64,000 bases of DNA, from assembly GCA_020638635.1 (NCBI GenBank), contig JACKIE010000002.1, positions 133,140-197,139 on the forward strand, in the 5' to 3' direction. This DNA comes from Planctomycetota bacterium (GTDB lineage Bacteria; Planctomycetota; UBA8742; UBA2392). Made by a program: the position numbers and the translations under genes. The notes beneath the pieces are model-generated. The model worked only from the letters and a program-made list of their open reading frames with translations. It had not been told where the DNA came from and did not search any database. Positions 1 through 64,000 of the stretch are shown here, in pieces; positions within the stretch are counted from its first letter, which is position 1; the number at the start of each line of letters is the position of its first letter.

Positions 1-26
1 TGGCGCGACGTACCCAGGAGCATTCA

Positions 27-848
27 ATGTACCCGAACCACAATCGCAACCAGGGTTACCAGAGCTACGGCCCCGTCGAAGGTGCATACCCGCAGCAAGG
101 CTACCAGGCTGGTCCGCAGTATGCGGCCGGAGGCTACGCAGACAGCATTGACACCGGACAAGGCATCTACGAAGGCGACCTCGCAAGCGCGAGCGTAGCC
201 GCCTTCGCCAAGAAGGTGTACGTTTACTTCGCCAGTGCATTGTTGACGGCCACGCTGGCCAGCGTTGGTGGGGTGATGGCGGTTGAACATTTCATCGCCA
301 CCCAGAACATCTCGGCGCTGGGCACCATGCGGATCCTGTCGCTGGTGGCGTTCTTCGGCTCGTTCCTGTTTGTGGTTCTGACGCGCAAGGCGCACAGCCC
401 GCTGAAAACCGGCCTGCTGTACGTGTTTGCCGGCGCCTGCGGGATGATGATCGCCCCGATGCTGACATTCTTCATGAAGTCCGGCATGGGCATGAGCATC
501 GTGTTCGCTTTCGGCATTGCCACCGTTGTGTGGGGCGGGCTGTCGGTATACGTGCTGGCCACGGGCAAGGACTTCCGCGGGCTGGGCGGCTACCTGTTTG
601 CGGGCATTCTGCTGGTGCTGGGGCTGATCCTGCTCAACATCTTCGTTCCGTTCCCCGACGCGATTTCACGGCTGGTCATGGCCGGCATCCTGCTTCTCTT
701 TGTGGGCTACACCCTGTACGACACCTCCAGGGTAACGCGCGACTACTACCATGCGAATGACGCCGTGGGCGCGGCCTTGATGCTGTTCTATGACTTCTTC
801 ATCCTGTTCAAGTACATCCTGTATTTCCTGGGCGGCAGCCGGGACTAG
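27..848 (+). CDS. BAX inhibitor-1/YccA (TMBIM) family membrane protein
   Basis: 273-aa ORF. Q/Y/G-rich N-terminus followed by about 7 hydrophobic helices. The C-terminal DTSRVTRDYY...LFYDFFILFKYIL region is typical of the Bax-inhibitor family. Confidence 0.8.
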   Translation: MYPNHNRNQGYQSYGPVEGAYPQQGYQAGPQYAAGGYADSIDTGQGIYEGDLASASVAAFAKKVYVYFASALLTATLASVGGVMAVEHFIATQNISALGTMRILSLVAFFGSFLFVVLTRKAHSPLKTGLLYVFAGACGMMIAPMLTFFMKSGMGMSIVFAFGIATVVWGGLSVYVLATGKDFRGLGGYLFAGILLVLGLILLNIFVPFPDAISRLVMAGILLLFVGYTLYDTSRVTRDYYHANDAVGAALMLFYDFFILFKYILYFLGGSRD

Positions 849-918
849 CGGGGCTTGATACAACGGCTACACTCTTCGCGGCAGGCCGGTTGCGGCCTGC
901 CGTTTCCTTGGGATCGCC

Positions 919-2529
919 ATGCCGAAGAAGTTCAAGAGAGGCGCTGCCGACCGCAAACGCCGCGCCGGCAGCAAGAAGGCCCGCAAGCGCGACGCCGAAC
1001 GGCATGAGCGTAAGGCCCGCCGGCCCAACGCCAAGGTGGTCGGCAAGCGCGGCAAGCCCCGCCGCACAAAGCCGGAGCGTGAAGAATCACGCCCTGAAGA
1101 AGCCGCACCCCTGCGTGAGACGCCCCAGGGCAAGCCCTACACCCGGCGCCAGAAAACCGCGGCCGAGCTCGGCGTTGAATCGCGCGGCGGCCTGCGCCTG
1201 CCCGTGGTGGCGATCGTCGGCCGTCCCAACGTGGGCAAGAGCAGCCTGTTCAACCGCCTGGCCGGCAGCCGCATTTCGATTGAAGACCCGCGTCCCGGCA
1301 CCACCCGCGACCGCATCAGCACCCCAGTGCGCATCCGCAGCGAGGACGGCCAATTGCGCGTTGTCGAGCTGTTCGACACGGCCGGCATCGGCGTGGTGGA
1401 TGAGCAGCGCGTCAACGAACACGTGCACGAGCAGATCCACAACGCGGTCGCGTCGGCCGACGTGGTGGTGCTGCTCGTGGACGTGAAGGAAAGCCCCACC
1501 GCCCTGGACCGCGAGGCCGCCAACATGCTGCGCCGCGCCGGGCGCAAGGTGGTGCTGGTTGCCAACAAGGCCGATGACCCGGCCCACGACAAGCTGGCCG
1601 ACCAGTTCTTCGAGTTTGGGCTTGGCGACCCGGTGACGTGCTCGGCCAAGGGCGCGCGCAAGATGAAGCAGGTGGCCGCCGCCGTCTGCGAGTTGTTGCC
1701 GCCCAAGACCGGCGCCGAGACCATGGAGCCCCCCGAGTTGCTGCTCGCCATCGTGGGGCGCCGCAACGTGGGCAAGTCCACGCTGGTGAACGCCTTGGCG
1801 GAAGACGAGCGCGTGATCGCCAGCGAGCTGGAGGGTACCACGCGCGACAGTATCGACGTGCGCTTCACCCACGACGGTAAAACGTTCGTTGCAATCGACA
1901 CGGCCGGCGTGCGAAAGCGCAGCACACTGCAGCACAGCGTCGAGTTCTTCAGCCAAAGCCGCAGCTTCCGCGCCGTGCGCCGCGCAAGCGTGGTGGTGCT
2001 GATGCTGGACGCGCGCGAGCCGATCACCAAGATCGACCAGCAGCTGGTCGAGCTGGCGGTGCGCGAAGCCAAGCCGGTGATCATCGCGGTCAACAAGTGG
2101 GACCTGGTGAAGGGCCACACGACGGGCTCATTCACGGACTACCTCAGGCGCAAGCTTCACGCCATCGACTTCGCGCCTGTGGTGTACCTGTCGGCCAAGA
2201 ACCGCGAGAACGTGTTCGAGCTGCTTGAGGTCGCGCGCGACCTGCACCGGCAGACCGGGCACCGCATGGGCACCGGCGAGCTGAACCGCGTGGTAATGGG
2301 CGCCTACGACCGCCACCACCCGCAGCCGCGCAAGAGCAGGCTGGGGCGCATCTACTACGCCACGCAAGTGGAGACCTATCCGCCCAAGGTAGTGGTGTTC
2401 GTGAACGACCCCGAGCTGTTCCCGGAGAACTGGCGGCGCTACCTGCTGCACCAGCTTCAGCAGGAGTCGGATTTCCCGGAAGTGCCGATTCGCCTGAAAT
2501 TCAAGGCGCGCGCCAAGGTGCAGTTGTAG
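919..2529 (+). CDS. der: ribosome-biogenesis GTPase Der (EngA) with a long basic N-terminal extension
   Basis: Two tandem G domains (GRPNVGKSSLFNRL..DTAG..NKAD and GRRNVGKSTLVNAL..DTAGVRK..NKWD) plus a KH-like C-terminus. The first ~95 residues are K/R-rich, so the start codon is uncertain. Confidence 0.9.
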   Translation: MPKKFKRGAADRKRRAGSKKARKRDAERHERKARRPNAKVVGKRGKPRRTKPEREESRPEEAAPLRETPQGKPYTRRQKTAAELGVESRGGLRLPVVAIVGRPNVGKSSLFNRLAGSRISIEDPRPGTTRDRISTPVRIRSEDGQLRVVELFDTAGIGVVDEQRVNEHVHEQIHNAVASADVVVLLVDVKESPTALDREAANMLRRAGRKVVLVANKADDPAHDKLADQFFEFGLGDPVTCSAKGARKMKQVAAAVCELLPPKTGAETMEPPELLLAIVGRRNVGKSTLVNALAEDERVIASELEGTTRDSIDVRFTHDGKTFVAIDTAGVRKRSTLQHSVEFFSQSRSFRAVRRASVVVLMLDAREPITKIDQQLVELAVREAKPVIIAVNKWDLVKGHTTGSFTDYLRRKLHAIDFAPVVYLSAKNRENVFELLEVARDLHRQTGHRMGTGELNRVVMGAYDRHHPQPRKSRLGRIYYATQVETYPPKVVVFVNDPELFPENWRRYLLHQLQQESDFPEVPIRLKFKARAKVQL

Positions 2530-2598
2530 GCAAGGTCACAACCCCGCCACATCAACATTTGTCCCACACCTGTGGAAAAGAATCTGTCAGCAACTTGC

Positions 2599-2626
2599 TT
2601 GACGTGTCAAGAACAAGGGGTACACT
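2599..2626 (+). promoter_or_regulatory. sigma70-like promoter candidate (TTGACG-16 nt-TACACT) upstream of the nuo leader
   Basis: The hexamers are read directly from the sequence. The -35 element is embedded in the perfect palindrome CTTGAC-gt-GTCAAG (2598-2611). There is no experimental support. Confidence 0.35.
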
Positions 2627-3008
2627 TCCTCTGTCCGCAAGCACTTACGGCGGGCAACGTCGCCCGGACGCGGGCGGTTACAGATCGGCCTCACGGGCGC
2701 ACTGCTTTCAGCGCCCAGTGACGCCAGGACCCGAACGAAAGGAGGTGATCTGTGAGTAAATCAGACAGTCGAAAGCGTGGGGGGCATCGCTAGCCGAGAC
2801 CGACGGGCTTGGCTACACGAGCCCATCCCCTGCGTAGATATACGCTGGATTAGGGGTGTCTGCGAAAGCGGGCACCCCTGCCGCGCTTAATGAGTTCCGC
2901 GTCCCGCATGGCAGGCACAGTTGCCGCCCCGGAACCCTGCGCACCCTTGCTCTTGCCTGCTGCGTGTTTACGCGGTAAACCGTTCCCTGCAGCAGCTTTG
3001 GAGCGGAC

Positions 3009-3452
3009 GTGAACGCCGATATCTTCAGCCTTGCAGTCTACGCCGTGCTGATTTTCCTGGTCGCCAGCGGCGGCCTGGTTACGTCCATGCTGATCGGCAA
3101 GCGTCGCAAGGGCTTCGTCAAGGAAGAGCCCTACGAGTGCGGCGTTCCGCAGATCGGTGAGACGCGCACCGAGTTCAACGTGCGCTTCTTCGTGCTTTCG
3201 ATGCTGTTCGTGCTGTTCGACATCGAAACCGTGCTTCTGGCGCCTTACGCCATGACGTTCCTGGGCGACGTTGAGAGCGGCAAGGGCGTGGAATATCTGG
3301 CCGAAGTGGCCGTGTTCCTGGCTGTGCTGGGTTTCGGCCTGCTGTACGCATGGCGCAAGGGCGTACTGGACTGGAACGTGCCCCTGGGGCACTCGCCCGA
3401 CGAAGTCGTCCAGAAGGAACTTACCGGGTCGGAAGCAAAGCGGGCAGCCTGA
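3009..3452 (+). CDS. nuoA: NADH-quinone oxidoreductase subunit A
   Basis: GTG start. Three TM helices. Contains EPYECG and [12 protein letters not shown] motifs typical of NuoA/ND3. Confidence 0.9.
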
Positions 3453-3463
3453 AAGGTAAAAAG

Positions 3464-3979
3464 ATGGGCCTCGAGCAGATGATTCCTTCGCTCGCCGGTG
3501 ATGGCTTCTTCACCACCCAGGTGAACAAGGTGATCGCCTGGGCGCGCAAGAACAGCCTGTGGCCGTACCCCTTCGGCACCGCATGTTGCGCCATCGAAAT
3601 GATGGCCACACTCAACTCGCGCTACGATTTATCGCGCTTCGGCGCCGAGGTGATACGCTTCAGCCCCCGACAATCAGACCTGCTGATCGTCTCCGGCCGC
3701 GTGGTGCTGAAGATGATGCCGGTGCTGGCCGAGATCTACCAGCAGATGGGCGAGCCGAAGTGGGTGATCAGCATGGGCGCTTGCGCCAGCACGGGCGGCG
3801 TGTTCAACACCTACCCACAGATTCAGGGTGTGGACCAGTTCATCCCGGTTGACGTGTACATCCCCGGCTGCCCGCCCCGCCCGGAAAGCCTGATCGACGG
3901 CGTGCTGAAGATCCAGAAGATCATCGACGGCCAGGCCGAGCGCGGTGAGTTCACCCGCCCGACCGTGGAAGCAAACTAG
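3464..3979 (+). CDS. nuoB: NADH-quinone oxidoreductase subunit B
   Basis: Carries the N2 cluster Cys ligands [16 protein letters not shown] and PGCPPRPE. The ATG at 3464 was chosen within ORF 3350..3979 because the upstream part overlaps nuoA and is Arg-rich. Confidence 0.92.
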
Positions 3980-3981
3980 TC

Positions 3982-4233
3982 ATGACGCGCGACGAAATCA
4001 CGAAGATGTACGAACGGCAGCCGTTTGAGCCATTCCGCATTCACCTAGCGGACGGGCGGGCAATTGATGTCGTGCATCGGGAGTTCATCGCAATCTCTCC
4101 GACGGGGCGCACGGTAACCGTCTATCAGCCTGACGGCGACTGGAACCTGATTGACCTGATGCTGGTTACGGACATTTCGCCACTCAGAAACGGGAAAGGC
4201 CGCAAGGGTGGGGGACGCAAGAAGGCTTCCTAG
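3982..4233 (+). CDS. small hypothetical protein inserted between nuoB and nuoC
   Basis: 83-aa ORF lying 2 nt after the nuoB stop and 3 nt before the nuoC start. It has a globular-looking N-terminal 65 aa and a GKGRKGGGRKK tail. I recognise no known Nuo subunit in it. Confidence 0.6.
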   Translation: MTRDEITKMYERQPFEPFRIHLADGRAIDVVHREFIAISPTGRTVTVYQPDGDWNLIDLMLVTDISPLRNGKGRKGGGRKKAS

Positions 4234-4236
4234 CGG

Positions 4237-4833
4237 ATGAAGACGATGACAGACCAAGCCAAGCCCGAGCCCAAACTGCCGCCGACCCATGACTCGCATC
4301 CGGCCAGCACCCGCGTGCTTGAGGAAAACCAGAACGACCTCGACCAGCTGCGCGACAAGCTTGCAGGCCGCTGCAGCGACGTGTCCGTCCAGTTCAAGCA
4401 GACCGTGATCAAGACCGACCGTGACAACGTGATCGCCGCCCTGGAGATCCTGAAGTCCGACCCGGAGTTGAAGTTCAACATGATCACGGACATCACGGCC
4501 GTGGACAACATGCGCCGCCCGGATTTCGAGCCGGAGCGCCGCTTCACAGTCATTCACACCGTCTACAGCGTGGAGCGCCGTAAGCGTGTGCGCCTCGAGA
4601 CGGACCTGTCCGAAAGCAGCCCGCGCATACCGACCGCAGCCGGCGTCTACAAAGGCGCCGCCTGGATCGAGCGCGAAATCTACGACATGTACGGCATCGA
4701 GTTTGAAGGCCACCCCGACCTGCGTCGCGTGCTGCTGCCCGACTACTACGAGCATTTCCCGCTGCGCAAGGACTACCCGCTGACAGGCCGCGGCGAGCGC
4801 GACAACTTCGTACGCGCTGAGGAAGTGGATTAG
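4237..4833 (+). CDS. nuoC: NADH-quinone oxidoreductase subunit C (30 kDa subunit)
   Basis: Contains ERRFTVIHTVYS, AAWIEREIYDMYGIEFEGHPDLRR and FPLRKDYPLTG motifs. Confidence 0.9.
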   Translation: MKTMTDQAKPEPKLPPTHDSHPASTRVLEENQNDLDQLRDKLAGRCSDVSVQFKQTVIKTDRDNVIAALEILKSDPELKFNMITDITAVDNMRRPDFEPERRFTVIHTVYSVERRKRVRLETDLSESSPRIPTAAGVYKGAAWIEREIYDMYGIEFEGHPDLRRVLLPDYYEHFPLRKDYPLTGRGERDNFVRAEEVD

Positions 4834-5102
4834 TACAATTGTCACATCAGTGCGGACTGAAAGGCGGCTGCTGCTCGGGGAGCAAACCGTGCCCGCCCCG
4901 CATTGTCGTGCTGCCCGCCACGGACTGACCCTGCTCCGGAAGGTCGGGTCCTTGGACGCATCCCGTCGCCTCGGCTCTCCATAAAGCTTTCCTCGCCGTG
5001 CAGGTCCTTTTAACACATTGTAATGCAAATCTGTTTGAAATCGGACGGGCAGGAGATATACTACTAACCGTTAATTTCACAACCGAGACCAGCGGCCATC
5101 CT

Positions 5103-7847
5103 ATGCCCCCCGAGCAGACGGACTTATTCACCCTGGATCAGGTCCGTGCTGTACTTGAGGCGATGCGGGCTGGCGTGATCATCACGGACTCAGATGGAAA
5201 ATTTCGGGTTTTCAACGCCGCGGCCGAGCGCATTATGGGTATCGGCGCCAAGGACGTTGGTCCGGACCAATGGGCCGACACCTACGGCGTGTTCCATCCC
5301 GATCGAACAACACCATATGTGGTGCATGAGTACCCGCTAATGCGCGCGCTCCAGGGAGCCGTGGTTGACAACGAAGAGATGTTCATTCGCAACCATTCGG
5401 TTCCAACGGGCATTCCCATCTCGGTATCGGCCGCTCCCATACATGATCAAGATGGAGCCATCATAGGCGGAGTTGCCACGATCTACGACATCTCTCCGGT
5501 GAAGCACGTCGAAGGCCGGCTGGATGAAGTCGGCCGGCAGTTGGTGCTTGCCCAGAAACTTGAAGCTGTGGGGCGGCTGGCCAGCGGTGTCGCGCACGAC
5601 TTCAACAATCAGTTGTCGGTGATCCTGAGCTTCACTCAGATGGCGCTTGATCAAGTTCCCGAGGATTCGGAAGCGGCAGCTGACCTGCGCTCCGTGGTCC
5701 AGGCCGCCAACCGGGCCGCCACTTTGACGCGCCAGTTGCTGGCCATGAGTCGCCGTTCCGTATCCACACCGCGTGTCGTGGTGGCCGATGAAGTCGTCAG
5801 CGAAGTTGAAAAGGTTCTGCGCCGCATCATCGGCGAAGATGTGAAGCTCCACGTCAAGCTGGATTCGAACCAGGCTTGTGTTTCGATGGACCCAACTCAG
5901 TTTGAGCAGATCCTGATGAACCTGGTGGTCAACGCTCGTGACGCGATGCCGTCCGGGGGCCTGATCACCATCACATCCGAGATTGCGGAACTGGACCAGA
6001 CCTACGCCGCGGGCCACCACGAAGTGAAGCCCGGTCCGTACTATTGCCTGACAGTGACCGACACCGGCCACGGCATGGACGCCGAAACTCTATCCCGGCT
6101 GTATGAACCATTCTTCACCACCAAGCCCGAAGGCCGAGGTACGGGGCTTGGCATGGCTATCGTCCATGGGCTGGTCAAACAGTCAAATGGCGTGATCCTT
6201 GTGTACTCCGAGCCGGGTGAGGGCACCTCGTTCAAGCTGTACTTCCCCTGCCTGGATGCGGAAGCCACGCGCACCATCCAGAAACCCGGTGAAGTCAGCG
6301 TGGACGGCCGCGGACGCACGGTGCTGCTCGTGGAAGACGACGCCCAAGTGCGCGCAGTGGCGTCGCGCATCCTCAAGCGCGAGGGATTTGAAGTGCTGGA
6401 GGCTTCCAACGCGCAGGAGGCGCGCGAAATCGGGATCGCGGCGGACCGTCCCATCGAAGTGCTGCTTTCCGACGTGGTAATGCCCGGCGTTTCCGGCCCG
6501 GAGCTGGCGGTGCAGCTTAGCCGCATGATCCCGGGCATGCGCGTCGTGCTGATGTCGGGATACCCGGCCGAGGCGCTGCTGAATCGCAAAACGGACCTTG
6601 CCAAGGCGAAGCTGATCTCAAAGCCGTTCTCACCGGCCGAGTTGCTGCGCGCGGTTGCAGCTGTGCTGGCGCCCCGCCAGGACACAGGCAGCGTGGACAA
6701 GTCGCTGGGGCATGTGCTGGTGGTGGACGACGACGAAAGTGTCCGCAAGCTGGTACGCCGCATGATGGAAACCCGCGGCTACACCGTGGTGGATGCCGAG
6801 AGCGTACAGGCCGGCATGGATCAGTTCACGGACGGCCCCGTCGATGTTGTGGTGTCAGACATCAACCTGCCTGACGGTCAGGGGCTGGACCTGCTGAAGC
6901 AGATCCGCCAGCGCGACATGGACGTGCCGGTGATCCTGATGACCGGCGCGCCGGACCTGGAGATGGCAACCGAGGCGATCCGATACGGCGCGTTCCGCTT
7001 TGTAGCCAAGCCCATTCCACAGGATGAACTGCTGCAGATGGTGTCATACGCCGTCCGCATGGGCCGGCTTTCCCGGCTCAAGCGTGAAGCGTTGAATCTG
7101 ACCGGCAAGGATGGAAAACGCCCGCGCGACCCGGCCGGGCTGGAGATCTGTTTTGAAGCTGCTCTCGATAGGCTGTGGGTAGAGTTCCAGCCAATCATGC
7201 GAACCGGTGAGCATACGGCATATGCCTACGAGGTGCTGGCCCGCAATGATGAGCCGACACTGCGTTCACCCGCGGCTCTGTTCGCGGCAGCAAGGGAGCT
7301 TGATCGGCTCAAGGAGTTGGGGCGTTTGATCCGGCGCAAAGCAGCGGAAGCGATCGGGAATGCGCCGCCGGGCGCGCTGCTGTTCGTAAACCTGGTAGCC
7401 CAGGATCTCGATGACAGTCACCTGTTTGACCCGGATGCTCCGCTTTCGCGAATCGCCGAGCGCGTGGTACTCGAGCTGACCGAGCGTGAGGCGCTTGAGC
7501 CCGGGCAGGAACTGGAAGCCAAGATCCATGCTCTGAGGCAGTTGGGCTTCCGCATCGCGGTGGACGACCTGGGCGCAGGCTACTCGGGCCTTGCCACCTT
7601 TGCACAGCTTTCGCCGGAGATCGTCAAGCTGGACATGTCGCTGGTGCGGGACATCGACAAGAACCTCGCCAAGCGGAAGACCGTTACCGCGATGATCGAG
7701 CTCTGCCAGGGACTCGGCATCAAGGTTGTGGCGGAGGGCATCGAGACATCCGCGGAGCGCGAGTGCCTGATGCGCCTGGGCTGCGACTTCCTGCAGGGCT
7801 ACTTCTTTTCACGACCGAGCAAAGAGTTCGTTACCGAGTTGGGGTGA
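5103..7847 (+). CDS. hybrid sensor histidine kinase: PAS-HisKA-HATPase-REC-REC-EAL
   Basis: PAS (GVIITDSDGKF); H-box SGVAHDFNNQLS; N/G boxes NLVVNARDAM and GTGLGMAIV. Two receiver domains (LLVEDD..SDVVMPG and LVVDDD..SDINLPDG). EAL domain with EVL, FVNL, ELTERE, DDLGAGYSG, KLD, EGIET and QGYFF. ATG 5103 is preferred over GTG 4998. Confidence 0.9.
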   Translation: MPPEQTDLFTLDQVRAVLEAMRAGVIITDSDGKFRVFNAAAERIMGIGAKDVGPDQWADTYGVFHPDRTTPYVVHEYPLMRALQGAVVDNEEMFIRNHSVPTGIPISVSAAPIHDQDGAIIGGVATIYDISPVKHVEGRLDEVGRQLVLAQKLEAVGRLASGVAHDFNNQLSVILSFTQMALDQVPEDSEAAADLRSVVQAANRAATLTRQLLAMSRRSVSTPRVVVADEVVSEVEKVLRRIIGEDVKLHVKLDSNQACVSMDPTQFEQILMNLVVNARDAMPSGGLITITSEIAELDQTYAAGHHEVKPGPYYCLTVTDTGHGMDAETLSRLYEPFFTTKPEGRGTGLGMAIVHGLVKQSNGVILVYSEPGEGTSFKLYFPCLDAEATRTIQKPGEVSVDGRGRTVLLVEDDAQVRAVASRILKREGFEVLEASNAQEAREIGIAADRPIEVLLSDVVMPGVSGPELAVQLSRMIPGMRVVLMSGYPAEALLNRKTDLAKAKLISKPFSPAELLRAVAAVLAPRQDTGSVDKSLGHVLVVDDDESVRKLVRRMMETRGYTVVDAESVQAGMDQFTDGPVDVVVSDINLPDGQGLDLLKQIRQRDMDVPVILMTGAPDLEMATEAIRYGAFRFVAKPIPQDELLQMVSYAVRMGRLSRLKREALNLTGKDGKRPRDPAGLEICFEAALDRLWVEFQPIMRTGEHTAYAYEVLARNDEPTLRSPAALFAAARELDRLKELGRLIRRKAAEAIGNAPPGALLFVNLVAQDLDDSHLFDPDAPLSRIAERVVLELTEREALEPGQELEAKIHALRQLGFRIAVDDLGAGYSGLATFAQLSPEIVKLDMSLVRDIDKNLAKRKTVTAMIELCQGLGIKVVAEGIETSAERECLMRLGCDFLQGYFFSRPSKEFVTELG

Positions 7848-7875
7848 CGGCCGGCGGGGGCCGAAGGCCGAGCCC

Positions 7876-8550
7876 TCAGGCCTTTTCGCACAGCAGCACC
7901 AGCTTTTCGCTGAACGGCCGCCAGTTCCAGACCTTGCGCACGATGCGCAAGCCGGCTTCCCGCATGTCGTCCTCAAGCTCGGCCACACTGTAGCGATGCT
8001 CGGGAACTTTCACCTTCATCCCGAGCGCCTTGCGGAGCTTTTTCCACCACAGGTTGATGCAGTACTTGTGGCGCACGTCCAGCACCACATAGCGTTTGGT
8101 GACGCGCCCGTATTCGCGGAAAATGCGGATACGCACGTCGTGCGGTACGTGCATCAGGAAACGGATGCTGATCACCAGGTCAAGCGCGCCGTCGGCAAAG
8201 GGCAGTCGCTCAGCGTTCATGCGCGCGCTACCGAGAAAGTTGTCGTGCTCGCCCGCATGCTCACGCGCCTTGGCCAGCATGGGGCCGGAGATGTCGCCGT
8301 TGATCAGCTTCCAGCCGTGCTGAAGGATTCGCGACGTGAAGCGCCCCGTTCCGCAGGGCAGATCCAGCACGAACTGAATGCCTTCCAGTCCGCGAGCGGC
8401 TTTCAGGATCATCCGCCACTTGCGTTCGGACTTGGGGCCCGCCAACCCACCCTTGAAGCGGCGGTCGTCGTATGCATCCACCACGTCGTCGCGCTGGTAG
8501 TGCGACTTTTTTGCGTCCCAGTCAGGTTGCCGTGGAAGCGGATCGTTCAC
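7876..8550 (-). CDS. class I SAM-dependent methyltransferase
   Basis: Motif [12 protein letters not shown] and a Methyltransf_11-like layout. GTG start. Confidence 0.85.
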
Positions 8551-8557
8551 TGAAGTC

Positions 8558-10780
8558 CTAGCGTACGCCGTCCGAGCCTTCTATGCCGACGGTGCCGCCC
8601 TTCAGGTTGAAAGTCAACATCGAGCCCCCGCGCTCGACCAGCATGATGACGTCGTCGGTTGCCTTCGTGCGACGGATCGCCTGGCCCAGGCCACCCCAAC
8701 TGGTAATAGCCTCGCTGTTGTACTCGATCACAAGGTCACCGACCTGCAGGCCCAGCTTGCTGGCCTGCGTCTCGGGGTAAATGTGCGTGAGCCGGCAGCA
8801 GTTCGGCTTCTGCATGCGCACCGTGACACTGTTATCGCCGGCGTTCAGGGACACGAACTGCGACTGCGAAGCCAGACCGCGTGAGGTGGCGACCAGGCTG
8901 TAGCTGCCGACCTCCACGAAGCTGATGGTCGCCACGCCTTCGCCGTTCGAATTGGCGTTGAAGTTCTTGATACCCGTCAGCTGTACATTGCCCCAGGCAA
9001 TCGGGTTGCCCTGCTCGTCCACCAGTTTCACGATCACCGTCGCCCCCGCGTCAACCACTACGTTGCGGGTGTTTTCGCCTTCGTTCAGCGTGACCATGTC
9101 GGAGTACACCTCTGTCCAGTTTCCCGTGGTGTATACCTCGATCCGCCACTGGCCCGGCTCGGCGGGGCCCAGCTTGTAGCTGCCGTCATCACCGACCTGC
9201 GCGTAACGGCCTGTACCCCAGCCGCCCCAACGATCCTCGCCTTCCTTTCGCAGGCGCACGCCGACGTTGCTGACCTTGCTGCCGCTGCTGCTGGTGATGG
9301 TGCCGGTCAACATTGCGCCTGTAGTGAACTTCAGTGTCAGCTCGTTGGCACCGGCGACAACCGTGATGTCCTGCTTGATGGCAGGCAGTCCTGCCGCTGT
9401 CACGGTCATCGTGTACTCGCCTGGACGCATGCCGGCAAACTCGGCCAAACCGGGCTCGGTGGAGGGCAGGCGCTCGGGTCGGGGCCAGTTGCGCCCGCCC
9501 TTCTCCTGAAACCAGACCGAGTCCGCCTCGACGGGCTCGCCGCCCGGGTTGCTCAGGCGCAGACGGATGATTGCGCCCACATCCATCCGGAAGTCCAGCG
9601 TGTTCTCACCCTGCACCAGGGTAACGGTCTGGGTCTCAGACATCTCGCCCAGTTCGGCCGTGAAGCGGGTTTCCTTGGGTGTCAGGGTGTCGAATCGATA
9701 TCGCCCCTTGCTGTCGGTGCGTACCGAGGGGCCGGAGCCGCCTTCCTGGTTCCAGCCGCGGCGGTTGCGGTCTTCGCCGCCGCCGACCCGCACCTGCACG
9801 TTGGCCAGAGGCTTCCCGTCCTTATCACTCACCACGCCGGTGAGGATCGCCGCCCGCTGCAACACAAGAACCGCTTCGTCGGCGCCGACCTCGATGTCCT
9901 GCGGCTTCTCCTGGGTAAAGCCCGTGGCCGTGATCTCAACCTGCATCAAGCCGGTTTTGGCGGGCAGGCTGAACCTCCCCTCCGAGTCGTCAAAGCCTCG
10001 GCTAATCGCTTCCCACTGGCGGTTCTGGCGCCATGCGCGCACCTTGAATTTCGTGACCGGCTTGCCGTCGGCGGTTTCCACACGCCCGCGCAGCAGACTC
10101 TCCGCCGACAACAGGATGGTGACCTCGTCGCCGGCGGCCACACGCCCCAGTTCGCCGCTGCCCTGGCCCTCACCGCGTGCGGCGAGATCGTACGCCAGGC
10201 TGCCGTCGAGGCCGCTGAATCGGAAGACGCCGCCCTGGCCGGTGGTGGTAGTTCGGGATTCCTTGGCCGCGCGGGTCAGGAATGCGGAAACTTCCGCCCT
10301 GTATCGTTCCATGTCATCGCGGTTGAACTCGGGGGCGTTGAGGTCAAGATCGCTGCGACGGGCCGTCACAGTGGCGCCGGTCACGGGGGCGCCGTCGGGC
10401 CCGATCACCTTGCCCTGGATGACCGCGTCGCCGCGATCGGAAGGATCGGACCGCGCCTCGACCTGCAACTCGCTGCCGATAGCCTTAGGCGCAGTGTTTT
10501 CTGCGGGCGTGGGCGTCGTGGTCGGGCCCGGCGATTTCTGCGCTTCACCTGCCCGAGGTGCTGCGGTTTCCGGGGCCGCGTGCAGAGGAGGAGCATCTCT
10601 GTCGTCCGCTGTCGGGGCACCCTCCAAGGCGCGCGCGCCCACCACATTCGCGGCCGGCCCGCGGTCATCCATTCCGCTCGTGATGAATCCGTATGCGCCG
10701 ACCATCAGCGACAATACGGTCACGACGAGCAAAACGATGTTCAGACCGCTGAATCGGTTGTCAGGCATGGGGCCCCTCAT
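8558..10780 (-). CDS. membrane-anchored protein with repeated carboxypeptidase-regulatory-like (CarboxypepD_reg) beta-sandwich domains and a C-terminal PDZ domain
   Basis: N-terminal TM helix. Multiple G.V.D..G.P...A.V repeats. The C-terminal [18 protein letters not shown] region is PDZ-like. Confidence 0.8.
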
Positions 10781-10860
10781 TCACTCCACTTCCTAGTACG
10801 CACAAGGGCCGAAACCGGTTCGCCTATTCTGTCTATTTGAGCACACAAGGGGAGAAGAAA

Positions 10861-12108
10861 TCAGTCGCCGTCTTCCCAGCCCTCCTGGCCCTTTGCCTGG
10901 CGGGACACGTACGTGGGAGCGGGGTACGGCAACGGACGGCTGAAGCTGCTCACGATCTCGACCGTGATGATCCAGGGTGACTCCTCGCTGATCTCCATCT
11001 TGATGTCAAAAGGCAGGATGCCCGCCCATCGCAGCGCCCAGCCGGTTGGAACGACAAACCGGTCAAGGACCTCTTGCCGCTGCATGCCCGCATCCAGGTT
11101 CATTCTGGCCGTGCGCGTGAGCAGGCGGGTGAGCCAGAGACAGCGTTCCTTGAAATCTTCGCGACTCTCAGGGATGGGGATCCAGGCCGCCGACTTGGGT
11201 CCGCTGATCTTTGCCCTGCGCGCCGCGTAATCCAGCACGATCACGGCGGGTTCAGCCAGTTGCTTGCCTTGCAGGGTGCTGCATGTGAGTTCGATGGCCA
11301 TCGGCCGCTCGACCACTTGTGTCGCCCTGAAGTCGTCGGGCAAGAACGGTGTCGGGCTGCCCTTCTCGAACAGGTCCTCCAGTGGCGCCAGACCGTCCTC
11401 GGTCCGGGCTGTCTGCGCTTCCAGGTGCGCGTACACGGCGTGCAGCATCCAATCCGAGAGTGTCTTAGTTTCGCGCTCGCCCAGTAGCACAAGACCGTCC
11501 GTGTTGCGAGCCAGGATGCAGCCCGACTTTGTTGTTCTGCCGGTGCGCAGGTTGACGTTCATGCGCAACTCGCCGTCCGGCAGCTTCGCGCCGTCCATGC
11601 TGACGCAAGCGACCTCCACCACCGGCTCCTCCCCTTCGGGAAACGAGAGCGTGAAGTCAGTGCCGTGGAAGTACTTTCCGTCAAGCCGATCCAGGCGACG
11701 CATCAGCGACTCGACGGTCCATGTTCGTTCGAGTCGGTACTCGGCCTGCTTGTACTTCAGCTCGAGGCGCGCGCGGACGTCGTCCAGGGCGGCCCAGGCT
11801 TCGTCCGCCATTTCTTGAGCCACCACCACGCTGGCAGGCGCTCCGGGAACCGGCTGTGGCCGGGGTACGCGGCCCGGGTCCGACTGTAACGGATTGCCTT
11901 CCGGCCTGCGTTCCGGGCTGTTCGCGGGCTCCGGCAGACTGGGCGCCGGCGGAATCGGCGGCGTCGGCGGATCATCAGCAGTGAAGAACACTGCGGCGAG
12001 GCAAAGCGCCAGCAGCGTCGGCAGCGCGACCAGGAGCGGGAACCGCACAGATCGTGTTTTCAGAGTCGCCATCCGTACCCGGGACCGGTTGTAACGCTGA
12101 TGGTTCAA
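10861..12108 (-). CDS. hypothetical secreted/membrane-anchored protein
   Basis: 415-aa ORF 6 nt downstream of lgt on the same strand. It has an N-terminal hydrophobic helix and a Pro-rich linker. No recognisable domain. An alternative start lies at 12072. Confidence 0.65.
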   Translation of the reverse strand: MNHQRYNRSRVRMATLKTRSVRFPLLVALPTLLALCLAAVFFTADDPPTPPIPPAPSLPEPANSPERRPEGNPLQSDPGRVPRPQPVPGAPASVVVAQEMADEAWAALDDVRARLELKYKQAEYRLERTWTVESLMRRLDRLDGKYFHGTDFTLSFPEGEEPVVEVACVSMDGAKLPDGELRMNVNLRTGRTTKSGCILARNTDGLVLLGERETKTLSDWMLHAVYAHLEAQTARTEDGLAPLEDLFEKGSPTPFLPDDFRATQVVERPMAIELTCSTLQGKQLAEPAVIVLDYAARRAKISGPKSAAWIPIPESREDFKERCLWLTRLLTRTARMNLDAGMQRQEVLDRFVVPTGWALRWAGILPFDIKMEISEESPWIITVEIVSSFSRPLPYPAPTYVSRQAKGQEGWEDGD

Positions 12109-12114
12109 AAAAGT

Positions 12115-13239
12115 CTACGCCGGCTTGCCATTCGGAGCGGTATCAACGGGCGCGGGCGCAGCAACTCCCGGCGCGTCCGTGGGGATGGTCTCTATCAGGA
12201 TCGGCTTGCGCCTGATCTGCCAGAACAGCACCAGGCCACCGATCACCATGGACAGGCTGAGCAGTTGCCCGCGCGTGAGCCCAAGCAGGAAGCCAAGTCC
12301 CGGTTCCGGCTGGCGGAAGTTCTCGGTTACCATGCGCAACCCGCCGTAGCACACCAGGAACCAGGCAGAGAGCTGGCCGACGGTTTTCGTTCGCGCGCGC
12401 ACCAGCACCAGGATCAGCAACAGGATCACACCTTCGGTGATCGCCTGGTACAGCTGGCTGGGGTGGCGGGGCGTGGTTACCACCATGCGCGCATATTCGA
12501 TAATCCCGGAATCGTGTGAGCCAAGGTGGTATGAAAAGTAGTCGGCGCTTTCCAGGGGCATGCAGGGCTGGTCAGGCGTGTAGGGCTCGATGTGGTAGGC
12601 GATCTTGTCACCCGGCAACTCATCCCTGAACACCAGGAACATCTCACCCTGCTGGTTCGCCACCACCGGCCGCGAGATCGGTCCCCTCATGGGAAAACGC
12701 ACGGCCCAGGGAAGGTCGGACTCACGGCCCCACAGGTCGGCAGACAGGAAGTTCGCGATGCGCCCCAAGGGTGTGCCGAAGGCAACGAAGATCACAGTCT
12801 GATCCAGCAGGTGGAACCAAGGTCGCTTGATCCAGCGCGCCCAGAACCAGAATGCGAAGATCACGCCCAGGATCATGCCGTGGATCGTAAAGCCACTGGC
12901 GTTGGTCAGCAGGCGCCCGGGATGGCTGAAGTAATACTCGGGTTGATAAAAGATCGCCTCGCCCAGGCGCCCGCCGATCACGATGGCGGCCACCGCAACC
13001 AGGATGCTGTCCAGCACCTGTCGCCTGGTTACGCGGAAGCTTCCGCGCTTCCACCACACGTAGCACATGATCCATGCGAAAACGAAAATGATACTGTAGG
13101 CAAGGTGGAAGACGTTGATCGGAACCTCGAACCCCTCCGCGCCCGCCGGCACACTACTGAAGAAGTGGAGGCCGCCGTCGTACCAGGAGACCACTGTGGT
13201 GGAGTAGTCAGGGTCGCTGATGTATGGGTGGTCGATCAT
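12115..13239 (-). CDS. lgt: prolipoprotein diacylglyceryl transferase (enlarged, 374 aa)
   Basis: Contains GRIANFLSADLWGRESDLPWAVRFP and HPSQLYQAITEG signature regions and is polytopic. It carries an extra ~60-aa periplasmic insert. Confidence 0.9.
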   Translation of the reverse strand: MIDHPYISDPDYSTTVVSWYDGGLHFFSSVPAGAEGFEVPINVFHLAYSIIFVFAWIMCYVWWKRGSFRVTRRQVLDSILVAVAAIVIGGRLGEAIFYQPEYYFSHPGRLLTNASGFTIHGMILGVIFAFWFWARWIKRPWFHLLDQTVIFVAFGTPLGRIANFLSADLWGRESDLPWAVRFPMRGPISRPVVANQQGEMFLVFRDELPGDKIAYHIEPYTPDQPCMPLESADYFSYHLGSHDSGIIEYARMVVTTPRHPSQLYQAITEGVILLLILVLVRARTKTVGQLSAWFLVCYGGLRMVTENFRQPEPGLGFLLGLTRGQLLSLSMVIGGLVLFWQIRRKPILIETIPTDAPGVAAPAPVDTAPNGKPA

Positions 13240-13291
13240 CCGGCCTGATTATGGGGGGTAGCGCTCCGCGGAAAAAGCCGCAAACGAACGG

Positions 13292-13313
13292 GGGGGAGGC
13301 CAAAGCCTCCCCC
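13292..13313 (-). terminator. GC-rich hairpin downstream of the 13334 gene
   Basis: GGGGGAGGC-caaa-GCCTCCCCC. The T tract on the minus strand is interrupted. Confidence 0.4.
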
Positions 13314-13333
13314 ATTCGTTTCATGCGTTCGTA

Positions 13334-13882
13334 CTACCCGCGTGATCCGCGAAGGCGAACGCCGGCCGCGAGGGCGCACACCACACCCAGCAGCGCCAGC
13401 AAGCTGAGGCCGCTACCTTCGGCGGTGGAACACTTCTCATCCTTCTTTTCCTTGCCGGCCGTGCCGAAGAAACGCACGGAGTACTTGGGCGTGTCGGGGT
13501 CATCGCTGTAGACGTCGAGCCAAACTTCCCATTTGCCCTTGGCGTTGGGTGTGATGTCCATCGTGAAGTCAACACTTGCCGACGGTGCCAGTGTTGTCGT
13601 GGCTGGTTGGGTGATGAACCAGTTGCATTGCACGGCGCCACCGCCGTCGCATGGGCGGTTCGTAGCGCTGGTGTCCAGAACCAGGTTGGTGCCTGTGCCA
13701 ATGTTCTGAATGCGGATCGTCAGGTTGTACGGCGCCTTGTCGGGGTGGTCGCCCAGGTCAATGGACGATCCGTGTGCGACAGTGGTACCCACCGGGTACT
13801 GCACAATGATGTCCTGCTGCGCCGCCAACACGCCGCAGAACAGCGCCATCACGCCAAACCATATCAAGAACTTGCCGGTCAT
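13334..13882 (-). CDS. small secreted single-Ig/PapD-like domain protein with Cys-containing C-terminal sorting-type signal
   Basis: Signal peptide MTGKFLIWFGVMALFCGVLAAQQ. RBS GGGGAGGA. C-terminus KCSTAEGSGLSLLALLGVVCALAAGVRLRGSRG. Confidence 0.75.
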   Translation of the reverse strand: MTGKFLIWFGVMALFCGVLAAQQDIIVQYPVGTTVAHGSSIDLGDHPDKAPYNLTIRIQNIGTGTNLVLDTSATNRPCDGGGAVQCNWFITQPATTTLAPSASVDFTMDITPNAKGKWEVWLDVYSDDPDTPKYSVRFFGTAGKEKKDEKCSTAEGSGLSLLALLGVVCALAAGVRLRGSRG

Positions 13883-14038
13883 CTTGTCCTCCCCACTGTG
13901 TGCCGCCCCAACGGCAATGCTCGAAAGGCCGTACGCGCGGCCCGATGAAACCCGGATGTCGATAGAGTGAAAAAATCATACCTCGCACAGGCTGAAAGGG
14001 CAAACTTTCAGGCATTTCCAGAGCGACATCAATGAAAA

Positions 14039-14062
14039 GGGGGAGGCGTGATCGCCTCCCCC
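14039..14062 (-). terminator. intrinsic terminator of surface-protein gene A
   Basis: GGGGGAGGCG-tgat-CGCCTCCCCC, followed on the minus strand by TTTTCATT. It lies 26 nt past the stop codon. Confidence 0.7.
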
Positions 14063-14087
14063 TGTTTGTGACTCTCGTGTGGTGCAA

Positions 14088-17000
14088 CTACGCCTTGCGC
14101 GTTCGAACGCGGAAGGCCAGCGCAACCAACCCCAGCAGGCTCAACAGCAGGAAGATTCCCGTGTTGCTGCTGGTGCCGGCCGCACAACCACCGCCGCCGC
14201 CGCCACCGCCGCCGCCGGAACCTCCGCCTGCCGCGTTAATGGTGAGCGAGAAGGCCTTGGTGCCTGAGTCATTCAGACTGTCCACTGCGCGCACCGTGAA
14301 GTTGGCGGTGACCGCCACCGTGGGGGTACCTGTGATATCGCCGGTGGCGCTAAGGCTCAAACCGGCGGGCAGGGCGCCCGAAACCACGCTGTAGGTGTAG
14401 GGCCCGGTGCCGCCTGTCGCGGTCAGGGTAACAGTAGTGTAAACCGCACCCACAGTGCCAGCAGGCAGCGGCGAGGTGTTGGAGATTACCACAGCGCCGG
14501 AGTTCCCCAGAACCAGGATGCTGACGTTCACGGTGACGGTGTTCGTGCCGTCATCAATGTCCATGCTGAACACCTGGGTTCCGACGTCGTTGGCAACCAG
14601 CGTCGCGCTGGGAGCCACGCTCAGGACGCCGCCGACCAGGCTGAAGGTGAATCCGCTGCCGGTCGTCGGGCCGCTGGACTGCGCCACGTTGCTCAGGTTC
14701 AGCACCTGGCCGGTGTTGCCGTCCGTTACATTGGCCAAGTTGACAGTCAGCGTGGCCGGGTCGTTTTCGGCGTAGGTGGTCAGGTACGGCGTGCCCGCGG
14801 ATCCGTCACCGCTGATGCCGGTGGCTGCGGTGTGCTGTGGAGCCACGTCCACCACGATGATACGGGCAGTGATGTTGGTGCTGCTGGTGCCGTCGTTGAC
14901 GGAGATCAGCCAGTCGTAGTTGCCGGGGGTGTTGCTGGCGGCTGCCGTGCCGGTCCACGTCATGCTGATGGGGCCGGCAGTCGGTGTGGTGACGTCGGCA
15001 GGCTGGGCGGTCAGGCCGGCAAGCGCGGTGGCCGGGTTGGTCACCGTGACTGTCATGTTGTCCGGCGTGGCGTCTGTAGCCTCCAGGGTGTCGTTGATCG
15101 CGGCGCCAGGGTTCACCGTGAGGGTGAACAGCCCGCCGCCGGCGTCTACCCAGTTCGAGCCCGTCTGGTTGGCCACGACCGGCGGCACGTTGCTGACCGC
15201 GTTGCCGCTGACCGTGAAATTGTATGGGTTCTCGTTCGGGTCGTTGTTGGCGATGCTGATGGTGAAGTCATAAGCGCCGGCCGCCACGGGCACGACGTTG
15301 ACCGTGAAGTTGGTGCTGCCGCTGGCCGGGACCGGAGTCGTCGGCGTGGCGGTCACGATGACGGAACTGACGTTGGTGCCCGCCGTGACGGCCACCAATG
15401 GGGTGCCCGTCAGCAGCAGGTCCAGGCCGCCGGTGTTCTGGATGGTGTAGGTCAGGTTGCTGCCTGCCAGCACGATTGCCACGGTGTCGGTGCCGCCGTC
15501 GGCTACCGGCGTGGCGCCGCGCAGCACGTCCATCTCCTGTGCGGCGGCGATTGTCAGGGTGTACGTGATGGTGTCCGTCAGCGTACCGTCGGATACCTGC
15601 ACGGTCAGCTCGATCGTGCCGACCATCGCGGCCGTGCCGGTCAGGCTGGCGGAATGTGGCGTGGTGCCGCCAGCGGGGGTGTAGGGGAAGGACTCGTTGA
15701 AGCCGGCCTGCGCACCCGTGAGCGTACCGCCCGTCACGGTTATGGTGAAATTGAGTGTCTGGGCGGGGTTGCTGTCCGTGGCCGTGAAGGTCACGTCCAG
15801 CGCGTCGCCCACCTGCAACGAGCCGGTCCAAGCGGGGTCAGCGCCGCCGAGGGTGGCGCCGCCGAGGGTCGAGAACGGCAGGGTGAGACCGCCGTTAGTC
15901 GTGCCCAGTGTTCCGGTAGCGCCGTTGTCCTGCCAGTCGGTCGCGTCGTTGTTGTCCTGGGTGCCGACCCGCGCGTAAAAGTTGCCGTTGTCGGGGACGC
16001 CGTTGCCGCTCCATTCGGGGCCGGGGGTCAGGCCGGTGAAACCACCGGCGTTGACGCTCATGTTGGCGATGTCCGTCGAGGTCCAGATGAACGCCACGAA
16101 ATCACGGATGTTGCCGGCGGTGTCTACCAGCATGATCCATCCCGCACCGCTGGGATCCCAGAAGATGTTGTTGCCCCAGGGGTTGGTCGCGCCGTCAGTC
16201 CAGTACTGAACCTGGCCGGCGGTGAAGTTGCCCAATGTCTGGGTGATCGGGTTGGCGATGTTGATGTCCACGTAATCGTCGGAGATGATCACCTGCCAGC
16301 CGGTGGCGTCAAAAGCTGATGCGCTGGTGTTCTGAATCTCCAGCGAGTCGTCGCCGGTGTTGCTGGTCATTTCAGTGATCAGGAGCGGCGAATTCGCCGT
16401 GGCCGGAGCCGGGGCCTGCACACCCGGGGTCGGGTCTGCGCCGGTACCCTGCACAATCACCGTGTAGGTGCCCTCGTCGGCATCGTTGTTCGTGATCGTG
16501 ATGGTGAATTCATACGGGCCGATCGCCGTAGGCGTGACGGCTACGATGAAGGTCGCCGAGTTGCCTGCCGGAATCGGCGAAGCCGGCGTCAGGGCCGGGC
16601 TGGCAGTCACGGTTACGTTGCCCACACCGCTCGGCGCACAGGCGATACCCGATACGGTCAGCGGGTTGGTTGCGCCGAGGTTGTCTACGGTGAAGGTGTA
16701 GTTAGTCGGTCCGCCGATGTCGGTGTTGCCAAGGTTGGTCGTGCCGGTGGACTGCACCGCGACGAGTGACGGATTCCGCACCTGGATTTCAGGGTCGCCC
16801 AGCGGTGTGATCGCGGCGTCATATTCTTCGCACTGGCCGAATCCGTAGATGCCGACCGGGTCATTGGGTACCGCGTTGTAGACCTGGATGACTCTGAATC
16901 GCGTCGCAGGTTGTGCCGGGGTGGCGACGGGAACGGTGAAGTTGATGGTGCCGCTCTGGCTGGGCGTCAGCACAGCGGTGGCGCCGAGGAATTCGTTGGC

Positions 17001-17330
17001 GTCCGCGTAGTCACCGTCACCGTTGAGGTCGAGCCAGGCGCCGATGCCGCCATCCCAGGACGGGTTATTCAGCACGGTCATGGTGTAGGCCTGCCCGGGC
17101 GTGAATGACGCTCCCACGCCTACGTGGTAGTTGTAGTCCGTCGCCGAATCCGCAATCGCACCGGAGTCGAAGGGCGGCGTGGTGTTGATCTGGATGTTCG
17201 CACACCAGTCACCTGTAGCGCCCGTGTTGTTGTACGTCGGCGGCAGGTATTGCGCCGCCAAAGCTGTACTGGCCACGGCGGCAAGGCTGGCCACCGCCAG
17301 CAACGGTAGGTACTTCCCATTAAAAATCAT
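14088..17330 (-). CDS. giant surface protein A (about 1080 aa): GEVED-like, lamin-tail-like, PapD-like/Ig repeats, He_PIG Ig domain, Gly10-Cys C-terminal signal
   Basis: Start trimmed to ATG 17330 (RBS GGGGAG; signal peptide MIFNGKYLPLLAVASLAAVASTALA). GQCEEYD (GEVED-like). LLITEMTSNTGDDSLEIQN (LTD-like). LRGATPVADGGTDTV modules. GPYTYS..LPAGLSL..G.I.GTPT (He_PIG). The tail has the tripartite signal. Confidence 0.85.
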   Translation of the reverse strand: MIFNGKYLPLLAVASLAAVASTALAAQYLPPTYNNTGATGDWCANIQINTTPPFDSGAIADSATDYNYHVGVGASFTPGQAYTMTVLNNPSWDGGIGAWLDLNGDGDYADANEFLGATAVLTPSQSGTINFTVPVATPAQPATRFRVIQVYNAVPNDPVGIYGFGQCEEYDAAITPLGDPEIQVRNPSLVAVQSTGTTNLGNTDIGGPTNYTFTVDNLGATNPLTVSGIACAPSGVGNVTVTASPALTPASPIPAGNSATFIVAVTPTAIGPYEFTITITNNDADEGTYTVIVQGTGADPTPGVQAPAPATANSPLLITEMTSNTGDDSLEIQNTSASAFDATGWQVIISDDYVDINIANPITQTLGNFTAGQVQYWTDGATNPWGNNIFWDPSGAGWIMLVDTAGNIRDFVAFIWTSTDIANMSVNAGGFTGLTPGPEWSGNGVPDNGNFYARVGTQDNNDATDWQDNGATGTLGTTNGGLTLPFSTLGGATLGGADPAWTGSLQVGDALDVTFTATDSNPAQTLNFTITVTGGTLTGAQAGFNESFPYTPAGGTTPHSASLTGTAAMVGTIELTVQVSDGTLTDTITYTLTIAAAQEMDVLRGATPVADGGTDTVAIVLAGSNLTYTIQNTGGLDLLLTGTPLVAVTAGTNVSSVIVTATPTTPVPASGSTNFTVNVVPVAAGAYDFTISIANNDPNENPYNFTVSGNAVSNVPPVVANQTGSNWVDAGGGLFTLTVNPGAAINDTLEATDATPDNMTVTVTNPATALAGLTAQPADVTTPTAGPISMTWTGTAAASNTPGNYDWLISVNDGTSSTNITARIIVVDVAPQHTAATGISGDGSAGTPYLTTYAENDPATLTVNLANVTDGNTGQVLNLSNVAQSSGPTTGSGFTFSLVGGVLSVAPSATLVANDVGTQVFSMDIDDGTNTVTVNVSILVLGNSGAVVISNTSPLPAGTVGAVYTTVTLTATGGTGPYTYSVVSGALPAGLSLSATGDITGTPTVAVTANFTVRAVDSLNDSGTKAFSLTINAAGGGSGGGGGGGGGGCAAGTSSNTGIFLLLSLLGLVALAFRVRTRKA

Positions 17331-17530
17331 TGTCACTCCCCACGAGTTCACGCGGCCCGATGGCCGCAAGCTAAGTCTTCCGTTCTCGGGGAACACGCAG
17401 GAGCACGGCGCGCAATGCGCCTGTGGCCCAATCTGCTGACTAAGTCCCCACGAACTTGATGTGAAAGTTTGTCACGAAATTACCACGAGGCAAGCAAAAA
17501 GAACTCAATATGCACTAAGTGTAGCGACTG
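17331..17530 (-). promoter_or_regulatory. conserved 5' leader/promoter region of gene A with stem-loop 17352-17367
   Basis: Collinear with the region upstream of gene B (blocks at 17361-17384, 17442-17459, 17483-17525). Hairpin GCGGCC-atcg-GGCCGC lies 21 nt upstream of the ATG. Confidence 0.45.
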
Positions 17531-17634
17531 ACTGCACTTCGGCAGCTTTAGAACGCCAACTGGCCTGGACGGACGACCAGTAAGTGGAGGGTTCGGTTCC
17601 ACGGAAGGGCGCGATTGCTTCAACAAACAAACAA

Positions 17635-17658
17635 GGGGGAGGCGTGATCGCCTCCCCC
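17635..17658 (-). terminator. intrinsic terminator of surface-protein gene B
   Basis: Same hairpin GGGGGAGGCG-tgat-CGCCTCCCCC, followed on the minus strand by TTGTTTGTTTGTTG. Confidence 0.7.
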
Positions 17659-17681
17659 TTTGTGTTGCGATTGTACTTCGA

Positions 17682-20600
17682 CTAGGCCTTGCGCAGGCGG
17701 AAGGCCAGCGCGGCCAGGCTCAGCAGGCCCAGCAGCATCATCCAGCTGTACGGCGTGTCGCCGCCAGTGGAGCACTTGCTGTCGTCGCCACCGCCGCCGC
17801 CGCTGCCGCTGCTCGGGGCGTTGATGGTGATCTGGAAGCTGGCGACCGCCGAGTCACTTACGTTGTCCACGGCGCGCACGTCGAAGCTGACCGTGCCCGC
17901 GGTGGTCGGGGTGCCGGTGATGTCACCGGTGGCGCTGAGGCTCAGGCCGGCCGGCAGGCTGGTGCCGTTGGCCAGGCTGTAGGTGTAGGGTCCGGTGCCG
18001 CCCGTGGCGGTGAGGGTGACCGTGGCGTAGACCGAGCCCACGGTGCCCGCGGCCAGCGGGCTGGTGTTGGTGAAGGTGATGGCGCCGGAGTTGCCCAGCA
18101 CCGTGATGCTGACGTTGACCGTGACGGTGTTGGTGCCGTCGTCGATGTCCATGCTGAACACCTGGACGCCGATGTCGGCCGCAACCAGCGTGGCGGTCGG
18201 TGCGACGCTCAGCACGCCGCCGGCCAGGCTGAAGGTGAAACCGCTTCCGCCGGTGGGGCCACTGCCCTGTGCGATGTTGCTCAGGGTAAGTGTCTGGCCG
18301 GTGTTGGCGTCGGTAACGCTGGCCAGGTTGATGCTGAGTGTGACCAGGTCGTTTTCTGCGAAGGTGGTCAAGTACGGAGTACCCACTGAGCCGTCGCCGC
18401 TGACACCCGTTGCAGCCGTGTGCTGCGGTGCAACGTCTACCACGATGATGCGGGCTGTGATGACCGTCGAGCTGGTGCCGTCGTTGATGTCGATGGCCCA
18501 GTCGTAGTTGCCCGGGGTGTTGCTGGCCGCCGCCGTGCCGGTCCAGGTCAGGCTGATGGGTCCCGCTGTCGGGGTCAAGATGTCCGCGGGTTCGGCTGTC
18601 AAACCGGTGAGTGCGGTGCCCGGGGCGGTGACGTCAACCGTCATGTTGTCCGGCGTGGCGTCAGTGACATCGAGGGTGTCCGCGATGGCTGCGCCCGGGT
18701 TCACGGTGAGGGTGAACAGGCCGCCGCCCGCGTCCACCCAGTTGGAGGTGCCGACACTTACGACCGGCGGAACATTGGCTACCACGTCGAGGGAAACCGT
18801 GATGGTCTGGTCGTTTGCCACGTTTCCGTCGGTTACGACCACGTCAAACACCTGGGTGCCGATGTCGGCCGCCACCAGGGTGCCGGCAGGCGCGACGGTG
18901 AGGGCGTTGGCCGCCAGCGAGAACTGGAAGCCGGTGCCGCCGGTCGGGCCGCTGGTCTGGCTGGGCGTGCCGGAGATGGTGACTGTCTGGCTGGTGTTGG
19001 CGTCGGTGACCGTTGCCAGGTCAACGCTGTTGGCGCCGGTGTTGCCCACCGCGAAGGTGTACGTGTACGGCGTGGCCACCGAGCCGTCGCCGCCGCTGGC
19101 GTTCAGAATCGTGTGCTGAGGCGGCACGTCCACGATGATGATCCGCGCGGTGATGCTGACGACGGTGGTCCCGTCGTCTATGTCGATCAGCCAGTCGTAG
19201 TTGCCCGGGGCGTTGCTGCCGTCAGCCGTGCCGGTCCAGGTCAAGCTGATGGGGCCGGCGGTCGGGGTGGTGATGTCCACGGGCTGGGCGGTCAGGCCGG
19301 TGAAGGTTGGGCTGGTGACCACGTCCACGGTCATGTTGTCGGGCGTGGGGTCGGTGACTTCCAGGGTGTCGGCGATGGCCGCGCCCGGGTTCAGTGTAAG
19401 GGTGAACAGGCCGCCGCCGGCGTCAACCCAGTTGGAGCCGGTCTGGTTGGCCACAACCGGTGGAACGTTGGAGACCGCGTTGCCCGAGACCGTGAAGTCA
19501 TACGGGTTTTCGTCCAGGTCGTCGTTGTCGATGCTGACGGTGAAGTCGTAAGCACCGGCCGCAGTCGGAACCACGTTGATGACGAATGTGGTGTTGCTGC
19601 CGCCGGCTACCGGGGTCGTGGGCAGGGTAGTCACAGTAACGGTGGAGACGTTGGTGCCGGCAGTGACGCTCACCAGCGGCGTGCCGGTGAGATTCAGGCT
19701 TTCGCCACCGTTGTTCTCGATGGTGTAGGTCAGGTTCGTGCCGGCGGTCAGGATCTGAACGGTGTCAGTACCGCCATCGGCAACCGGCGTCGCGCCGCGC
19801 AGAACGTCCATCTCGGCCGGGTAGCCGATCCAGACGTCGTCGAAAGCGAAGCCGTCCGCCTGGGTGTTGGTATCCGAGCCGAACACCACACGCAGGAACA
19901 CCGAAGCCTGGCCGGACAAACCGGTCAGCTGGTGCATCGCCGTTACCCAGCCCAGGCTGCCGGCCGCAGCGTCGCCGGTCCAGCCATCAAGCTGTCCGGA
20001 GCCCGCCTGCAGGCCGTCGATCGAGTTGAAATTGAACCAGTTGTTGGGGTCGCCGGATGCGCCGACATTCTGCCAGCTTGCGCCGTTGTCGATGGACGAC
20101 TGCAGAACCGCGCCGTCCCAGGTGTTTTCGGCGTCCCACCAGATGGCCATGCGAATCCACGGGTCGGAAGTCAGCGCCGACATGTTGAAGCGCGGGCTCA
20201 CGACAGCGCCGTCCTCATTGTCCAGATACGCGCCTGTCGCGTCGGTAGTCCAGGAGTTGGTGCCTGATGCCGCGGAGTTGATTACGGCGCCGGCCGGTGT
20301 GGCGAGTTCCCAGCTTGAGACGTTCCCGGAGACGGTCCAGTCGTCCGCGGTTGCAGCCGTCTCGAAGTCTTCAGTGTATGGGAAGGTTGAAACCGTCCCC
20401 TTGTGGCGGACGGTGATGCTTGAGGCGTCGTTGCCGGGGGTCGAGTCGCCGGCCAGGTTCGTCTGCGCGTCAATGACGTAGGTGGTTGAAGGCGTGGACA
20501 GGTTCGCCGTGGCGGTGAACACAAACGTAGCCTCGGAGAGATACAGCAGCGTGCCGGGGAAGTTCTCCACCACCGGGGTGCCGCTGTTCACCTGGAACTG

Positions 20601-22304
20601 AACCGGGAAGTTGGTCTGGGTCTGTCCGAAGTTGCGGATGGTTACGCTGACAGTTTCCGTGGCGGTCAGGCCCGCGCCGGTTGCCGGGGAGTTGATGGCA
20701 ACCACGCCGACATCGGCCGCGGGGCCGGTGAACTCCTGTACGGCAACCGTGTCAATCGCGATGTCGTGACTGAAGCTGCTGCCGATGTCGTCCACGCGGA
20801 ATACGAACGCGACGATGTTACCCAGGTGGGCGCTCAGGCCGACGGCGAAGTTCGTCCAGACGGTCAGTGTCGGGTCGGCGATGTGGCCGATCGGCGGCAG
20901 GATGTCCAACGTGGTGGTGGAGGTGGTGTAGTCAATGATGTCCACGTGAAGGAAGTTGTTGGTGGGGCCCACACCGTTGTTGTCGTTGGCATGCACCCAG
21001 AAGCTCAGCATCGGGGCGATCGCGCCCACCAGGCTGATGGGCGGCGTCATCATCACCACGTCGCCGGTGTTCGGCGTGTTGGAATCTTCCACGTACAGGT
21101 AGCGGCCGGTCGCGGTACCTGTGGACTGGTCCACGCTGGGTCCGGTACCTGCTGAAGACGTGCCGCCGATGTCGATGTACCAGTCGTTTGCGCCGTCTGT
21201 GGTAACGTTCTGCCAGGGAGCCGGCAGCGGAACCGGGTTGGTGATGTCCGTCGCCCAGGCGTCAAAATTCTCGAGGAACGGGAACGCGGCCGGAGTCTGT
21301 ATGTTGAACGTGACGGTCCGGTTGGTGACGTTGGAGCCGTCCGTAAGCGAGAAGTTGTAGGTGTAGGTTCCGCCGGCAGTGGGGGTTCCGGTGAACGTAA
21401 GCACGGTCGGGACCGTGACGCCGGTTTGACTGGAGGGCGCAGTCACACCAGGGGCGGGAGTCACCGGTGTAACCGTGATATCGATGGTGCCGCCCTGGGG
21501 GTCATTGGCTTCCAGTGTGGCGTTGGCCAGCGCCGATCCCTGAAGGCCCGCGTAGGTCAGACTACCGGAGAACGCGGATCCCGTCGCCGGGACCAGCGAG
21601 GGGAACGTGTTTGTCAGCTCCGTGTTCATGTTCGCGGCAATCTCGGCACCGGTTCGAGCAACGCTCCAAAGGCGGAACTCGTCCATGTCGCCCAGGAATG
21701 CCTGAGTGGTGGAAGCCTGGTTGTTTCCCGCGAAAAAGCCGCTGCCTGTCCCGGTGCCGGTCTGTGCAACGTTCTGCGCGGACTGGACGCCGTCCAGGTA
21801 GGCAGTCATGGTTCCGGCTCCGGCGTCGTAAACGAAGGCTACGTGGTGCCAGCTGCCGTCGTTGGCGTTGTTCAGGTTGATGTTGGTGAAACCGCCACCG
21901 CGCAGGGTGATGTTTGCTGCACCCGCCGCGCCGGCTGCGAAAATGCGGAAGTTGCCGGCTCCCGGATCGCCGCACAGATAACCGAAAGTCCCGCTCGTTC
22001 CGATCATCCAGAATTCGATGGTGAACGATCCGGTCGTGTTGTGGCTATAGCCGGTCGGGGCGACAGAGGCCGCAGCGCCGCGAGAGGCAGCACCGAGCGG
22101 CGGTGTTGCCGTGTTCCAGATCGGGGCCGGCGTAAAGGTTGCCGGATTTGCACCCTGGCCAGGGTTGGCGTCGTTGGCCACCGTCGAGCCCGTTCCCTCA
22201 TTGAACTTGTAGTAAAGAACGTCAGGGTACTGCGCGCGCAGGACCGCCGCGCCCATCACGGCTATCAGAAACAGTGGAAGCGCCCACTTAACCTTGCCCA
22301 ACAT
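17682..22304 (-). CDS. giant surface protein B (about 1540 aa): LamG, choice-of-anchor/MAM-like, PapD-like/Ig repeats (internally duplicated), He_PIG, Cys C-terminal signal
   Basis: Start trimmed to ATG 22304 (RBS GGGGAG; signal peptide MLGKVKWALPLFLIAVMGAAVLRAQ). LamG: GSFTIEFWM..WHHVAFVYD..DEFRLWS. Two copies of the PPVV..SNWVDAGGGLFTLT..PGNYDW module. Confidence 0.85.
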   Translation of the reverse strand: MLGKVKWALPLFLIAVMGAAVLRAQYPDVLYYKFNEGTGSTVANDANPGQGANPATFTPAPIWNTATPPLGAASRGAAASVAPTGYSHNTTGSFTIEFWMIGTSGTFGYLCGDPGAGNFRIFAAGAAGAANITLRGGGFTNINLNNANDGSWHHVAFVYDAGAGTMTAYLDGVQSAQNVAQTGTGTGSGFFAGNNQASTTQAFLGDMDEFRLWSVARTGAEIAANMNTELTNTFPSLVPATGSAFSGSLTYAGLQGSALANATLEANDPQGGTIDITVTPVTPAPGVTAPSSQTGVTVPTVLTFTGTPTAGGTYTYNFSLTDGSNVTNRTVTFNIQTPAAFPFLENFDAWATDITNPVPLPAPWQNVTTDGANDWYIDIGGTSSAGTGPSVDQSTGTATGRYLYVEDSNTPNTGDVVMMTPPISLVGAIAPMLSFWVHANDNNGVGPTNNFLHVDIIDYTTSTTTLDILPPIGHIADPTLTVWTNFAVGLSAHLGNIVAFVFRVDDIGSSFSHDIAIDTVAVQEFTGPAADVGVVAINSPATGAGLTATETVSVTIRNFGQTQTNFPVQFQVNSGTPVVENFPGTLLYLSEATFVFTATANLSTPSTTYVIDAQTNLAGDSTPGNDASSITVRHKGTVSTFPYTEDFETAATADDWTVSGNVSSWELATPAGAVINSAASGTNSWTTDATGAYLDNEDGAVVSPRFNMSALTSDPWIRMAIWWDAENTWDGAVLQSSIDNGASWQNVGASGDPNNWFNFNSIDGLQAGSGQLDGWTGDAAAGSLGWVTAMHQLTGLSGQASVFLRVVFGSDTNTQADGFAFDDVWIGYPAEMDVLRGATPVADGGTDTVQILTAGTNLTYTIENNGGESLNLTGTPLVSVTAGTNVSTVTVTTLPTTPVAGGSNTTFVINVVPTAAGAYDFTVSIDNDDLDENPYDFTVSGNAVSNVPPVVANQTGSNWVDAGGGLFTLTLNPGAAIADTLEVTDPTPDNMTVDVVTSPTFTGLTAQPVDITTPTAGPISLTWTGTADGSNAPGNYDWLIDIDDGTTVVSITARIIIVDVPPQHTILNASGGDGSVATPYTYTFAVGNTGANSVDLATVTDANTSQTVTISGTPSQTSGPTGGTGFQFSLAANALTVAPAGTLVAADIGTQVFDVVVTDGNVANDQTITVSLDVVANVPPVVSVGTSNWVDAGGGLFTLTVNPGAAIADTLDVTDATPDNMTVDVTAPGTALTGLTAEPADILTPTAGPISLTWTGTAAASNTPGNYDWAIDINDGTSSTVITARIIVVDVAPQHTAATGVSGDGSVGTPYLTTFAENDLVTLSINLASVTDANTGQTLTLSNIAQGSGPTGGSGFTFSLAGGVLSVAPTATLVAADIGVQVFSMDIDDGTNTVTVNVSITVLGNSGAITFTNTSPLAAGTVGSVYATVTLTATGGTGPYTYSLANGTSLPAGLSLSATGDITGTPTTAGTVSFDVRAVDNVSDSAVASFQITINAPSSGSGGGGGDDSKCSTGGDTPYSWMMLLGLLSLAALAFRLRKA

Positions 22305-22505
22305 CCGAATCTCCCCAGTTTTAGGCGCGGCCTGCCGGCCGCAAGCTAAGTCTTCGGTTCGTGGCACAATCGTGGAAGCCAGGCACGCGTGACGCACCTG
22401 CAAGGACCACCTTCAGAAGTCCCCACGAACTTGACGCGTAAGTCTGTCTCGGATTGATCCGGAGGCAAGCAAAAAGGATGCAAGAAGCACTAAGTGTTGT
22501 GGCAT
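22305..22505 (-). promoter_or_regulatory. conserved 5' leader/promoter region of gene B with stem-loop 22327-22342
   Basis: Collinear with the gene A leader. Hairpin GCGGCC-ggca-GGCCGC lies 22 nt upstream of the ATG. Confidence 0.45.
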
Positions 22506-22600
22506 AAGCCACTTCCACAGGCATGGAATTGTAGTTCGTCTCGGTTGGGGTACGCATCCGGTGGCGCAACCCACCCTGATGGAGCGTTTAGATAGAAAAA

Positions 22601-22624
22601 GGGGGAGGCGTGATCGCCTCCCCC
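22601..22624 (-). terminator. intrinsic terminator of surface-protein gene C
   Basis: Identical hairpin GGGGGAGGCG-tgat-CGCCTCCCCC, followed on the minus strand by TTTTTCTATC. Confidence 0.7.
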
Positions 22625-22647
22625 TTTGTGTTGCGATTGTGCTTCGA

Positions 22648-25600
22648 CTAGGCCTTGCGCAGGCGGAAGGCCAGCGCGGCCAGGCTCAGCAGGCCCAGCA
22701 GCAGCATCCAGCTGTACGGCGCGTTGCCGCCGGTGCTGCAACCGCCGTCGTCGCCACCGCCGCCGCCGCTGCCGCTGCTCGGGGCGTTGATGGTGATCTG
22801 GAAGCTGGCGACCGCCGAGTCATTGAGGCTGTCCACCGCGCGCACGTCGAAGCTGACCGTGCCCGCAGTGGTCGGGGTGCCGGTGATGTCACCGGTAGCG
22901 CTGAGGCTCAGGCCGGCCGGCAGGCTGGTGCCGTTGGCCAGGCTGTAGGTGTAGGGTCCGGTGCCGCCCGTGGCGGTGAGGGTGACCGTGGCGTAGACCG
23001 AGCCCACGGTGCCCGCGGCCAGCGGGCTGGTGTTGGTGAAGGTGATGGCGCCGGAGTTGCCCAGCACCGTGATGCTGACGTTGACCGTGACGGTGTTGGT
23101 ACCGTCATCGATGTCCATGCTGAAGACCTGGGTGCCGACGTCGTTCGCATTCAGCGTGGCCGACGGGGCGACCGACAGCACGCCGGTCAGCAGCGTGAAG
23201 GTGAAGCCGCTGCCGGTGGTCGGGCCGCTGGACTGCGCAACGTTTGTCAGGTTCAGCACCTGGCCGGTGTTGGCGTCGGTCACGTTCGCCAGGTTGGTGC
23301 TCTGCGTGGCCAGGTCATTCTCGGCGTACGTCGTTGCGTACGGGGTGCCCACGCTGCCGTCGCCGGAGATGCCGGTGGCGGCGGTGTGCTGCGGGGCCAC
23401 GTCCACCACGATGATGCGGGCAGTGATGCTGACCGTGCTGACACCGTCGCCGATGTCGATGGCCCAGTCGTAGTTGCCCGGAGTGTTGCTGCCGTTCGCG
23501 GTGCCGGTCCAGGTCAGGCTGATGGGTCCGGCGGTCGGCGTGGTGATGTCCACGGGCTGGGCCGTCAGTCCGGTGAAGCTGGGGCTGGTGACCACATCCA
23601 CGGTCATGTTGTCGGGGGTGGGGTCGGTGACTTCGAGGGTGTCCGCGATGGCTGCGCCCGGGTTCACGGTGAGCGTGAACAGGCCGCCACCCATGTCTAC
23701 CCAGTTTGAGCCGGTCTGGTTGGCCACGACAGGCGGCAGGTTGCTGATGGCGTTGCCGCTGACCGTGAAGTCGTACGGGTTTTCGTCACTGTCATCGTTG
23801 TCGATGCTGACCGTGAAGTCGTAGGCACCGGCCGCTGTCGGAACCACGTTGATGACGAAGGTGGTGCTGCCGCCGCCCGCCACCGGGCTGGTGGGCGGAG
23901 TGGTGACGGTGACCGTGCTGACGTTGGTGCCGGCCGTGACCACGACCAGCGGGGTGCCGGTCAGGTTCAAGTCAACGCCGCCAGTGTTTTCGATGGTGTA
24001 GGTCAGGTTGCTGCCGGTGGTCAGGATCTGCACGCCGGTATCCGTGCCGCCGTCGGCGACCGGAGTAGCGCCGCGCAGGACGTCCATCTCCGCAAGTTCA
24101 TAGAGCTGGATGTCGTCAAACACGTGGCCGTCTGTGGCAAACGGGAAGTTGTCATCGCCCTGGAAGCGGATGATGACCTGGTTGGTGTAGTTAAGCGTCG
24201 CCGCAACCAGAGCCGCGGACACGTCCACGACCACGTTCTGCAGGACTGTGGTGCCGTTCTGAAGCACGTACAGCTGCAAGGACCAGGTTGCTCCGCCGTC
24301 GAGGCTCAGGTACACGCCGTCCGGGGCCGTGTTTTCATCGCCGGTTTCCGCCCAGTTGAAGTCAAGAATCAGCGTGTCCGTGTTCGCGTTGTAGGCCGAC
24401 AGGTCGAATGCATAGTCAATCGCGCCGGCGGACTGTCCATTGGGGAAATCGATCCCGGCCTGGTTCGTGCCGCTGCTTGGCGTCACGCCGGAAGCGGCGA
24501 CAGCGCCGAACTGAATCTGCGACTGGATAGCGTAGGTCACTGTGGTGGGCGGAGTTCCGCCAGAGGGGAACGTGCCGTCAATTTGCGTACTGCGGTTGAA
24601 GATCGTGGTTGCCGGCTCGAAGTCATCCAGGAACGGCAGAGCGCTGAAGTAACCGCTCACGTTGTGGACAGAGCCGGTGGTCGGAGTGCCCGAAACCGGA
24701 CCCGGTGTTGCGACCACAGCGGTCACGTCACAGCCGAAAGTGTCGCCAGGCGTGGCCGTGCCGGCAAGGCTGAAGCTGATCAGGTAGTTCCCGACCGTCG
24801 GGTTGGTCACAACCGAAGTGAGGCCGGTGAACGAAGCAGTTCCGGAGGCAAACACCTGGGTTCCGCCGATCTGGGTATCGGTACCGGTTTCCAGCGTGCC
24901 GTTGGAGTTGGTGTCCTCCCACAGCTTGACTTCGGTGATCTGGCCATCTGGCAGAGTGCCGGTCTTGGCCACCTCTACACTGGTGATGGTCTGGGCGCCG
25001 GCCGCGGATGTCGCCGTGAAGCGGGCGACTACAGCATCGGTTGCAGGTGCGAAGATGGAAGCTGCGGTTGGGCTGTTGTCCGCTATAGCCAGGTCTGGAG
25101 ACGCCGCGTCACCGGCGATGGTGAAATCGTACGGATTCTCGTTCGGGTCGTTGTTGGCAAAGGTGATCGTGCACGACCAAGCGCCCGCCGCAGTAGGTGT
25201 CACGTCCACGACCAGGGTCGTGCTGTTGCCGGTGGTCACAGGCGAGGTGGGCTGGGTTGAAATGGTGGCCGTGCAGTTCACCAGTGTTCCGGGAGCCGCC
25301 ACAGGCGTGGTAATGGTGAGGTCCTGGAGGCCTCCATTGGAGATTGAATAAGTGACAGGCACCGTGATGCCGGTGACCAGAGTGCCGACGTTGTCCGTGC
25401 TGCCGTCGGCAACGTTGGTTGCACCGCGCGAAACTCCAATTTCAGAGTTGCCAGCGCCACCGCCCACGATAGCCAGCTGCCAGGACAACAGTACGCCAGT
25501 GTCGCCGGTAGCCGTGTCGGCAATGCCGAGGATCCAGGTCCCATTTGGTGAACCGGAGTTATACAGCGCGTCAAACGCCGCGGTTCCCTCCGGAATGTAG

Positions 25601-26043
25601 ACGGCTGCCGTGAACGGAGCCGCGCCGGCAGTAATGTTGACTGTGCCTGGTGTCACCGGGTCTGAGGCGGAGGATATCTGTGTGTAGACGAATGGTGCAA
25701 CAGCACCCGTACCAAAGTTGTTGGCCGATCCGCCATTGCCGCTGCAGAGGTCAATAACACCGGCCGGAGGCGTGCCCGCGTAACTCCCAGGGTCCGCTAC
25801 GCCGGGAGGAATCAACCATATGCTGAGGTCGGAATCCCAAGTGTGGTCGATGCGCAGGTCAACGCGCAATGACGTGACTGCACCGGTAACACCGGTTACG
25901 TTCATCGAATCAGACTGGCTGACGTTGTCGGCGATCGGAAGGTTTGGATTGCTGGTGAAGGTCTGCGCGCTCAGTGCCGTCGATACAATGGCTGTTACCG
26001 CCATTGTCGCCAGCAGCGCATGTAATGTCTTTGCTCGAAACAT
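22648..26043 (-). CDS. giant surface protein C (about 1131 aa): proprotein-convertase P-domain-like, PapD-like/Ig repeats, He_PIG, Cys C-terminal signal
   Basis: Start trimmed to ATG 26043 (RBS GGGAGA; signal peptide MFRAKTLHALLATMAVTAIVSTALSAQ). P-domain-like LRVDLRIDHTWDSDLSIWLIPPG..GTWILGIAD. The C-terminal 150 aa is nearly identical to gene B. Confidence 0.85.
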   Translation of the reverse strand: MFRAKTLHALLATMAVTAIVSTALSAQTFTSNPNLPIADNVSQSDSMNVTGVTGAVTSLRVDLRIDHTWDSDLSIWLIPPGVADPGSYAGTPPAGVIDLCSGNGGSANNFGTGAVAPFVYTQISSASDPVTPGTVNITAGAAPFTAAVYIPEGTAAFDALYNSGSPNGTWILGIADTATGDTGVLLSWQLAIVGGGAGNSEIGVSRGATNVADGSTDNVGTLVTGITVPVTYSISNGGLQDLTITTPVAAPGTLVNCTATISTQPTSPVTTGNSTTLVVDVTPTAAGAWSCTITFANNDPNENPYDFTIAGDAASPDLAIADNSPTAASIFAPATDAVVARFTATSAAGAQTITSVEVAKTGTLPDGQITEVKLWEDTNSNGTLETGTDTQIGGTQVFASGTASFTGLTSVVTNPTVGNYLISFSLAGTATPGDTFGCDVTAVVATPGPVSGTPTTGSVHNVSGYFSALPFLDDFEPATTIFNRSTQIDGTFPSGGTPPTTVTYAIQSQIQFGAVAASGVTPSSGTNQAGIDFPNGQSAGAIDYAFDLSAYNANTDTLILDFNWAETGDENTAPDGVYLSLDGGATWSLQLYVLQNGTTVLQNVVVDVSAALVAATLNYTNQVIIRFQGDDNFPFATDGHVFDDIQLYELAEMDVLRGATPVADGGTDTGVQILTTGSNLTYTIENTGGVDLNLTGTPLVVVTAGTNVSTVTVTTPPTSPVAGGGSTTFVINVVPTAAGAYDFTVSIDNDDSDENPYDFTVSGNAISNLPPVVANQTGSNWVDMGGGLFTLTVNPGAAIADTLEVTDPTPDNMTVDVVTSPSFTGLTAQPVDITTPTAGPISLTWTGTANGSNTPGNYDWAIDIGDGVSTVSITARIIVVDVAPQHTAATGISGDGSVGTPYATTYAENDLATQSTNLANVTDANTGQVLNLTNVAQSSGPTTGSGFTFTLLTGVLSVAPSATLNANDVGTQVFSMDIDDGTNTVTVNVSITVLGNSGAITFTNTSPLAAGTVGSVYATVTLTATGGTGPYTYSLANGTSLPAGLSLSATGDITGTPTTAGTVSFDVRAVDSLNDSAVASFQITINAPSSGSGGGGGDDGGCSTGGNAPYSWMLLLGLLSLAALAFRLRKA

Positions 26044-26340
26044 CGGTTCTCCCACGTAGACACGCGACCAGCTGGTCGCAAGCGAACTCAGAATTTGCCG
26101 AAAATGCGTGGGGGCGGCGTACAACGCTCGCACGAGTGAGGCCCCACGACCTCCGGAACTGTATTAGCGTGGGCAATCTGTCATGTTTGAAACCTAAAGC
26201 AAGGCTGAACTCGGAAAAGTCATTACATCGTGGGTGGTTTTACTCGCATCGATCAATCACCACTAGGAGTAGTATGCAGCGCGATGGCGCGGCGGCTCAC
26301 AAGTTGACGGTGGAGGCGCAGATCGGACGTGCCAGCCGCC

Positions 26341-28086
26341 TCAGTTGTCTTCGTGGGTTTTCAATCCGTCGCCAGGAGCCGTGAAGATGTACTCGCCCTC
26401 CTCAGGAGTTTCCATACGCAGCAGGGGCAGTTTGTGGTTGACCGATGTCTTTACCCAGCCCCGCGAAACCATGCTCTCCAGGCATTGCATCGCCGCCTGG
26501 AACAGGAACTTCTCCTCCCCGGGTTGACCCAGCTTGCTGATGGAGGAACGCAGGAGCGGCATCAGTTCGTTGATGTTGCGGGCCTGCTTCAGCGCGTTGT
26601 AGACGACTTCATATCCGCCGGCCAAAACCAGCACATCCCCGTCCCGCTCAAGTGCCTTTACAGGAGTGACGCGACCTTGCCATACGTGTGCGACATGCGT
26701 CTCCTTCGCGCCGTCCTCCCGAAGTTTGAAAACATTCTTCCCGTCGATGCGATAGCCGACTTTGCCATCCGAGGAGTGGCTCAGGCGGTGTTGCACCTGC
26801 TTGATGCTGGCCAGATTGAAACCGCCGATGTCCACCTGGCCGATGTGGTCGTCGATGCCGCCATTGCTGAGCCAGCGGAATGCTTCCTCAGGTGACAGGT
26901 TGAGTCCGGAGTTTTCCGCAATCCGTGAGCAATGTTCTTGAAGGTCACTGAAGCAGCCGTTCGCGGAGTACCAGTAATCAGCGAACTTCATGTGTTGGCG
27001 AATTCGCTTCCTCTGTATCGCGTCGTACTGCGACAACAACCAGTCTTTGTCGTGCTCAGCGCGTTCGATTTCCAGGATGGTGAATGCGCAGTGTTGAGCT
27101 CCGCTGTGGGTGAGTGTCAGGCCTGCAGCGAGGATCGGGTCGGCAAAGCCCATGCTTTCGCCGCACAGGAACCAGTTTTCGCCGTAGGCGCGATCGGCCA
27201 GGAACGACCAGTCCTTGGTCGCCCGCACGTTGCCGGACGAGGCCGCGTCTTCCAGCAGTGTCTTGATCGCAGGTTCAAGTGACAGGGCTTCCGCGTAGAG
27301 TTCCGCGCCGGTCTTGCCACTCTCTTTGAAGTACTTCGCGGGGCAGACCAGCCCGACGCTGGTTTCGTCGTCGCTCAGGGCGATGTACCAGATCCAGCCG
27401 AAGGGAACACTGCGAATCTGTACCCGGATGGTGCGCTTTTCGAGGAGTTGGTTGTTCAGGCCCGGTTTCTTCCAGTAGTCCCAGAACGCTACGTTTTGAA
27501 GCAACGTCGGACACTCTATCCGTACGCCCAAGGCCTCCCGCAGCACACCGACGTTGCCGCTGGCGTCGATGTAGTATTTGGCTGTGAGTGTCCGGCCTGT
27601 GTTGGTGTTCAGACCAGTGATCCGGTCGCCATCGCGAAGCACCTTGACGACGCTCGTTTCTTCAAACACATCACAACCCAGCTTTGCGGCGTGCTTCAGC
27701 AGGATTTGGTCGTACTTTGCCCGGTCTACTTGCAGGGCGACGCGCTTGCGCCACCCGCCGAAAGGAACCGGCCGCCGGGTGTCGCCAATTTCCTCCAGTG
27801 GAATGAAGCTGAACACCCATGGGTCGGTGGTCTTGCCCCATGTGTAGGTGGCTCCAAGTTTGATCACGAAATTGGCGGCCTCGATGTCATTCCATACGCC
27901 CATTTCATCGAGGATCGCACCGATGGCGGGAAGCTGGCTTTCTCCAACGTGCTCTCGTGGGAAGCGTGATTTCTCCAGGATCGCTACCTTCAGCGCCGGG
28001 TTGTACTTTTTCAGAAAGGTCCCGGCCGTGCTGCCCCCCGGACCTCCGCCAACAATGACTACGTCGTAGTGTTCTTCTGCCGACAT
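26341..28086 (-). CDS. FAD-dependent halogenase-like oxidoreductase (tryptophan-halogenase family), paralogue 1
   Basis: GxGxxG (VIVGGGPGGS). FPREHVGESQLP..FVIKLGATYTWG resembles the Lys-containing motif of CndH/PltA-type enzymes. FGWIWYIAL is a WxWxIP-like motif with Pro replaced by Ala. GFADPILAAG. Confidence 0.75.
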   Translation of the reverse strand: MSAEEHYDVVIVGGGPGGSTAGTFLKKYNPALKVAILEKSRFPREHVGESQLPAIGAILDEMGVWNDIEAANFVIKLGATYTWGKTTDPWVFSFIPLEEIGDTRRPVPFGGWRKRVALQVDRAKYDQILLKHAAKLGCDVFEETSVVKVLRDGDRITGLNTNTGRTLTAKYYIDASGNVGVLREALGVRIECPTLLQNVAFWDYWKKPGLNNQLLEKRTIRVQIRSVPFGWIWYIALSDDETSVGLVCPAKYFKESGKTGAELYAEALSLEPAIKTLLEDAASSGNVRATKDWSFLADRAYGENWFLCGESMGFADPILAAGLTLTHSGAQHCAFTILEIERAEHDKDWLLSQYDAIQRKRIRQHMKFADYWYSANGCFSDLQEHCSRIAENSGLNLSPEEAFRWLSNGGIDDHIGQVDIGGFNLASIKQVQHRLSHSSDGKVGYRIDGKNVFKLREDGAKETHVAHVWQGRVTPVKALERDGDVLVLAGGYEVVYNALKQARNINELMPLLRSSISKLGQPGEEKFLFQAAMQCLESMVSRGWVKTSVNHKLPLLRMETPEEGEYIFTAPGDGLKTHEDN

Positions 28087-28180
28087 GAGTTGTTCCCCAC
28101 GGTTTGGCCGGAGTGTAGCGGATCAAGGCCGGGAGGGGAGGGCGCGGCCCGGGAAACAACTCGCTGAATTGCCCAGTGCA

Positions 28181-29878
28181 TCACTCCGCAGAACGCAGAA
28201 TCTGGCCTTCCTTGGGCGTCTGCATCCTCAGCGCCGGCTTGCCCCTTTGCTGCGACGTTTTTACCCAGCCGTTTACCACCATCCACTCCAGGCACTCCAG
28301 CGCCGCCTGATGCAGCGCTTTGGCGGCCGGATTGCCGCTGATTGCGCGCTGCAGCGCGTTCATGAAGTCCGCCGCCAGGGGCGAGGTTTGCAGGGCGTCG
28401 AACACCAGCTTGTAACCGCCGATCATGGGCAGCACCTGCTGCTCGCGCTGCCAGGCCGGCACCTTGTGGATGCGCCCTTCCAGCGGCAGAGGCAGATGGG
28501 TCAGCTCCGCACCCTCCATGCGCAGCTTGAAGTGCGTCTTGCCGTCGATGTTGTAGGTGACCGGCCCCTCGCTCTCGTGTCCCATGCGCCACTGCAGCGC
28601 GCGCAGGCCGGAAACGTTCACACCGCCCGTTGAGCCCGCGCCCAGGTCGTCGTCGATGCCGCCGTTGCTCAGCCAGCGGAATGCGGCTTCGGGCGTCATC
28701 TTCAGGCCGGCCTCGGCGGCGATGCGCGCGCAGTTTTCCTCGATGGCCGAAAAGAACCCGTTTCCCGAGTACCAGTAGTCCGCGAACTTGATGTGCTGCC
28801 GGATGCGCTTGAGCTGAATGGTGTCGTAGTGCTTCAGCAGCCAGTCGCGCTCATGCTCGCCGCGTTCGAGCTCCATGATCAGGTACGCGCAGTGCTGCGC
28901 GCAGGTGTGGGTCAGCGCCATGCCGGCGGAAAGAATCGGGTCCGCAAACCCCAGCGCCTCCCCGACCAGGAACCAGTTGCGCCCGTGGCCGCGCTCGGAC
29001 ACGAACGACCAGTCCTTGCGCGCGCGTACCTTGCCATCGGGCGCCGCCTCGGCGAGCAGCCGGTTGACGGATTGCTCAAGCTTTACCGACTCGTGGTACA
29101 GCGCTTCCGGCGACTTGCCGCTTTTTTGGAAGTACTCGGCCGGCGTGACCAGCCCGACGCTGGAGCGGTTCTCGTCCAAGGCGATGTACCAAAGCCAGCC
29201 GTAGGGAAGGCTGCGGATCAGGATGCGGATGGTGCGCGTCTCAAGCAGCGAGCTGTTCAGCCCCGGCTTTTGCCAGTACTCCCAGAACGCCACGTTCTGC
29301 AGGGCCGTGGGCACGTCCACTTTCACGCCCAGGGCACGGCGGATTACGGCCGCGTCGCCGCTGGCATCCACATAGTGTTTGGCGGTCACCACGCGGCCGT
29401 CGTCGAGACGCAACTCGCGGATTTCGTCGTCGGCATGGACCACTTCGCGCACGCCGACGGGCTGAAGCACCTGGCAGCCCAGTTCGGCCGAGTGTCTCAA
29501 CAGTATGTCGTCATAGCTCGCTCGATCGACCTGGAAGGCGACCTTCTGGCGCCAGCCCTCGTAACGGGCGGGGCGCGGTTCGTCGCGGATCTGGTCGTTC
29601 GAGACAAAGCCGAACAGCCAGGGCTCCGTCTGTTTGCCCCAGGTGTAATTGGCGCCCAGCTTGACGATGAAGTTGGCGGCCTCGACTTTGTCCCAGGCGC
29701 CCATGTCGTGCAGTACGCGTCCGACGGGCGGCAGCTGGCTCTCGCCGACGTGCTCGCGCGGGAATGCCTCGCGCTCGATGATCGCCACGGAAAGCGCTGG
29801 CATGTACTTCCTGATCAGCGCGCCGACGGTCGAGCCGCCGGGCCCGCCGCCGACGATGGCCACGTCAAAGTGCAGCAT
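28181..29878 (-). CDS. FAD-dependent halogenase-like oxidoreductase, paralogue 2
   Basis: Collinear with 26341..28086 by eye (about 60% identity). Motifs VAIVGGGPGGS, FIVKLGANYTWG, YGWLWYIAL and GFADPILSAG. Confidence 0.75.
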   Translation of the reverse strand: MLHFDVAIVGGGPGGSTVGALIRKYMPALSVAIIEREAFPREHVGESQLPPVGRVLHDMGAWDKVEAANFIVKLGANYTWGKQTEPWLFGFVSNDQIRDEPRPARYEGWRQKVAFQVDRASYDDILLRHSAELGCQVLQPVGVREVVHADDEIRELRLDDGRVVTAKHYVDASGDAAVIRRALGVKVDVPTALQNVAFWEYWQKPGLNSSLLETRTIRILIRSLPYGWLWYIALDENRSSVGLVTPAEYFQKSGKSPEALYHESVKLEQSVNRLLAEAAPDGKVRARKDWSFVSERGHGRNWFLVGEALGFADPILSAGMALTHTCAQHCAYLIMELERGEHERDWLLKHYDTIQLKRIRQHIKFADYWYSGNGFFSAIEENCARIAAEAGLKMTPEAAFRWLSNGGIDDDLGAGSTGGVNVSGLRALQWRMGHESEGPVTYNIDGKTHFKLRMEGAELTHLPLPLEGRIHKVPAWQREQQVLPMIGGYKLVFDALQTSPLAADFMNALQRAISGNPAAKALHQAALECLEWMVVNGWVKTSQQRGKPALRMQTPKEGQILRSAE

Positions 29879-29939
29879 CTGGTTTCCCCACGTAGAAGCG
29901 CGGACAGTTTAGTGCGGGGCAGCGATCCGTGCAGGGGGA

Positions 29940-31166
29940 TCAGCGCATCTGTTCGGGGCTTTGCTTGGCCCACTCGGCTAGCTGCTTCAGGTAGGCTTTG
30001 TCGAAGGCCTTCAGGTCAGCGCTTATGTGCTGCTTGAACGCGTCCAGTTGCTTGGAGGCCGAGTCCAGCTTGCCGTTCTGCAGTTCCTGCTCGAACTTGC
30101 TGAAGCCCTCTTTGTGGTCACTGTTACGCAGGTAGTAAATGAAAGCCCAGGAGTTCTGGTAAAACTCCGGGTCCACCTCGCCCCACCAGTTCTGGTTCAG
30201 CGTGTCTTCGGCGCCCTTGATTTTCTTCTTCTTCAGCAGCTTGCCGCAGAAGTACAGGCTGTAGTTCACCTCCGGCACCAGCTGCCCCATCTCGAGCTTC
30301 TTGCCGTCCCAGCTGTGCATGCTCCAGTACTCGGCCGTGCCCTCCTTGTACCAGGCGGGCGTGTTCCACAGCTTCTGCGTGACCAGGCCGTCGAACTGGT
30401 GGCGCGCCTCGTGCAGCAGCACCCGGCGTGTGCGGTACCAGTCGTGGAAGTAACTGAGCCGGCACACGCGGCCGTCGAAGAAGCCCTGGGACTTTTTCAT
30501 GTCGTCGCTGAAGCTTTCGATGTCGCTTTCGATCATCGCCACGAAGTCGGCGTTGGTCTTCAGGATGTCCACTTCCAGTGTGATGGCCTTGACCGGGTCG
30601 TACTCCACCCCCGCGTCGGCGCGCCATGCACGCACGGCCTGCTCGAGCAGAGCCGCCAGCTCCGTGGTTTCCTCGGGCTTGAGGCGCGAGGTGATCACGA
30701 ATTCGCGCGTGATGACTTCATGCCAGTCATCGCGGGCGTGGGCCATGAGGGGCTGGCCGGCTTCCAGTTGCGCGATTTCGTCCGCGGTCAGGCGGTAGTC
30801 GTGCACCAGCTTCCAGGCTGATTTCTGCTCAGGCGTGGCGTCCACCCATTCGGTGAGGCGGCGGGTCCTGCCCTTGGCGATCTGCATTGCGTCGTATGAC
30901 TCGTGCCAGCTTTCGCCATCGAGCACGTGGCCGAGGGACTTGTGCGCTGTCTCGTCGGCCGGCGCCAGCTTGATGATCTCGCGATAGAGCCGCAGCTCGC
31001 TCTGGCGCAGCTTCTTTAGCTTGCACCACTTGGCCAGCTTGTGGCGGCCTTCGACGTCGTCGGCTGTAAGGGCGGCCTTCTTGTCGGCTAGCTCTTTGTG
31101 CAGGCTTTCCAGCTCGGCGGCCTGCAGCGGGGCGGCTAGTGATAGAAGAAGCAACAACAAGCGCAT
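29940..31166 (-). CDS. secreted protein with HExxH motif (putative metallopeptidase-like; resembles planctomycetal DUF1570-type proteins)
   Basis: Start trimmed to ATG 31166 (signal peptide MRLLLLLLSLAAPLQA). LLHEARHQFDG contains HEARH. The function is not established. Confidence 0.6.
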   Translation of the reverse strand: MRLLLLLLSLAAPLQAAELESLHKELADKKAALTADDVEGRHKLAKWCKLKKLRQSELRLYREIIKLAPADETAHKSLGHVLDGESWHESYDAMQIAKGRTRRLTEWVDATPEQKSAWKLVHDYRLTADEIAQLEAGQPLMAHARDDWHEVITREFVITSRLKPEETTELAALLEQAVRAWRADAGVEYDPVKAITLEVDILKTNADFVAMIESDIESFSDDMKKSQGFFDGRVCRLSYFHDWYRTRRVLLHEARHQFDGLVTQKLWNTPAWYKEGTAEYWSMHSWDGKKLEMGQLVPEVNYSLYFCGKLLKKKKIKGAEDTLNQNWWGEVDPEFYQNSWAFIYYLRNSDHKEGFSKFEQELQNGKLDSASKQLDAFKQHISADLKAFDKAYLKQLAEWAKQSPEQMR

Positions 31167-31337
31167 GGCGAACCAGGCAGGGGAAGGGCCGGGAGGGACA
31201 GTATAGCAGTTGATGGGGAGGCAGCTTTTCGGCAATTTCAGCGCATTCAACCGTTTCAGGATTTCCTGAAAAACTTGAACGGATTTCTTGTTTTCCACAC
31301 CCACGAAAAGCATGCTCGCCCCCCTACGGGAGAAGGC

Positions 31338-32375
31338 GTGCGGTTCAGCAACGTTCACATTGAATCTGTCGGCTATTTGCTGCCCGATCGTGTCGTGACC
31401 TCACTGGAAATCGAGGACCGGCTGGCCCCCGCCTATGAACGACTGGGGCTGCACCCCGGACGGATCGAATTGATGTCCGGCATCCGCGAACGCCGGCATT
31501 TTGAGCCGGGCACACGCCCCAGCGCGGTTGCAACCAAGGCGGCGGAGTTTGCCCTGCAGCGCGCGGGCATCGATCGCGATCAACTCGGCATCCTGATCTT
31601 CAGCAGCGTGTGCCGCGATTTCATGGAGCCGGCCACGGCCAGCGTGGTGCACGCGAACCTGAAGCTGCCGCTGGGCTGCCAGTGCTTCGACCTGTCCAAC
31701 GCCTGCCTCGGCTTCGCCAACGCCATGATGGTGGCGGCCAACATGATCGAGCTGGGCCAGGTCAAGGCCGCGCTGGTTGTCGCCGGTGAAGACGGCGGGC
31801 CGCTGGTGGAGGCGACCATAAAGCGGCTGAATGAAGACAGCAGCATCGGCCGCAAAGAAAGCAAGCTCAGCTTCGCCAGCCTGACCATCGGCTCAGGCGC
31901 GGCCGCCATGGTGCTGACGCACGCGGACCTGGCAAAACACGACCACAAGCTGCTGAGCGGCGGCATGTTGGTGGATTCCAGCGCCGTGGAGCTGTGCCAG
32001 GGCGGCGTTGTGGAAGGTGCTGCGGGGCCGCTGATGCAGACAGACAGCGAGACCCTGATGCAGGAAGGAGTGAAGCTGGCCACCCGGGTCTGGGCGGAAA
32101 CCAAGGCTGAACTCGGCTGGCAGAACAGCGATGTAGACCGCGTGTTCGCCCACCAGGTGGGCGTGATGCACCGCAAGCTGCTGTTCGAGAAGCTTGAGCT
32201 GGACCCGGCCAAGGATTTCCCGACCGTCGAGACGCTGGGGAACATCGGCAGCGTAAGCCTGCCGATCTCACTCAGCCTCGGCCTCGAGCAGGGCAAGGTG
32301 AACGCCGGCGACAACGTGGCGCTGCTGGGCATCGGCAGCGGCCTGGTGTGCCTGAACATGGGGGTGCGCTGGTGA
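31338..32375 (+). CDS. oleA: OleA-type thiolase (FabH-like 3-oxoacyl-ACP synthase III family)
   Basis: FabH-like fold with active-site FDLSNACLGF. Followed directly by oleB, oleC and oleD. GTG 31338 with RBS GGGAGAAGG is preferred over ATG 31275. Confidence 0.8.
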   Translation: MRFSNVHIESVGYLLPDRVVTSLEIEDRLAPAYERLGLHPGRIELMSGIRERRHFEPGTRPSAVATKAAEFALQRAGIDRDQLGILIFSSVCRDFMEPATASVVHANLKLPLGCQCFDLSNACLGFANAMMVAANMIELGQVKAALVVAGEDGGPLVEATIKRLNEDSSIGRKESKLSFASLTIGSGAAAMVLTHADLAKHDHKLLSGGMLVDSSAVELCQGGVVEGAAGPLMQTDSETLMQEGVKLATRVWAETKAELGWQNSDVDRVFAHQVGVMHRKLLFEKLELDPAKDFPTVETLGNIGSVSLPISLSLGLEQGKVNAGDNVALLGIGSGLVCLNMGVRW

Positions 32376-33394
32376 CCACCACTGAACAGGCGCGCCCCTT
32401 CACGGGCATCTGGGAACGCGAATACCCCTTCGCGTCGAACTGGCTCGACCTCGGCGAGGCGCGGCTGCATTACATCGATGAAGGGAGCGCTGGCTTCCAG
32501 CCGGCATCCGCCTTGGACGTCCCGTCCAAGGCTCGGGGCGTGAGACAGAGGCCAACGCCGAATGCAGGCGGGACGCCTGCGCTCCTGTTCCTGCACGGCA
32601 ACCCGACCTGGAGCTTCTACTGGCGCCACCTGGTCGAGGCCTTCCGGCCCACCAACCGATGCGTCGCCCTGGACCACATGGGCTGCGGCCTCTCCGACAA
32701 GCCCCAGTTCTACCCCTACACCCTGGCCCAGCACATCGAGAACGCCCGCGCGCTGGTCTACAAGCTTGACCTGCGCGACATCGTGCTGTGCGTCCACGAC
32801 TGGGGCGGCGCCATCGGCATGGGCCTGGCTGCGCAGATCCCGGACCGCATCAAAGGCTTCGTGGTGTTCAACACGGCCGCGTTCCCCAGCCGGCGCATGC
32901 CTTTGAGTATTGGCCTGTGCCGCCTACCGGGCTTCGGCGCGTTCGCGATCCGCGGCCTGAATGCTTTCGTGCGCGGTGCACTTGCGCGTTGCGCGAAGAA
33001 GCCGCTGTCAGCCGAAGCCAAGGCCGGCTACCTGGCGCCCTACAGCAACTGGGACGACCGCGTGGCCAACCTGCGCTTCGTGCAGGACATCCCGATGGAC
33101 ACGGGCCACGAGAGCTGGCCGACGCTGCAAGCCGTGGAGGCCGGCCTCGCGCAGTTCAAGCAGCACCCGATGCTGCTGTGCTGGGGCCGCCACGACTTCG
33201 TGTTCAATGACTCGTTCCTGCACGAGTGGCAGCAGCGCTTCCCGCAGGCGGAAACACAGTACTTCGAAAACGCCGGGCACTTCGTGGTGGAGGACGCCCG
33301 CAACGAGATCATAGCGGCCATGAAACGGTTCCTCGCGGGCGAAGAGCAGACCTACACGGACGAGCACCACTCTTCGGTCAACCTGCACGCATGA
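32372..33394 (+). CDS. oleB: OleB-type alpha/beta hydrolase (haloalkane-dehalogenase-like beta-lactone decarboxylase family)
   Basis: FLHGNPTWSFYWRH and VHDWGGAIG (Asp nucleophile). The GTGA overlap with the oleA stop suggests start 32372 (alternative 32348). The N-terminal region contains a REPIN-derived insert. Confidence 0.8.
   Translation: MTTTEQARPFTGIWEREYPFASNWLDLGEARLHYIDEGSAGFQPASALDVPSKARGVRQRPTPNAGGTPALLFLHGNPTWSFYWRHLVEAFRPTNRCVALDHMGCGLSDKPQFYPYTLAQHIENARALVYKLDLRDIVLCVHDWGGAIGMGLAAQIPDRIKGFVVFNTAAFPSRRMPLSIGLCRLPGFGAFAIRGLNAFVRGALARCAKKPLSAEAKAGYLAPYSNWDDRVANLRFVQDIPMDTGHESWPTLQAVEAGLAQFKQHPMLLCWGRHDFVFNDSFLHEWQQRFPQAETQYFENAGHFVVEDARNEIIAAMKRFLAGEEQTYTDEHHSSVNLHA
32483..32585. 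repeat. REPIN/MITE-like palindromic element inside the oleB coding sequence (in frame)
   Basis: GGGAGCGCTGGCTTCCAGCCGGC...GGACGtccCGTCC...GCAGGCGggaCGCCTGCGCTCC. Same family as 39844-39943 and 40188-40289. Translated as GSAGFQPASALDVPSKARGVRQRPTPNAGGTPAL. Confidence 0.7.
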
Positions 33395-33408
33395 GAAAAG
33401 GACACGGC

Positions 33409-33837
33409 ATGAACCGCAAAGAACCGCAAAGGACCGCGAAGAAAGACCTTGGGGATGACTTGCTGCTGAAGGAAGAAGTCTACGCCGTGATCGGCGCAGC
33501 GATCGAGGTGCATAAAGAGTTGGGACACGGCTTTCTGGAAGGCGTGTACGACGAGTGCTTCGGCTACGAGATGGAAGACAGACACGTTCCGCACGTAGCC
33601 CAACCAGAAGTGGAGATTCGGTACAAGCGCAGGCGCTGCAAGAAGAAGTACGTCCCAGATTACCTTTGCTTCGGCGAGATCGTGGTCGAGATCAAAGCAA
33701 TCAAGGTGCCGACAGAAGTCGAGGAAGCCCAGCTGATCAATTATCTACGGGCGACGGGCAAGCCTGTCGGTCTGCTCATGAACTTCGGAGCACGAGGGAA
33801 ACTGGAGTGGAAACGCATCGCACTGACGAAGGCGTAG
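33409..33837 (+). CDS. GxxExxY family protein (PD-(D/E)XK-like)
   Basis: GFLEGVYDE motif and the EIKA..KVPTEVEEAQLINYLRATGKPVGLLMNFG core. Wedged between oleB and oleC. Confidence 0.85.
   Translation: MNRKEPQRTAKKDLGDDLLLKEEVYAVIGAAIEVHKELGHGFLEGVYDECFGYEMEDRHVPHVAQPEVEIRYKRRRCKKKYVPDYLCFGEIVVEIKAIKVPTEVEEAQLINYLRATGKPVGLLMNFGARGKLEWKRIALTKA
33412..33441. repeat. left 30-bp inverted repeat of the GxxExxY cassette
   Basis: AACCGCAAAGAACCGCAAAGGACCGCGAAG, made of three decamer units. It is the reverse complement of 33841-33870 with 29/30 matches. Confidence 0.85.
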
Positions 33838-33840
33838 TTC

Positions 33841-33870
33841 CTTCGCGGTCCTTTGCGGTTCTTAGCGGTT
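33841..33870. repeat. right 30-bp inverted repeat of the GxxExxY cassette
   Basis: CTTCGCGGTCCTTTGCGGTTCTTAGCGGTT. It starts 4 nt after the cassette stop codon and ends 8 nt before the oleC ATG. Confidence 0.85.
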
Positions 33871-33877
33871 AATCAGC

Positions 33878-35647
33878 ATGACTATCAGTGAAGCAGAGCT
33901 GCCGGTTGCACGTGCTACCTCGGTCCAGGCCGTGGCGCCGCGCTGTAACGTCAGCGACTTCATCTTCGAGCAGGCGAAGCAGCGCCCTGAACAGGCGGCC
34001 GTGATCGAGCATGCCACTGGCCGTCGCGTCACCTACGCCGAGCTGGCAAAACGCATCGAGAACATCACCTTCGGCCTGACCCAGCTTGGCATCTGCAACG
34101 GCGCGCGCACGGTGTTCGCGATCAAGCCGGGCATCGAGTTCGTCGAGACCGTGTTCGCCTTGTTCCGCGCCGGGGCCGTGCCTGTGGTGGTCGATCCCGG
34201 CATGGGCGTGGATAACATGCTCAAGTGCATCGAGGAAGCTCAGCCCACGGCGCTGGTTGGCATCCCGATGGCGCACATGCTGAGCAAGCTGAAGTCCCGT
34301 GCCTTCCGCAGCGTGAAGCAGCGCGTCACTGTTGGCCGTCGCTGGCTGTGGGGCGGCGCCAGCCTTGATGAACTGCGCGCGCGCAACGTAACGGGCGCAC
34401 AGGCCGCACCCACCACGGCCGAAACCACGGCCGCGATCCTGTTCACATCAGGCGCGACCGGCGTGCCCAAGGGCGTGGTGTTCCGCCAAGGTGTGTTCGT
34501 CGGGCAGACGGAGATGATCCGCGATGCCTACGACATCCAGCCCGGCGAAGTTGACGTGCCGTGCTTCGCACTGTTCGCGCTGTTCAGCGTGGCGATGGGC
34601 GTGACCATCGTGCTGCCCGACATCGATTTCTCGAATCCCGGCAAGGCCAGCCCTGCCAAGGTGGTGGACGCCATCAACGCCCACCACGCCACCATGAGTT
34701 TCGGCTCTCCGGCCGTGTGGAAGCGCGTGGGACCATACCTTGAGCAGACCGGCGTGACGCTGCCGACAATCAAGCGCATCCTGATCGCGGGCGCGCCGGT
34801 GCCATTCACGACACTGGCAATGTTCAAGGGCAAGCTCGCGCCCGAGGGCGACCTGCACACGCCTTACGGGGCCACGGAGTCGCTGCCCTTCAGCACCATC
34901 AGCGCGAGCGAGATCCTGGGCGAGACGCGGCTCGACACCGCCAACGGCGCAGGCACCTGCGTGGGCAAGCCGCTGCCCGGTGTGAACGCGAAGGTAATCC
35001 GCTTTGTGGACGGACCGATTGCGAGCCTTGATGACGCCGAAGAGCTGCCGACCGGCGAAGTCGGCGAGATCATCGTCAACAGCCCGGTGACCACACAGGA
35101 GTACTTCAACCGGCCGGAGAACAACAAGCTCGCCAAGATCCGTAGCGCAGGCGTCCCGCCTGCACAGGGCACGGCCGCCCCGCCCGTGCCAGAATCTCTC
35201 GGGCACGGTGCCCGCGATAGCGCGCGGCTCTGGCATCGCATGGGCGACGCCGGCTACTTCGACGCGAACGGCCGCCTGTGGTTCTGCGGCCGTGTGAATC
35301 ACCGCGTGGAAACCGCAAACGGCACAATGTGGCCGATCCGCGTAGAGGCCATCTTCAACAACCACGACGCCATCAGCCGCTGCGCGCTGGTGGGCCTGGG
35401 CGACCGGCCGAACCAGGTGCCCTGCATCGTGATCGAGTTGCACGACGGCCACATCCCCGAGAAAGACCTGCGCGAGCGCATCCGTAGTGAACTGCAGCGC
35501 ATGGCCGACGCCCACGAGCTGACCCGCGGCATCCGGTACTTCCTGTTCCATGAAGGCCTGCCCGTGGACGTGCGCCACAACGCCAAGATCAACCGAGAGG
35601 CCCTGAAGCACTGGGCCGATACCCAACTGCCTGAGGTGACGCAATGA
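33878..35647 (+). CDS. oleC: OleC-type AMP-dependent synthetase (olefin beta-lactone synthetase family)
   Basis: AMP-binding motif LFTSGATGVPKGVV, plus YGATE and WHRMGDAGYFD. Positioned in the ole operon. Contains a 30-aa REP-derived insert. Confidence 0.85.
   Translation: MTISEAELPVARATSVQAVAPRCNVSDFIFEQAKQRPEQAAVIEHATGRRVTYAELAKRIENITFGLTQLGICNGARTVFAIKPGIEFVETVFALFRAGAVPVVVDPGMGVDNMLKCIEEAQPTALVGIPMAHMLSKLKSRAFRSVKQRVTVGRRWLWGGASLDELRARNVTGAQAAPTTAETTAAILFTSGATGVPKGVVFRQGVFVGQTEMIRDAYDIQPGEVDVPCFALFALFSVAMGVTIVLPDIDFSNPGKASPAKVVDAINAHHATMSFGSPAVWKRVGPYLEQTGVTLPTIKRILIAGAPVPFTTLAMFKGKLAPEGDLHTPYGATESLPFSTISASEILGETRLDTANGAGTCVGKPLPGVNAKVIRFVDGPIASLDDAEELPTGEVGEIIVNSPVTTQEYFNRPENNKLAKIRSAGVPPAQGTAAPPVPESLGHGARDSARLWHRMGDAGYFDANGRLWFCGRVNHRVETANGTMWPIRVEAIFNNHDAISRCALVGLGDRPNQVPCIVIELHDGHIPEKDLRERIRSELQRMADAHELTRGIRYFLFHEGLPVDVRHNAKINREALKHWADTQLPEVTQ
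35142..35231. repeat. REP-like hairpin cluster inside the oleC coding sequence (in frame)
   Basis: GTAGCGCAGGCGtccCGCCTGCAC, GGCACGG..CCGTGCC and CGGGCACGGTGCCCG. The first 60 nt are collinear with the left end of the RAYT element (42383-42440). Translated as RSAGVPPAQGTAAPPVPESLGHGARDSARL. Confidence 0.65.
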
Positions 35648-36723
35648 AGGCAGTGGTGACAGGCGGCGCCGGTTTCCTGGGCGCGAAGATTGGTCAGCGT
35701 CTGCTGCAGCGCGGCGACGAAGTAACAATCATGTCCCGCTCCGCAAGCAGGCATTCCGCGCCGCACGCAGGCGCACGTGTGGTTGATGCCGACCTGCGCG
35801 ACGCAGACGACGTCGCCCGCGCGCTCGAAGGTGCCGACGCGGTCTTCCACGCCGCCGCCAAGGCCGGCGTGTGGGGCCCGCGGGCGGAGTACTTCGGCAT
35901 CAACCTGGCCGGCACGCGCAACGTGCTGGCCGCCTGCCACAAGCACGGCGTGCAAGAGCTGGTCTACACCAGCACGCCCAGTGTGGTGTTCGAGCGCGGC
36001 GGGATTGACGGTGGCGACGAAACGCTGCCCTACCCGAAGAAGTTCCTCACCCATTACGCCGAATCCAAGGCTCTGGCCGAGCAGGAAGTGCTGGCCGCCA
36101 ACGGCGTGCACGGCCTGCGCACGGTGGCCCTGCGCCCGCACCTGATCTGGGGCGCGGGCGACCCGCACCTTCTTCCGCGTGTGCTGGAGCGCGCGCGCGA
36201 GGGCAAACTCAAGCAGGTCGGCGACGGCCGCAACCGCGTGGACATCACCCACGTGAACGACGCCACCGACGCCCACCTGCTGGCGCTTGAGCACATCGAG
36301 CGCGCCGCGGGCAAGGCCTACTTCATCAGCAGCGAAACGGTCGAGTTGTGGCCCTGGCTCAATTTCGTGCTGGAGCGTTCGGGAGTCGCGAAACTCAGCG
36401 CGCAGGTCAGCGCGGCCACGGCTTATCGCGCCGGCGCGGTGATGGAGTTCGTCTGGCGCCTGCTGGGTATCGGCAGCGAGCCGCCGATGACGCGCTTTGT
36501 GGCCGAGAACCTGGCGACTTCGCACTGGTTCAGGCTGGATGCAGCTAAGCGCGACCTCGGCTACCAGCCCCGCTGGACGGGCGCAAAAGCGCTGGACGAG
36601 TATTTCGGTAACGGCCCCGCCATCACGGGTGGGGAAACAACCCTGGATAGTGATCTGGGCTCTGACTCCCCCGGCCTGCCGGCCGGGGCTGAGGGAGCGC
36701 TTCAGGAGCAACGCCATGGATAA
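35644..36723 (+). CDS. oleD: OleD-type NAD(P)-dependent reductase (3-beta-HSD/epimerase family)
   Basis: VTGGAGFLG Rossmann motif and YAESK (YxxxK). ATGA overlap with oleC. Confidence 0.85.
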   Translation: MKAVVTGGAGFLGAKIGQRLLQRGDEVTIMSRSASRHSAPHAGARVVDADLRDADDVARALEGADAVFHAAAKAGVWGPRAEYFGINLAGTRNVLAACHKHGVQELVYTSTPSVVFERGGIDGGDETLPYPKKFLTHYAESKALAEQEVLAANGVHGLRTVALRPHLIWGAGDPHLLPRVLERAREGKLKQVGDGRNRVDITHVNDATDAHLLALEHIERAAGKAYFISSETVELWPWLNFVLERSGVAKLSAQVSAATAYRAGAVMEFVWRLLGIGSEPPMTRFVAENLATSHWFRLDAAKRDLGYQPRWTGAKALDEYFGNGPAITGGETTLDSDLGSDSPGLPAGAEGALQEQRHG

Positions 36724-37351
36724 TGTGCTACGCGAACACCTGATGACGTTCGAGACGTTCTTCTCGGCCATCGGCTTCAAGTCGCGGCTGGGCAAGGTGT
36801 GGGGGCTGCTGGCGCTGGCCGGCAAGTCGCTCAGCGCCGCGGACATCGCCAACGAGCTCGACATGAGTGCCGGCTCGGTCAGCGAATGTCTGTCCGAATT
36901 GCGCGAGTGGGGCGCAGTCACCAGCGAATTCTCAAGCGAACACCGCTGTCAGATGCACAGCGCGGTCAGCGACACCATGAGCATCGTGACCACCGTACTG
37001 CGCCGCCGCGAGCAGCTGGCCGTGCAGAACTTCAAGGACAACGCCCGCAGCGCCCTGCAGTACGTGACCGAGCGCTACGGCAGCAACGACGCCCGCGTGC
37101 ACACACTGCAGAGCATCGTGACGACTAGTGAAATTGCCGAAGCCACCATCCAGTTCTTCGTGGCCGCCAGCAGCGCGGTTCCCAAGAACGACGAGTCGCG
37201 CCTGGCCCGCGTGGTCAAGCGCATGGCCGCCATCGGCATGAAAATGCCCGGCGAGATCAACAAGTTCCGCAACGGCCGTCGTAAGACCGGCCAGCTGAAC
37301 GGCAACGCCACCTCGGCGCCTGTGGAAGAAGCGGAGGACGCCCATGTATAG
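36716..37351 (+). CDS. GbsR/MarR-type winged-helix transcriptional regulator
   Basis: ATG 36716 overlaps the oleD stop by 8 nt. KVWGLLALAGKSLSAADIANELDMSAGSVSECLSELREWGAV is HTH-like. Confidence 0.7.
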   Translation: MDNVLREHLMTFETFFSAIGFKSRLGKVWGLLALAGKSLSAADIANELDMSAGSVSECLSELREWGAVTSEFSSEHRCQMHSAVSDTMSIVTTVLRRREQLAVQNFKDNARSALQYVTERYGSNDARVHTLQSIVTTSEIAEATIQFFVAASSAVPKNDESRLARVVKRMAAIGMKMPGEINKFRNGRRKTGQLNGNATSAPVEEAEDAHV

Positions 37352-38579
37352 CCTTCCGCGCGTGGTGATCACCGGCGTCGGCCTGACCGCGCCCAACGGC
37401 AACAACCTGGCCGAGTTCCGGCAAGCTTTGCTGCAGGGCAAGTCGGGCGTGCAGCCCTACGAAATCCGCTATTTCGGCAAAACCCTGGCGGGCATCTGCA
37501 ACTTCGAGGCCACCCGCTACCAGAAGCGCAAGGACCTGCGCCGCGGCACCCGCGCCGGCAGCATCAGCATCTACTGCGCCCACGAGGCGCTGAAAGACGC
37601 GGGCATCGGCTGGGATGGCGTTGACAAGTCAAGGGTCGGCGTATACGTCGGCACCACCGAGCACGGCAACGTCGAGACCGAGACCGAGATCTACGAGGTC
37701 AGCAAGCAGAACTACAACCTCGATTTCTGGACCCACCACCACAACCCGCGCACAGTGGCCAACAACCCGGCCGGCGAGGTGACGCTCAGCCTCGGCATCA
37801 CCGGCCCGGCCTACGCCATTGGTGCGGCCTGCGCGGCCGGCAACCTGGGGGTGATCCACGCCACCCAGATGCTGCAGCTGGGCGAGGTGGACCTGGCGTT
37901 CGGTGGCGGCGTCAGCGAGAGCATTCACACCTTCGGCATCTTCGCCGGCTTCAAGCAGCAGGGCGCGCTCGCGCACCGTGAAGACCCGACCAAGGCTTCG
38001 CGCCCCTTCGACAAGGCCCGCAACGGCATCGTAGTCGCCGAAGGCGGCTGCCTGTACACGCTGGAGCGCCTGGATGACGCGCTCAAGCGCGGCGCGAAAA
38101 TCTACGCCGAGATCGCCGGCTGGCACGTCAACAGCGATGCCAGCGACTACGTGCTGCCGAATTCCGAGCGGCAGATGCAATGTATGCGCGCCGCCATCAA
38201 ACGCGCAGGCATGCAGCCCGGTGACGTTGACATCGTCAACACCCACGCAACCAGCACGCCCAGCGGCGACGAAATGGAAGCCGCGGCCGTCAACGCCGTG
38301 TTCGGTGACTACGACGGCGTGCACGTCAACAACACCAAGAGTTACATCGGCCACGCCATGGGTGCCGCGGGCGCTTTAGAGCTGGCCGGCAACCTGCCCA
38401 GCTTTGAAGACGGCGTGGTGCACCCGACCATCAACATCGATGAGCTGGACCCGGAATGCGCCGTGCGCGGCCTGGTGATCAACCAGCCCAAACAGGCGGG
38501 AGAAGTGAAGACCATCATGAACATGAGCTTCGGCATGCTGGGCATTAACTCAGCGCTGATCGTGAAGAAGTACGAATAG
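37344..38579 (+). CDS. beta-ketoacyl-ACP synthase I/II family (FabF/FabB-like)
   Basis: Cys-His-His triad contexts AIGAACAAGN, NTHATSTPSGD and KSYIGHAMGAAG. Overlaps the regulator stop by 8 nt. Confidence 0.9.
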   Translation: MYSLPRVVITGVGLTAPNGNNLAEFRQALLQGKSGVQPYEIRYFGKTLAGICNFEATRYQKRKDLRRGTRAGSISIYCAHEALKDAGIGWDGVDKSRVGVYVGTTEHGNVETETEIYEVSKQNYNLDFWTHHHNPRTVANNPAGEVTLSLGITGPAYAIGAACAAGNLGVIHATQMLQLGEVDLAFGGGVSESIHTFGIFAGFKQQGALAHREDPTKASRPFDKARNGIVVAEGGCLYTLERLDDALKRGAKIYAEIAGWHVNSDASDYVLPNSERQMQCMRAAIKRAGMQPGDVDIVNTHATSTPSGDEMEAAAVNAVFGDYDGVHVNNTKSYIGHAMGAAGALELAGNLPSFEDGVVHPTINIDELDPECAVRGLVINQPKQAGEVKTIMNMSFGMLGINSALIVKKYE

Positions 38580-38580
38580 A

Positions 38581-38646
38581 GCCCCGGCCAGTTCGCGAAG
38601 CGAACGTGCCGCAGGAACGCACTGCGTTCCGAGGATGGCCGGGGGC
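38581..38646. repeat. composite REP-like palindromic element (intergenic)
   Basis: Outer stem GCCCCGGCC/GGCCGGGGC enclosing GTTCGCgaaGCGAAC and GGAACGCactGCGTTCC. Confidence 0.6.
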
Positions 38647-38695
38647 GAAGGGAACAACAAACAACGCCCGCAAGGGCACAACCAAGGAAGAAGCA

Positions 38696-38959
38696 ATGAC
38701 AGACGAAATGATCAAGCAGGCCATCATCGGGATCATCAACGACATCAACCCCGACGAGGACACCAGTAACATCGACGCGGCCACGCGCCTGCGCGACCAG
38801 CTCGACCTCGACTCGATGGACTTCCTCGACATCGTGATGGAGCTGCGCAAGCGCTACGGCGTGCACGTGCCCGACACGGACTACGAGCACCTCGCCAGCC
38901 TCGACAGCTGCGTGAACTACCTGCGCGACAAGATGGCCGGCAAGGAACTGGTGTCGTAG
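38696..38959 (+). CDS. acyl carrier protein
   Basis: 87 aa. The LDLDSMDFLDIV motif carries the phosphopantetheine Ser. RBS AAGGAAG. Confidence 0.85.
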   Translation: MTDEMIKQAIIGIINDINPDEDTSNIDAATRLRDQLDLDSMDFLDIVMELRKRYGVHVPDTDYEHLASLDSCVNYLRDKMAGKELVS

Positions 38960-38963
38960 TCGC

Positions 38964-39033
38964 CAGTTGTCAGTTGTCGGTTGTCAGCGGCAGCGCTGAG
39001 CCCGGTAAACTGACAACTGATAACCGACAACTG
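38964..39033. repeat. long imperfect hairpin with arms built from heptamer tandem repeats (empty cassette-like)
   Basis: Arms are CAGTTGTCAGTTGTCGGTTGTCAG and CTGACAACTGATAACCGACAACTG. As RNA the 24-bp stem has 1 mismatch and 2 G-U pairs, with a 22-nt loop. Confidence 0.75.
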
Positions 39034-39039
39034 AAAACC

Positions 39040-40605
39040 ATGTCCCACTATGACGCCATCATCATCGGTGCGGGGATGTCCGGCCTGGCGGCCGGCATCC
39101 GTCTGGCCATGTACGACAAGAAGGTTGTCGTGCTGGAGCGTCATTACGTGTGGGGCGGGCTGAACTCGTTCTACCAGTTTCAGGGGCACCAGTTCGACGT
39201 GGGCCTGCACGCTATGACGAATTACGCCCCGCGCGGGGCCAGGGGCCTGCCGCTGACGCGGTTGCTGAAGCAACTGCGCATCCGCTGGGAAGAGCTGGAC
39301 CTGCACCAGCAGGGCCACAGCGCGGTCAGCTTCCCGGGCCTGAAACTGAATTTCAGCAATGACTTCGAGCTGCTGCGCAGCGAAATCGCCCGCGCATTCC
39401 CGGGGCAGATCGACGGCTTTGATGCATTGACGCGTCAAGTGCGTGGCTACAACGAGTTTGACCTCAACGCGCCCACGCTCAACGCCCGCGAGATCGTGGA
39501 GTCGCACACCACCGACCCCGTGCTGGCCGACATGCTGTTCTGCCCGCTGATGTTCTACGGCTCAGCCCGCGAGAACGACATGGACTGGGACCAGTTCGTG
39601 GTGATGTTCAAAAGCATCTTCTTCGAAGGCTTCGCAAGGCCGCAGGCAGGCGTGCGGCATATTTTAAAACTGCTGATTGATCGCTATCGCAGGGCCGGCG
39701 GCGAACTGCGCCTGAAAGCCGGCGTGTCGCGCATCATCACCGACGGCCAACGCGCCACCGGCGTCGAGCTAGACAACGGCGAAACCCTCACGGCCGACAA
39801 CGTGCTGTCGTCAGCGGGACTTGTGGAGACAGGGCGACTGGTAGGGAGCGCCGGCCTCTGGCCGGCAGATGCCGTGGACGTTCCGTCCACGGCGGGCGCG
39901 GACAAAATGTCCGCGCAGCAGGCCGCCGGGACGGCGGCGCTCCGTGGCAAACTCTCCTTCACAGAAACCATAAGCGTGCTGGACAAACCCGCGCGCGATC
40001 TGGGCATCGAAGAGACCATCATCTTCTTCAGCAACACCGAGCGCTTCAACTACGCGCAGCCCAATGACCTGTGCGACACCAGCAGCGGGGTGATCTGCAT
40101 GCCCGGCAACTTCAACCTGCCCCGGCAGCCCAAAGACCACCTCGTGCGCATCACCAACATCGCCAACTACGACAAGTGGGCGGCGCTGGGGAGCGCCGGC
40201 CTCCGGCCGGCACATGCCGTGGACGTCACGTCCACGGCTGACGCGCACAGGATGTCCGCGTCGAAAGCCGGCCAGAGGCCGGCGCTCCCGTACTACGAAG
40301 CCAAGCAGCACTGGTATGCGCGTTCCTGCGACGACGTGCTGAGCCACATCCCGGATTTCCGGCCGTACGTGTCGCTAGTGGACATGTTCACCCCTCGCAC
40401 GATACGGCACTACACCGGCCACGAAGGGGGCGCCGTGTACGGCAGCCCGCTCAAGAAGCGCACCGGCGAGAGCGGCGTGGAAGGCCTCTACATCATCGGC
40501 ACCGACCAGGGCTTTTTAGGCATCATCGGCGCCATGCTGAGCGGCATCAGCATGGCCAACCGCTGGGTACTTCAACGCGACAACGCAGCGGTGGAGACAA
40601 CATGA
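39040..40605 (+). CDS. NAD(P)/FAD-dependent oxidoreductase, phytoene-desaturase (CrtI)-like, with two REPIN inserts
   Basis: [20 protein letters not shown] dinucleotide-binding motif. The C-terminal [17 protein letters not shown] region is typical of the amine-oxidase/CrtI fold. Confidence 0.8.
39844..39943. repeat. REPIN/MITE-like element in CDS (in frame), copy 1
   Basis: GGGAGCGCCGGCCtctGGCCGGC..GTGGACGttcCGTCCAC..GCGCGGACAaaaTGTCCGCGC..CGGCGGCGCTCC. Translated as [33 protein letters not shown]. Confidence 0.75.
40188..40289. repeat. REPIN/MITE-like element in CDS (in frame), copy 2
   Basis: GGGAGCGCCGGCCTCCGGCCGGC..GTGGACGtcaCGTCCAC..GCCGGCCAGAGGCCGGCGCTCCC. It is 102 nt, or 34 codons. 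Translated as [33 protein letters not shown]. Confidence 0.75.
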
Positions 40606-42116
40606 CGACTGATCAGCAACAACAGGGATTCAACCTCAAGGCCGAGGGCAAACGCGTGCTGCGCGGCTCTTCGGGCGGGCGCTTGCAGCAGAAAGCCAAC
40701 CCCGTCGAGAAGGCCAAGGGCGAATACGACGTCATCGTGATCGGTTCCGGCCTGGCCGGCCTTACCGGCGCCAACGTGATGGCAACACAGGGTTACCGCG
40801 TCTGCCTGCTGGAGCAGCACTACAACTACGGCGGGCTCGCCACCTGGTTCAAACGGCCGGGCGGGCACATCTTCGACATCTCCCTGCACGGCTTCCCGGT
40901 CGGCATGGTGAAGTCCATGCGCCGCTATTGGTCGAAAGAGATCGCCGACAGCATCGTGAAGCTCGAAAGCATCAAGTTCGACAACCCGCAGTTCAGCTTC
41001 GAAACCGAGTTCACCCGCGACGACTACACCAACAAGGTCGTGCAGGCCTTCAACCTCGACCGCGCGCACGTCGAAAGCTTCTACAACTACCTGCGCAAGA
41101 TGGAGTATTACAACAACGACGGCACGACCACCGGCGAAATGCTCGAACGCTTCTTCCCCGGCCGTAACGACGTGCACCGCGCGTTCATGGAGCCGATCAC
41201 CTACGCCAACGGCAGCACGCTCGCCGAGCCCGCCATTACCTACGGCATCGTGTTCAGCAACTTCATGAGTAAAGGCGTCTTCACCTTCAGCGGCGGCACG
41301 GACCAGCTGATCATGAAGATGCGCAAGATTCTCGCTGCCAATGGCGTGGACATGTTCAGCGGCGCCCAGGTCGAGCGCGTGCTGGTGAAAGACGGCCGCG
41401 TGGCCGGCGTCCGCGTCAACGGCCGCGAGATCAAGGCCCGCAGCGTGCTCAGCAACGCCAACATCAAGTCCACGGTGTTGAAGCTGGTGGGGGAAGAGAA
41501 CCTCAAGCCCGACTTCATTGAGCAAACCAGGGCCGTGCGCCTGAGCGGCAGTAGCTGCCAGGTCTACATCGGCATCAAGCAGGGCGAGGAGATCCCTTTC
41601 ATCACGGACCTGCTGTTTTGCAGCACAGCCGAGCGCTTCACCAGCGAAGAGCTGTGCGACCTGCGCACGAAAAGCCGCACCTTCAGCTTCTATTACCCCA
41701 AGACACGGCCGCACCTGCCGAACGCGGGCTACACAATCGTCAGCAGCAACAACGCGCGCTGGCAGGATTGGCAGGGGCTGGATGAGGTCGAGTACGAGCG
41801 CGAAAAGAATGCGCTGATCGAGCGCACGCTGGATCACCTGGAAAAGTACATCCCGGGCGTGCGCGAGAAGATTGACCACGTCGAGGCCAGCACGCCGCGC
41901 ACCTTCAACTTCTATACGCAGCAGATGCAGGGGGCCAGCTTCGGCACCAAGTTCGAAGGCCTTGACGTGTCAATGAAGCTGAGCGAGCACGTGCCCGGCC
42001 TGTACCACGCGGGCAGCGTCGGCATCATCATGTCCGGCTGGCTCGGCACCGTGAACTACGGCGTGATCACCGCCAACAAGATGGCCGAATACCTGCACGT
42101 GGCGAAGGCGAAGTGA
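40602..42116 (+). CDS. NAD(P)/FAD-dependent oxidoreductase, phytoene-desaturase (CrtI/CrtD)-like
   Basis: [20 protein letters not shown] and [11 protein letters not shown] motifs. ATGA overlap with the upstream paralogous-fold gene. Confidence 0.8.
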
Positions 42117-42143
42117 TGCGGGCGCCCCGCCCGCGGCAGCCCT

Positions 42144-43406
42144 ATGAGTGACGCCCTCGAACAAGTGAAAGCCCGCATTCCGCACCGGGAGCCGTTCCTG
42201 TTCGTGGACCGCATCCTCGAGCAGGGGCAAGGCCGCATAGTCACCGAAAGAATTGTGCGCGCCGACGAGCCCCAATTCCAAGGCCACTATCCCGGCAGCC
42301 CACTGATGCCCGGCGTGCTGCTATGCGAAGCCTGCTTCCAGACCGGCGCCATGCTGTTGAGGAGCGCAGGCGCCTTGGCCCGTAGCGCAGGCTCCCAGCC
42401 TGCACAGGCCGTGGGCGCCCCGCCCACGGCACCCCCAGAATCAGCTTTCGCTCCAATCGACCCCCGAGTCATGAAACGCCATCGAGGCTACCTTCCGCAC
42501 TGGGAGCGCGAGCACGCAACCTACTTCGTAACCTTCCGGCTGGCGGATTCGCTGCCGGCCGATGCCCGCAAGCGCATTGAGGACCAGCGCTACGACATCG
42601 TAAAGACCGCCGAACACCTGAACCGGCCGCTGACGGATACCGAGCGTGAACGGCTGGATCAGCTCTATTCAGTCACCTTCGATGAACTGCTGAACGTCGG
42701 TCACGGAGCATGCCACCTGGCGAACGCCGACTGCGCGGCCGTCGTCGCTGAGACGCTCACGAAGTGGGACGGCGAACGGTATGCGCTGTACGCCTGGTGC
42801 GTGATGCCGAACCATGTGCATGCAGTGTTTCGGCCGTTTGCGGGGCAGGCGCTTGGCGAAATTCTCCATTCGTGGAAGTCGTTTACGGCCAAGGCGTGTA
42901 ACAAGCTGCTCGGCCGCACGGGTGAATTCTGGCAGCGGGAGTCGTTTGACCGCTTGATCCGCGACCGTGAGGAGTTTGACAAACGCGTGCGCTACACGGT
43001 TGAGAATCCGGCTGCGGCGGGCCTGGTGGGCTGGAAGTGGGTTGGTGGGAGTGCCGTGGACGGGGCGTCCACGGCCGGTGCAGGCGAGGCGCCTGCGCTA
43101 CGGGGTGCAGGCGAGACGCCTGCGCTCCCGACTGCGGGTGAGGCGCCCGCATCACCAACTGCTGCGGGCGAGGCGCTCGCATCACCAACTGCTGCGGGCG
43201 AGGTGCCCGCATCACGGCGCAAGCCGGTGCTTACTCGCATCCTGGAGGCTAAGTTCCGGGGCATGGTGGTGCCGGGGGACGTCCTGCGCGTTGAAGTTGA
43301 GCAGGAAGAAAAAATGGGTGACGCCTTCGTCATGAACGGCAAAGTGTCCTGCGCGGGCAAGAACGTCCTGCGCGTGAAGTTCATCGTGGCGATGATCGAA
43401 CTGTAG
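42144..43406 (+). CDS. FabZ/FabA-like hot-dog dehydratase interrupted in frame by a REP-RAYT element (420-codon continuous ORF)
   Basis: Residues 1-72 ([40 protein letters not shown]) plus residues 358-420 ([21 protein letters not shown]..) make a full-length FabZ. Residues 73-357 are mobile-element derived. Confidence 0.8.
42360..43214 (+). mobile_element. REP-associated tyrosine transposase (RAYT, IS200-like Y1) unit with inverted REP pairs
   Basis: Internal ATG at 42471. Motifs RGYLPHWE and [15 protein letters not shown] motif is NHVHAV. The Tyr context is RYTVENP. Left REPs at 42361-42405 are the inverse of right REPs at 43078-43129 (GGAGCGCAGGCG..GTAGCGCAGGC..GCCTGCAC). Confidence 0.8.
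43131..43217 (+). repeat. 3 x 30-nt tandem repeat of hairpin units (GCTGCGGGCGAGGCGCYCGCATCACCAACT)
   Basis: Read directly from the sequence. Translated in frame as ([10 protein letters not shown])-like decapeptides at the junction back into fabZ. Confidence 0.8.
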
Positions 43407-43428
43407 GGGCGGCCCGCGGGGAACAACA

Positions 43429-44265
43429 ATGGCACTGGTGAACACGGATTTCCTTGACCTGCGCAGCAAGAACGTCGTCGTCATCGGCGCGGCGAACAAG
43501 AAGTCCGTGGCCTGGATCACTGCCCTCACGCTGGAAGAAGCCGGCGCGCGCGTCACCCACATCGTGCGCGACGAAGAGCGCAAGGCCGAAGTCGCCCAGC
43601 TCATCGACAAACAGCGCGGCCTGCACGGGGGCGGCATCAAGGAAGTGTTCACCTGCAACGTCGAGTCGCAGGAAGAAATCGACGCGGTCGCCAAGGCGGT
43701 GGGGGAAGCGCGCGGGCCGATCCACGGCCTGGTGCACAGCATCGCGTTTGCCAACTATTCCGAGGGCATGAAACCCTTCCACGAAACCAACCGCGAAGAC
43801 TTCCTGCAGGCCGTGAACATCAGCGCCTTCAGCCTGGTGGCCCTGGCGCGCGCCTTCAAGCCCTACCTCGACGACTCCGCCGCCGTGGTCACCATCGGTA
43901 TCAGCACCACGCGCATGGCCGCGGAAAACTACGGCTACATGGCGCCGATCAAGGCCGCGCTGCACTCCAGCGTGGTGTTCCTGGCCAAGAGCTTCAGCGC
44001 CGACACCAAAATCCGCTTCAACGCCGTGTGCCCCGGCCTGCTGAAAACCAGCGCCAGTGCGGGCATCCCCGGCTATCTCGACAGCTACCTGTACGCCGAG
44101 CAGGCGACCCTGCGCAAGCAGGCCGTGAGCACGCAGGAGGTGGCGAACGCGGTTGCGTTCCTGCTCAGCCCGCGCAGCAGCGGCATCAACGCGAATGAGC
44201 TGGTAATCGACGCCGGCATGGGCGTGAACTATTTCGACAAGTCGATCATCGAGAAGATGAAGTAG
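43429..44265 (+). CDS. enoyl-ACP reductase, FabI-like SDR
   Basis: [54 protein letters not shown] matches the FabI Tyr/Lys layout. Confidence 0.85.
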
Positions 44266-44329
44266 GGGCCGCCCCGCGTGGCGGCCCCGGCGGGCACGGG
44301 CGGGCACGTGGGCCCGCCCCTACAGACCC

Positions 44330-44737
44330 CTACAGCGCCTCCAGATCCACGCCTTCGCGCAGGGCTTTCAGCACGGCGCATTTTTCGGCGATTTCCAGCA
44401 GCCGCTCGTGCTGCTCGGGGGTGAAGTCGCCCTTGATGTTCACTTTCTTGCGGATCAGCATGTCGTGCTCGCCGGGCTTGAGCTCGCTGGGCTTGCGGCG
44501 CACGATCTCCACGTCTACGTCCACCCCGTCCAGCCTGATGCCCTTCACGTTGGCGTAGCTGCGCAGCGTCAGAGTGGTGCATGAGGCCAGCGCGCCGGCC
44601 AGCATCTCGATCGGCGTGGGGCCGGTGTCGTCGCCCTTGCCGACCGGTTCGTCGGCGAACAGGGTGTGGGTGGTCTTCTGGCCGGTCCGGATTTCGGTCT
44701 TGAACCCGACCGGTCCCATGCTTGCGGTTGCTTTCAT
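44330..44737 (-). CDS. OsmC/Ohr family protein
   Basis: GPTPIEMLAGALASCTTLTLRSYA. Start ATG 44737 (alternative 44761). Confidence 0.8.
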   Translation of the reverse strand: MKATASMGPVGFKTEIRTGQKTTHTLFADEPVGKGDDTGPTPIEMLAGALASCTTLTLRSYANVKGIRLDGVDVDVEIVRRKPSELKPGEHDMLIRKKVNIKGDFTPEQHERLLEIAEKCAVLKALREGVDLEAL

Positions 44738-44806
44738 CTGTTTGCCCTCGCTGCCTGACAAACAGGATAAACAGGTCTGTTATTCCCGTAAATGGGGGCG
44801 GGAAAA

Positions 44807-44833
44807 GGGACAGGCACCAAAGGTGCCTGTCCC
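44807..44833 (-). terminator. intrinsic terminator after the second OsmC gene
   Basis: GGGACAGGCACC-aaa-GGTGCCTGTCCC, followed on the minus strand by TTTTCCC. Confidence 0.6.
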
Positions 44834-44865
44834 TGTCCGCGCTGCGGGCGACGCAAGCGTCGCCC

Positions 44866-45282
44866 CTACTCGTGGACCAGGTCAACGCCCTGCAGCAGGG
44901 CGCGGTTTACCGGGCACTTCTCGGCGATCTCGAGCATGCGTTTGCGCTGATCGTCGGTCAGCTCACCCTTCAGCGTGATCTTCTTGGTCACCAGCGTGGC
45001 CTTGGCGCCCTCCCCCGCTTCGGCCTGTTCCGAAGGCTTGCGGCGGTGCGCCTCGACTTCCACCTCGACGCTCTCCAGCGCGATTCCCTTTAGGTTCGCG
45101 TAGCTGCGCAAGGTCGCGGCCGTGCAGGCGCCGAGCGCGGCGGCGAGCAGCCCCATGGCGGTGGGCCCGGTGTTTGCGCCACCGGCCTCGGCGGGTTCAT
45201 CGGCGATGATGGTGTGGGCAAGCCCGGGATCGACCTTGATCTCGGTGCGGAACGAGTCAGTGAGTCTGACCACGGCGCGCAT
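44866..45282 (-). CDS. OsmC/Ohr family protein (paralogue)
   Basis: GPTAMGLLAAALGACTAATLRSYA. Start ATG 45282 with RBS GAAGGAGGGGAGG. Confidence 0.8.
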   Translation of the reverse strand: MRAVVRLTDSFRTEIKVDPGLAHTIIADEPAEAGGANTGPTAMGLLAAALGACTAATLRSYANLKGIALESVEVEVEAHRRKPSEQAEAGEGAKATLVTKKITLKGELTDDQRKRMLEIAEKCPVNRALLQGVDLVHE

Positions 45283-45457
45283 TGGGCCTCCCCTCCTTCG
45301 GGCGGATTCTGCATTACCAGCGCGCCACTTCAATGGTGGGATGAAATGAATATAAGAAAAGTATTAAAAAAGCAGAAAAAAAAAATAAAAAAACTAGAAA
45401 GGCGTATTCTAGTAGCAGTATAACGTTCAATCCACGAAAACTAAAAAAGGAGATGTC

Positions 45458-46730
45458 ATGTCCCTCAAAATGCTTCTGCTTCTTGGGCTCGCAGTAATGG
45501 TCGGTCTGCCGCTCGGAGCGCAGAATCCGTACTTGGCAACTGCCATTGGCAATCATTTTACAGTGAGTGCGGGACCGCCGGTTACGATGGTCCCCAGCTC
45601 GGGGACCTGGTACTCGCAGGCGAAAGCAGTTCACAACTACATGGTGGCTCAGGGCTATAACGGATCCTCGCCGGTAACCACAGTTGTTAACGGCGTTGAC
45701 ATCATGTGGGTGCCGGTGCGGTCAGTTGGGCCAACGACCAGGTCATCGTTTGGCCACTTCCACAGCTCTCTACAACGACGCAAGCGCAACTGTGACTGGA
45801 GACGAGTTCGGCTTACGCGGTTGTCATCCAACCTGGCTTCTTTGGCATACCCGGTAGAGATGGAGGAGCGCGTCTGCATCAGACACGGGACAGAGCGGTG
45901 GGGCAACGTTAGCCATCGCCGGGGATGCGGTTGGAGACTCATCGAGCGTGTACCACGGAGGAACTGCCTCAGCGTCCAGCATTGACGGGACGGCCTACGC
46001 CGATGCTGGAAACGGGTCACTGCTCTGGAACGGTGCAGGGGAATGGCGGTGATGCAACCGCCATTGAGGTCAGCAGACGCCATTGCTGGTGCAGGAGCGG
46101 GTACTGGTGACGAGGCGACGCTTACGCAGAAAGCGATACGGACATTGCCTACGCTGAAGGCGGTGACACTCTTTCTGGCGACGGCGGTGACGCAGAAGCC
46201 ATCGCACCGGATGGGGCACAGGCGTATGGAGGCAGCGCAACATCCACTTCCGACGTGGCGTCCTACGGCGGCGCTGCAACAGCCAGCACGACTAACGGAC
46301 TGGCATGGGCCGGGCTGGCAATGGCAACTTTCCCAACTGGCGCTTGCCACATCAGCTGGCGCGAACGGCGACGCTCACGCCTTCGGCGGTCAAGGCATCG
46401 GAGCAGGAACAACTTTAACAATCGATGGAGGTGAGGCGCGGGCCGTCTCCTTTATGGAACAGCCGAGGCTGAAGGTGGGGACAGTTTGGCAACGAATCCG
46501 GGGACTGGAGGTTAGCATATGCTGACGGGAGTAGTTCCGGATATGTGATGATCAGCCAACGACTTGGCAAGGTGGATACGCAGTCCAGTATAAACGCACC
46601 GGATGGCGCATTTTGGGCGGCCACGCGTGTGTCGGCCCTCTGGTTTTTCTCCACGAAGATGTTTTGGACTGTGACGCACCTGTTGCACCGTTCACATACC
46701 CTTACAAAACAGGCACTTACAGAAATATAG
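45458..46730 (+). pseudogene. frameshifted gene for a secreted Gly/Ala/Asp-repeat protein
   Basis: Good RBS (AAAGGAG) and signal peptide MSLKMLLLLGLAVMVGLPLGAQ. The protein-like reading then hops between all three frames at least 5 times (GGATLAIAGDAVGDSSSVYHGGTASASS, GNGGDATAI, SADAIAGAGAGTGDEATL, GDGGDAEAIAPDGAQAYGGSATS, GANGDAHAFGGQGIGAGTTLTIDGG). Confidence 0.55.
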
Positions 46731-46895
46731 ATCGCTGGTGAAGCAAAGCTTCATTGTAATCCCGCTCGACCGGAATAGTATGCATGAACTTGGGGACAGG
46801 TCTTTCGTTCTAGAGCGCCATGGTTCGTTGAACCGGATTTCCATTTGACTGGGTGTGCACTGGGCAGCGCACGCAACTAGAGGAGAGAGTTTCGA

Positions 46896-48838
46896 ATGCG
46901 ATCGATCATGAGATTGGCCCTATGTACACTCGTACTACTAGCCGCCGGAAGCCTGCGAGCAGCAGTTTCTGAGACGACCGGCCCTGTTAACTTCAGCGGC
47001 AATCAGCTCGCGGGTGGAATGTTGATGTCGATTTCGGCGCCACGCCCACGAGCCTCAACATCGATCTGACCTGTGGCTTTACGGAACAAGCGTCCGGCTT
47101 CGAATCGAGATGTACGACATAACAAGGGCGGCGCGGGCGACGACCACCACGGCGTGGAACGACGGAATGCCCATCTGGGACACCGGTGCACCTTTACGCC
47201 TGGCACTACAATCTCGCGATCGGCGGAAGTCCGTACCAGACACTGTCACTGAGCGGAGTTCATCGGTTCATCATTGCCATCAGCCCGTCTGACGGTGCGA
47301 GCACGACCAACAACGACGTCACGCTGACTTTCGACATTGCAGGCACAGCAACTTCGATGGGATCGGGTTTTCATATCTGGACTACCCGGCGGCAGGTGGC
47401 GGGCTTGTTCCATCGGAACAGCCTCCGGCTTCTATCAGCGCAACTACAACGGCAACGCACTGCTGTTCACGAATATCGGCGCGGCAAGTGACACAGTTCA
47501 GTACGAGTTCGACGTGGACTTCGGTGCGACACCCGTCCAGAAGGCAATCAGCATCTGGGCGTTCGGCTTACCTCTTCAACGGGTACCGGAAACGTCGATT
47601 TCGAGGTCTATTCGCTCGGTGAAGGTTTCGAGGATCCCGCGAAGATCATCATCTCCTGCTCGCCGGGTGTTGAGAGTGAAGGAACCTACACAACCGCGGC
47701 CCTGAGCGGCCCACAGAAATTCCGAGTCGTCGCAAGTGCGGGCACGGGCTTCTCCGCGACGATCGAGACGATCGCGTTCTTCACGGTAGAATCCGGTCCC
47801 ACCCTGGCCGATGCCATCGTCAACCCGACGACCGCCTCTACGCCCATGGCGATCACGCCGGCCGGAACCACGCTGACAACTTCACCGACGGCGCTGACTG
47901 CCAGCGGCGGTACGCCGACTGTCACCTACAACTGGACGCTGGAAGGCACAGTCCCGACCGGCGTGTCGCTCAGCGCGGCCACCGGCACGACGGTCAACCT
48001 GGTCTTCGGTTCCAGCACCCCGGCCAGCTCTACCGTAACGGTGCGCTGCACCAACGGCGTCGGGCCCGAGTTCACAGAAGAAACCTACACACTCAACTTC
48101 GGAGGCGGCGGCGGCGGCAACTCGCTCACAATCGTGACAACCACCCTGCCCAACGGCTCGGAGACTGTGGTGTACCCGACCACCAATATCACCGCCACCA
48201 GCACCGGCACCACCGGCCCGAACTATACCTGGTCCGTCAGCGCCGGCACCCTGCCCCCGGGCCTTACGCTTGACACTGCGGCCACGGGCCTCACCACCAC
48301 CATCAGCGGCACGCCCACCACAGCCGGCACCTACAACTTCACCGTCCAGATCACCGACGGCACCAACAGCGACACCCAGAGCTTCCAGGTGGACATCAGC
48401 GCAGCGGGCGCACTGGTCATCACCACCAGCAGCCTGGCGGCCGGCACCCAGGGTGCGGCCTACAGCGCCAACATCACGGCGATCAACGGCGTGGGCAACC
48501 ACACCTGGTCGATCAGCGCCGGCACACTGCCGACCGGACTGAGCCTCGGCGCTTCGACGACCGCCACGGTCTCGATCAGCGGCACGCCGACCCAGACCGG
48601 CACCTTCCCGATCACCGTGCAGGTTACCGACAGCACGGTCCCGACGGCGCAGACGGACACCCAGGCCTTCAGCCTGGTGATCAACGCCAGCAGCCCGCCC
48701 CCGAGCCTGGGCGGCGGCGGTGGCGGCGGCGGCGGCGGCGGTTGCGCCGCGACCGGCGGTAACAGCTACTGGATGTTCGCCATCGGCCTGCTCGCCATGC
48801 TGGGCTTCGCCCTGCGCATGCGCGCTCGCCGCGAGTAG
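46896..48838 (+). pseudogene. surface protein with He_PIG repeats and Gly11-Cys C-terminal signal; the 5' 680 nt carry multiple frameshifts
   Basis: RBS AGGAGAGAG and signal peptide MRSIMRLALCTLVLLAAGSLRA at 46896. The frame changes near 47010, 47105, 47185, 47340-47400 and 47570. The motif VDFGATP occurs twice in different frames. The frame is open and intact from about 47573 to 48838. This could instead reflect assembly indels. Confidence 0.55.
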
Positions 48839-48857
48839 TACACGCCAGACACACGAA

Positions 48858-48885
48858 GGGGACAGGTACCTTGGTACCTGTCCCC
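48858..48885. terminator. bidirectional terminator hairpin between convergent genes
   Basis: GGGGACAGGTACC-tt-GGTACCTGTCCCC, followed by TTTCACTTTTTG on the plus strand. Confidence 0.6.
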
Positions 48886-48887
48886 TT

Positions 48888-49478
48888 TCACTTTTTGCGG
48901 GCGGCCTTCAGCAGCGCCAGCAGGTCTTCAAGCCACGGCACCGCCAGGTCGGCTTCAAACCGCGGCTCCGGCTCGCCGTTGGTCACCAGGCAGGTCAGGG
49001 TGCCCGCCGCGCGGCCGGCATCCATGTCGTCGCGGAAGTCGCCGACCATCAGGGTGGTTTCCGGCCCGCGGCCCAGGCGGCGCAGGGCCTCCAGCAGCGC
49101 GTCAGGCGCTGGCTTGGGCGGGGCGCAGTCGCGGGTGATGATCACGTCGAATTCCAGACCCAGGGCCTGCAGGGTCAGGTCCACTGCCGCGCGAAAGTTG
49201 CGTGTGATGATGCCGGTGGCGAAGCCGGAGCCGTGCAGCCAGTGGATCAGCTCAACGGCGCCGTGGGCGGCCTTGGCCAGGCGCGCTGCCTCAAGCTCTG
49301 CTTCGCGCACGATTTCGAAGCCGCGTTCGCGCTCGGCCTCGGGCAGCGCGTTGAGGGCATGGGTGATCGAGACGCCGTGTGGCAGGCCCAGGCGGTTGCG
49401 CAGGCTGTCGAAGTCGATCACCGGCACGGTAAGGGTTCCGTCCAAGTCGAACAGCACGGTGTCGATGTGGGAAAGCAC
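48888..49478 (-). CDS. HAD-superfamily hydrolase (phosphoglycolate-phosphatase-like)
   Basis: Motif I VLFDLDGTLT, motif II ITRN and motif IV MVGDFRDDMDAG. Confidence 0.85.
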   Translation of the reverse strand: MLSHIDTVLFDLDGTLTVPVIDFDSLRNRLGLPHGVSITHALNALPEAERERGFEIVREAELEAARLAKAAHGAVELIHWLHGSGFATGIITRNFRAAVDLTLQALGLEFDVIITRDCAPPKPAPDALLEALRRLGRGPETTLMVGDFRDDMDAGRAAGTLTCLVTNGEPEPRFEADLAVPWLEDLLALLKAARKK

Positions 49479-49570
49479 TGGGCAGGTTTCAGGGGACAGG
49501 TTTCAGGTTACAGGGCGCAGCGGGTTGCAGGAGTCAATTCGGCCGGCGACTGATGACTGCAGGCAGGCCT

Positions 49571-50080
49571 CTACCCCCGTGCTTCGGTACGTTCCTGGGC
49601 GGCTTCCGAGCGCGTGTTTTCGTCTGTTACCCAGTTCCATACCACGCCGGCAGCGATCGCGGCCGAAGCCGTGGCGGCCGCCACGGCGCCGATCAGTGCG
49701 CGCCTGCGCCTGCGGGCGGCGTGCTTGAGCTGCTGCCACTCCAGGTACTCGGTGTCGGTGCGAACGCCGCGCACCTGGCGCAGCACTTCCTGGGCAAACA
49801 GATGCTCGCCCTCGGCCACTTCCACCACGCTGCCGACGTGGCCCAGCAGCACACGCTCCAGGTTGCTGTGCTTGAGGCGCGCGGTCAGGCCGTGGGCCTG
49901 CAGGGTCGCGCTGGCCAACAGCGCGTCGGCATAGCTGTATGGGTGATACACGGAACGCCACGAGCTGACCGGTCGCAGCAGCAGCGACGCGCCGCAGAAA
50001 ATGCAGTTGTCGCCGTCTCCGGCGGCTTGTTTGCCGCAGGCTCTGCAATGCTCTCGCCGCTGTCTGATTCCTTCAAACAT
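49571..50080 (-). CDS. hypothetical protein: N-terminal CxxC..CxxC zinc-ribbon, small alpha/beta domain, C-terminal TM helix
   Basis: Trimmed from ORF 49571..50536 to ATG 50080, because the upstream part is antisense to the 50154 gene. CRACGK..CIFCG. Confidence 0.6.
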   Translation of the reverse strand: MFEGIRQRREHCRACGKQAAGDGDNCIFCGASLLLRPVSSWRSVYHPYSYADALLASATLQAHGLTARLKHSNLERVLLGHVGSVVEVAEGEHLFAQEVLRQVRGVRTDTEYLEWQQLKHAARRRRRALIGAVAAATASAAIAAGVVWNWVTDENTRSEAAQERTEARG

Positions 50081-50153
50081 GGCATCAGGGTAAGCTGGTA
50101 AAGGTCTTTGGGAAGGGGTCAGGATCGGAATCACAGGCGCGAACCTGGAGGCG

Positions 50154-50960
50154 TTGATACGCCTGCTCAACGAGCCCGACCCCGTCGCGGCGGAGCCGCT
50201 GATTTCCCAGGTCTCGGCCATGGAGCCGGAAGATCTCGAACGCGTGGTCGCGCGCTGCGAGGACGCGCCGGCTACCGCGCGACGCAACGTCGAGAGCGCC
50301 CTCGTACGGCTGAGATTCGCCGCCCTGGACGCTGAGTGGTCGCGCCAGGCAACAGGGCGCCTCGATCTCGAAGCAGCGCTGCAGTTGATCGCCCGGACCG
50401 GCGAGAATCCGCCCGCGCTGGATATCGGCAAGACACTTGACGAATACGCCGATGAGGCGAGCGCCTTGCTCAGCGGCGACCGGGCCTTCGACGTTGGCTT
50501 GGGCGTCCTGGCCGAAGTGCTGTACCGCCGCCACAACCTGCGCGGTAACGGGGCAGACTACTATGCCCCCGAAAACAGCTACCTAGATTGCGTGCTCGCC
50601 AGCGGCAGAGGCATACCGATCAGCCTGTGTGCAGTGGCGTTGCTGGTTGGACGCAGGTTGGATTTGCCCGTTCACGGTGTAGGTTCGCCGGGCCACTTCC
50701 TCGGGTTTTATGGCGACGTGGACCTCAAGATCGGCCACTACTTTGATCCATTCGACGGTTTCCGGCGCCTGACAGCGGGAGACATGCGCGCGTTGTTGGC
50801 CCATTTTGTTGATGAAGTCGGGCCCGAAATGTTGAAGCCGGCCACCGACCGCGAGATCACCTCCCGGTTCCTGCGAAACCTTGTGGGTAGTTACACAAGG
50901 CTGAGTCAGTCTGAGCAGATCCGCAATCTGGAGCGCTGGATTCGCACCTTAAACCCGTAA
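50154..50960 (+). CDS. transglutaminase-like/SirB1 family protein
   Basis: YYAPENSYLDCVLASGRGIPISLCAVALLVGRRLDLPVHGVGSPGHFL core. TTG start is uncertain. Confidence 0.75.
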   Translation: MIRLLNEPDPVAAEPLISQVSAMEPEDLERVVARCEDAPATARRNVESALVRLRFAALDAEWSRQATGRLDLEAALQLIARTGENPPALDIGKTLDEYADEASALLSGDRAFDVGLGVLAEVLYRRHNLRGNGADYYAPENSYLDCVLASGRGIPISLCAVALLVGRRLDLPVHGVGSPGHFLGFYGDVDLKIGHYFDPFDGFRRLTAGDMRALLAHFVDEVGPEMLKPATDREITSRFLRNLVGSYTRLSQSEQIRNLERWIRTLNP

Positions 50961-51046
50961 TCCGCAATACTTTGGCTCCACCTAAGGGTTGAACTGCTAC
51001 ACCGCGCCGGCCGGTGCGGGTATCTTTCAGGCCGGAGGGGAAGCTC

Positions 51047-53338
51047 ATGCGCAGAACGTTGGTGACGCTCGCGGCGATCGTTTTGTTGGGTCTGTCGGCA
51101 TCACCCATCGAGGTGACGGCCCAGCGGGGTCCTGGCAAAGGCCCCCCCGGCGGCGGCAAGGGTCCCGGCGGAGGCCAGCAGCCCTGGGGCAAGAACGCAG
51201 GTAAACAGAAGTTGCCCAACCTGGTAATCGAAGACGTGAAGCCGGAGGGCGCCTACGAGGTTTACAACCTGCTACCCGGCAGCGCCGACCAGCCCCGCAT
51301 CGGCGTCACGGCCGACAAGGCCTATCGCCTGGTGGGATACAGCAAAGAAAGCCGCTGCCTGAAATTCGTGACCTGTGACCTGGTTACAGGCGCGCTGAAC
51401 GCCAAGGACATCAAGCTGCCCACGGACGCCCCTGATCTGGGCGAAGAACCGCGCATGGCAAACGACGGAGGTGACTGGTGCGTCGTCTCAGACCAGGCCG
51501 CCACCATCTTCGTGGACGTGTTCAAGGGCAAGGTGAAAGTTGCCGCCGGCTTTGACAGCGCCGTGGCCATGGCACCCCCGGCCCCCAAGGGCAAGAAGTG
51601 GCGCCCGGAAGACAAGGAAAAGGCCGAAGCGCCCAGCGGCGATCAGTACCACGTTCACGGAGGCGCGGGCGGCAGGTACGCGCTGAGCCTGCTGGTGAAG
51701 TGGGACAAAGAAAGCAAGCTGTACACAGGTAACGGCGCCACCGTGCATTTCGCCGAGGAAAAGAGCGTCAGCCTGAGCTGGGACCACGGCCGCTACGGCA
51801 TTCCGCCCAAGAGTCGCGACGCGGTATGCGCGGTAACCGACAGCGAAATCATCGTGCTGGTTACCGTGCCGCGCAAACCTGGGGGCTTCAGCGGCTCGAC
51901 CAGCCTTTCCACGCTGGTGTTCGACCGCAAGGGTAACCTGAAAGAAGCCCAGGAATCAGCCGAGCCCTGGGCCGGCGGCAACGCGCCGCGCTTTACGCTC
52001 AGCCCCGACGGCACCTGCTTCGTGGCTCACCCGGAAGACGGTCTCCACTCCTACGTCATCAAGCGCGGCAGCTGGGAACGCGGCTACAAGACCAACTACC
52101 TTGACGCCTGCGTGGGCTTCGCGCCCGAGGGCAAGGTCGGCGTATTCACCGAGAACCTGTCGCCCCAGCGGGCCGCGCTGAAGGGCATCAACCTCGCGAC
52201 CGGCGAGGCCGTCTGGACCACCAGCGTCCTGCACGCGGAGGCCACCGGAGACGGCGACGACGAACCCTTCACGGCCGTCGGCCCGGGCGCCACGCTGGTC
52301 GCGGCGCGTTACGGCATCATCAAGGGCGAGAACTCGGCCGATGAGCCGATCTGGCTGTACCGTGCCAAGGCCATCGACTTCGAACCCCTCAGTATGAGCT
52401 ATGACAACGACGGCAAGCGCGTGGCCGTGCTGGCGCTGGACCGAGTGTTCGTGCTGGACGCCAGGACCCGCGCCGAGTTGAACAGTGTGTCCTTTGAAAA
52501 TCCGCTCTCCAGCGGCACGCTGGGCGAGTTCGTCACCTTTGACGCCAAGGGCAAGAAGATCCTCGCCTGCGCCCGCAACAAAGGCGTGTGGCTGATCGAC
52601 CTGGCCACCAACACCATTGAGAAAACGCTGCCGGCCGTACCGGGAACCTGGGCGCGCGCCATGCCTGACTTCAGCGGCGTCGTTTACTCGCAATCCAAGG
52701 ACCAGGGCGGCAACGTGATGCTGCAGAAGCTGGACGACTCGGAGCCGCAGCGTGTGTATCGCTGCGAATACAAAGATGCGCAGGCCGTGTGCTTCTGGAT
52801 CAGCGACAAGGGCGACCAGTTCCTGGTGGCCGAGCGCGAGATCGGCGAAGGACGCCTCTTCCTGATCAACGAAAAGGGCGAGCCGGATGTCACCTACAAC
52901 GTGGCGGACGCCGACCCCATGTTCGTTGGCGACACCACCGTCACGGCGTTCGTCACCAAGCGCAAGCAGGCGGTGCTGATCAACGAGGTCAACAAGTGGA
53001 CCTACACGGGCATCAACTGCACCGTGGTCGGCCCCGGCTCCGAGGGCGAGGCGATCGAGACCAGCTTCAGCGCCGTGTTCAAGACCGAAGAGCTGCCCGG
53101 CCGTTCCACCTACGGCGTGACGGCCGCCTCGCCGTTCTTCGGCGGCCTGTACACGGGTGATGAGCGTAACTGCAAGTTCGCCTGCCCGGCGGGCGTCCTG
53201 GAGGCCGACATCGCCAAGGGCGCCATGAAGCTCTACGCCTGGAGCCGCGAGCCCAAGGGCCTGGCAGCGATCAACCCCAAGGGCAAGGAGTTCTTCGTGG
53301 CCGGCGGCACCGGGCTCACGACGTACAAGATCAAGTAA
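51047..53338 (+). CDS. hypothetical secreted protein (possibly beta-propeller)
   Basis: RBS GGAGGGG. Signal peptide MRRTLVTLAAIVLLGLSASPIEVTAQ followed by a Gly/Pro-rich linker. No firm domain assignment from the sequence alone. Confidence 0.7.
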   Translation: MRRTLVTLAAIVLLGLSASPIEVTAQRGPGKGPPGGGKGPGGGQQPWGKNAGKQKLPNLVIEDVKPEGAYEVYNLLPGSADQPRIGVTADKAYRLVGYSKESRCLKFVTCDLVTGALNAKDIKLPTDAPDLGEEPRMANDGGDWCVVSDQAATIFVDVFKGKVKVAAGFDSAVAMAPPAPKGKKWRPEDKEKAEAPSGDQYHVHGGAGGRYALSLLVKWDKESKLYTGNGATVHFAEEKSVSLSWDHGRYGIPPKSRDAVCAVTDSEIIVLVTVPRKPGGFSGSTSLSTLVFDRKGNLKEAQESAEPWAGGNAPRFTLSPDGTCFVAHPEDGLHSYVIKRGSWERGYKTNYLDACVGFAPEGKVGVFTENLSPQRAALKGINLATGEAVWTTSVLHAEATGDGDDEPFTAVGPGATLVAARYGIIKGENSADEPIWLYRAKAIDFEPLSMSYDNDGKRVAVLALDRVFVLDARTRAELNSVSFENPLSSGTLGEFVTFDAKGKKILACARNKGVWLIDLATNTIEKTLPAVPGTWARAMPDFSGVVYSQSKDQGGNVMLQKLDDSEPQRVYRCEYKDAQAVCFWISDKGDQFLVAEREIGEGRLFLINEKGEPDVTYNVADADPMFVGDTTVTAFVTKRKQAVLINEVNKWTYTGINCTVVGPGSEGEAIETSFSAVFKTEELPGRSTYGVTAASPFFGGLYTGDERNCKFACPAGVLEADIAKGAMKLYAWSREPKGLAAINPKGKEFFVAGGTGLTTYKIK

Positions 53339-53407
53339 ACCGCGCTTGCCGCCGGGGCTGTCCTGAAGAACTGGGACAGCCCCGGTTTCTTTTCGTATCT
53401 TCCCGCC

Positions 53408-54355
53408 ATGCGCACGGTCTTCCTTGGCACGCCGGAAATCGCACTGCCCACCCTGAGGGCTATGGCCGCGAGCAGCGAGTTCCGGCCTCTGGCCGTGTTC
53501 ACGCAGCCCGCGGCCCGGCGCTCAAGGCGCGGCGGCGCGGAGTCAAGCCCGGTGGGGGTCGAGGCGCTGCGACTGGGGTTGCCCGTGCACGAGGTAGAGG
53601 CTGTAAGCGGCGGCGAAGCGCTGCAGCGACTGGTTGAGCTGCGGCCGGAGGTGATTGTGGTGGTCGCCTTCGGCCAGATCCTGAAGAAGGCGGTGCTGAA
53701 CCTGCCGCGCCATGGCTGCCTGAACTTTCACCCCAGCATGCTGCCGAAGTACCGCGGCGCGGCGCCGGTGCAGCGCGCCGTGCTGGATGGCGTGGTGGAA
53801 TCTGGCCTGACCATCATGCGCCTGGTGCGCAGGCTTGACGCCGGGCCGATCCTGCTGCAGCGGCCCTGGCGGCTTGACCCGGGCAAGAACGCCGATGAGC
53901 TGCTGGCCGAAGCCGGTGAGCTGGGTGCTCCCATGATGCTGGAGGCGCTGGGCAGGCTGGAAAGCGGCATCACGGCCGTCGAGCAGGACGAGGCCCAGGT
54001 CAGCTTCGCGCCGCCTCTGGAGAAGGCGGACGGGGAATTGCGGCTCAGCGAGAGTGCAACGCAGGTGGTGAACCGCATCCGCGCGGTGCAACCCTGGCCC
54101 AAGGCGGAAACCTGGCTGAAGACGGATGACGGCGGCGAGTTGCGGGTGTTAATCCATAGAGCGGAAATTGCGCACAACAGCGGTTCCGGCGCCGTCGGCG
54201 AGGTGCTTGCGATCGAGAAGCGCGGAATCGTGATCGCCTGCGGCCAGGGCGCGGTATGCTTTACGGAGATCCAGCTCGAAGGAAAGCCCCGCAAGCCGGC
54301 GCGCGACGTGGCGAACGGCCTGCGCCTGAAACCCGGCGCGAAGTTCCGCGGTTGA
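53408..54355 (+). CDS. fmt: methionyl-tRNA formyltransferase
   Basis: VFLGTPEIALPTL, NFHPSMLPKYRGAAPVQRAVLDG, and a C-terminal Formyl_trans_C-like region. Confidence 0.9.
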   Translation: MRTVFLGTPEIALPTLRAMAASSEFRPLAVFTQPAARRSRRGGAESSPVGVEALRLGLPVHEVEAVSGGEALQRLVELRPEVIVVVAFGQILKKAVLNLPRHGCLNFHPSMLPKYRGAAPVQRAVLDGVVESGLTIMRLVRRLDAGPILLQRPWRLDPGKNADELLAEAGELGAPMMLEALGRLESGITAVEQDEAQVSFAPPLEKADGELRLSESATQVVNRIRAVQPWPKAETWLKTDDGGELRVLIHRAEIAHNSGSGAVGEVLAIEKRGIVIACGQGAVCFTEIQLEGKPRKPARDVANGLRLKPGAKFRG

Positions 54356-54357
54356 AC

Positions 54358-55836
54358 ATGGCGAAGAAAGAGTCCAAAGCAGGCCAGATGGAAGGCACCG
54401 CGGTCGAGACCGCGGCCGAGCCCGCGCGCGTGCCGCCGGCGCCTGAGCCGCTGACGCTGGGCTCGCTGGTGCACAAGAACCGCATCGTGGACCTCAAGGG
54501 CACCGACAAGAACCTGGCGCTGGAGCAGATGGTGGCGACCGCCGCCCGCGCCCTGAACCTGGACGCCAGCCGGCAGGTGGACCTGACGGCCGCCGTGCAG
54601 GCGCGCGACGCCGCGCTGAGCACGCAGCTGGGGCGCGGCTGGGCGGCGCCCCACGCCATGATCGAGGGCGCGCCTGAGCTCGTGATGGTGGTCGGGCGCA
54701 GCAAGGCAGGTATCGACTACGGCCGGCCCGAGCTGGGACGCGTGCACCTGGTGTTCCTGTTCGTGAGCTCACCCAAGACGCACGACCAGTACCTGCGCGT
54801 GCTGGGGCAGCTCGCCAACGCGCTCAAGGACAGCGAGCAGAACGGGCGGCTCGAGCTGGCCTTGAACGCCGACACGCCCACCAAGCTGCGCAAGGCGCTG
54901 GGCGACAAGATGCGGCAGACGCGGGTGGTGGTCTCGCGCCGCTTACCACAGGTGACGCGGGCGCTGATCCGCAACCTGCTGCGGTTTGCCGACGACATCG
55001 ACGCAGAGGCGATCATCCTGTTCAGCGACGTGTTCCGGAACCCGAGCCTGCTGGCCTCGTTCATCAGCCGCAAGATCGTGCTGGCCACGCGCTCGGCCGA
55101 CATCCCGGACGTGCTGGTGGAAAAGGCCCGCGGCGTGGTGCACCTTGCGCGCGGCGATTTCAGCGAGGAAAGCGCCGTACAGCTCGCGCTGCTGTCTGCG
55201 GGCGCCAAGGGCATGCTGGGAGAAGGCAGCCGCGTGGTGGCCGTATGCGGCGAGAAAGGCAGCGACACGTTCGACACGGTGCGCATCGAGACGCCGCGCC
55301 TGATGCTGACCCGCATCTTCAGCAAGGCCGCTAAGGAAAGCGTACAGCCGGAGGTTTTCGAGCGCGCGCTGCAATTGATGCTCGAGTTGTCCGAAGAAGG
55401 GCGTGAGGGCAAGCCGATCGGTACCACCATGGTGCTCGGCGATGAGGAAGTCGTGCGCGAGATGACCCAGCAGCTCACCATCAACCCGTTCCGCGGCTAC
55501 GACGAATCCGAGCGCAACGTGCTGGACCCGGCGCTGGAGGAGACCATCAAGGAGTTCTCGCTGCTCGACGGCGCGTTCGTGGTGGGCGGCGGCGGCGTGC
55601 TGCATTCCGCGGGTGCCTACCTTTCGCCGCCGGCCGAGGCGCGCGTGGACCTGTCCTCCGGCCTGGGCACGCGCCACCGCGTGGCGGCGGCGATCACCAA
55701 GATGACCAAGGCCTTGGCGATCGTGCTGTCCCAGAGCACCGGGCGTGTGACCGTGTTCCGCGGCGGCAAGTCGGTGATGACCATCAGCCCCACACGCAGC
55801 CGCGTCGAGATTCCTTCCACGGGCGACGAGTCGTGA
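54358..55836 (+). CDS. diadenylate cyclase (DAC/DisA_N domain) fused to an N-terminal PTS-EIIA(type 2)-like domain and a central pyruvate-kinase-C-like domain
   Basis: The EIIA-like part has GRGWAAPHAM (His site) and VHLVFLFVSS. The DAC part has LLDGAFVV (DGA) and GLGTRHRVAAAIT (RHR). ATG 54358 was chosen within ORF 54256..55836. Confidence 0.8.
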   Translation: MAKKESKAGQMEGTAVETAAEPARVPPAPEPLTLGSLVHKNRIVDLKGTDKNLALEQMVATAARALNLDASRQVDLTAAVQARDAALSTQLGRGWAAPHAMIEGAPELVMVVGRSKAGIDYGRPELGRVHLVFLFVSSPKTHDQYLRVLGQLANALKDSEQNGRLELALNADTPTKLRKALGDKMRQTRVVVSRRLPQVTRALIRNLLRFADDIDAEAIILFSDVFRNPSLLASFISRKIVLATRSADIPDVLVEKARGVVHLARGDFSEESAVQLALLSAGAKGMLGEGSRVVAVCGEKGSDTFDTVRIETPRLMLTRIFSKAAKESVQPEVFERALQLMLELSEEGREGKPIGTTMVLGDEEVVREMTQQLTINPFRGYDESERNVLDPALEETIKEFSLLDGAFVVGGGGVLHSAGAYLSPPAEARVDLSSGLGTRHRVAAAITKMTKALAIVLSQSTGRVTVFRGGKSVMTISPTRSRVEIPSTGDES

Positions 55837-56228
55837 GCGAGCCGGGCGAAATCAGGCAGGCCGAGGCGGTGCGCAAGGGCGAGGGCAAGGTCGTCGAGGC
55901 CGAAGTCGTCCGCGAGTCCGCAAGCAGCGGCGAGGTCGAGCGCGTCACGGTGCGGCGCATCCCGGGCGGCATGCTGTTCGGGCGCAGCGCTTTCGAGTTC
56001 GGCGGCGACCCGGCCCTGGCACGCAAGCGCCTGCGCGACCTGCAGTTCAAGCTGTGGCTGTGGTTGCTCGGCTTTGCGGCCATCGCCGCCGGCTGCTTTT
56101 ACGGCGCATTCGTCACCGAGGTGGTGATCTGGGCGGCCATGCTGCTGGTCGGCGGCGCGGTCTGCCTATTCTGCGTGTCGTTCCTCTGGATGATCATCTG
56201 GGCCGTGCGCCGCATTCCCAAGCCGTAA
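55833..56228 (+). CDS. small membrane protein (two TM helices), translationally coupled to the DAC gene
   Basis: GTGA overlap with the upstream stop. Hydrophobic C-terminal half LWLWLLGFAAIAAGCFYGAF..MLLVGGAVCLFCVSFLWMIIW. Confidence 0.6.
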   Translation: MSEPGEIRQAEAVRKGEGKVVEAEVVRESASSGEVERVTVRRIPGGMLFGRSAFEFGGDPALARKRLRDLQFKLWLWLLGFAAIAAGCFYGAFVTEVVIWAAMLLVGGAVCLFCVSFLWMIIWAVRRIPKP

Positions 56229-56250
56229 CACGCCGCCTAGAATCCCGCCC

Positions 56251-57060
56251 ATGACTACCAACCGCAACCCGCAGGCCGCGCAGATGGCTGATGAATCCAT
56301 GGTGCGCAACCTGGCCGCGCAGGCCCAGGCGATCTGGCCGCAGGAGCGCGCACTGTTCGAGCGCTACGGCGCGCCGGCCCGCATCCTGGACCTGGCCTGC
56401 GGCACCGGCGAGATCACGCGCCGCCTGGCCGAGTTGTTTCCGCAGGCGCAGATCACCGGCGTTGACCTTGAGGAAACGCACCTCAACACCGCTCGCAAGT
56501 CCACGGCCGCGTTCGGCCCGCGCGTGAGCTTCGAGAAGGGTGACGCCTTCGAACTGGGCTTTGATGACGGCAGTTTCGAGCTCAGCGTCGTGCGCCATAT
56601 GTTGCAGGCCGTGCCCGATGCCGACCGGGTGCTGGCGCAGCTCAAACGCGTGACGCGCCCCGGCGGCCGCCTGCACGTGCTGGCGGAAGACTACTCGATG
56701 ATGCACTTCTGGCCCGTCGCCACGGACACGGACGAGTTCTGGCGCCTCGGGCCCGTGACCTACGCGCGCAACACCGGCAGCGACCTGCGCAGCGGCCGCA
56801 AGATCTTCAACTGGCTGAGCGAACTGGGCTGCCGCGACGTGCGGGTGGACTACGTGGTGTGCGACATAGTGCGCGTAGAGCGCGAACTGTTCGCGAGCAT
56901 CTGGGAGGCCTGGCGCGACGGCTACACCGACGTGATCGCGCAGAACACGAGCCTCAGCCGCGAGCAGGTGTGGGAAGGCTGGAACGACATGATCGCCGCC
57001 ATCCGCAACCCGCAAGGCTACGCCTGCTGGCAGATCCCGGTGATCAGCGCGGTGGTGTAG
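56251..57060 (+). CDS. class I SAM-dependent methyltransferase
   Basis: ILDLACGTGEITRRLA motif I, plus GRLHVLAED. Confidence 0.85.
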   Translation: MTTNRNPQAAQMADESMVRNLAAQAQAIWPQERALFERYGAPARILDLACGTGEITRRLAELFPQAQITGVDLEETHLNTARKSTAAFGPRVSFEKGDAFELGFDDGSFELSVVRHMLQAVPDADRVLAQLKRVTRPGGRLHVLAEDYSMMHFWPVATDTDEFWRLGPVTYARNTGSDLRSGRKIFNWLSELGCRDVRVDYVVCDIVRVERELFASIWEAWRDGYTDVIAQNTSLSREQVWEGWNDMIAAIRNPQGYACWQIPVISAVV

Positions 57061-57063
57061 GGG

Positions 57064-57150
57064 CACAGGCATTCCTGCCTGTGGTCGCGACGAAGTTTTC
57101 GCGACAATCGGGCTTCGCTCCACTCAGCCCCACTGGCAGGAATGCCGGTG
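57064..57150. repeat. REPIN-like doublet of a second REP family (intergenic)
   Basis: CACAGGCAttccTGCCTGTG (57064-57083) and its inverted copy CACTGGCAggaaTGCCGGTG (57131-57150) flank GTCGCGA..TCGCGAC. Confidence 0.6.
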
Positions 57151-57166
57151 CCACTGGGCGTCGCCC

Positions 57167-58132
57167 CTACTCGTGCTCTGCCAGCCAGCGCTCGGCGTCG
57201 ATCGCCGCCATGCAGCCTGAGCCGGCCGCCGTGATGGCCTGCCGGTAGGTGTGGTCCTGCACGTCGCCGCAGGCGAACACGCCTTCCACGCTGGTGTACG
57301 TGTTGGGGTGGCCCTTGGGCCCGCCGGCCTCGGCGCCTGTCACCAGGTAGCCGTTGTCGTGCATCTTGAGCTGGCCTTTGAACAGGTCGGTGTTGGGGAT
57401 GTGGCCAATGGCCAGGAACACGCCGTCAGCCTTGATTTCGCTGACTTCGCCGGTCCTGGTGTTCTTGCTCTTGATGCCGCACACGGTGCCGTTTTCGCGC
57501 AGCAGGTACTCGGTGGGCTGCTCATTGAGCGTCCACTTGATCTTCTCGTTCTTCTGCGCGCGCTCCAGCATGGTGGTGCTGGCGCGGAATTCTTCGCGGC
57601 GGTGAACCAGGTTCACGTCACCGAAGCGCGTCAGGAAGGTGGCCTCTTCCATGGCCGTGTCGCCGCCGCCGATCACGATCATGCTCTTGTTGCGGTAGAA
57701 CGCGCCGTCGCAGGTGGCGCAGGTGTGCAGGCCGCGGCTGATCAGCTTCTGCTCGCCGGGGATGTTCAGCAGGCGCGAGCGCGCGCCGGTGGCGATGATC
57801 ACCGCCTCGGCAGTGTAGAGCGTGTCGTCCACCCAGACCTTGAAGGGGCGCTCGCTGAAGTCAACCTTGCTGACGTCAACGTCCTCAAACTCGGCGCCGA
57901 AGTCGATCGCCTGCTGGCGCATGCGGGCCATCAGCTCGGGTCCCGCGATGCCGCCTCCCGGAAAGCCGGGGAAGTTCTCGATCTCCGTGGTCAGCATCAG
58001 CTGGCCGCCCGGGGGGCCTCCCGCGCCGAAGCCCGCGAACACGTGGGGTTTCAGGCCGGCGCGCGCCGCGTAAAGGGCCGCGGTGTCGCCCGCGGGGCCG
58101 GATCCGATGACAATCACCTTGTGCTCGCTCAT
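57167..58132 (-). CDS. trxB: thioredoxin-disulfide reductase
   Basis: VIVIGSGPAGDTAALYAAR, redox-active CATCDGAFY, and GGGDTAMEEA. ATG 58132 was chosen. Confidence 0.92.
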   Translation of the reverse strand: MSEHKVIVIGSGPAGDTAALYAARAGLKPHVFAGFGAGGPPGGQLMLTTEIENFPGFPGGGIAGPELMARMRQQAIDFGAEFEDVDVSKVDFSERPFKVWVDDTLYTAEAVIIATGARSRLLNIPGEQKLISRGLHTCATCDGAFYRNKSMIVIGGGDTAMEEATFLTRFGDVNLVHRREEFRASTTMLERAQKNEKIKWTLNEQPTEYLLRENGTVCGIKSKNTRTGEVSEIKADGVFLAIGHIPNTDLFKGQLKMHDNGYLVTGAEAGGPKGHPNTYTSVEGVFACGDVQDHTYRQAITAAGSGCMAAIDAERWLAEHE

Positions 58133-58243
58133 GTCTGACCTTTCAAGACCGGTTGTGTTTTCGAAGCTGTATAACAAGGCCGCCGTGCGCTGACACCCCT
58201 GAACACTGGCGCCTGCACTGTTTCGGCCCTAACATCCCGCACA

Positions 58244-58684
58244 ATGGCGGAACGCAAGGTCAATATCTGGTTCGCGCTGCTGCTGGGCTGGCTGGTTCCC
58301 GGTTTGGGGCACTTTTACGCCAGGCGGCAGCTGCACGGGCTGTTTTATTTCGCCACCATAGTCGGGCTGTATGGCGCCGGGATGGTGATCTCCGATGGCA
58401 CCGCCGTAAACGCCACGGACCACTTCTGGTATTTCCTGTGCCAGCTGCTGGCCGGTCCGGTCACGTTCGCCATCGAAGCTCTCCGCCACCCGGAGGGCAT
58501 CTACCTTGGCGAAAGCATCAGCATCATGGCCCACCAGACCGGCGTGGTGTACGCGGCCGTCGCGGGCGTGCTGAACCTGATTTCGATCTGCGAACTTTAC
58601 CGCCGTCACGCGCATCCCGAAGAGCCCGGGCCCTCCGACACCATGCGGGTGGACGCCATCAGCGGCAAGCAGGAGACGGCCTGA
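58244..58684 (+). CDS. hypothetical polytopic membrane protein
   Basis: 146 aa with four hydrophobic segments (IWFALLLGWLVPGLGHFY...). Confidence 0.6.
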   Translation: MAERKVNIWFALLLGWLVPGLGHFYARRQLHGLFYFATIVGLYGAGMVISDGTAVNATDHFWYFLCQLLAGPVTFAIEALRHPEGIYLGESISIMAHQTGVVYAAVAGVLNLISICELYRRHAHPEEPGPSDTMRVDAISGKQETA

Positions 58685-58875
58685 TGGACGCGCTGACTTA
58701 CGCCCTGTACTACGCGCCGGTCGCAATCATTGGCGGCCTGGTGATGGGCGTGGCCGGCAGCCGTGAGTTCAAGCGCGGGTTGCTGCGTGGCGCACTGAAC
58801 GGCGCGCTGCTTCTGGGCGGCATGGCGGCGCTGATCTTCCTGGCGCAGCTCGCGACGGATCCCACGATTCTTTAG
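58684..58875 (+). CDS. small membrane protein (63 aa)
   Basis: ATG overlaps the upstream TGA (TGATG). Two hydrophobic helices. Confidence 0.45.
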   Translation: MDALTYALYYAPVAIIGGLVMGVAGSREFKRGLLRGALNGALLLGGMAALIFLAQLATDPTIL

Positions 58876-59077
58876 AGATCAAAGGCCAGAGATCACAGGC
58901 CAGAGGTCGGAGGCCACGGAGAAGGCCTGCAGCTGCTTCCAGCGTGGTTCGACCGTAAAACCGCGAGGATGGCATGTCATTCAGTCACAGGCCCCGTATT
59001 GCTCTTCCCTGACCTCCGGCCTCTATACTCTGACCTCTGCCTCTGCCCGTTGCCCCGCCGCGCCATAACTGCTGAAA

Positions 59078-60289
59078 TTGGTACTTTCTGACGCACCGGA
59101 GTTTCCCTTGAGCGCGCGCGAGGCAGTGGTTCGCGAATTCGCCCCCGGCGAGCTGGTCTGCCGCCAGGGCGCGCAGGCGAATCGCGCGTTCATACTCAGG
59201 GCCGGCAGCCTGCGCAGTTCCGTGGTGCCGGAGAAGGTCCTCACAGAAGCCGACGATGCGCGCTTGCGCCGTGGGCATGACGTCAATCTGTACACGGAGG
59301 CCGGCGCGATTCTCGAGTTGGAAGGCGGGCTGACCGGCCACTACCTCACCAGCCTAATCGCGGGTGAAACCACCATTGTTGCGGAGTTCCCGGTGGATAC
59401 GCGCGCCGTCATGAGCATGATACAAGAAGCCCCGGCCTTCGGGTTGTCGCTCGCGCGTTCCCTTGCGCGGCGCATGGTGGCAGCCAACAAGAGCCTGGGC
59501 GGCGCGCAACGGCTGGCCAGCCGCTTCTTGCGCGACTTCCAGGGTCTGTGTACGGACTTCTACAACCTTGTGCAACGCATCGGCGACGATGCAGAAGGCG
59601 AAGACGACGTGCTGCAGGTGCTGAGCGCAGCCAAGCGCTCCTGGAGCTACGGCAACGGTGAAGTCGGCGGCGCCGAGCTGACCAAGAACACTCGCGTGAT
59701 CATGGCGCGCGTGGTGGACGACCGAAACATGGTGGGCAAGCAGCATCGCCTCAAGGCCGGCGACCTGCTGTGCCGCCGCGGCGACCCCGGCTATTCGGTT
59801 TACCTGCTCGTTAGCGGGCGCCTGTCGGTGCGTATCGGCAGCGAGCAGTACGGTGTGGTACGCCCCGGTGAAACGGTGGGCGAGATCGGCGTGCTGCTGG
59901 GCGATGAAGAGCCCAAACGAATTGCAGATATCCAGGCCGATGAACCCAGCGTGGTGGGCGTGATTCCCAGCGATCAGTTTCCAAAGCTGGTGATGGAACA
60001 GCCCAAGTTGCTGATCAACCTGTGCCGGCTGATGTGCCTGCGCGTAAAGTCATTCGAGCAACTGGCTGGCGAAAGCGAAGACGCCCTGCGCGCGGTGGCT
60101 GCCCGCTACGTGGGCGAAGACGCGACGTTCCTTGAGGACGTGGAGAAGCTGCGCGAGCAGCTGGAGATGCTGGCCGGCGAACACGACCTCCCGCTGGAAG
60201 GCGAGGTCGAAGCGCTGAATGCCATGGGCGAACGCTGGCTTGCGCGTCGTGAAGAGTTGAACGAAAAACTTCCCGCCGAGACAAGCTGA
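59078..60289 (+). CDS. protein with two cyclic-nucleotide-binding (Crp-type cNMP) domains
   Basis: FAPGELVCRQGAQANRAFILRAGSL and LKAGDLLCRRGDPGYSVYLLVSGRLSV..GETVGEIGVL. TTG start is uncertain. Confidence 0.75.
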   Translation: MVLSDAPEFPLSAREAVVREFAPGELVCRQGAQANRAFILRAGSLRSSVVPEKVLTEADDARLRRGHDVNLYTEAGAILELEGGLTGHYLTSLIAGETTIVAEFPVDTRAVMSMIQEAPAFGLSLARSLARRMVAANKSLGGAQRLASRFLRDFQGLCTDFYNLVQRIGDDAEGEDDVLQVLSAAKRSWSYGNGEVGGAELTKNTRVIMARVVDDRNMVGKQHRLKAGDLLCRRGDPGYSVYLLVSGRLSVRIGSEQYGVVRPGETVGEIGVLLGDEEPKRIADIQADEPSVVGVIPSDQFPKLVMEQPKLLINLCRLMCLRVKSFEQLAGESEDALRAVAARYVGEDATFLEDVEKLREQLEMLAGEHDLPLEGEVEALNAMGERWLARREELNEKLPAETS

Positions 60290-60850
60290 TCAGCGCCACT
60301 GCAGGTCCGACGAGCCTGTGGTCCAGGCGAACTTCAATGAACCTCTCCCCTTGTCGGCCGCGGCCGGGGTCGGTGAGCAGGTTACCTCGACGTCATGGAC
60401 TTCGCCGCGCAGCTCTCGGGGATCAGGGTCCACGTTGTAGTACTTGCCGCTGAACGAACCGCCGGCGTGTTCCCGTGAGAACGCCTGGAAGGCCTGAAAC
60501 GAGAGGCCGGTCCGGGCAAACGACACCCGCAGATAGTCGCGGGCTGTACCCATCAATTGCTCGCCTTCCGCCCGCTGGGCGTCACGGGTATTAGCGGAGG
60601 AAGCGGCCATTCCGACCATCGCCACAACGACCATGAACACCAGCATCAGCAAGACGCCGCCGATGATCAGTCCCCAGGCCCATCCGGGCATGCCCTTCTT
60701 CGCGGGCTGGTAGTAGGGGTACTGCTGCATCGCGTACTGAGGAGCTCCCGGGGCGGCCTGCTGCGGGTACTGCTGATATTGCGGCCCCTGGGGTTGCTGC
60801 GGGTAAGGCTGGCCCTGCGGCTGCTGTGAATAGCCGGGTGGGGGTTGCAT
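60290..60850 (-). CDS. hypothetical membrane protein with P/Q/Y-rich N-terminus and a single TM helix
   Basis: MQPPPGYSQQPQGQPYPQQPQ.., then WAWGLIIGGVLLMLVFMVVVAMVGMA, then a 100-aa extracytoplasmic domain. Confidence 0.6.
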   Translation of the reverse strand: MQPPPGYSQQPQGQPYPQQPQGPQYQQYPQQAAPGAPQYAMQQYPYYQPAKKGMPGWAWGLIIGGVLLMLVFMVVVAMVGMAASSANTRDAQRAEGEQLMGTARDYLRVSFARTGLSFQAFQAFSREHAGGSFSGKYYNVDPDPRELRGEVHDVEVTCSPTPAAADKGRGSLKFAWTTGSSDLQWR

Positions 60851-60925
60851 GGTTCTCTCCCGTGAGATCGCAATCAGTGTATGCCGAGACGATCCGTTCG
60901 CAAATTGGAAAACGTCAAAGCTTCG

Positions 60926-61690
60926 TCACTGGCGGCGCGTTAAGACGTAGGACAACGCGATGCCTTCGTGGGTGAGGCTGGGGGCGATCACGTCTATTCC
61001 CTCGATCTCAGGCGCCAGGTAGGCCCCGTATCCGCCGGTGGCGAACACGGTCGGCTTGCTTGAGTAGGTCTTCACCAGCTCACGCAGAATGTTGTTCACC
61101 AGCCCGATGTAGCCGTAGTACACCCCGCTGTTAATGGCATCTTCCGTGTTCGCCCCGATCACCGGCGGTCGGATACCGTCCGGCCGCACCAGCGGCAGCA
61201 GCGCGGTCTTCTGATGCAGCGCTTCCATAGCCAGGCCGATGCCGGGCGTTAACACGCCGCCGACGAACGCGCCGTCCTTGACGACGTCGAAGCTGACTGC
61301 GGTACCGAAATCCACGACGATCGCGTTTCCGCCGGAGCGTTCGCGGGCGGCCAGGGCGTTGACCAGTCGGTCTTGTCCGACCTTCTCGGGGGGGGTGGCG
61401 CGGTTATCAATGGGTACCACGATGTCCCGACCCAGCGCGCAGGCCTTGTCTCCGCCCAGGTTGCCCCAGGCGGTTTCCAGAGCCTCAAGGCCCCGCGGAT
61501 TGACGCTCGCGACCACCAACGGAAGCTTCAGCAGGACGGAAGTCCGCGCGCGCAGGGATTCCTGAACAACTTGTACGGGCGCGTGGCTGGAAACATCGAA
61601 CTGCGAAAGCACTTCAAGCCCGCGCATGTGCGCGATGGTGGCGCTGGTGTTGCCGATGTCGGCGGCGACGATTTCTGCGGAGTTGCTCAC
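60926..61690 (-). CDS. coaX: type III pantothenate kinase
   Basis: VAADIGNTSA, DRLVNALAA, VVDFGTAVSFDVV, GGVLTPGIGL and ATGGYG. GTGA overlap with the upstream gene. Confidence 0.88.
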   Translation of the reverse strand: MSNSAEIVAADIGNTSATIAHMRGLEVLSQFDVSSHAPVQVVQESLRARTSVLLKLPLVVASVNPRGLEALETAWGNLGGDKACALGRDIVVPIDNRATPPEKVGQDRLVNALAARERSGGNAIVVDFGTAVSFDVVKDGAFVGGVLTPGIGLAMEALHQKTALLPLVRPDGIRPPVIGANTEDAINSGVYYGYIGLVNNILRELVKTYSSKPTVFATGGYGAYLAPEIEGIDVIAPSLTHEGIALSYVLTRRQ

Positions 61691-63993
61691 GGCAGTGTGG
61701 TGCGCACGATGACGACATTGCCGTCGCGGTCAATGGCCAGCAGGTCGGGACGACCGTCGCCGGTGAAGTCGGCCAGCGACAGGTTGGTGGCGCGAAACTC
61801 GCCGACAGCCCTGGCGAGCGAGGCCTGAGCGTCGGTTGCCTCGCCGAACTGACCGCGCCCGTCGTTGACCCAAAGGGTCATGGTGTTGCCGCCTTCCGCC
61901 AGGTCTTCGCTGGCGATCAGGTCCAGGTCGCCGTCGCGGTCAAGGTCATCCAGCGCCAGGTCCAGCAGCCTACCCTTGGCAACGGGCGAGCCCTCGAAGG
62001 GCTCGAACTGGCGGCCGTTGCCGAGACGCAGCAGCGTAAGCTTTGCCTCTGCGTCCGTGGCGCCGAAGCCGACGGCAAGATCCAGCCGTCCGTCTCCGTC
62101 AAAGTCCGCGGGCGACAGCCCAAACAGGCGGCCCTTGACCGCGCCGCTGATCCAGGTTCGGAACGGGCCGATTTCATCGTCCGCGCTGCCGGTTCCTTCC
62201 AGCAGCACCAGGTACTGGGGCCCTGCGCCGTCCTCGCTGACCTGCATCACGGCCGCCACGTCCTCGATGCCGTCATTGGTGAAGTCGGCGCAGCACAACT
62301 CGCCCGAGAACTGGAGGCGCATGCCCGACTCTTCTCTGATCTCGAGCTGGGCGCGGCTTTCGCGCCAGCCGTCCCGGCCCTCATTGAACTGAACGCGCCC
62401 GAGGGGGCTGGGCCAAAGCACGTCCAGGTCGCCGTCGCGGTCGAAGTCGCCCAGGGCCGGCGCGCCGCGGAGCACGCTGGGCGGTGTGGGCAGCAGGTCC
62501 TGGTCGTCGCCGTCAAAGCGGCCCGCTCGGTTGTTGCGCAGCACGCGGGGTTTCTGGGCGGGATCGTTCGGTATGTACAGCAGGTCGGGCGCGCTGTCGC
62601 GGTCGAAGTCGATAGCCTGCAACACGCCGCCGGCACCCAGCGGCACACCTTCGCCGGCCAGGGTGAACGGTTCGCCCTCGGCGCCGCTAAGCCAGATCTG
62701 CAGGTTACCGTCGCGATCGAGCGCGGCCAGGTCCGTGCGCCCGTCGTCGTTGAAGTCGGCCATGGCTGCCGCCAGCGGCGCGGGGATCTGCGGCACCGGC
62801 TGGTACGCCTCGATGAAGCGCACCTTGCTGTCCACGGTGGGGGGCATGTCGGCCGGGTTGACCTTCAACACCAGCAGACCGGCGTTGGTCGCGAACACGA
62901 TGTGCTCGTGCCAGTACTCCATGGCCTCGATGCGCACGCGCGCTCCCATGGGCAGGATTGCGTCCGGGCTGGAATCGCCATCATCAGAATTCAGATAGAC
63001 ACCCACTTCGTCCGCCACGCCACGGTCGTCTTCGCGAGCCACCAGGATGTCCGTGCGGCTGTCGCGGTTGACGTCGCGACACAGCACGGCGCCTGCCAGA
63101 CGCGGCTGCTCACCGTTCAGGGAGAAAACTTTCCTGCGCAACCCGGCCCCCAACACCACTGACAGCTCGGGCTCGCGTCCGGTGAACACGAAATCCGTGT
63201 GTCGATCACCATCCAGTTCGCCGGTCACGACGCGCTGCGCGCCGGCCACGTCAAGCGGCAACACGCCCAGTTCAGTGCCGAAACCCGCGCCGTTGATGTT
63301 CAGCAGCAGGCGGCCTTTGCCGTCGGCGCCCATCACGTACAGGTCGGGCTTGCCGTCAGCGTTGGCGTCGTCGCACACCAGGGTGGCAGCAAGCGCACGA
63401 CCGGCGAGGCCGGAAACGAGTTGCGCAGGCCGCGCGGTATATTGCACCAGCACGTCGCCGAAGGCATCCAGGATGGCATAGTCGTCACGCCCGTCGCGGT
63501 CGAAGTCAGCGCTGCGCACACACAGCGGCGCCTCAAGTGGGATGGTCTCCGATTGTACCGCGAAACGCGACTCGCCGACGCGGGTCTGGTTGTAGAGGCT
63601 GAGCAGTCGGTACGCCTGCTTGCCCTGCAGCAGAACCAACAGGTCGAGAGCACCGTTGCCGTCGAAGTCGCCACAGGCGAAGTCCAGAGCTGCTTCGTCG
63701 CCGGCGGGCAAAATACCCTCCGCCCGGCCCATGGGGTCGGTCAGCGCGGTGATCGAACCGTCGCCGAACAGGCAGACAAGCTCCGGGTCACCATCACGGT
63801 TCAGGTCCGCGAGCTTCAGCTTGATCGGCGCCTTGTCTCTCACTCCGCGGCAGTACAGCCTGAACTCCGGCGATACGGTGGCTCCATAGGGATCGGATGA
63901 CGTGCCCGTGGTTTCCAGGACGTAGATACGCCTCGGTTCAAGCGGTTCGGCGGCTCTGGCGCGCAGGCCTTCGGGCCCGATGGAAAGCTGCAA
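61687..63993 (-). CDS. FG-GAP/VCBS repeat protein
   Basis: More than 10 repeats of the D.(D/N).DG..D(L/I) type (DFDGDGRLDL, DFDRDGDLDV, DLNRDGDPEL). The start is close to the window edge and may lie further upstream. Confidence 0.75.
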   Translation of the reverse strand: MQLSIGPEGLRARAAEPLEPRRIYVLETTGTSSDPYGATVSPEFRLYCRGVRDKAPIKLKLADLNRDGDPELVCLFGDGSITALTDPMGRAEGILPAGDEAALDFACGDFDGNGALDLLVLLQGKQAYRLLSLYNQTRVGESRFAVQSETIPLEAPLCVRSADFDRDGRDDYAILDAFGDVLVQYTARPAQLVSGLAGRALAATLVCDDANADGKPDLYVMGADGKGRLLLNINGAGFGTELGVLPLDVAGAQRVVTGELDGDRHTDFVFTGREPELSVVLGAGLRRKVFSLNGEQPRLAGAVLCRDVNRDSRTDILVAREDDRGVADEVGVYLNSDDGDSSPDAILPMGARVRIEAMEYWHEHIVFATNAGLLVLKVNPADMPPTVDSKVRFIEAYQPVPQIPAPLAAAMADFNDDGRTDLAALDRDGNLQIWLSGAEGEPFTLAGEGVPLGAGGVLQAIDFDRDSAPDLLYIPNDPAQKPRVLRNNRAGRFDGDDQDLLPTPPSVLRGAPALGDFDRDGDLDVLWPSPLGRVQFNEGRDGWRESRAQLEIREESGMRLQFSGELCCADFTNDGIEDVAAVMQVSEDGAGPQYLVLLEGTGSADDEIGPFRTWISGAVKGRLFGLSPADFDGDGRLDLAVGFGATDAEAKLTLLRLGNGRQFEPFEGSPVAKGRLLDLALDDLDRDGDLDLIASEDLAEGGNTMTLWVNDGRGQFGEATDAQASLARAVGEFRATNLSLADFTGDGRPDLLAIDRDGNVVIVRTTLP

Positions 63994-64000
63994 TTCGATG

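Follow-up and report, generated by a model that had tools for sequence, protein, structure and literature searches.

RAYTs are textbook 'domesticated' single-copy transposases, and both their benefit to the host and their mode of persistence are debated. The RAYT considered here lies within the reading frame of another gene, a FabZ-like dehydratase gene of a Planctomycetota bacterium, which raises the question of whether transposase and dehydratase are made as one protein or separately, or whether the gene is simply broken. The window (the whole 64-kb stretch of DNA analysed) carries this ORF at 42144-43406 on the + strand; it encodes 420 aa in a single frame without an internal stop codon, as an earlier note on this DNA had reported.

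Anatomy of the interrupted gene

The features of the locus, numbered by window position, are:

42113..42136, + strand: REP-B copy (GTGATGCGGGCGCCCCGCCCGCGG) in the intergenic spacer upstream of fabZ, inverted relative to the array at 43132-43221
42144..42359, + strand: N-terminal half of the FabZ-like dehydratase (aa 1-72), to the end of the central hot-dog helix
42360..42479, + strand: left REP-encoded linker (aa 73-112), with a non-conserved in-frame ATG at 42471
42361-42378: degenerate REP-A copy, left linker
42382-42405: GTAG-footed REP-A hairpin, left linker
42408-42430: left RAYT-proximal hairpin
42480..43067, + strand: core of the RAYT, a Y1/HUH tyrosine transposase (aa 113-308), without its own stop codon
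43046..43131, + strand: right REP-A block, mirroring the left block
43053-43075: right RAYT-proximal hairpin, with covariation
43078-43101: inverted REP-A copy, right, ending in CTAC (the reverse of the GTAG foot)
43105-43128: second inverted REP-A copy, right
43132..43221, + strand: REP-B array of three tandem 30-nt units (CTGCGGGCGAGGCGCCCGCATCACCAACTG; 92% matches), read as 10-residue repeats when translated
43215..43406, + strand: C-terminal half of the FabZ-like dehydratase (aa 358-420 and the stop codon), supplying the beta-sheet strands with which the hot-dog fold closes

The two dehydratase halves (aa 1-72 and 358-420) match Pfam FabA (3.5e-21) and TIGR01750 (1.3e-27, in two stretches), which bears out the proposal that they form one FabZ/FabA hot-dog between them. 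Pfam FabA and TIGR01750/NF000582 match the N-terminal half at aa 6-77, and the second stretch is seen both in HMM matches and in matches to FabZ sequences of the PDB. Catalytic His48 (GHYPG) and Glu62 (LCEAC) are intact in the N-terminal half and align with the E. coli FabZ motifs. Scores fall below the equivalog cut-offs (TIGR01750, 96.4 vs 155 bits; NF000582, 96.2 vs 113 bits) and the gene is located in a specialised lipid cluster, not in an lpx/fab operon, so 'FabZ-like' is the best name. No second copy of FabZ or of the RAYT was found within the 64-kb window.

The insert (42360-43214) is 855 nt long, or 285 codons, and is a complete REPtron, comprising a RAYT gene and flanking inverted REP hairpins. 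It is on the same strand and in the same frame as its host, as first described, with no stop codon in that frame against 8 and 12 in the other two. Both transposase motifs noted earlier are present: the HUH motif NHVH at 42810-42821 (aa 223-226, within NHVHAV at aa 223-228), and catalytic Tyr284 within RYTVENP (aa 283-289; 42990-43010), which is a Y-x-x-x-N-P context. HUH motif and tyrosine are kept in all aligned chimeras, P0141 reading YVLDNP. The proposed HMM comparison gave real matches that lie under the curated cut-offs (NCBIfam REP_Tyr_transpos, 67.6 vs 80 bits, E 1e-18, profile positions 27-137 of 146; Pfam Y1_Tnp, 22.3 vs 23 bits, 1.5e-4); identification rests on the motifs, the homologues (6996 for the RAYT) and the predicted fold. 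In the structural model the low scores fit a two-helix insertion of about 45 aa after the first strands, which the HMM models lack.

The junction residues of the insert vary (R/S/G/A on the left, R/K/H/S/T on the right), and the ORF has no Pfam match to a Hint/intein domain. No target-site duplication was found at the junctions apart from L020/P0126, in which a GAMLL block (15 nt with 3 synonymous differences) is duplicated and the native loop of the empty allele P0006 is kept; this reads as independent acquisition or inter-allelic recombination, and not as a classical duplication.

REP hairpins and linkers

Two REP families surround the RAYT. The two complete hairpins described earlier on the left are accompanied by an additional degenerate REP-A copy; on the right the inverted REPs and the 3x30-nt repeat are both present, the repeat belonging to the second family, REP-B. 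The inverted arms (42379-42437 and 43046-43104) extend over 59 nt with 88% complementarity and have tetranucleotide feet, GTAG at 42382 and CTAC at 43098-43101. Matches to the REP patterns number 4-8, compared with 0.00-0.01 expected by chance in shuffled sequence. Inverted REP hairpins flank the RAYT on both sides in every locus, the layout being repeated at 11 further loci. The proximal hairpin is 99.3% paired, with compensatory changes at 7 of 10 pairs, a result reached by 0 of 500 shuffles; the REP-encoded linkers drift as protein while the hairpins are preserved through such changes.

The 64 kb of genome covered by the window has 5 further sites with REP-A-type copies, none of them more than 11 kb from the RAYT. 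The motif GTAGCGCAGGC(3-5)GCCTGCAC is found in at least 120 metagenome contigs. Neighbouring genes in the window carry short in-frame intragenic REP inserts; in the related locus L086, two of the genes nearby appear to be broken where REPs lie, either genuinely or through faulty assembly.

Conservation, selection and predicted structure

The FabZ::RAYT layout recurs in at least 36 distinct related Planctomycetota protein clusters (E <= 1e-80). The insert occupies an identical loop position in 19 aligned chimeras, and in GTDB species representatives each of the nine close orthologues has its FabZ sequence interrupted after residue 72, in agreement with the placement of the insertion just after the central hot-dog helix. 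Eight of the nine consist of one open ORF each, and L013, the remaining one, contains an assembly gap. The genome scan was seeded with a spliced-FabZ alignment, a mixed alignment of chimeras, FabZ-only and RAYT-only sequences being unsuitable as a seed, and all compared sequences are MAG or metagenome assemblies.

Among the window, L086, L088 and L006, dN/dS is 0.10-0.14 for FabZ, 0.085-0.13 for the RAYT and 0.23-0.90 for the linkers; the same pattern is seen across 10 loci, with RAYT dN/dS of 0.09-0.26. The FabZ half downstream of the insert has a dN/dS of 0.03-0.22 among insert-bearing orthologues, indicating purifying selection. In most pairs of these four loci FabZ and the RAYT have similar dS values (0.29 vs 0.38; 1.04 vs 0.87); for L086-L088 the values are 0.23 and 0.12. 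This co-divergence within the type-A lineage (one of two RAYT types found at the loop) points to long residence.

An AlphaFold2 model of the 420-aa product has a pLDDT of 82.9, above 90 in the hot-dog and RAYT parts and below 50 in the linkers, including aa 81-95 of the left linker. In the model the hot-dog is closed, the RAYT folds on its own and the linkers are disordered, so that prediction favours the hot-dog closing across the insert, a point the earlier note had raised: it superposes on solved FabZ structures across the insert with a TM of 0.85-0.90 (Foldseek). Among PDB entries the predicted model best matches 4er8_A, in which the E. coli RAYT is bound to a REP hairpin (Foldseek, E 3.5e-7, target TM 0.63).

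One protein or two

Translation of the REPtron as an internal domain within the FabZ-like host protein is probable and, taken as a whole, the best explanation of these observations. The element sits in the surface loop that follows the central helix of the dehydratase, a cluster-specific protein of FabZ type, and the whole 420-codon ORF would most likely yield one polypeptide. Its two FabZ halves would fold as a normal hot-dog domain, to which the RAYT would be tethered as an independent domain by two disordered Gly/Ala/Pro-rich linkers encoded by REPs. That the host tolerates the insertion and that the fusion is expressed, both suggested previously, are supported by the breadth of protein clusters, the constraint on the downstream FabZ half and the closed fold of the model. 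Both moieties may be active. The RAYT is not required for FabZ function, because insert-free orthologues exist, and it is probably still active on REPs, since its catalytic residues and the DNA hairpins are kept.

By hitch-hiking in this way, the RAYT would obtain its expression from the host gene, and selection for a working dehydratase would purge frameshift and stop variants, keeping the transposase ORF open. REP units of 27 and 30 nt would let the arrays grow and shrink with the frame unbroken. Such coupling of transposase ORF integrity to host gene function is offered as a mechanism of persistence.

The earlier note also considered a very recent disruption, in which a RAYT landed by accident in a gene that is now a fresh pseudogene and its frame is open only by GC-rich chance. 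GC-rich sequence has few stops, 92 stop-free linker codons are expected by chance at about 0.09, and REP elements do land in genes of this genome; yet 285 stop-free codons in a random frame have a chance of only about 6e-4, the in-frame chimera is found in 36 protein clusters and 9 species-representative genomes, and synonymous divergence between chimeras runs from 0.1 to >2 (saturation) with the frame open throughout. Both the RAYT and the FabZ half beyond it also evolve under purifying selection; the comparative data refute an accident of this kind, which has almost no chance of being the explanation. Another alternative is a separate RAYT product started at ATG 42471, in which case the FabZ frame would have no importance or no function left and the host gene would contribute no more than transcription. 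In its favour, the ATG does lie where it was reported, 9 nt (three codons) before the first codon of the conserved RAYT core, and stand-alone relatives start at a similar distance. The residue at this position varies among chimeras (Ile, Val, Thr, Phe, Leu), however, and the RAYT of the window, unlike a stand-alone gene with its own start and stop, has no stop before that of fabZ. A stop codon follows the RAYT in none of the chimeras but is present in the one stand-alone copy checked at the DNA level, and other stand-alone relatives terminate shortly after the core. No internal promoter, terminator or known RNA family was found within the gene on the + strand, which is weak evidence as regards promoters because the scan does not cover those of Planctomycetota. 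A separate product would also leave the strong conservation of the downstream FabZ half unexplained; an internal start is not supported and is very unlikely.

Long retention under purifying selection at a fixed position in the protein would also be expected if the RAYT were no longer a transposase and had been exapted as a structural or regulatory domain of a lipid-pathway dehydratase. Against this, catalytic HUH and Tyr residues are present in every copy, compensatory change maintains the flanking DNA hairpins despite drift in the encoded peptides, some near-identical fabZ alleles have no such domain or hold another RAYT lineage, and the same RAYT family is found inside unrelated hosts; exaptation is accordingly judged improbable. 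A further alternative is a DNA-level switch, in which excision and re-insertion of the REPtron would be frequent enough to be useful and fabZ would be alternately interrupted and restored, the in-frame state being incidental. In its favour, Y1 transposases of the IS200/IS605 family excise precisely, occupied and empty alleles are scattered among one another on the FabZ tree, and two alleles, L006 with the RAYT and L082 without, have 100% identical left-flank DNA and a right flank differing by one base. But L082 retains REP sequence and presents no clean empty site, every occupied allele compared is in frame, which off/on switching does not need, and RAYT and FabZ have diverged together in the type-A lineage, so that a switch, too, is unlikely to underlie the arrangement.

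Turnover at the fabZ loop

Near-identical fabZ alleles hold a RAYT of type A, a RAYT of type B, REPs only (as in L082) or nothing; the window fabZ is 96% identical both to P0132, which holds type B, and to P0001, which has no RAYT. On the FabZ tree, types A, B and 'none' are intermingled; like the RAYT tree, it is a neighbour-joining tree of short sequences without support values. Between the window and the type-B allele L084, dS is 0.16 for the C-terminal half of FabZ and 1.21 for the RAYT. In one MAG (HKST-UBA84) a type-B-like RAYT that stands alone, starting at an ATG and ending at a TGA of its own, co-occurs with a FabZ::RAYT-A.

The interspersed types and the dS mismatch between the window and L084 led to rejection of a single ancient insertion with strict vertical descent as the whole story, although the sequences indicate that vertical descent does hold within the type-A sub-lineage. 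The REP-B array of the window (43132-43221) is read as what is left of a type-B element that occupied this site earlier: its right junction is the same as in L084, the left edge of L086 carries a REP-B remnant, and REP-B remnants flank the type-A element in the window, L086 and L088. The window lineage thus most likely has a type-A REPtron nested within the remains of an older type-B element. L082 was considered as a simple deletion from an L006-like allele and rejected, the order of its REP pieces fitting no single deletion; it is left as a REP-mediated rearrangement.

The earlier note had proposed defining the empty site from orthologues, and had named orthologues with the segment but no REPs as a sign of a conserved domain and not an insertion. 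The comparison gave an outcome it did not foresee: orthologues carry the segment together with its REPs and presence/absence is polymorphic, with empty alleles among them, so on the alleles compared the loop is both a conserved feature and a mobile insertion. It is a long-lived but dynamic nest for RAYT lineage A or B, for REP remnants, or for nothing.

Relatives inside other host genes

The earlier note took RAYTs to be stand-alone intergenic genes, a premise that, judged from its homologues, does not hold for the clade of the window RAYT. Half of the best 150 RAYT cluster representatives (75/150) are fused or embedded, 40 of them internally, a share that may be inflated if cluster representatives favour long members. 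Hosts whose Pfam domains continue on both sides of the RAYT include AlaRS, ValRS, LeuRS, UvrA, CarB, PdxA, MenF and others, and DNA methylases are likewise among the longer ORFs that host RAYT relatives. The alaS::RAYT gene lies in the context recA-alaS-rpmF-plsX and has 50-nt inverted arms.

These hosts suggest a broader reading, towards which the balance tips only slightly: that this RAYT clade has adopted an intein-like niche without splicing, its REPtrons residing in frame inside conserved, often essential genes (the FabZ-like gene, alaS, valS, leuS, uvrA, carB, pdxA, menF and DNA methylases) and being translated as internal domains on flexible REP linkers. The elements would gain expression and protection from decay, because a frameshift, stop or imprecise deletion would kill the host gene, and REP lengths in multiples of three would be part of the adaptation. 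If true, a bacterial transposase would be living in a manner not recognised before; no published description of an in-frame, host-embedded RAYT lifestyle was found in the literature. The predicted chimeras would be natural proteins (a dehydratase, aminoacyl-tRNA synthetases, UvrA) joined to an ssDNA nuclease/ligase domain, and natural maps of sites that tolerate domain insertion.

Comparison with known elements

REPtrons consist of RAYT (TnpA-REP) genes with inverted REPs or REPINs (Nunvar, 2010; Bertels and Rainey, 2011; Ton-Hoang, 2012; structure 4ER8), and RAYTs have been classified (PMC5581495; PMC6006769), with the Y-x-x-x-N-P signature tabulated in PMC6006769. The window element resembles them in its HUH and Y-x-x-x-N-P motifs, predicted RAYT fold and inverted GTAG-footed hairpins, in having matching short REPs elsewhere, and in being a low-copy gene at one conserved locus across species. 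It differs in that this locus is the interior of another gene's reading frame, that the RAYT has no stop or conserved start and appears to be translated as an internal host domain, and that two RAYT lineages alternate at the site. IS200/IS605 TnpA proteins share the HUH/Tyr chemistry and recognition of subterminal DNA hairpins; unlike these (Y-x-x-x-Q), the window RAYT has Y-x-x-x-N-P, no tnpB and REP flanks rather than IS ends, and is not seen in multiple near-identical copies.

Inteins and homing endonuclease genes are likewise selfish genes in frame in conserved, often essential hosts, sporadic among close relatives, with element integrity coupled to host fitness. The fabZ insert, unlike inteins, has no Hint/splicing domain and has variable junction residues, and would be expected to remain in the mature protein; its enzyme belongs with the Y1/HUH ssDNA transposases and not with the LAGLIDADG or HNH endonucleases.

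Known intragenic palindromic repeats are the Rickettsia RPEs and the GTAG/CGTC REPs that lie within genes of, among others, Opitutus terrae and Thauera (Di Nocera et al., 2013; PMC3733652). The shared feature is the in-frame insertion of GC-rich palindromic repeats into loops of working proteins, UvrA and tRNA synthetases among them, and genes next to fabZ in the window are a case in point. RPEs and intragenic REPs are short, of non-coding origin, and add 20-80 aa, whereas the fabZ insert includes a transposase, a folded enzyme of about 190 aa; its linkers and the inserts in neighbouring genes fit the intragenic type, but the whole insert with its enzyme domain does not. The fabZ element would thus extend REP-decorated proteins from short peptides to a whole enzyme domain.

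Annotation of such genes is a problem: public records name the chimera genes only 'transposase', and the main RAYT survey explicitly discarded long 'fusion' proteins as fusions or annotation errors (PMC6006769).

Structure of the FabZ::RAYT ORF

The FabZ::RAYT ORF lies in a window of 64% G+C and is matched to FabZ/FabA in two stretches, residues 1-72 and 358-420 (Pfam FabA, 3.5e-21; TIGR01750, 1.3e-27; PDB FabZ chains, down to 5e-17), which retain the catalytic His48 and Glu62 of FabZ. The insert between these halves is free of stop codons when read in the fabZ frame (the other two frames contain 8 and 12) and codes for a Y1/HUH transposase with NHVH at amino acids 223-226 and Tyr284 within RYTVENP. 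The insert is a complete REPtron: the RAYT gene is bracketed by 59-nt inverted arms that are 88% complementary, and two REP families are present, REP-A, a GTAG-footed REP of pattern GTAGCGCAGGC-loop-GCCTGCAC, and REP-B, a 30-nt unit of pattern GCGGGCGAGGCGCCCGC-ATCAC. The REP-A, REP-B, and hairpin patterns occur well beyond chance (0.00-0.01 matches expected).

Features of the FabZ::RAYT locus (window coordinates)
42113-42136: REP-B, one inverted copy directly upstream of fabZ
42144-43406: FabZ::RAYT ORF, single frame, 420 codons
42360-43214: insert between the FabZ halves, 855 nt (285 codons)
42379-42437 and 43046-43104: inverted arms, 59 nt each
42382-42405: REP-A, left
42408-42430 and 43053-43075: RAYT-proximal hairpins, 23 nt, one per arm
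43078-43101 and 43105-43128: REP-A, right, two inverted copies
43132-43221: REP-B, three tandem 30-nt units after the right REP-A block

The split FabZ in a single 420-codon frame, the stop-free insert, the intact transposase motifs, the REP hairpins on both sides, the inverted REP pair, and the 3x30-nt repeat described in the earlier note are all borne out; its RAYT assignment holds with a reservation, in that RAYT models match the insert clearly (NCBIfam REP_Tyr_transpos, E 1e-18) but slightly below curated cut-offs.

In an AlphaFold2 model built from a 148-sequence alignment (mean pLDDT 82.9), residues 1-80 and 357-420 are predicted to close into a hot-dog fold (pLDDT > 90), as the earlier note had wondered, with TM 0.85-0.90 to solved FabZ structures in alignments that cross the insert. 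Residues from about 105 to 305 (pLDDT > 90) have as their best PDB match 4er8_A, the structure of the E. coli RAYT in complex with a REP hairpin. The REP-encoded parts, residues 81-95 and 311-356, have pLDDT < 50; the prediction is of two independent domains linked by flexible tethers.

Conservation and hairpin upkeep

The closest homologues of the RAYT part of the protein (55-73% identity) are 350-385-aa proteins with FabA and Y1_Tnp domains, and in 19 aligned homologues the RAYT sits at the identical place, in frame, with the left border ...CFQTGAMLL. A whole-protein search of NCBI, JGI, ENA, and Logan assemblies yields 36 distinct 90%-identity clusters at E <= 1e-80; the NCBI label for the chimeras is merely "transposase". 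Scanning species-representative genomes with a spliced-FabZ profile recovers nine close FabZ orthologues (65-86% identical), each in a MAG labelled "Planctomycetota bacterium" and each interrupted after residue 72; in eight, an open frame that crosses REPs, RAYT, and REPs joins FabZ-N to FabZ-C, and the ninth (locus L013) has an assembly gap. All sequences compared come from MAGs or metagenomes; an assembly artefact is very unlikely because independent short-read and long-read assemblies agree. The alignment to orthologues suggested in the earlier note gives a mixed answer: relatives carry the same in-frame segment with REPs on both sides, and RAYT-less fabZ alleles also exist.

Hairpins flank the RAYT on both sides in every locus. 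The proximal hairpin is 99.3% paired (n=14 copies), with compensatory double changes at 7 of its 10 pairs; none of 500 shuffles matches this pairing and covariation, and slid registers fall to 28-50% paired. The DNA hairpins are thus kept despite lying in coding sequence. The unit lengths of REP-A (27 nt) and REP-B (30 nt) are both multiples of three, and REP arrays vary from 1 to 6 units between alleles with the frame intact. The REP-A motif is found in at least 120 metagenome contigs; about one third of the copies among the matches listed lie deep within coding-like frames, as judged by a rough test based on ORFs and GC3.

Selection, translation, and alternative explanations

Pairwise dN/dS was estimated on codon alignments (Nei-Gojobori). 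In the unsaturated type-A set (the window, L086, L088, and L006), dN/dS is 0.10-0.14 for FabZ (dS 0.23-1.15), 0.085-0.13 for RAYT (dS 0.12-1.07), and 0.23-0.90 for the REP-encoded linkers; across ten loci it is 0.03-0.22 for the FabZ half downstream of RAYT and 0.09-0.26 for RAYT. By these ratios FabZ and RAYT are both under selection and the linkers are without it. The dS values of the two parts are similar in most type-A pairs, which indicates their co-inheritance within this set. Among aligned chimeras there is no stop codon and no conserved internal Met; together with the constrained downstream FabZ half, this argues for translation of the entire ORF.

The reading with most support is that the REPtron, lying in frame, is translated as a domain within FabZ, in line with the tolerated insertion or fusion proposed earlier: selection on the dehydratase would keep the frame open, and selection on RAYT itself would maintain its own function. 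The very recent disruption also considered in the earlier note, an accidental insertion that happens to stay open in a GC-rich frame, is refuted by the chimera's presence in 36 clusters and nine orthologous genomes and by purifying selection on both parts. Its other proposal, an internal-start RAYT product, here taken as a separate protein alongside a dead FabZ, is contradicted by the missing stop after RAYT, the non-conserved start, and the constraint on the downstream FabZ half.

Exaptation of the RAYT domain for a host role is unlikely, given that catalytic residues and DNA hairpins are retained, near-identical alleles do without the domain, and the same RAYT family occurs in unrelated hosts. 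Since all occupied alleles are in frame, there is no need to invoke an on/off switch at the DNA level; excision may nevertheless be ongoing at the site.

Turnover at the fabZ site

Two RAYT lineages occupy the same fabZ loop: type A (YFVTFRLAD and FWQRESFDR, REP-A flanks) and type B (YFVTWRLAD and FWMDESFDR, REP-B flanks). In neighbour-joining trees, which carry no support values, each embedded type forms one RAYT clade, with the B clade sister to a stand-alone RAYT group, and types A, B, and "none" (alleles without RAYT) are intermixed in nearly every small FabZ clade. The window FabZ is 96% identical to that of a type-B allele (P0132/L084), whereas the RAYTs are merely 65% identical (dS 0.16 for FabZ_C, 1.21 for RAYT); it is also 96% identical to an allele with no RAYT (P0001/L083). 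Between L006 (RAYT-A) and L082 (REPs only, 164 aa), the left-flank DNA is identical and the right flank differs by one mismatch. By these comparisons the fabZ loop site turns over.

The type-A REPtron sits between REP-B remnants in the window, L086, and L088, and the right junction of the insert in the window matches that of the type-B allele L084, which points to a nested insertion of type A into an older type-B element. In L020/P0126, the native loop of an empty allele (P0006) is kept after the insert, with a duplicated GAMLL block before that loop, a pattern that suggests either recombination between alleles or an acquisition of its own. The MAG of L020, which carries FabZ::RAYT-A, also holds a conventional type-B-like RAYT that stands alone, starts at an ATG and ends at a TGA of its own, and has different REPs. 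The route of turnover may be either REP-targeted transposition or homologous recombination via the very conserved fabZ flanks.

RAYTs within other host genes

The RAYT core was searched against 1.84 billion cluster representatives. Longer ORFs contain 75 of the best 150 matches, a share that is not unbiased since cluster representatives may favour long members, and in 40 of the 150 the RAYT is preceded by 100 aa or more and followed by 60 aa or more. By Pfam (proteins P0258-P0370), host domains are split by the RAYT or present on both its sides; the hosts include alanyl-, valyl-, and leucyl-tRNA synthetases, UvrA, DinG-like helicases, CarB, a MurC-Ddl fusion, PdxA, MenF, a MenD-like enzyme, GcvT, GH38 mannosidases, and several DNA methylases and type ISP/MmeI-like enzymes. 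REP-like peptide repeats border these inserts. For one case, alaS::RAYT (P0261; L210 3001-6699), the DNA was examined: the gene has housekeeping neighbours (recA-alaS-rpmF-plsX-fabH-fabD) on a contig of 600 kb, and 50-nt inverted arms enclose the RAYT (5309-5358 and 5991-6040). Judged from these matches, in-frame embedding is general for this RAYT clade, and the earlier premise that RAYTs are normally stand-alone and intergenic does not hold for it.

RAYT/REP systems are well established, as is their vertical inheritance at a single locus (PMC5581495, PMC6006769). In-frame intragenic REPs are known too, uvrA and genes for tRNA synthetases among their sites (RPEs of Rickettsia and GTAG REPs of Opitutus terrae; PMC3733652); the literature search found no account of the RAYT gene itself lying in frame within a gene of the host. 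Inteins are the closest analogy in way of life, but FabZ::RAYT is without a splicing domain (Pfam).

Recurrent C-terminal fusions occur in other metagenomes, in which the host stop is missing and the frame continues into RAYT: S-adenosylmethionine (AdoMet) decarboxylase-REP linker-RAYT and YacG-REP linker-RAYT (P0205, P0218, P0222, P0223, P0232, P0217).

Genomic neighbourhood

The cluster at 31275-44265 encodes a FabH/OleA-like thiolase, an OleB-like hydrolase, an OleC-like AMP ligase, and an OleD-like 3beta-HSD reductase, then a MarR-like regulator, KAS, ACP, two CrtI-family FAD oxidoreductases, FabZ::RAYT, and a FabI-like SDR. The set resembles a pathway to olefins or specialised lipids, with Ole names denoting resemblance in domain content. 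No REP-A-type copy in the 64-kb window is more than 11 kb away from the RAYT. Four further REP-derived in-frame inserts near fabZ read as SAGxxPA...AVDVxST...AGxxPAL peptides; their sites are also occupied in L086 and L082, with diverged REP sequence.

REP-derived inserts in neighbouring genes (window coordinates)
32473-32590, 35140-35200, 39845-39945, and 40190-40290: hosts are the OleB-like alpha/beta hydrolase, the OleC-like AMP ligase, and a CrtI-family FAD oxidoreductase (twice)

In L086, a locus on the 2.45-Mb contig of a close relative, the OleC-like gene is in two pieces and the first FAD oxidoreductase is truncated, exactly at their REP inserts (1079-2849 and 6249-7547); the breaks reflect either genuine decay of these genes at the REPs or assembly/consensus errors in hairpin-rich sequence.

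Between the OleB-like and OleC-like genes, the C-terminal end of ORF 33226-33837 matches PDDEXK_3 (PD-(D/E)XK nuclease family); orthologous clusters contain other small inserted genes (GIY-YIG in L086, NTP_transf_2/Polbeta in L082), and in chimera P0252 FabZ::RAYT is preceded by a fused PDDEXK_3 domain. Selfish genes seem to be drawn to this gene cluster.

An identical 24-nt GC-rich hairpin, GGGGGAGGCGTGATCGCCTCCCCC, lies past the 3' end of each of three large consecutive minus-strand ORFs (14039-14062, 17635-17658, and 22601-22624; variant at 13292-13313); it belongs to a family distinct from REP-A and REP-B and is possibly a terminator or another REP.
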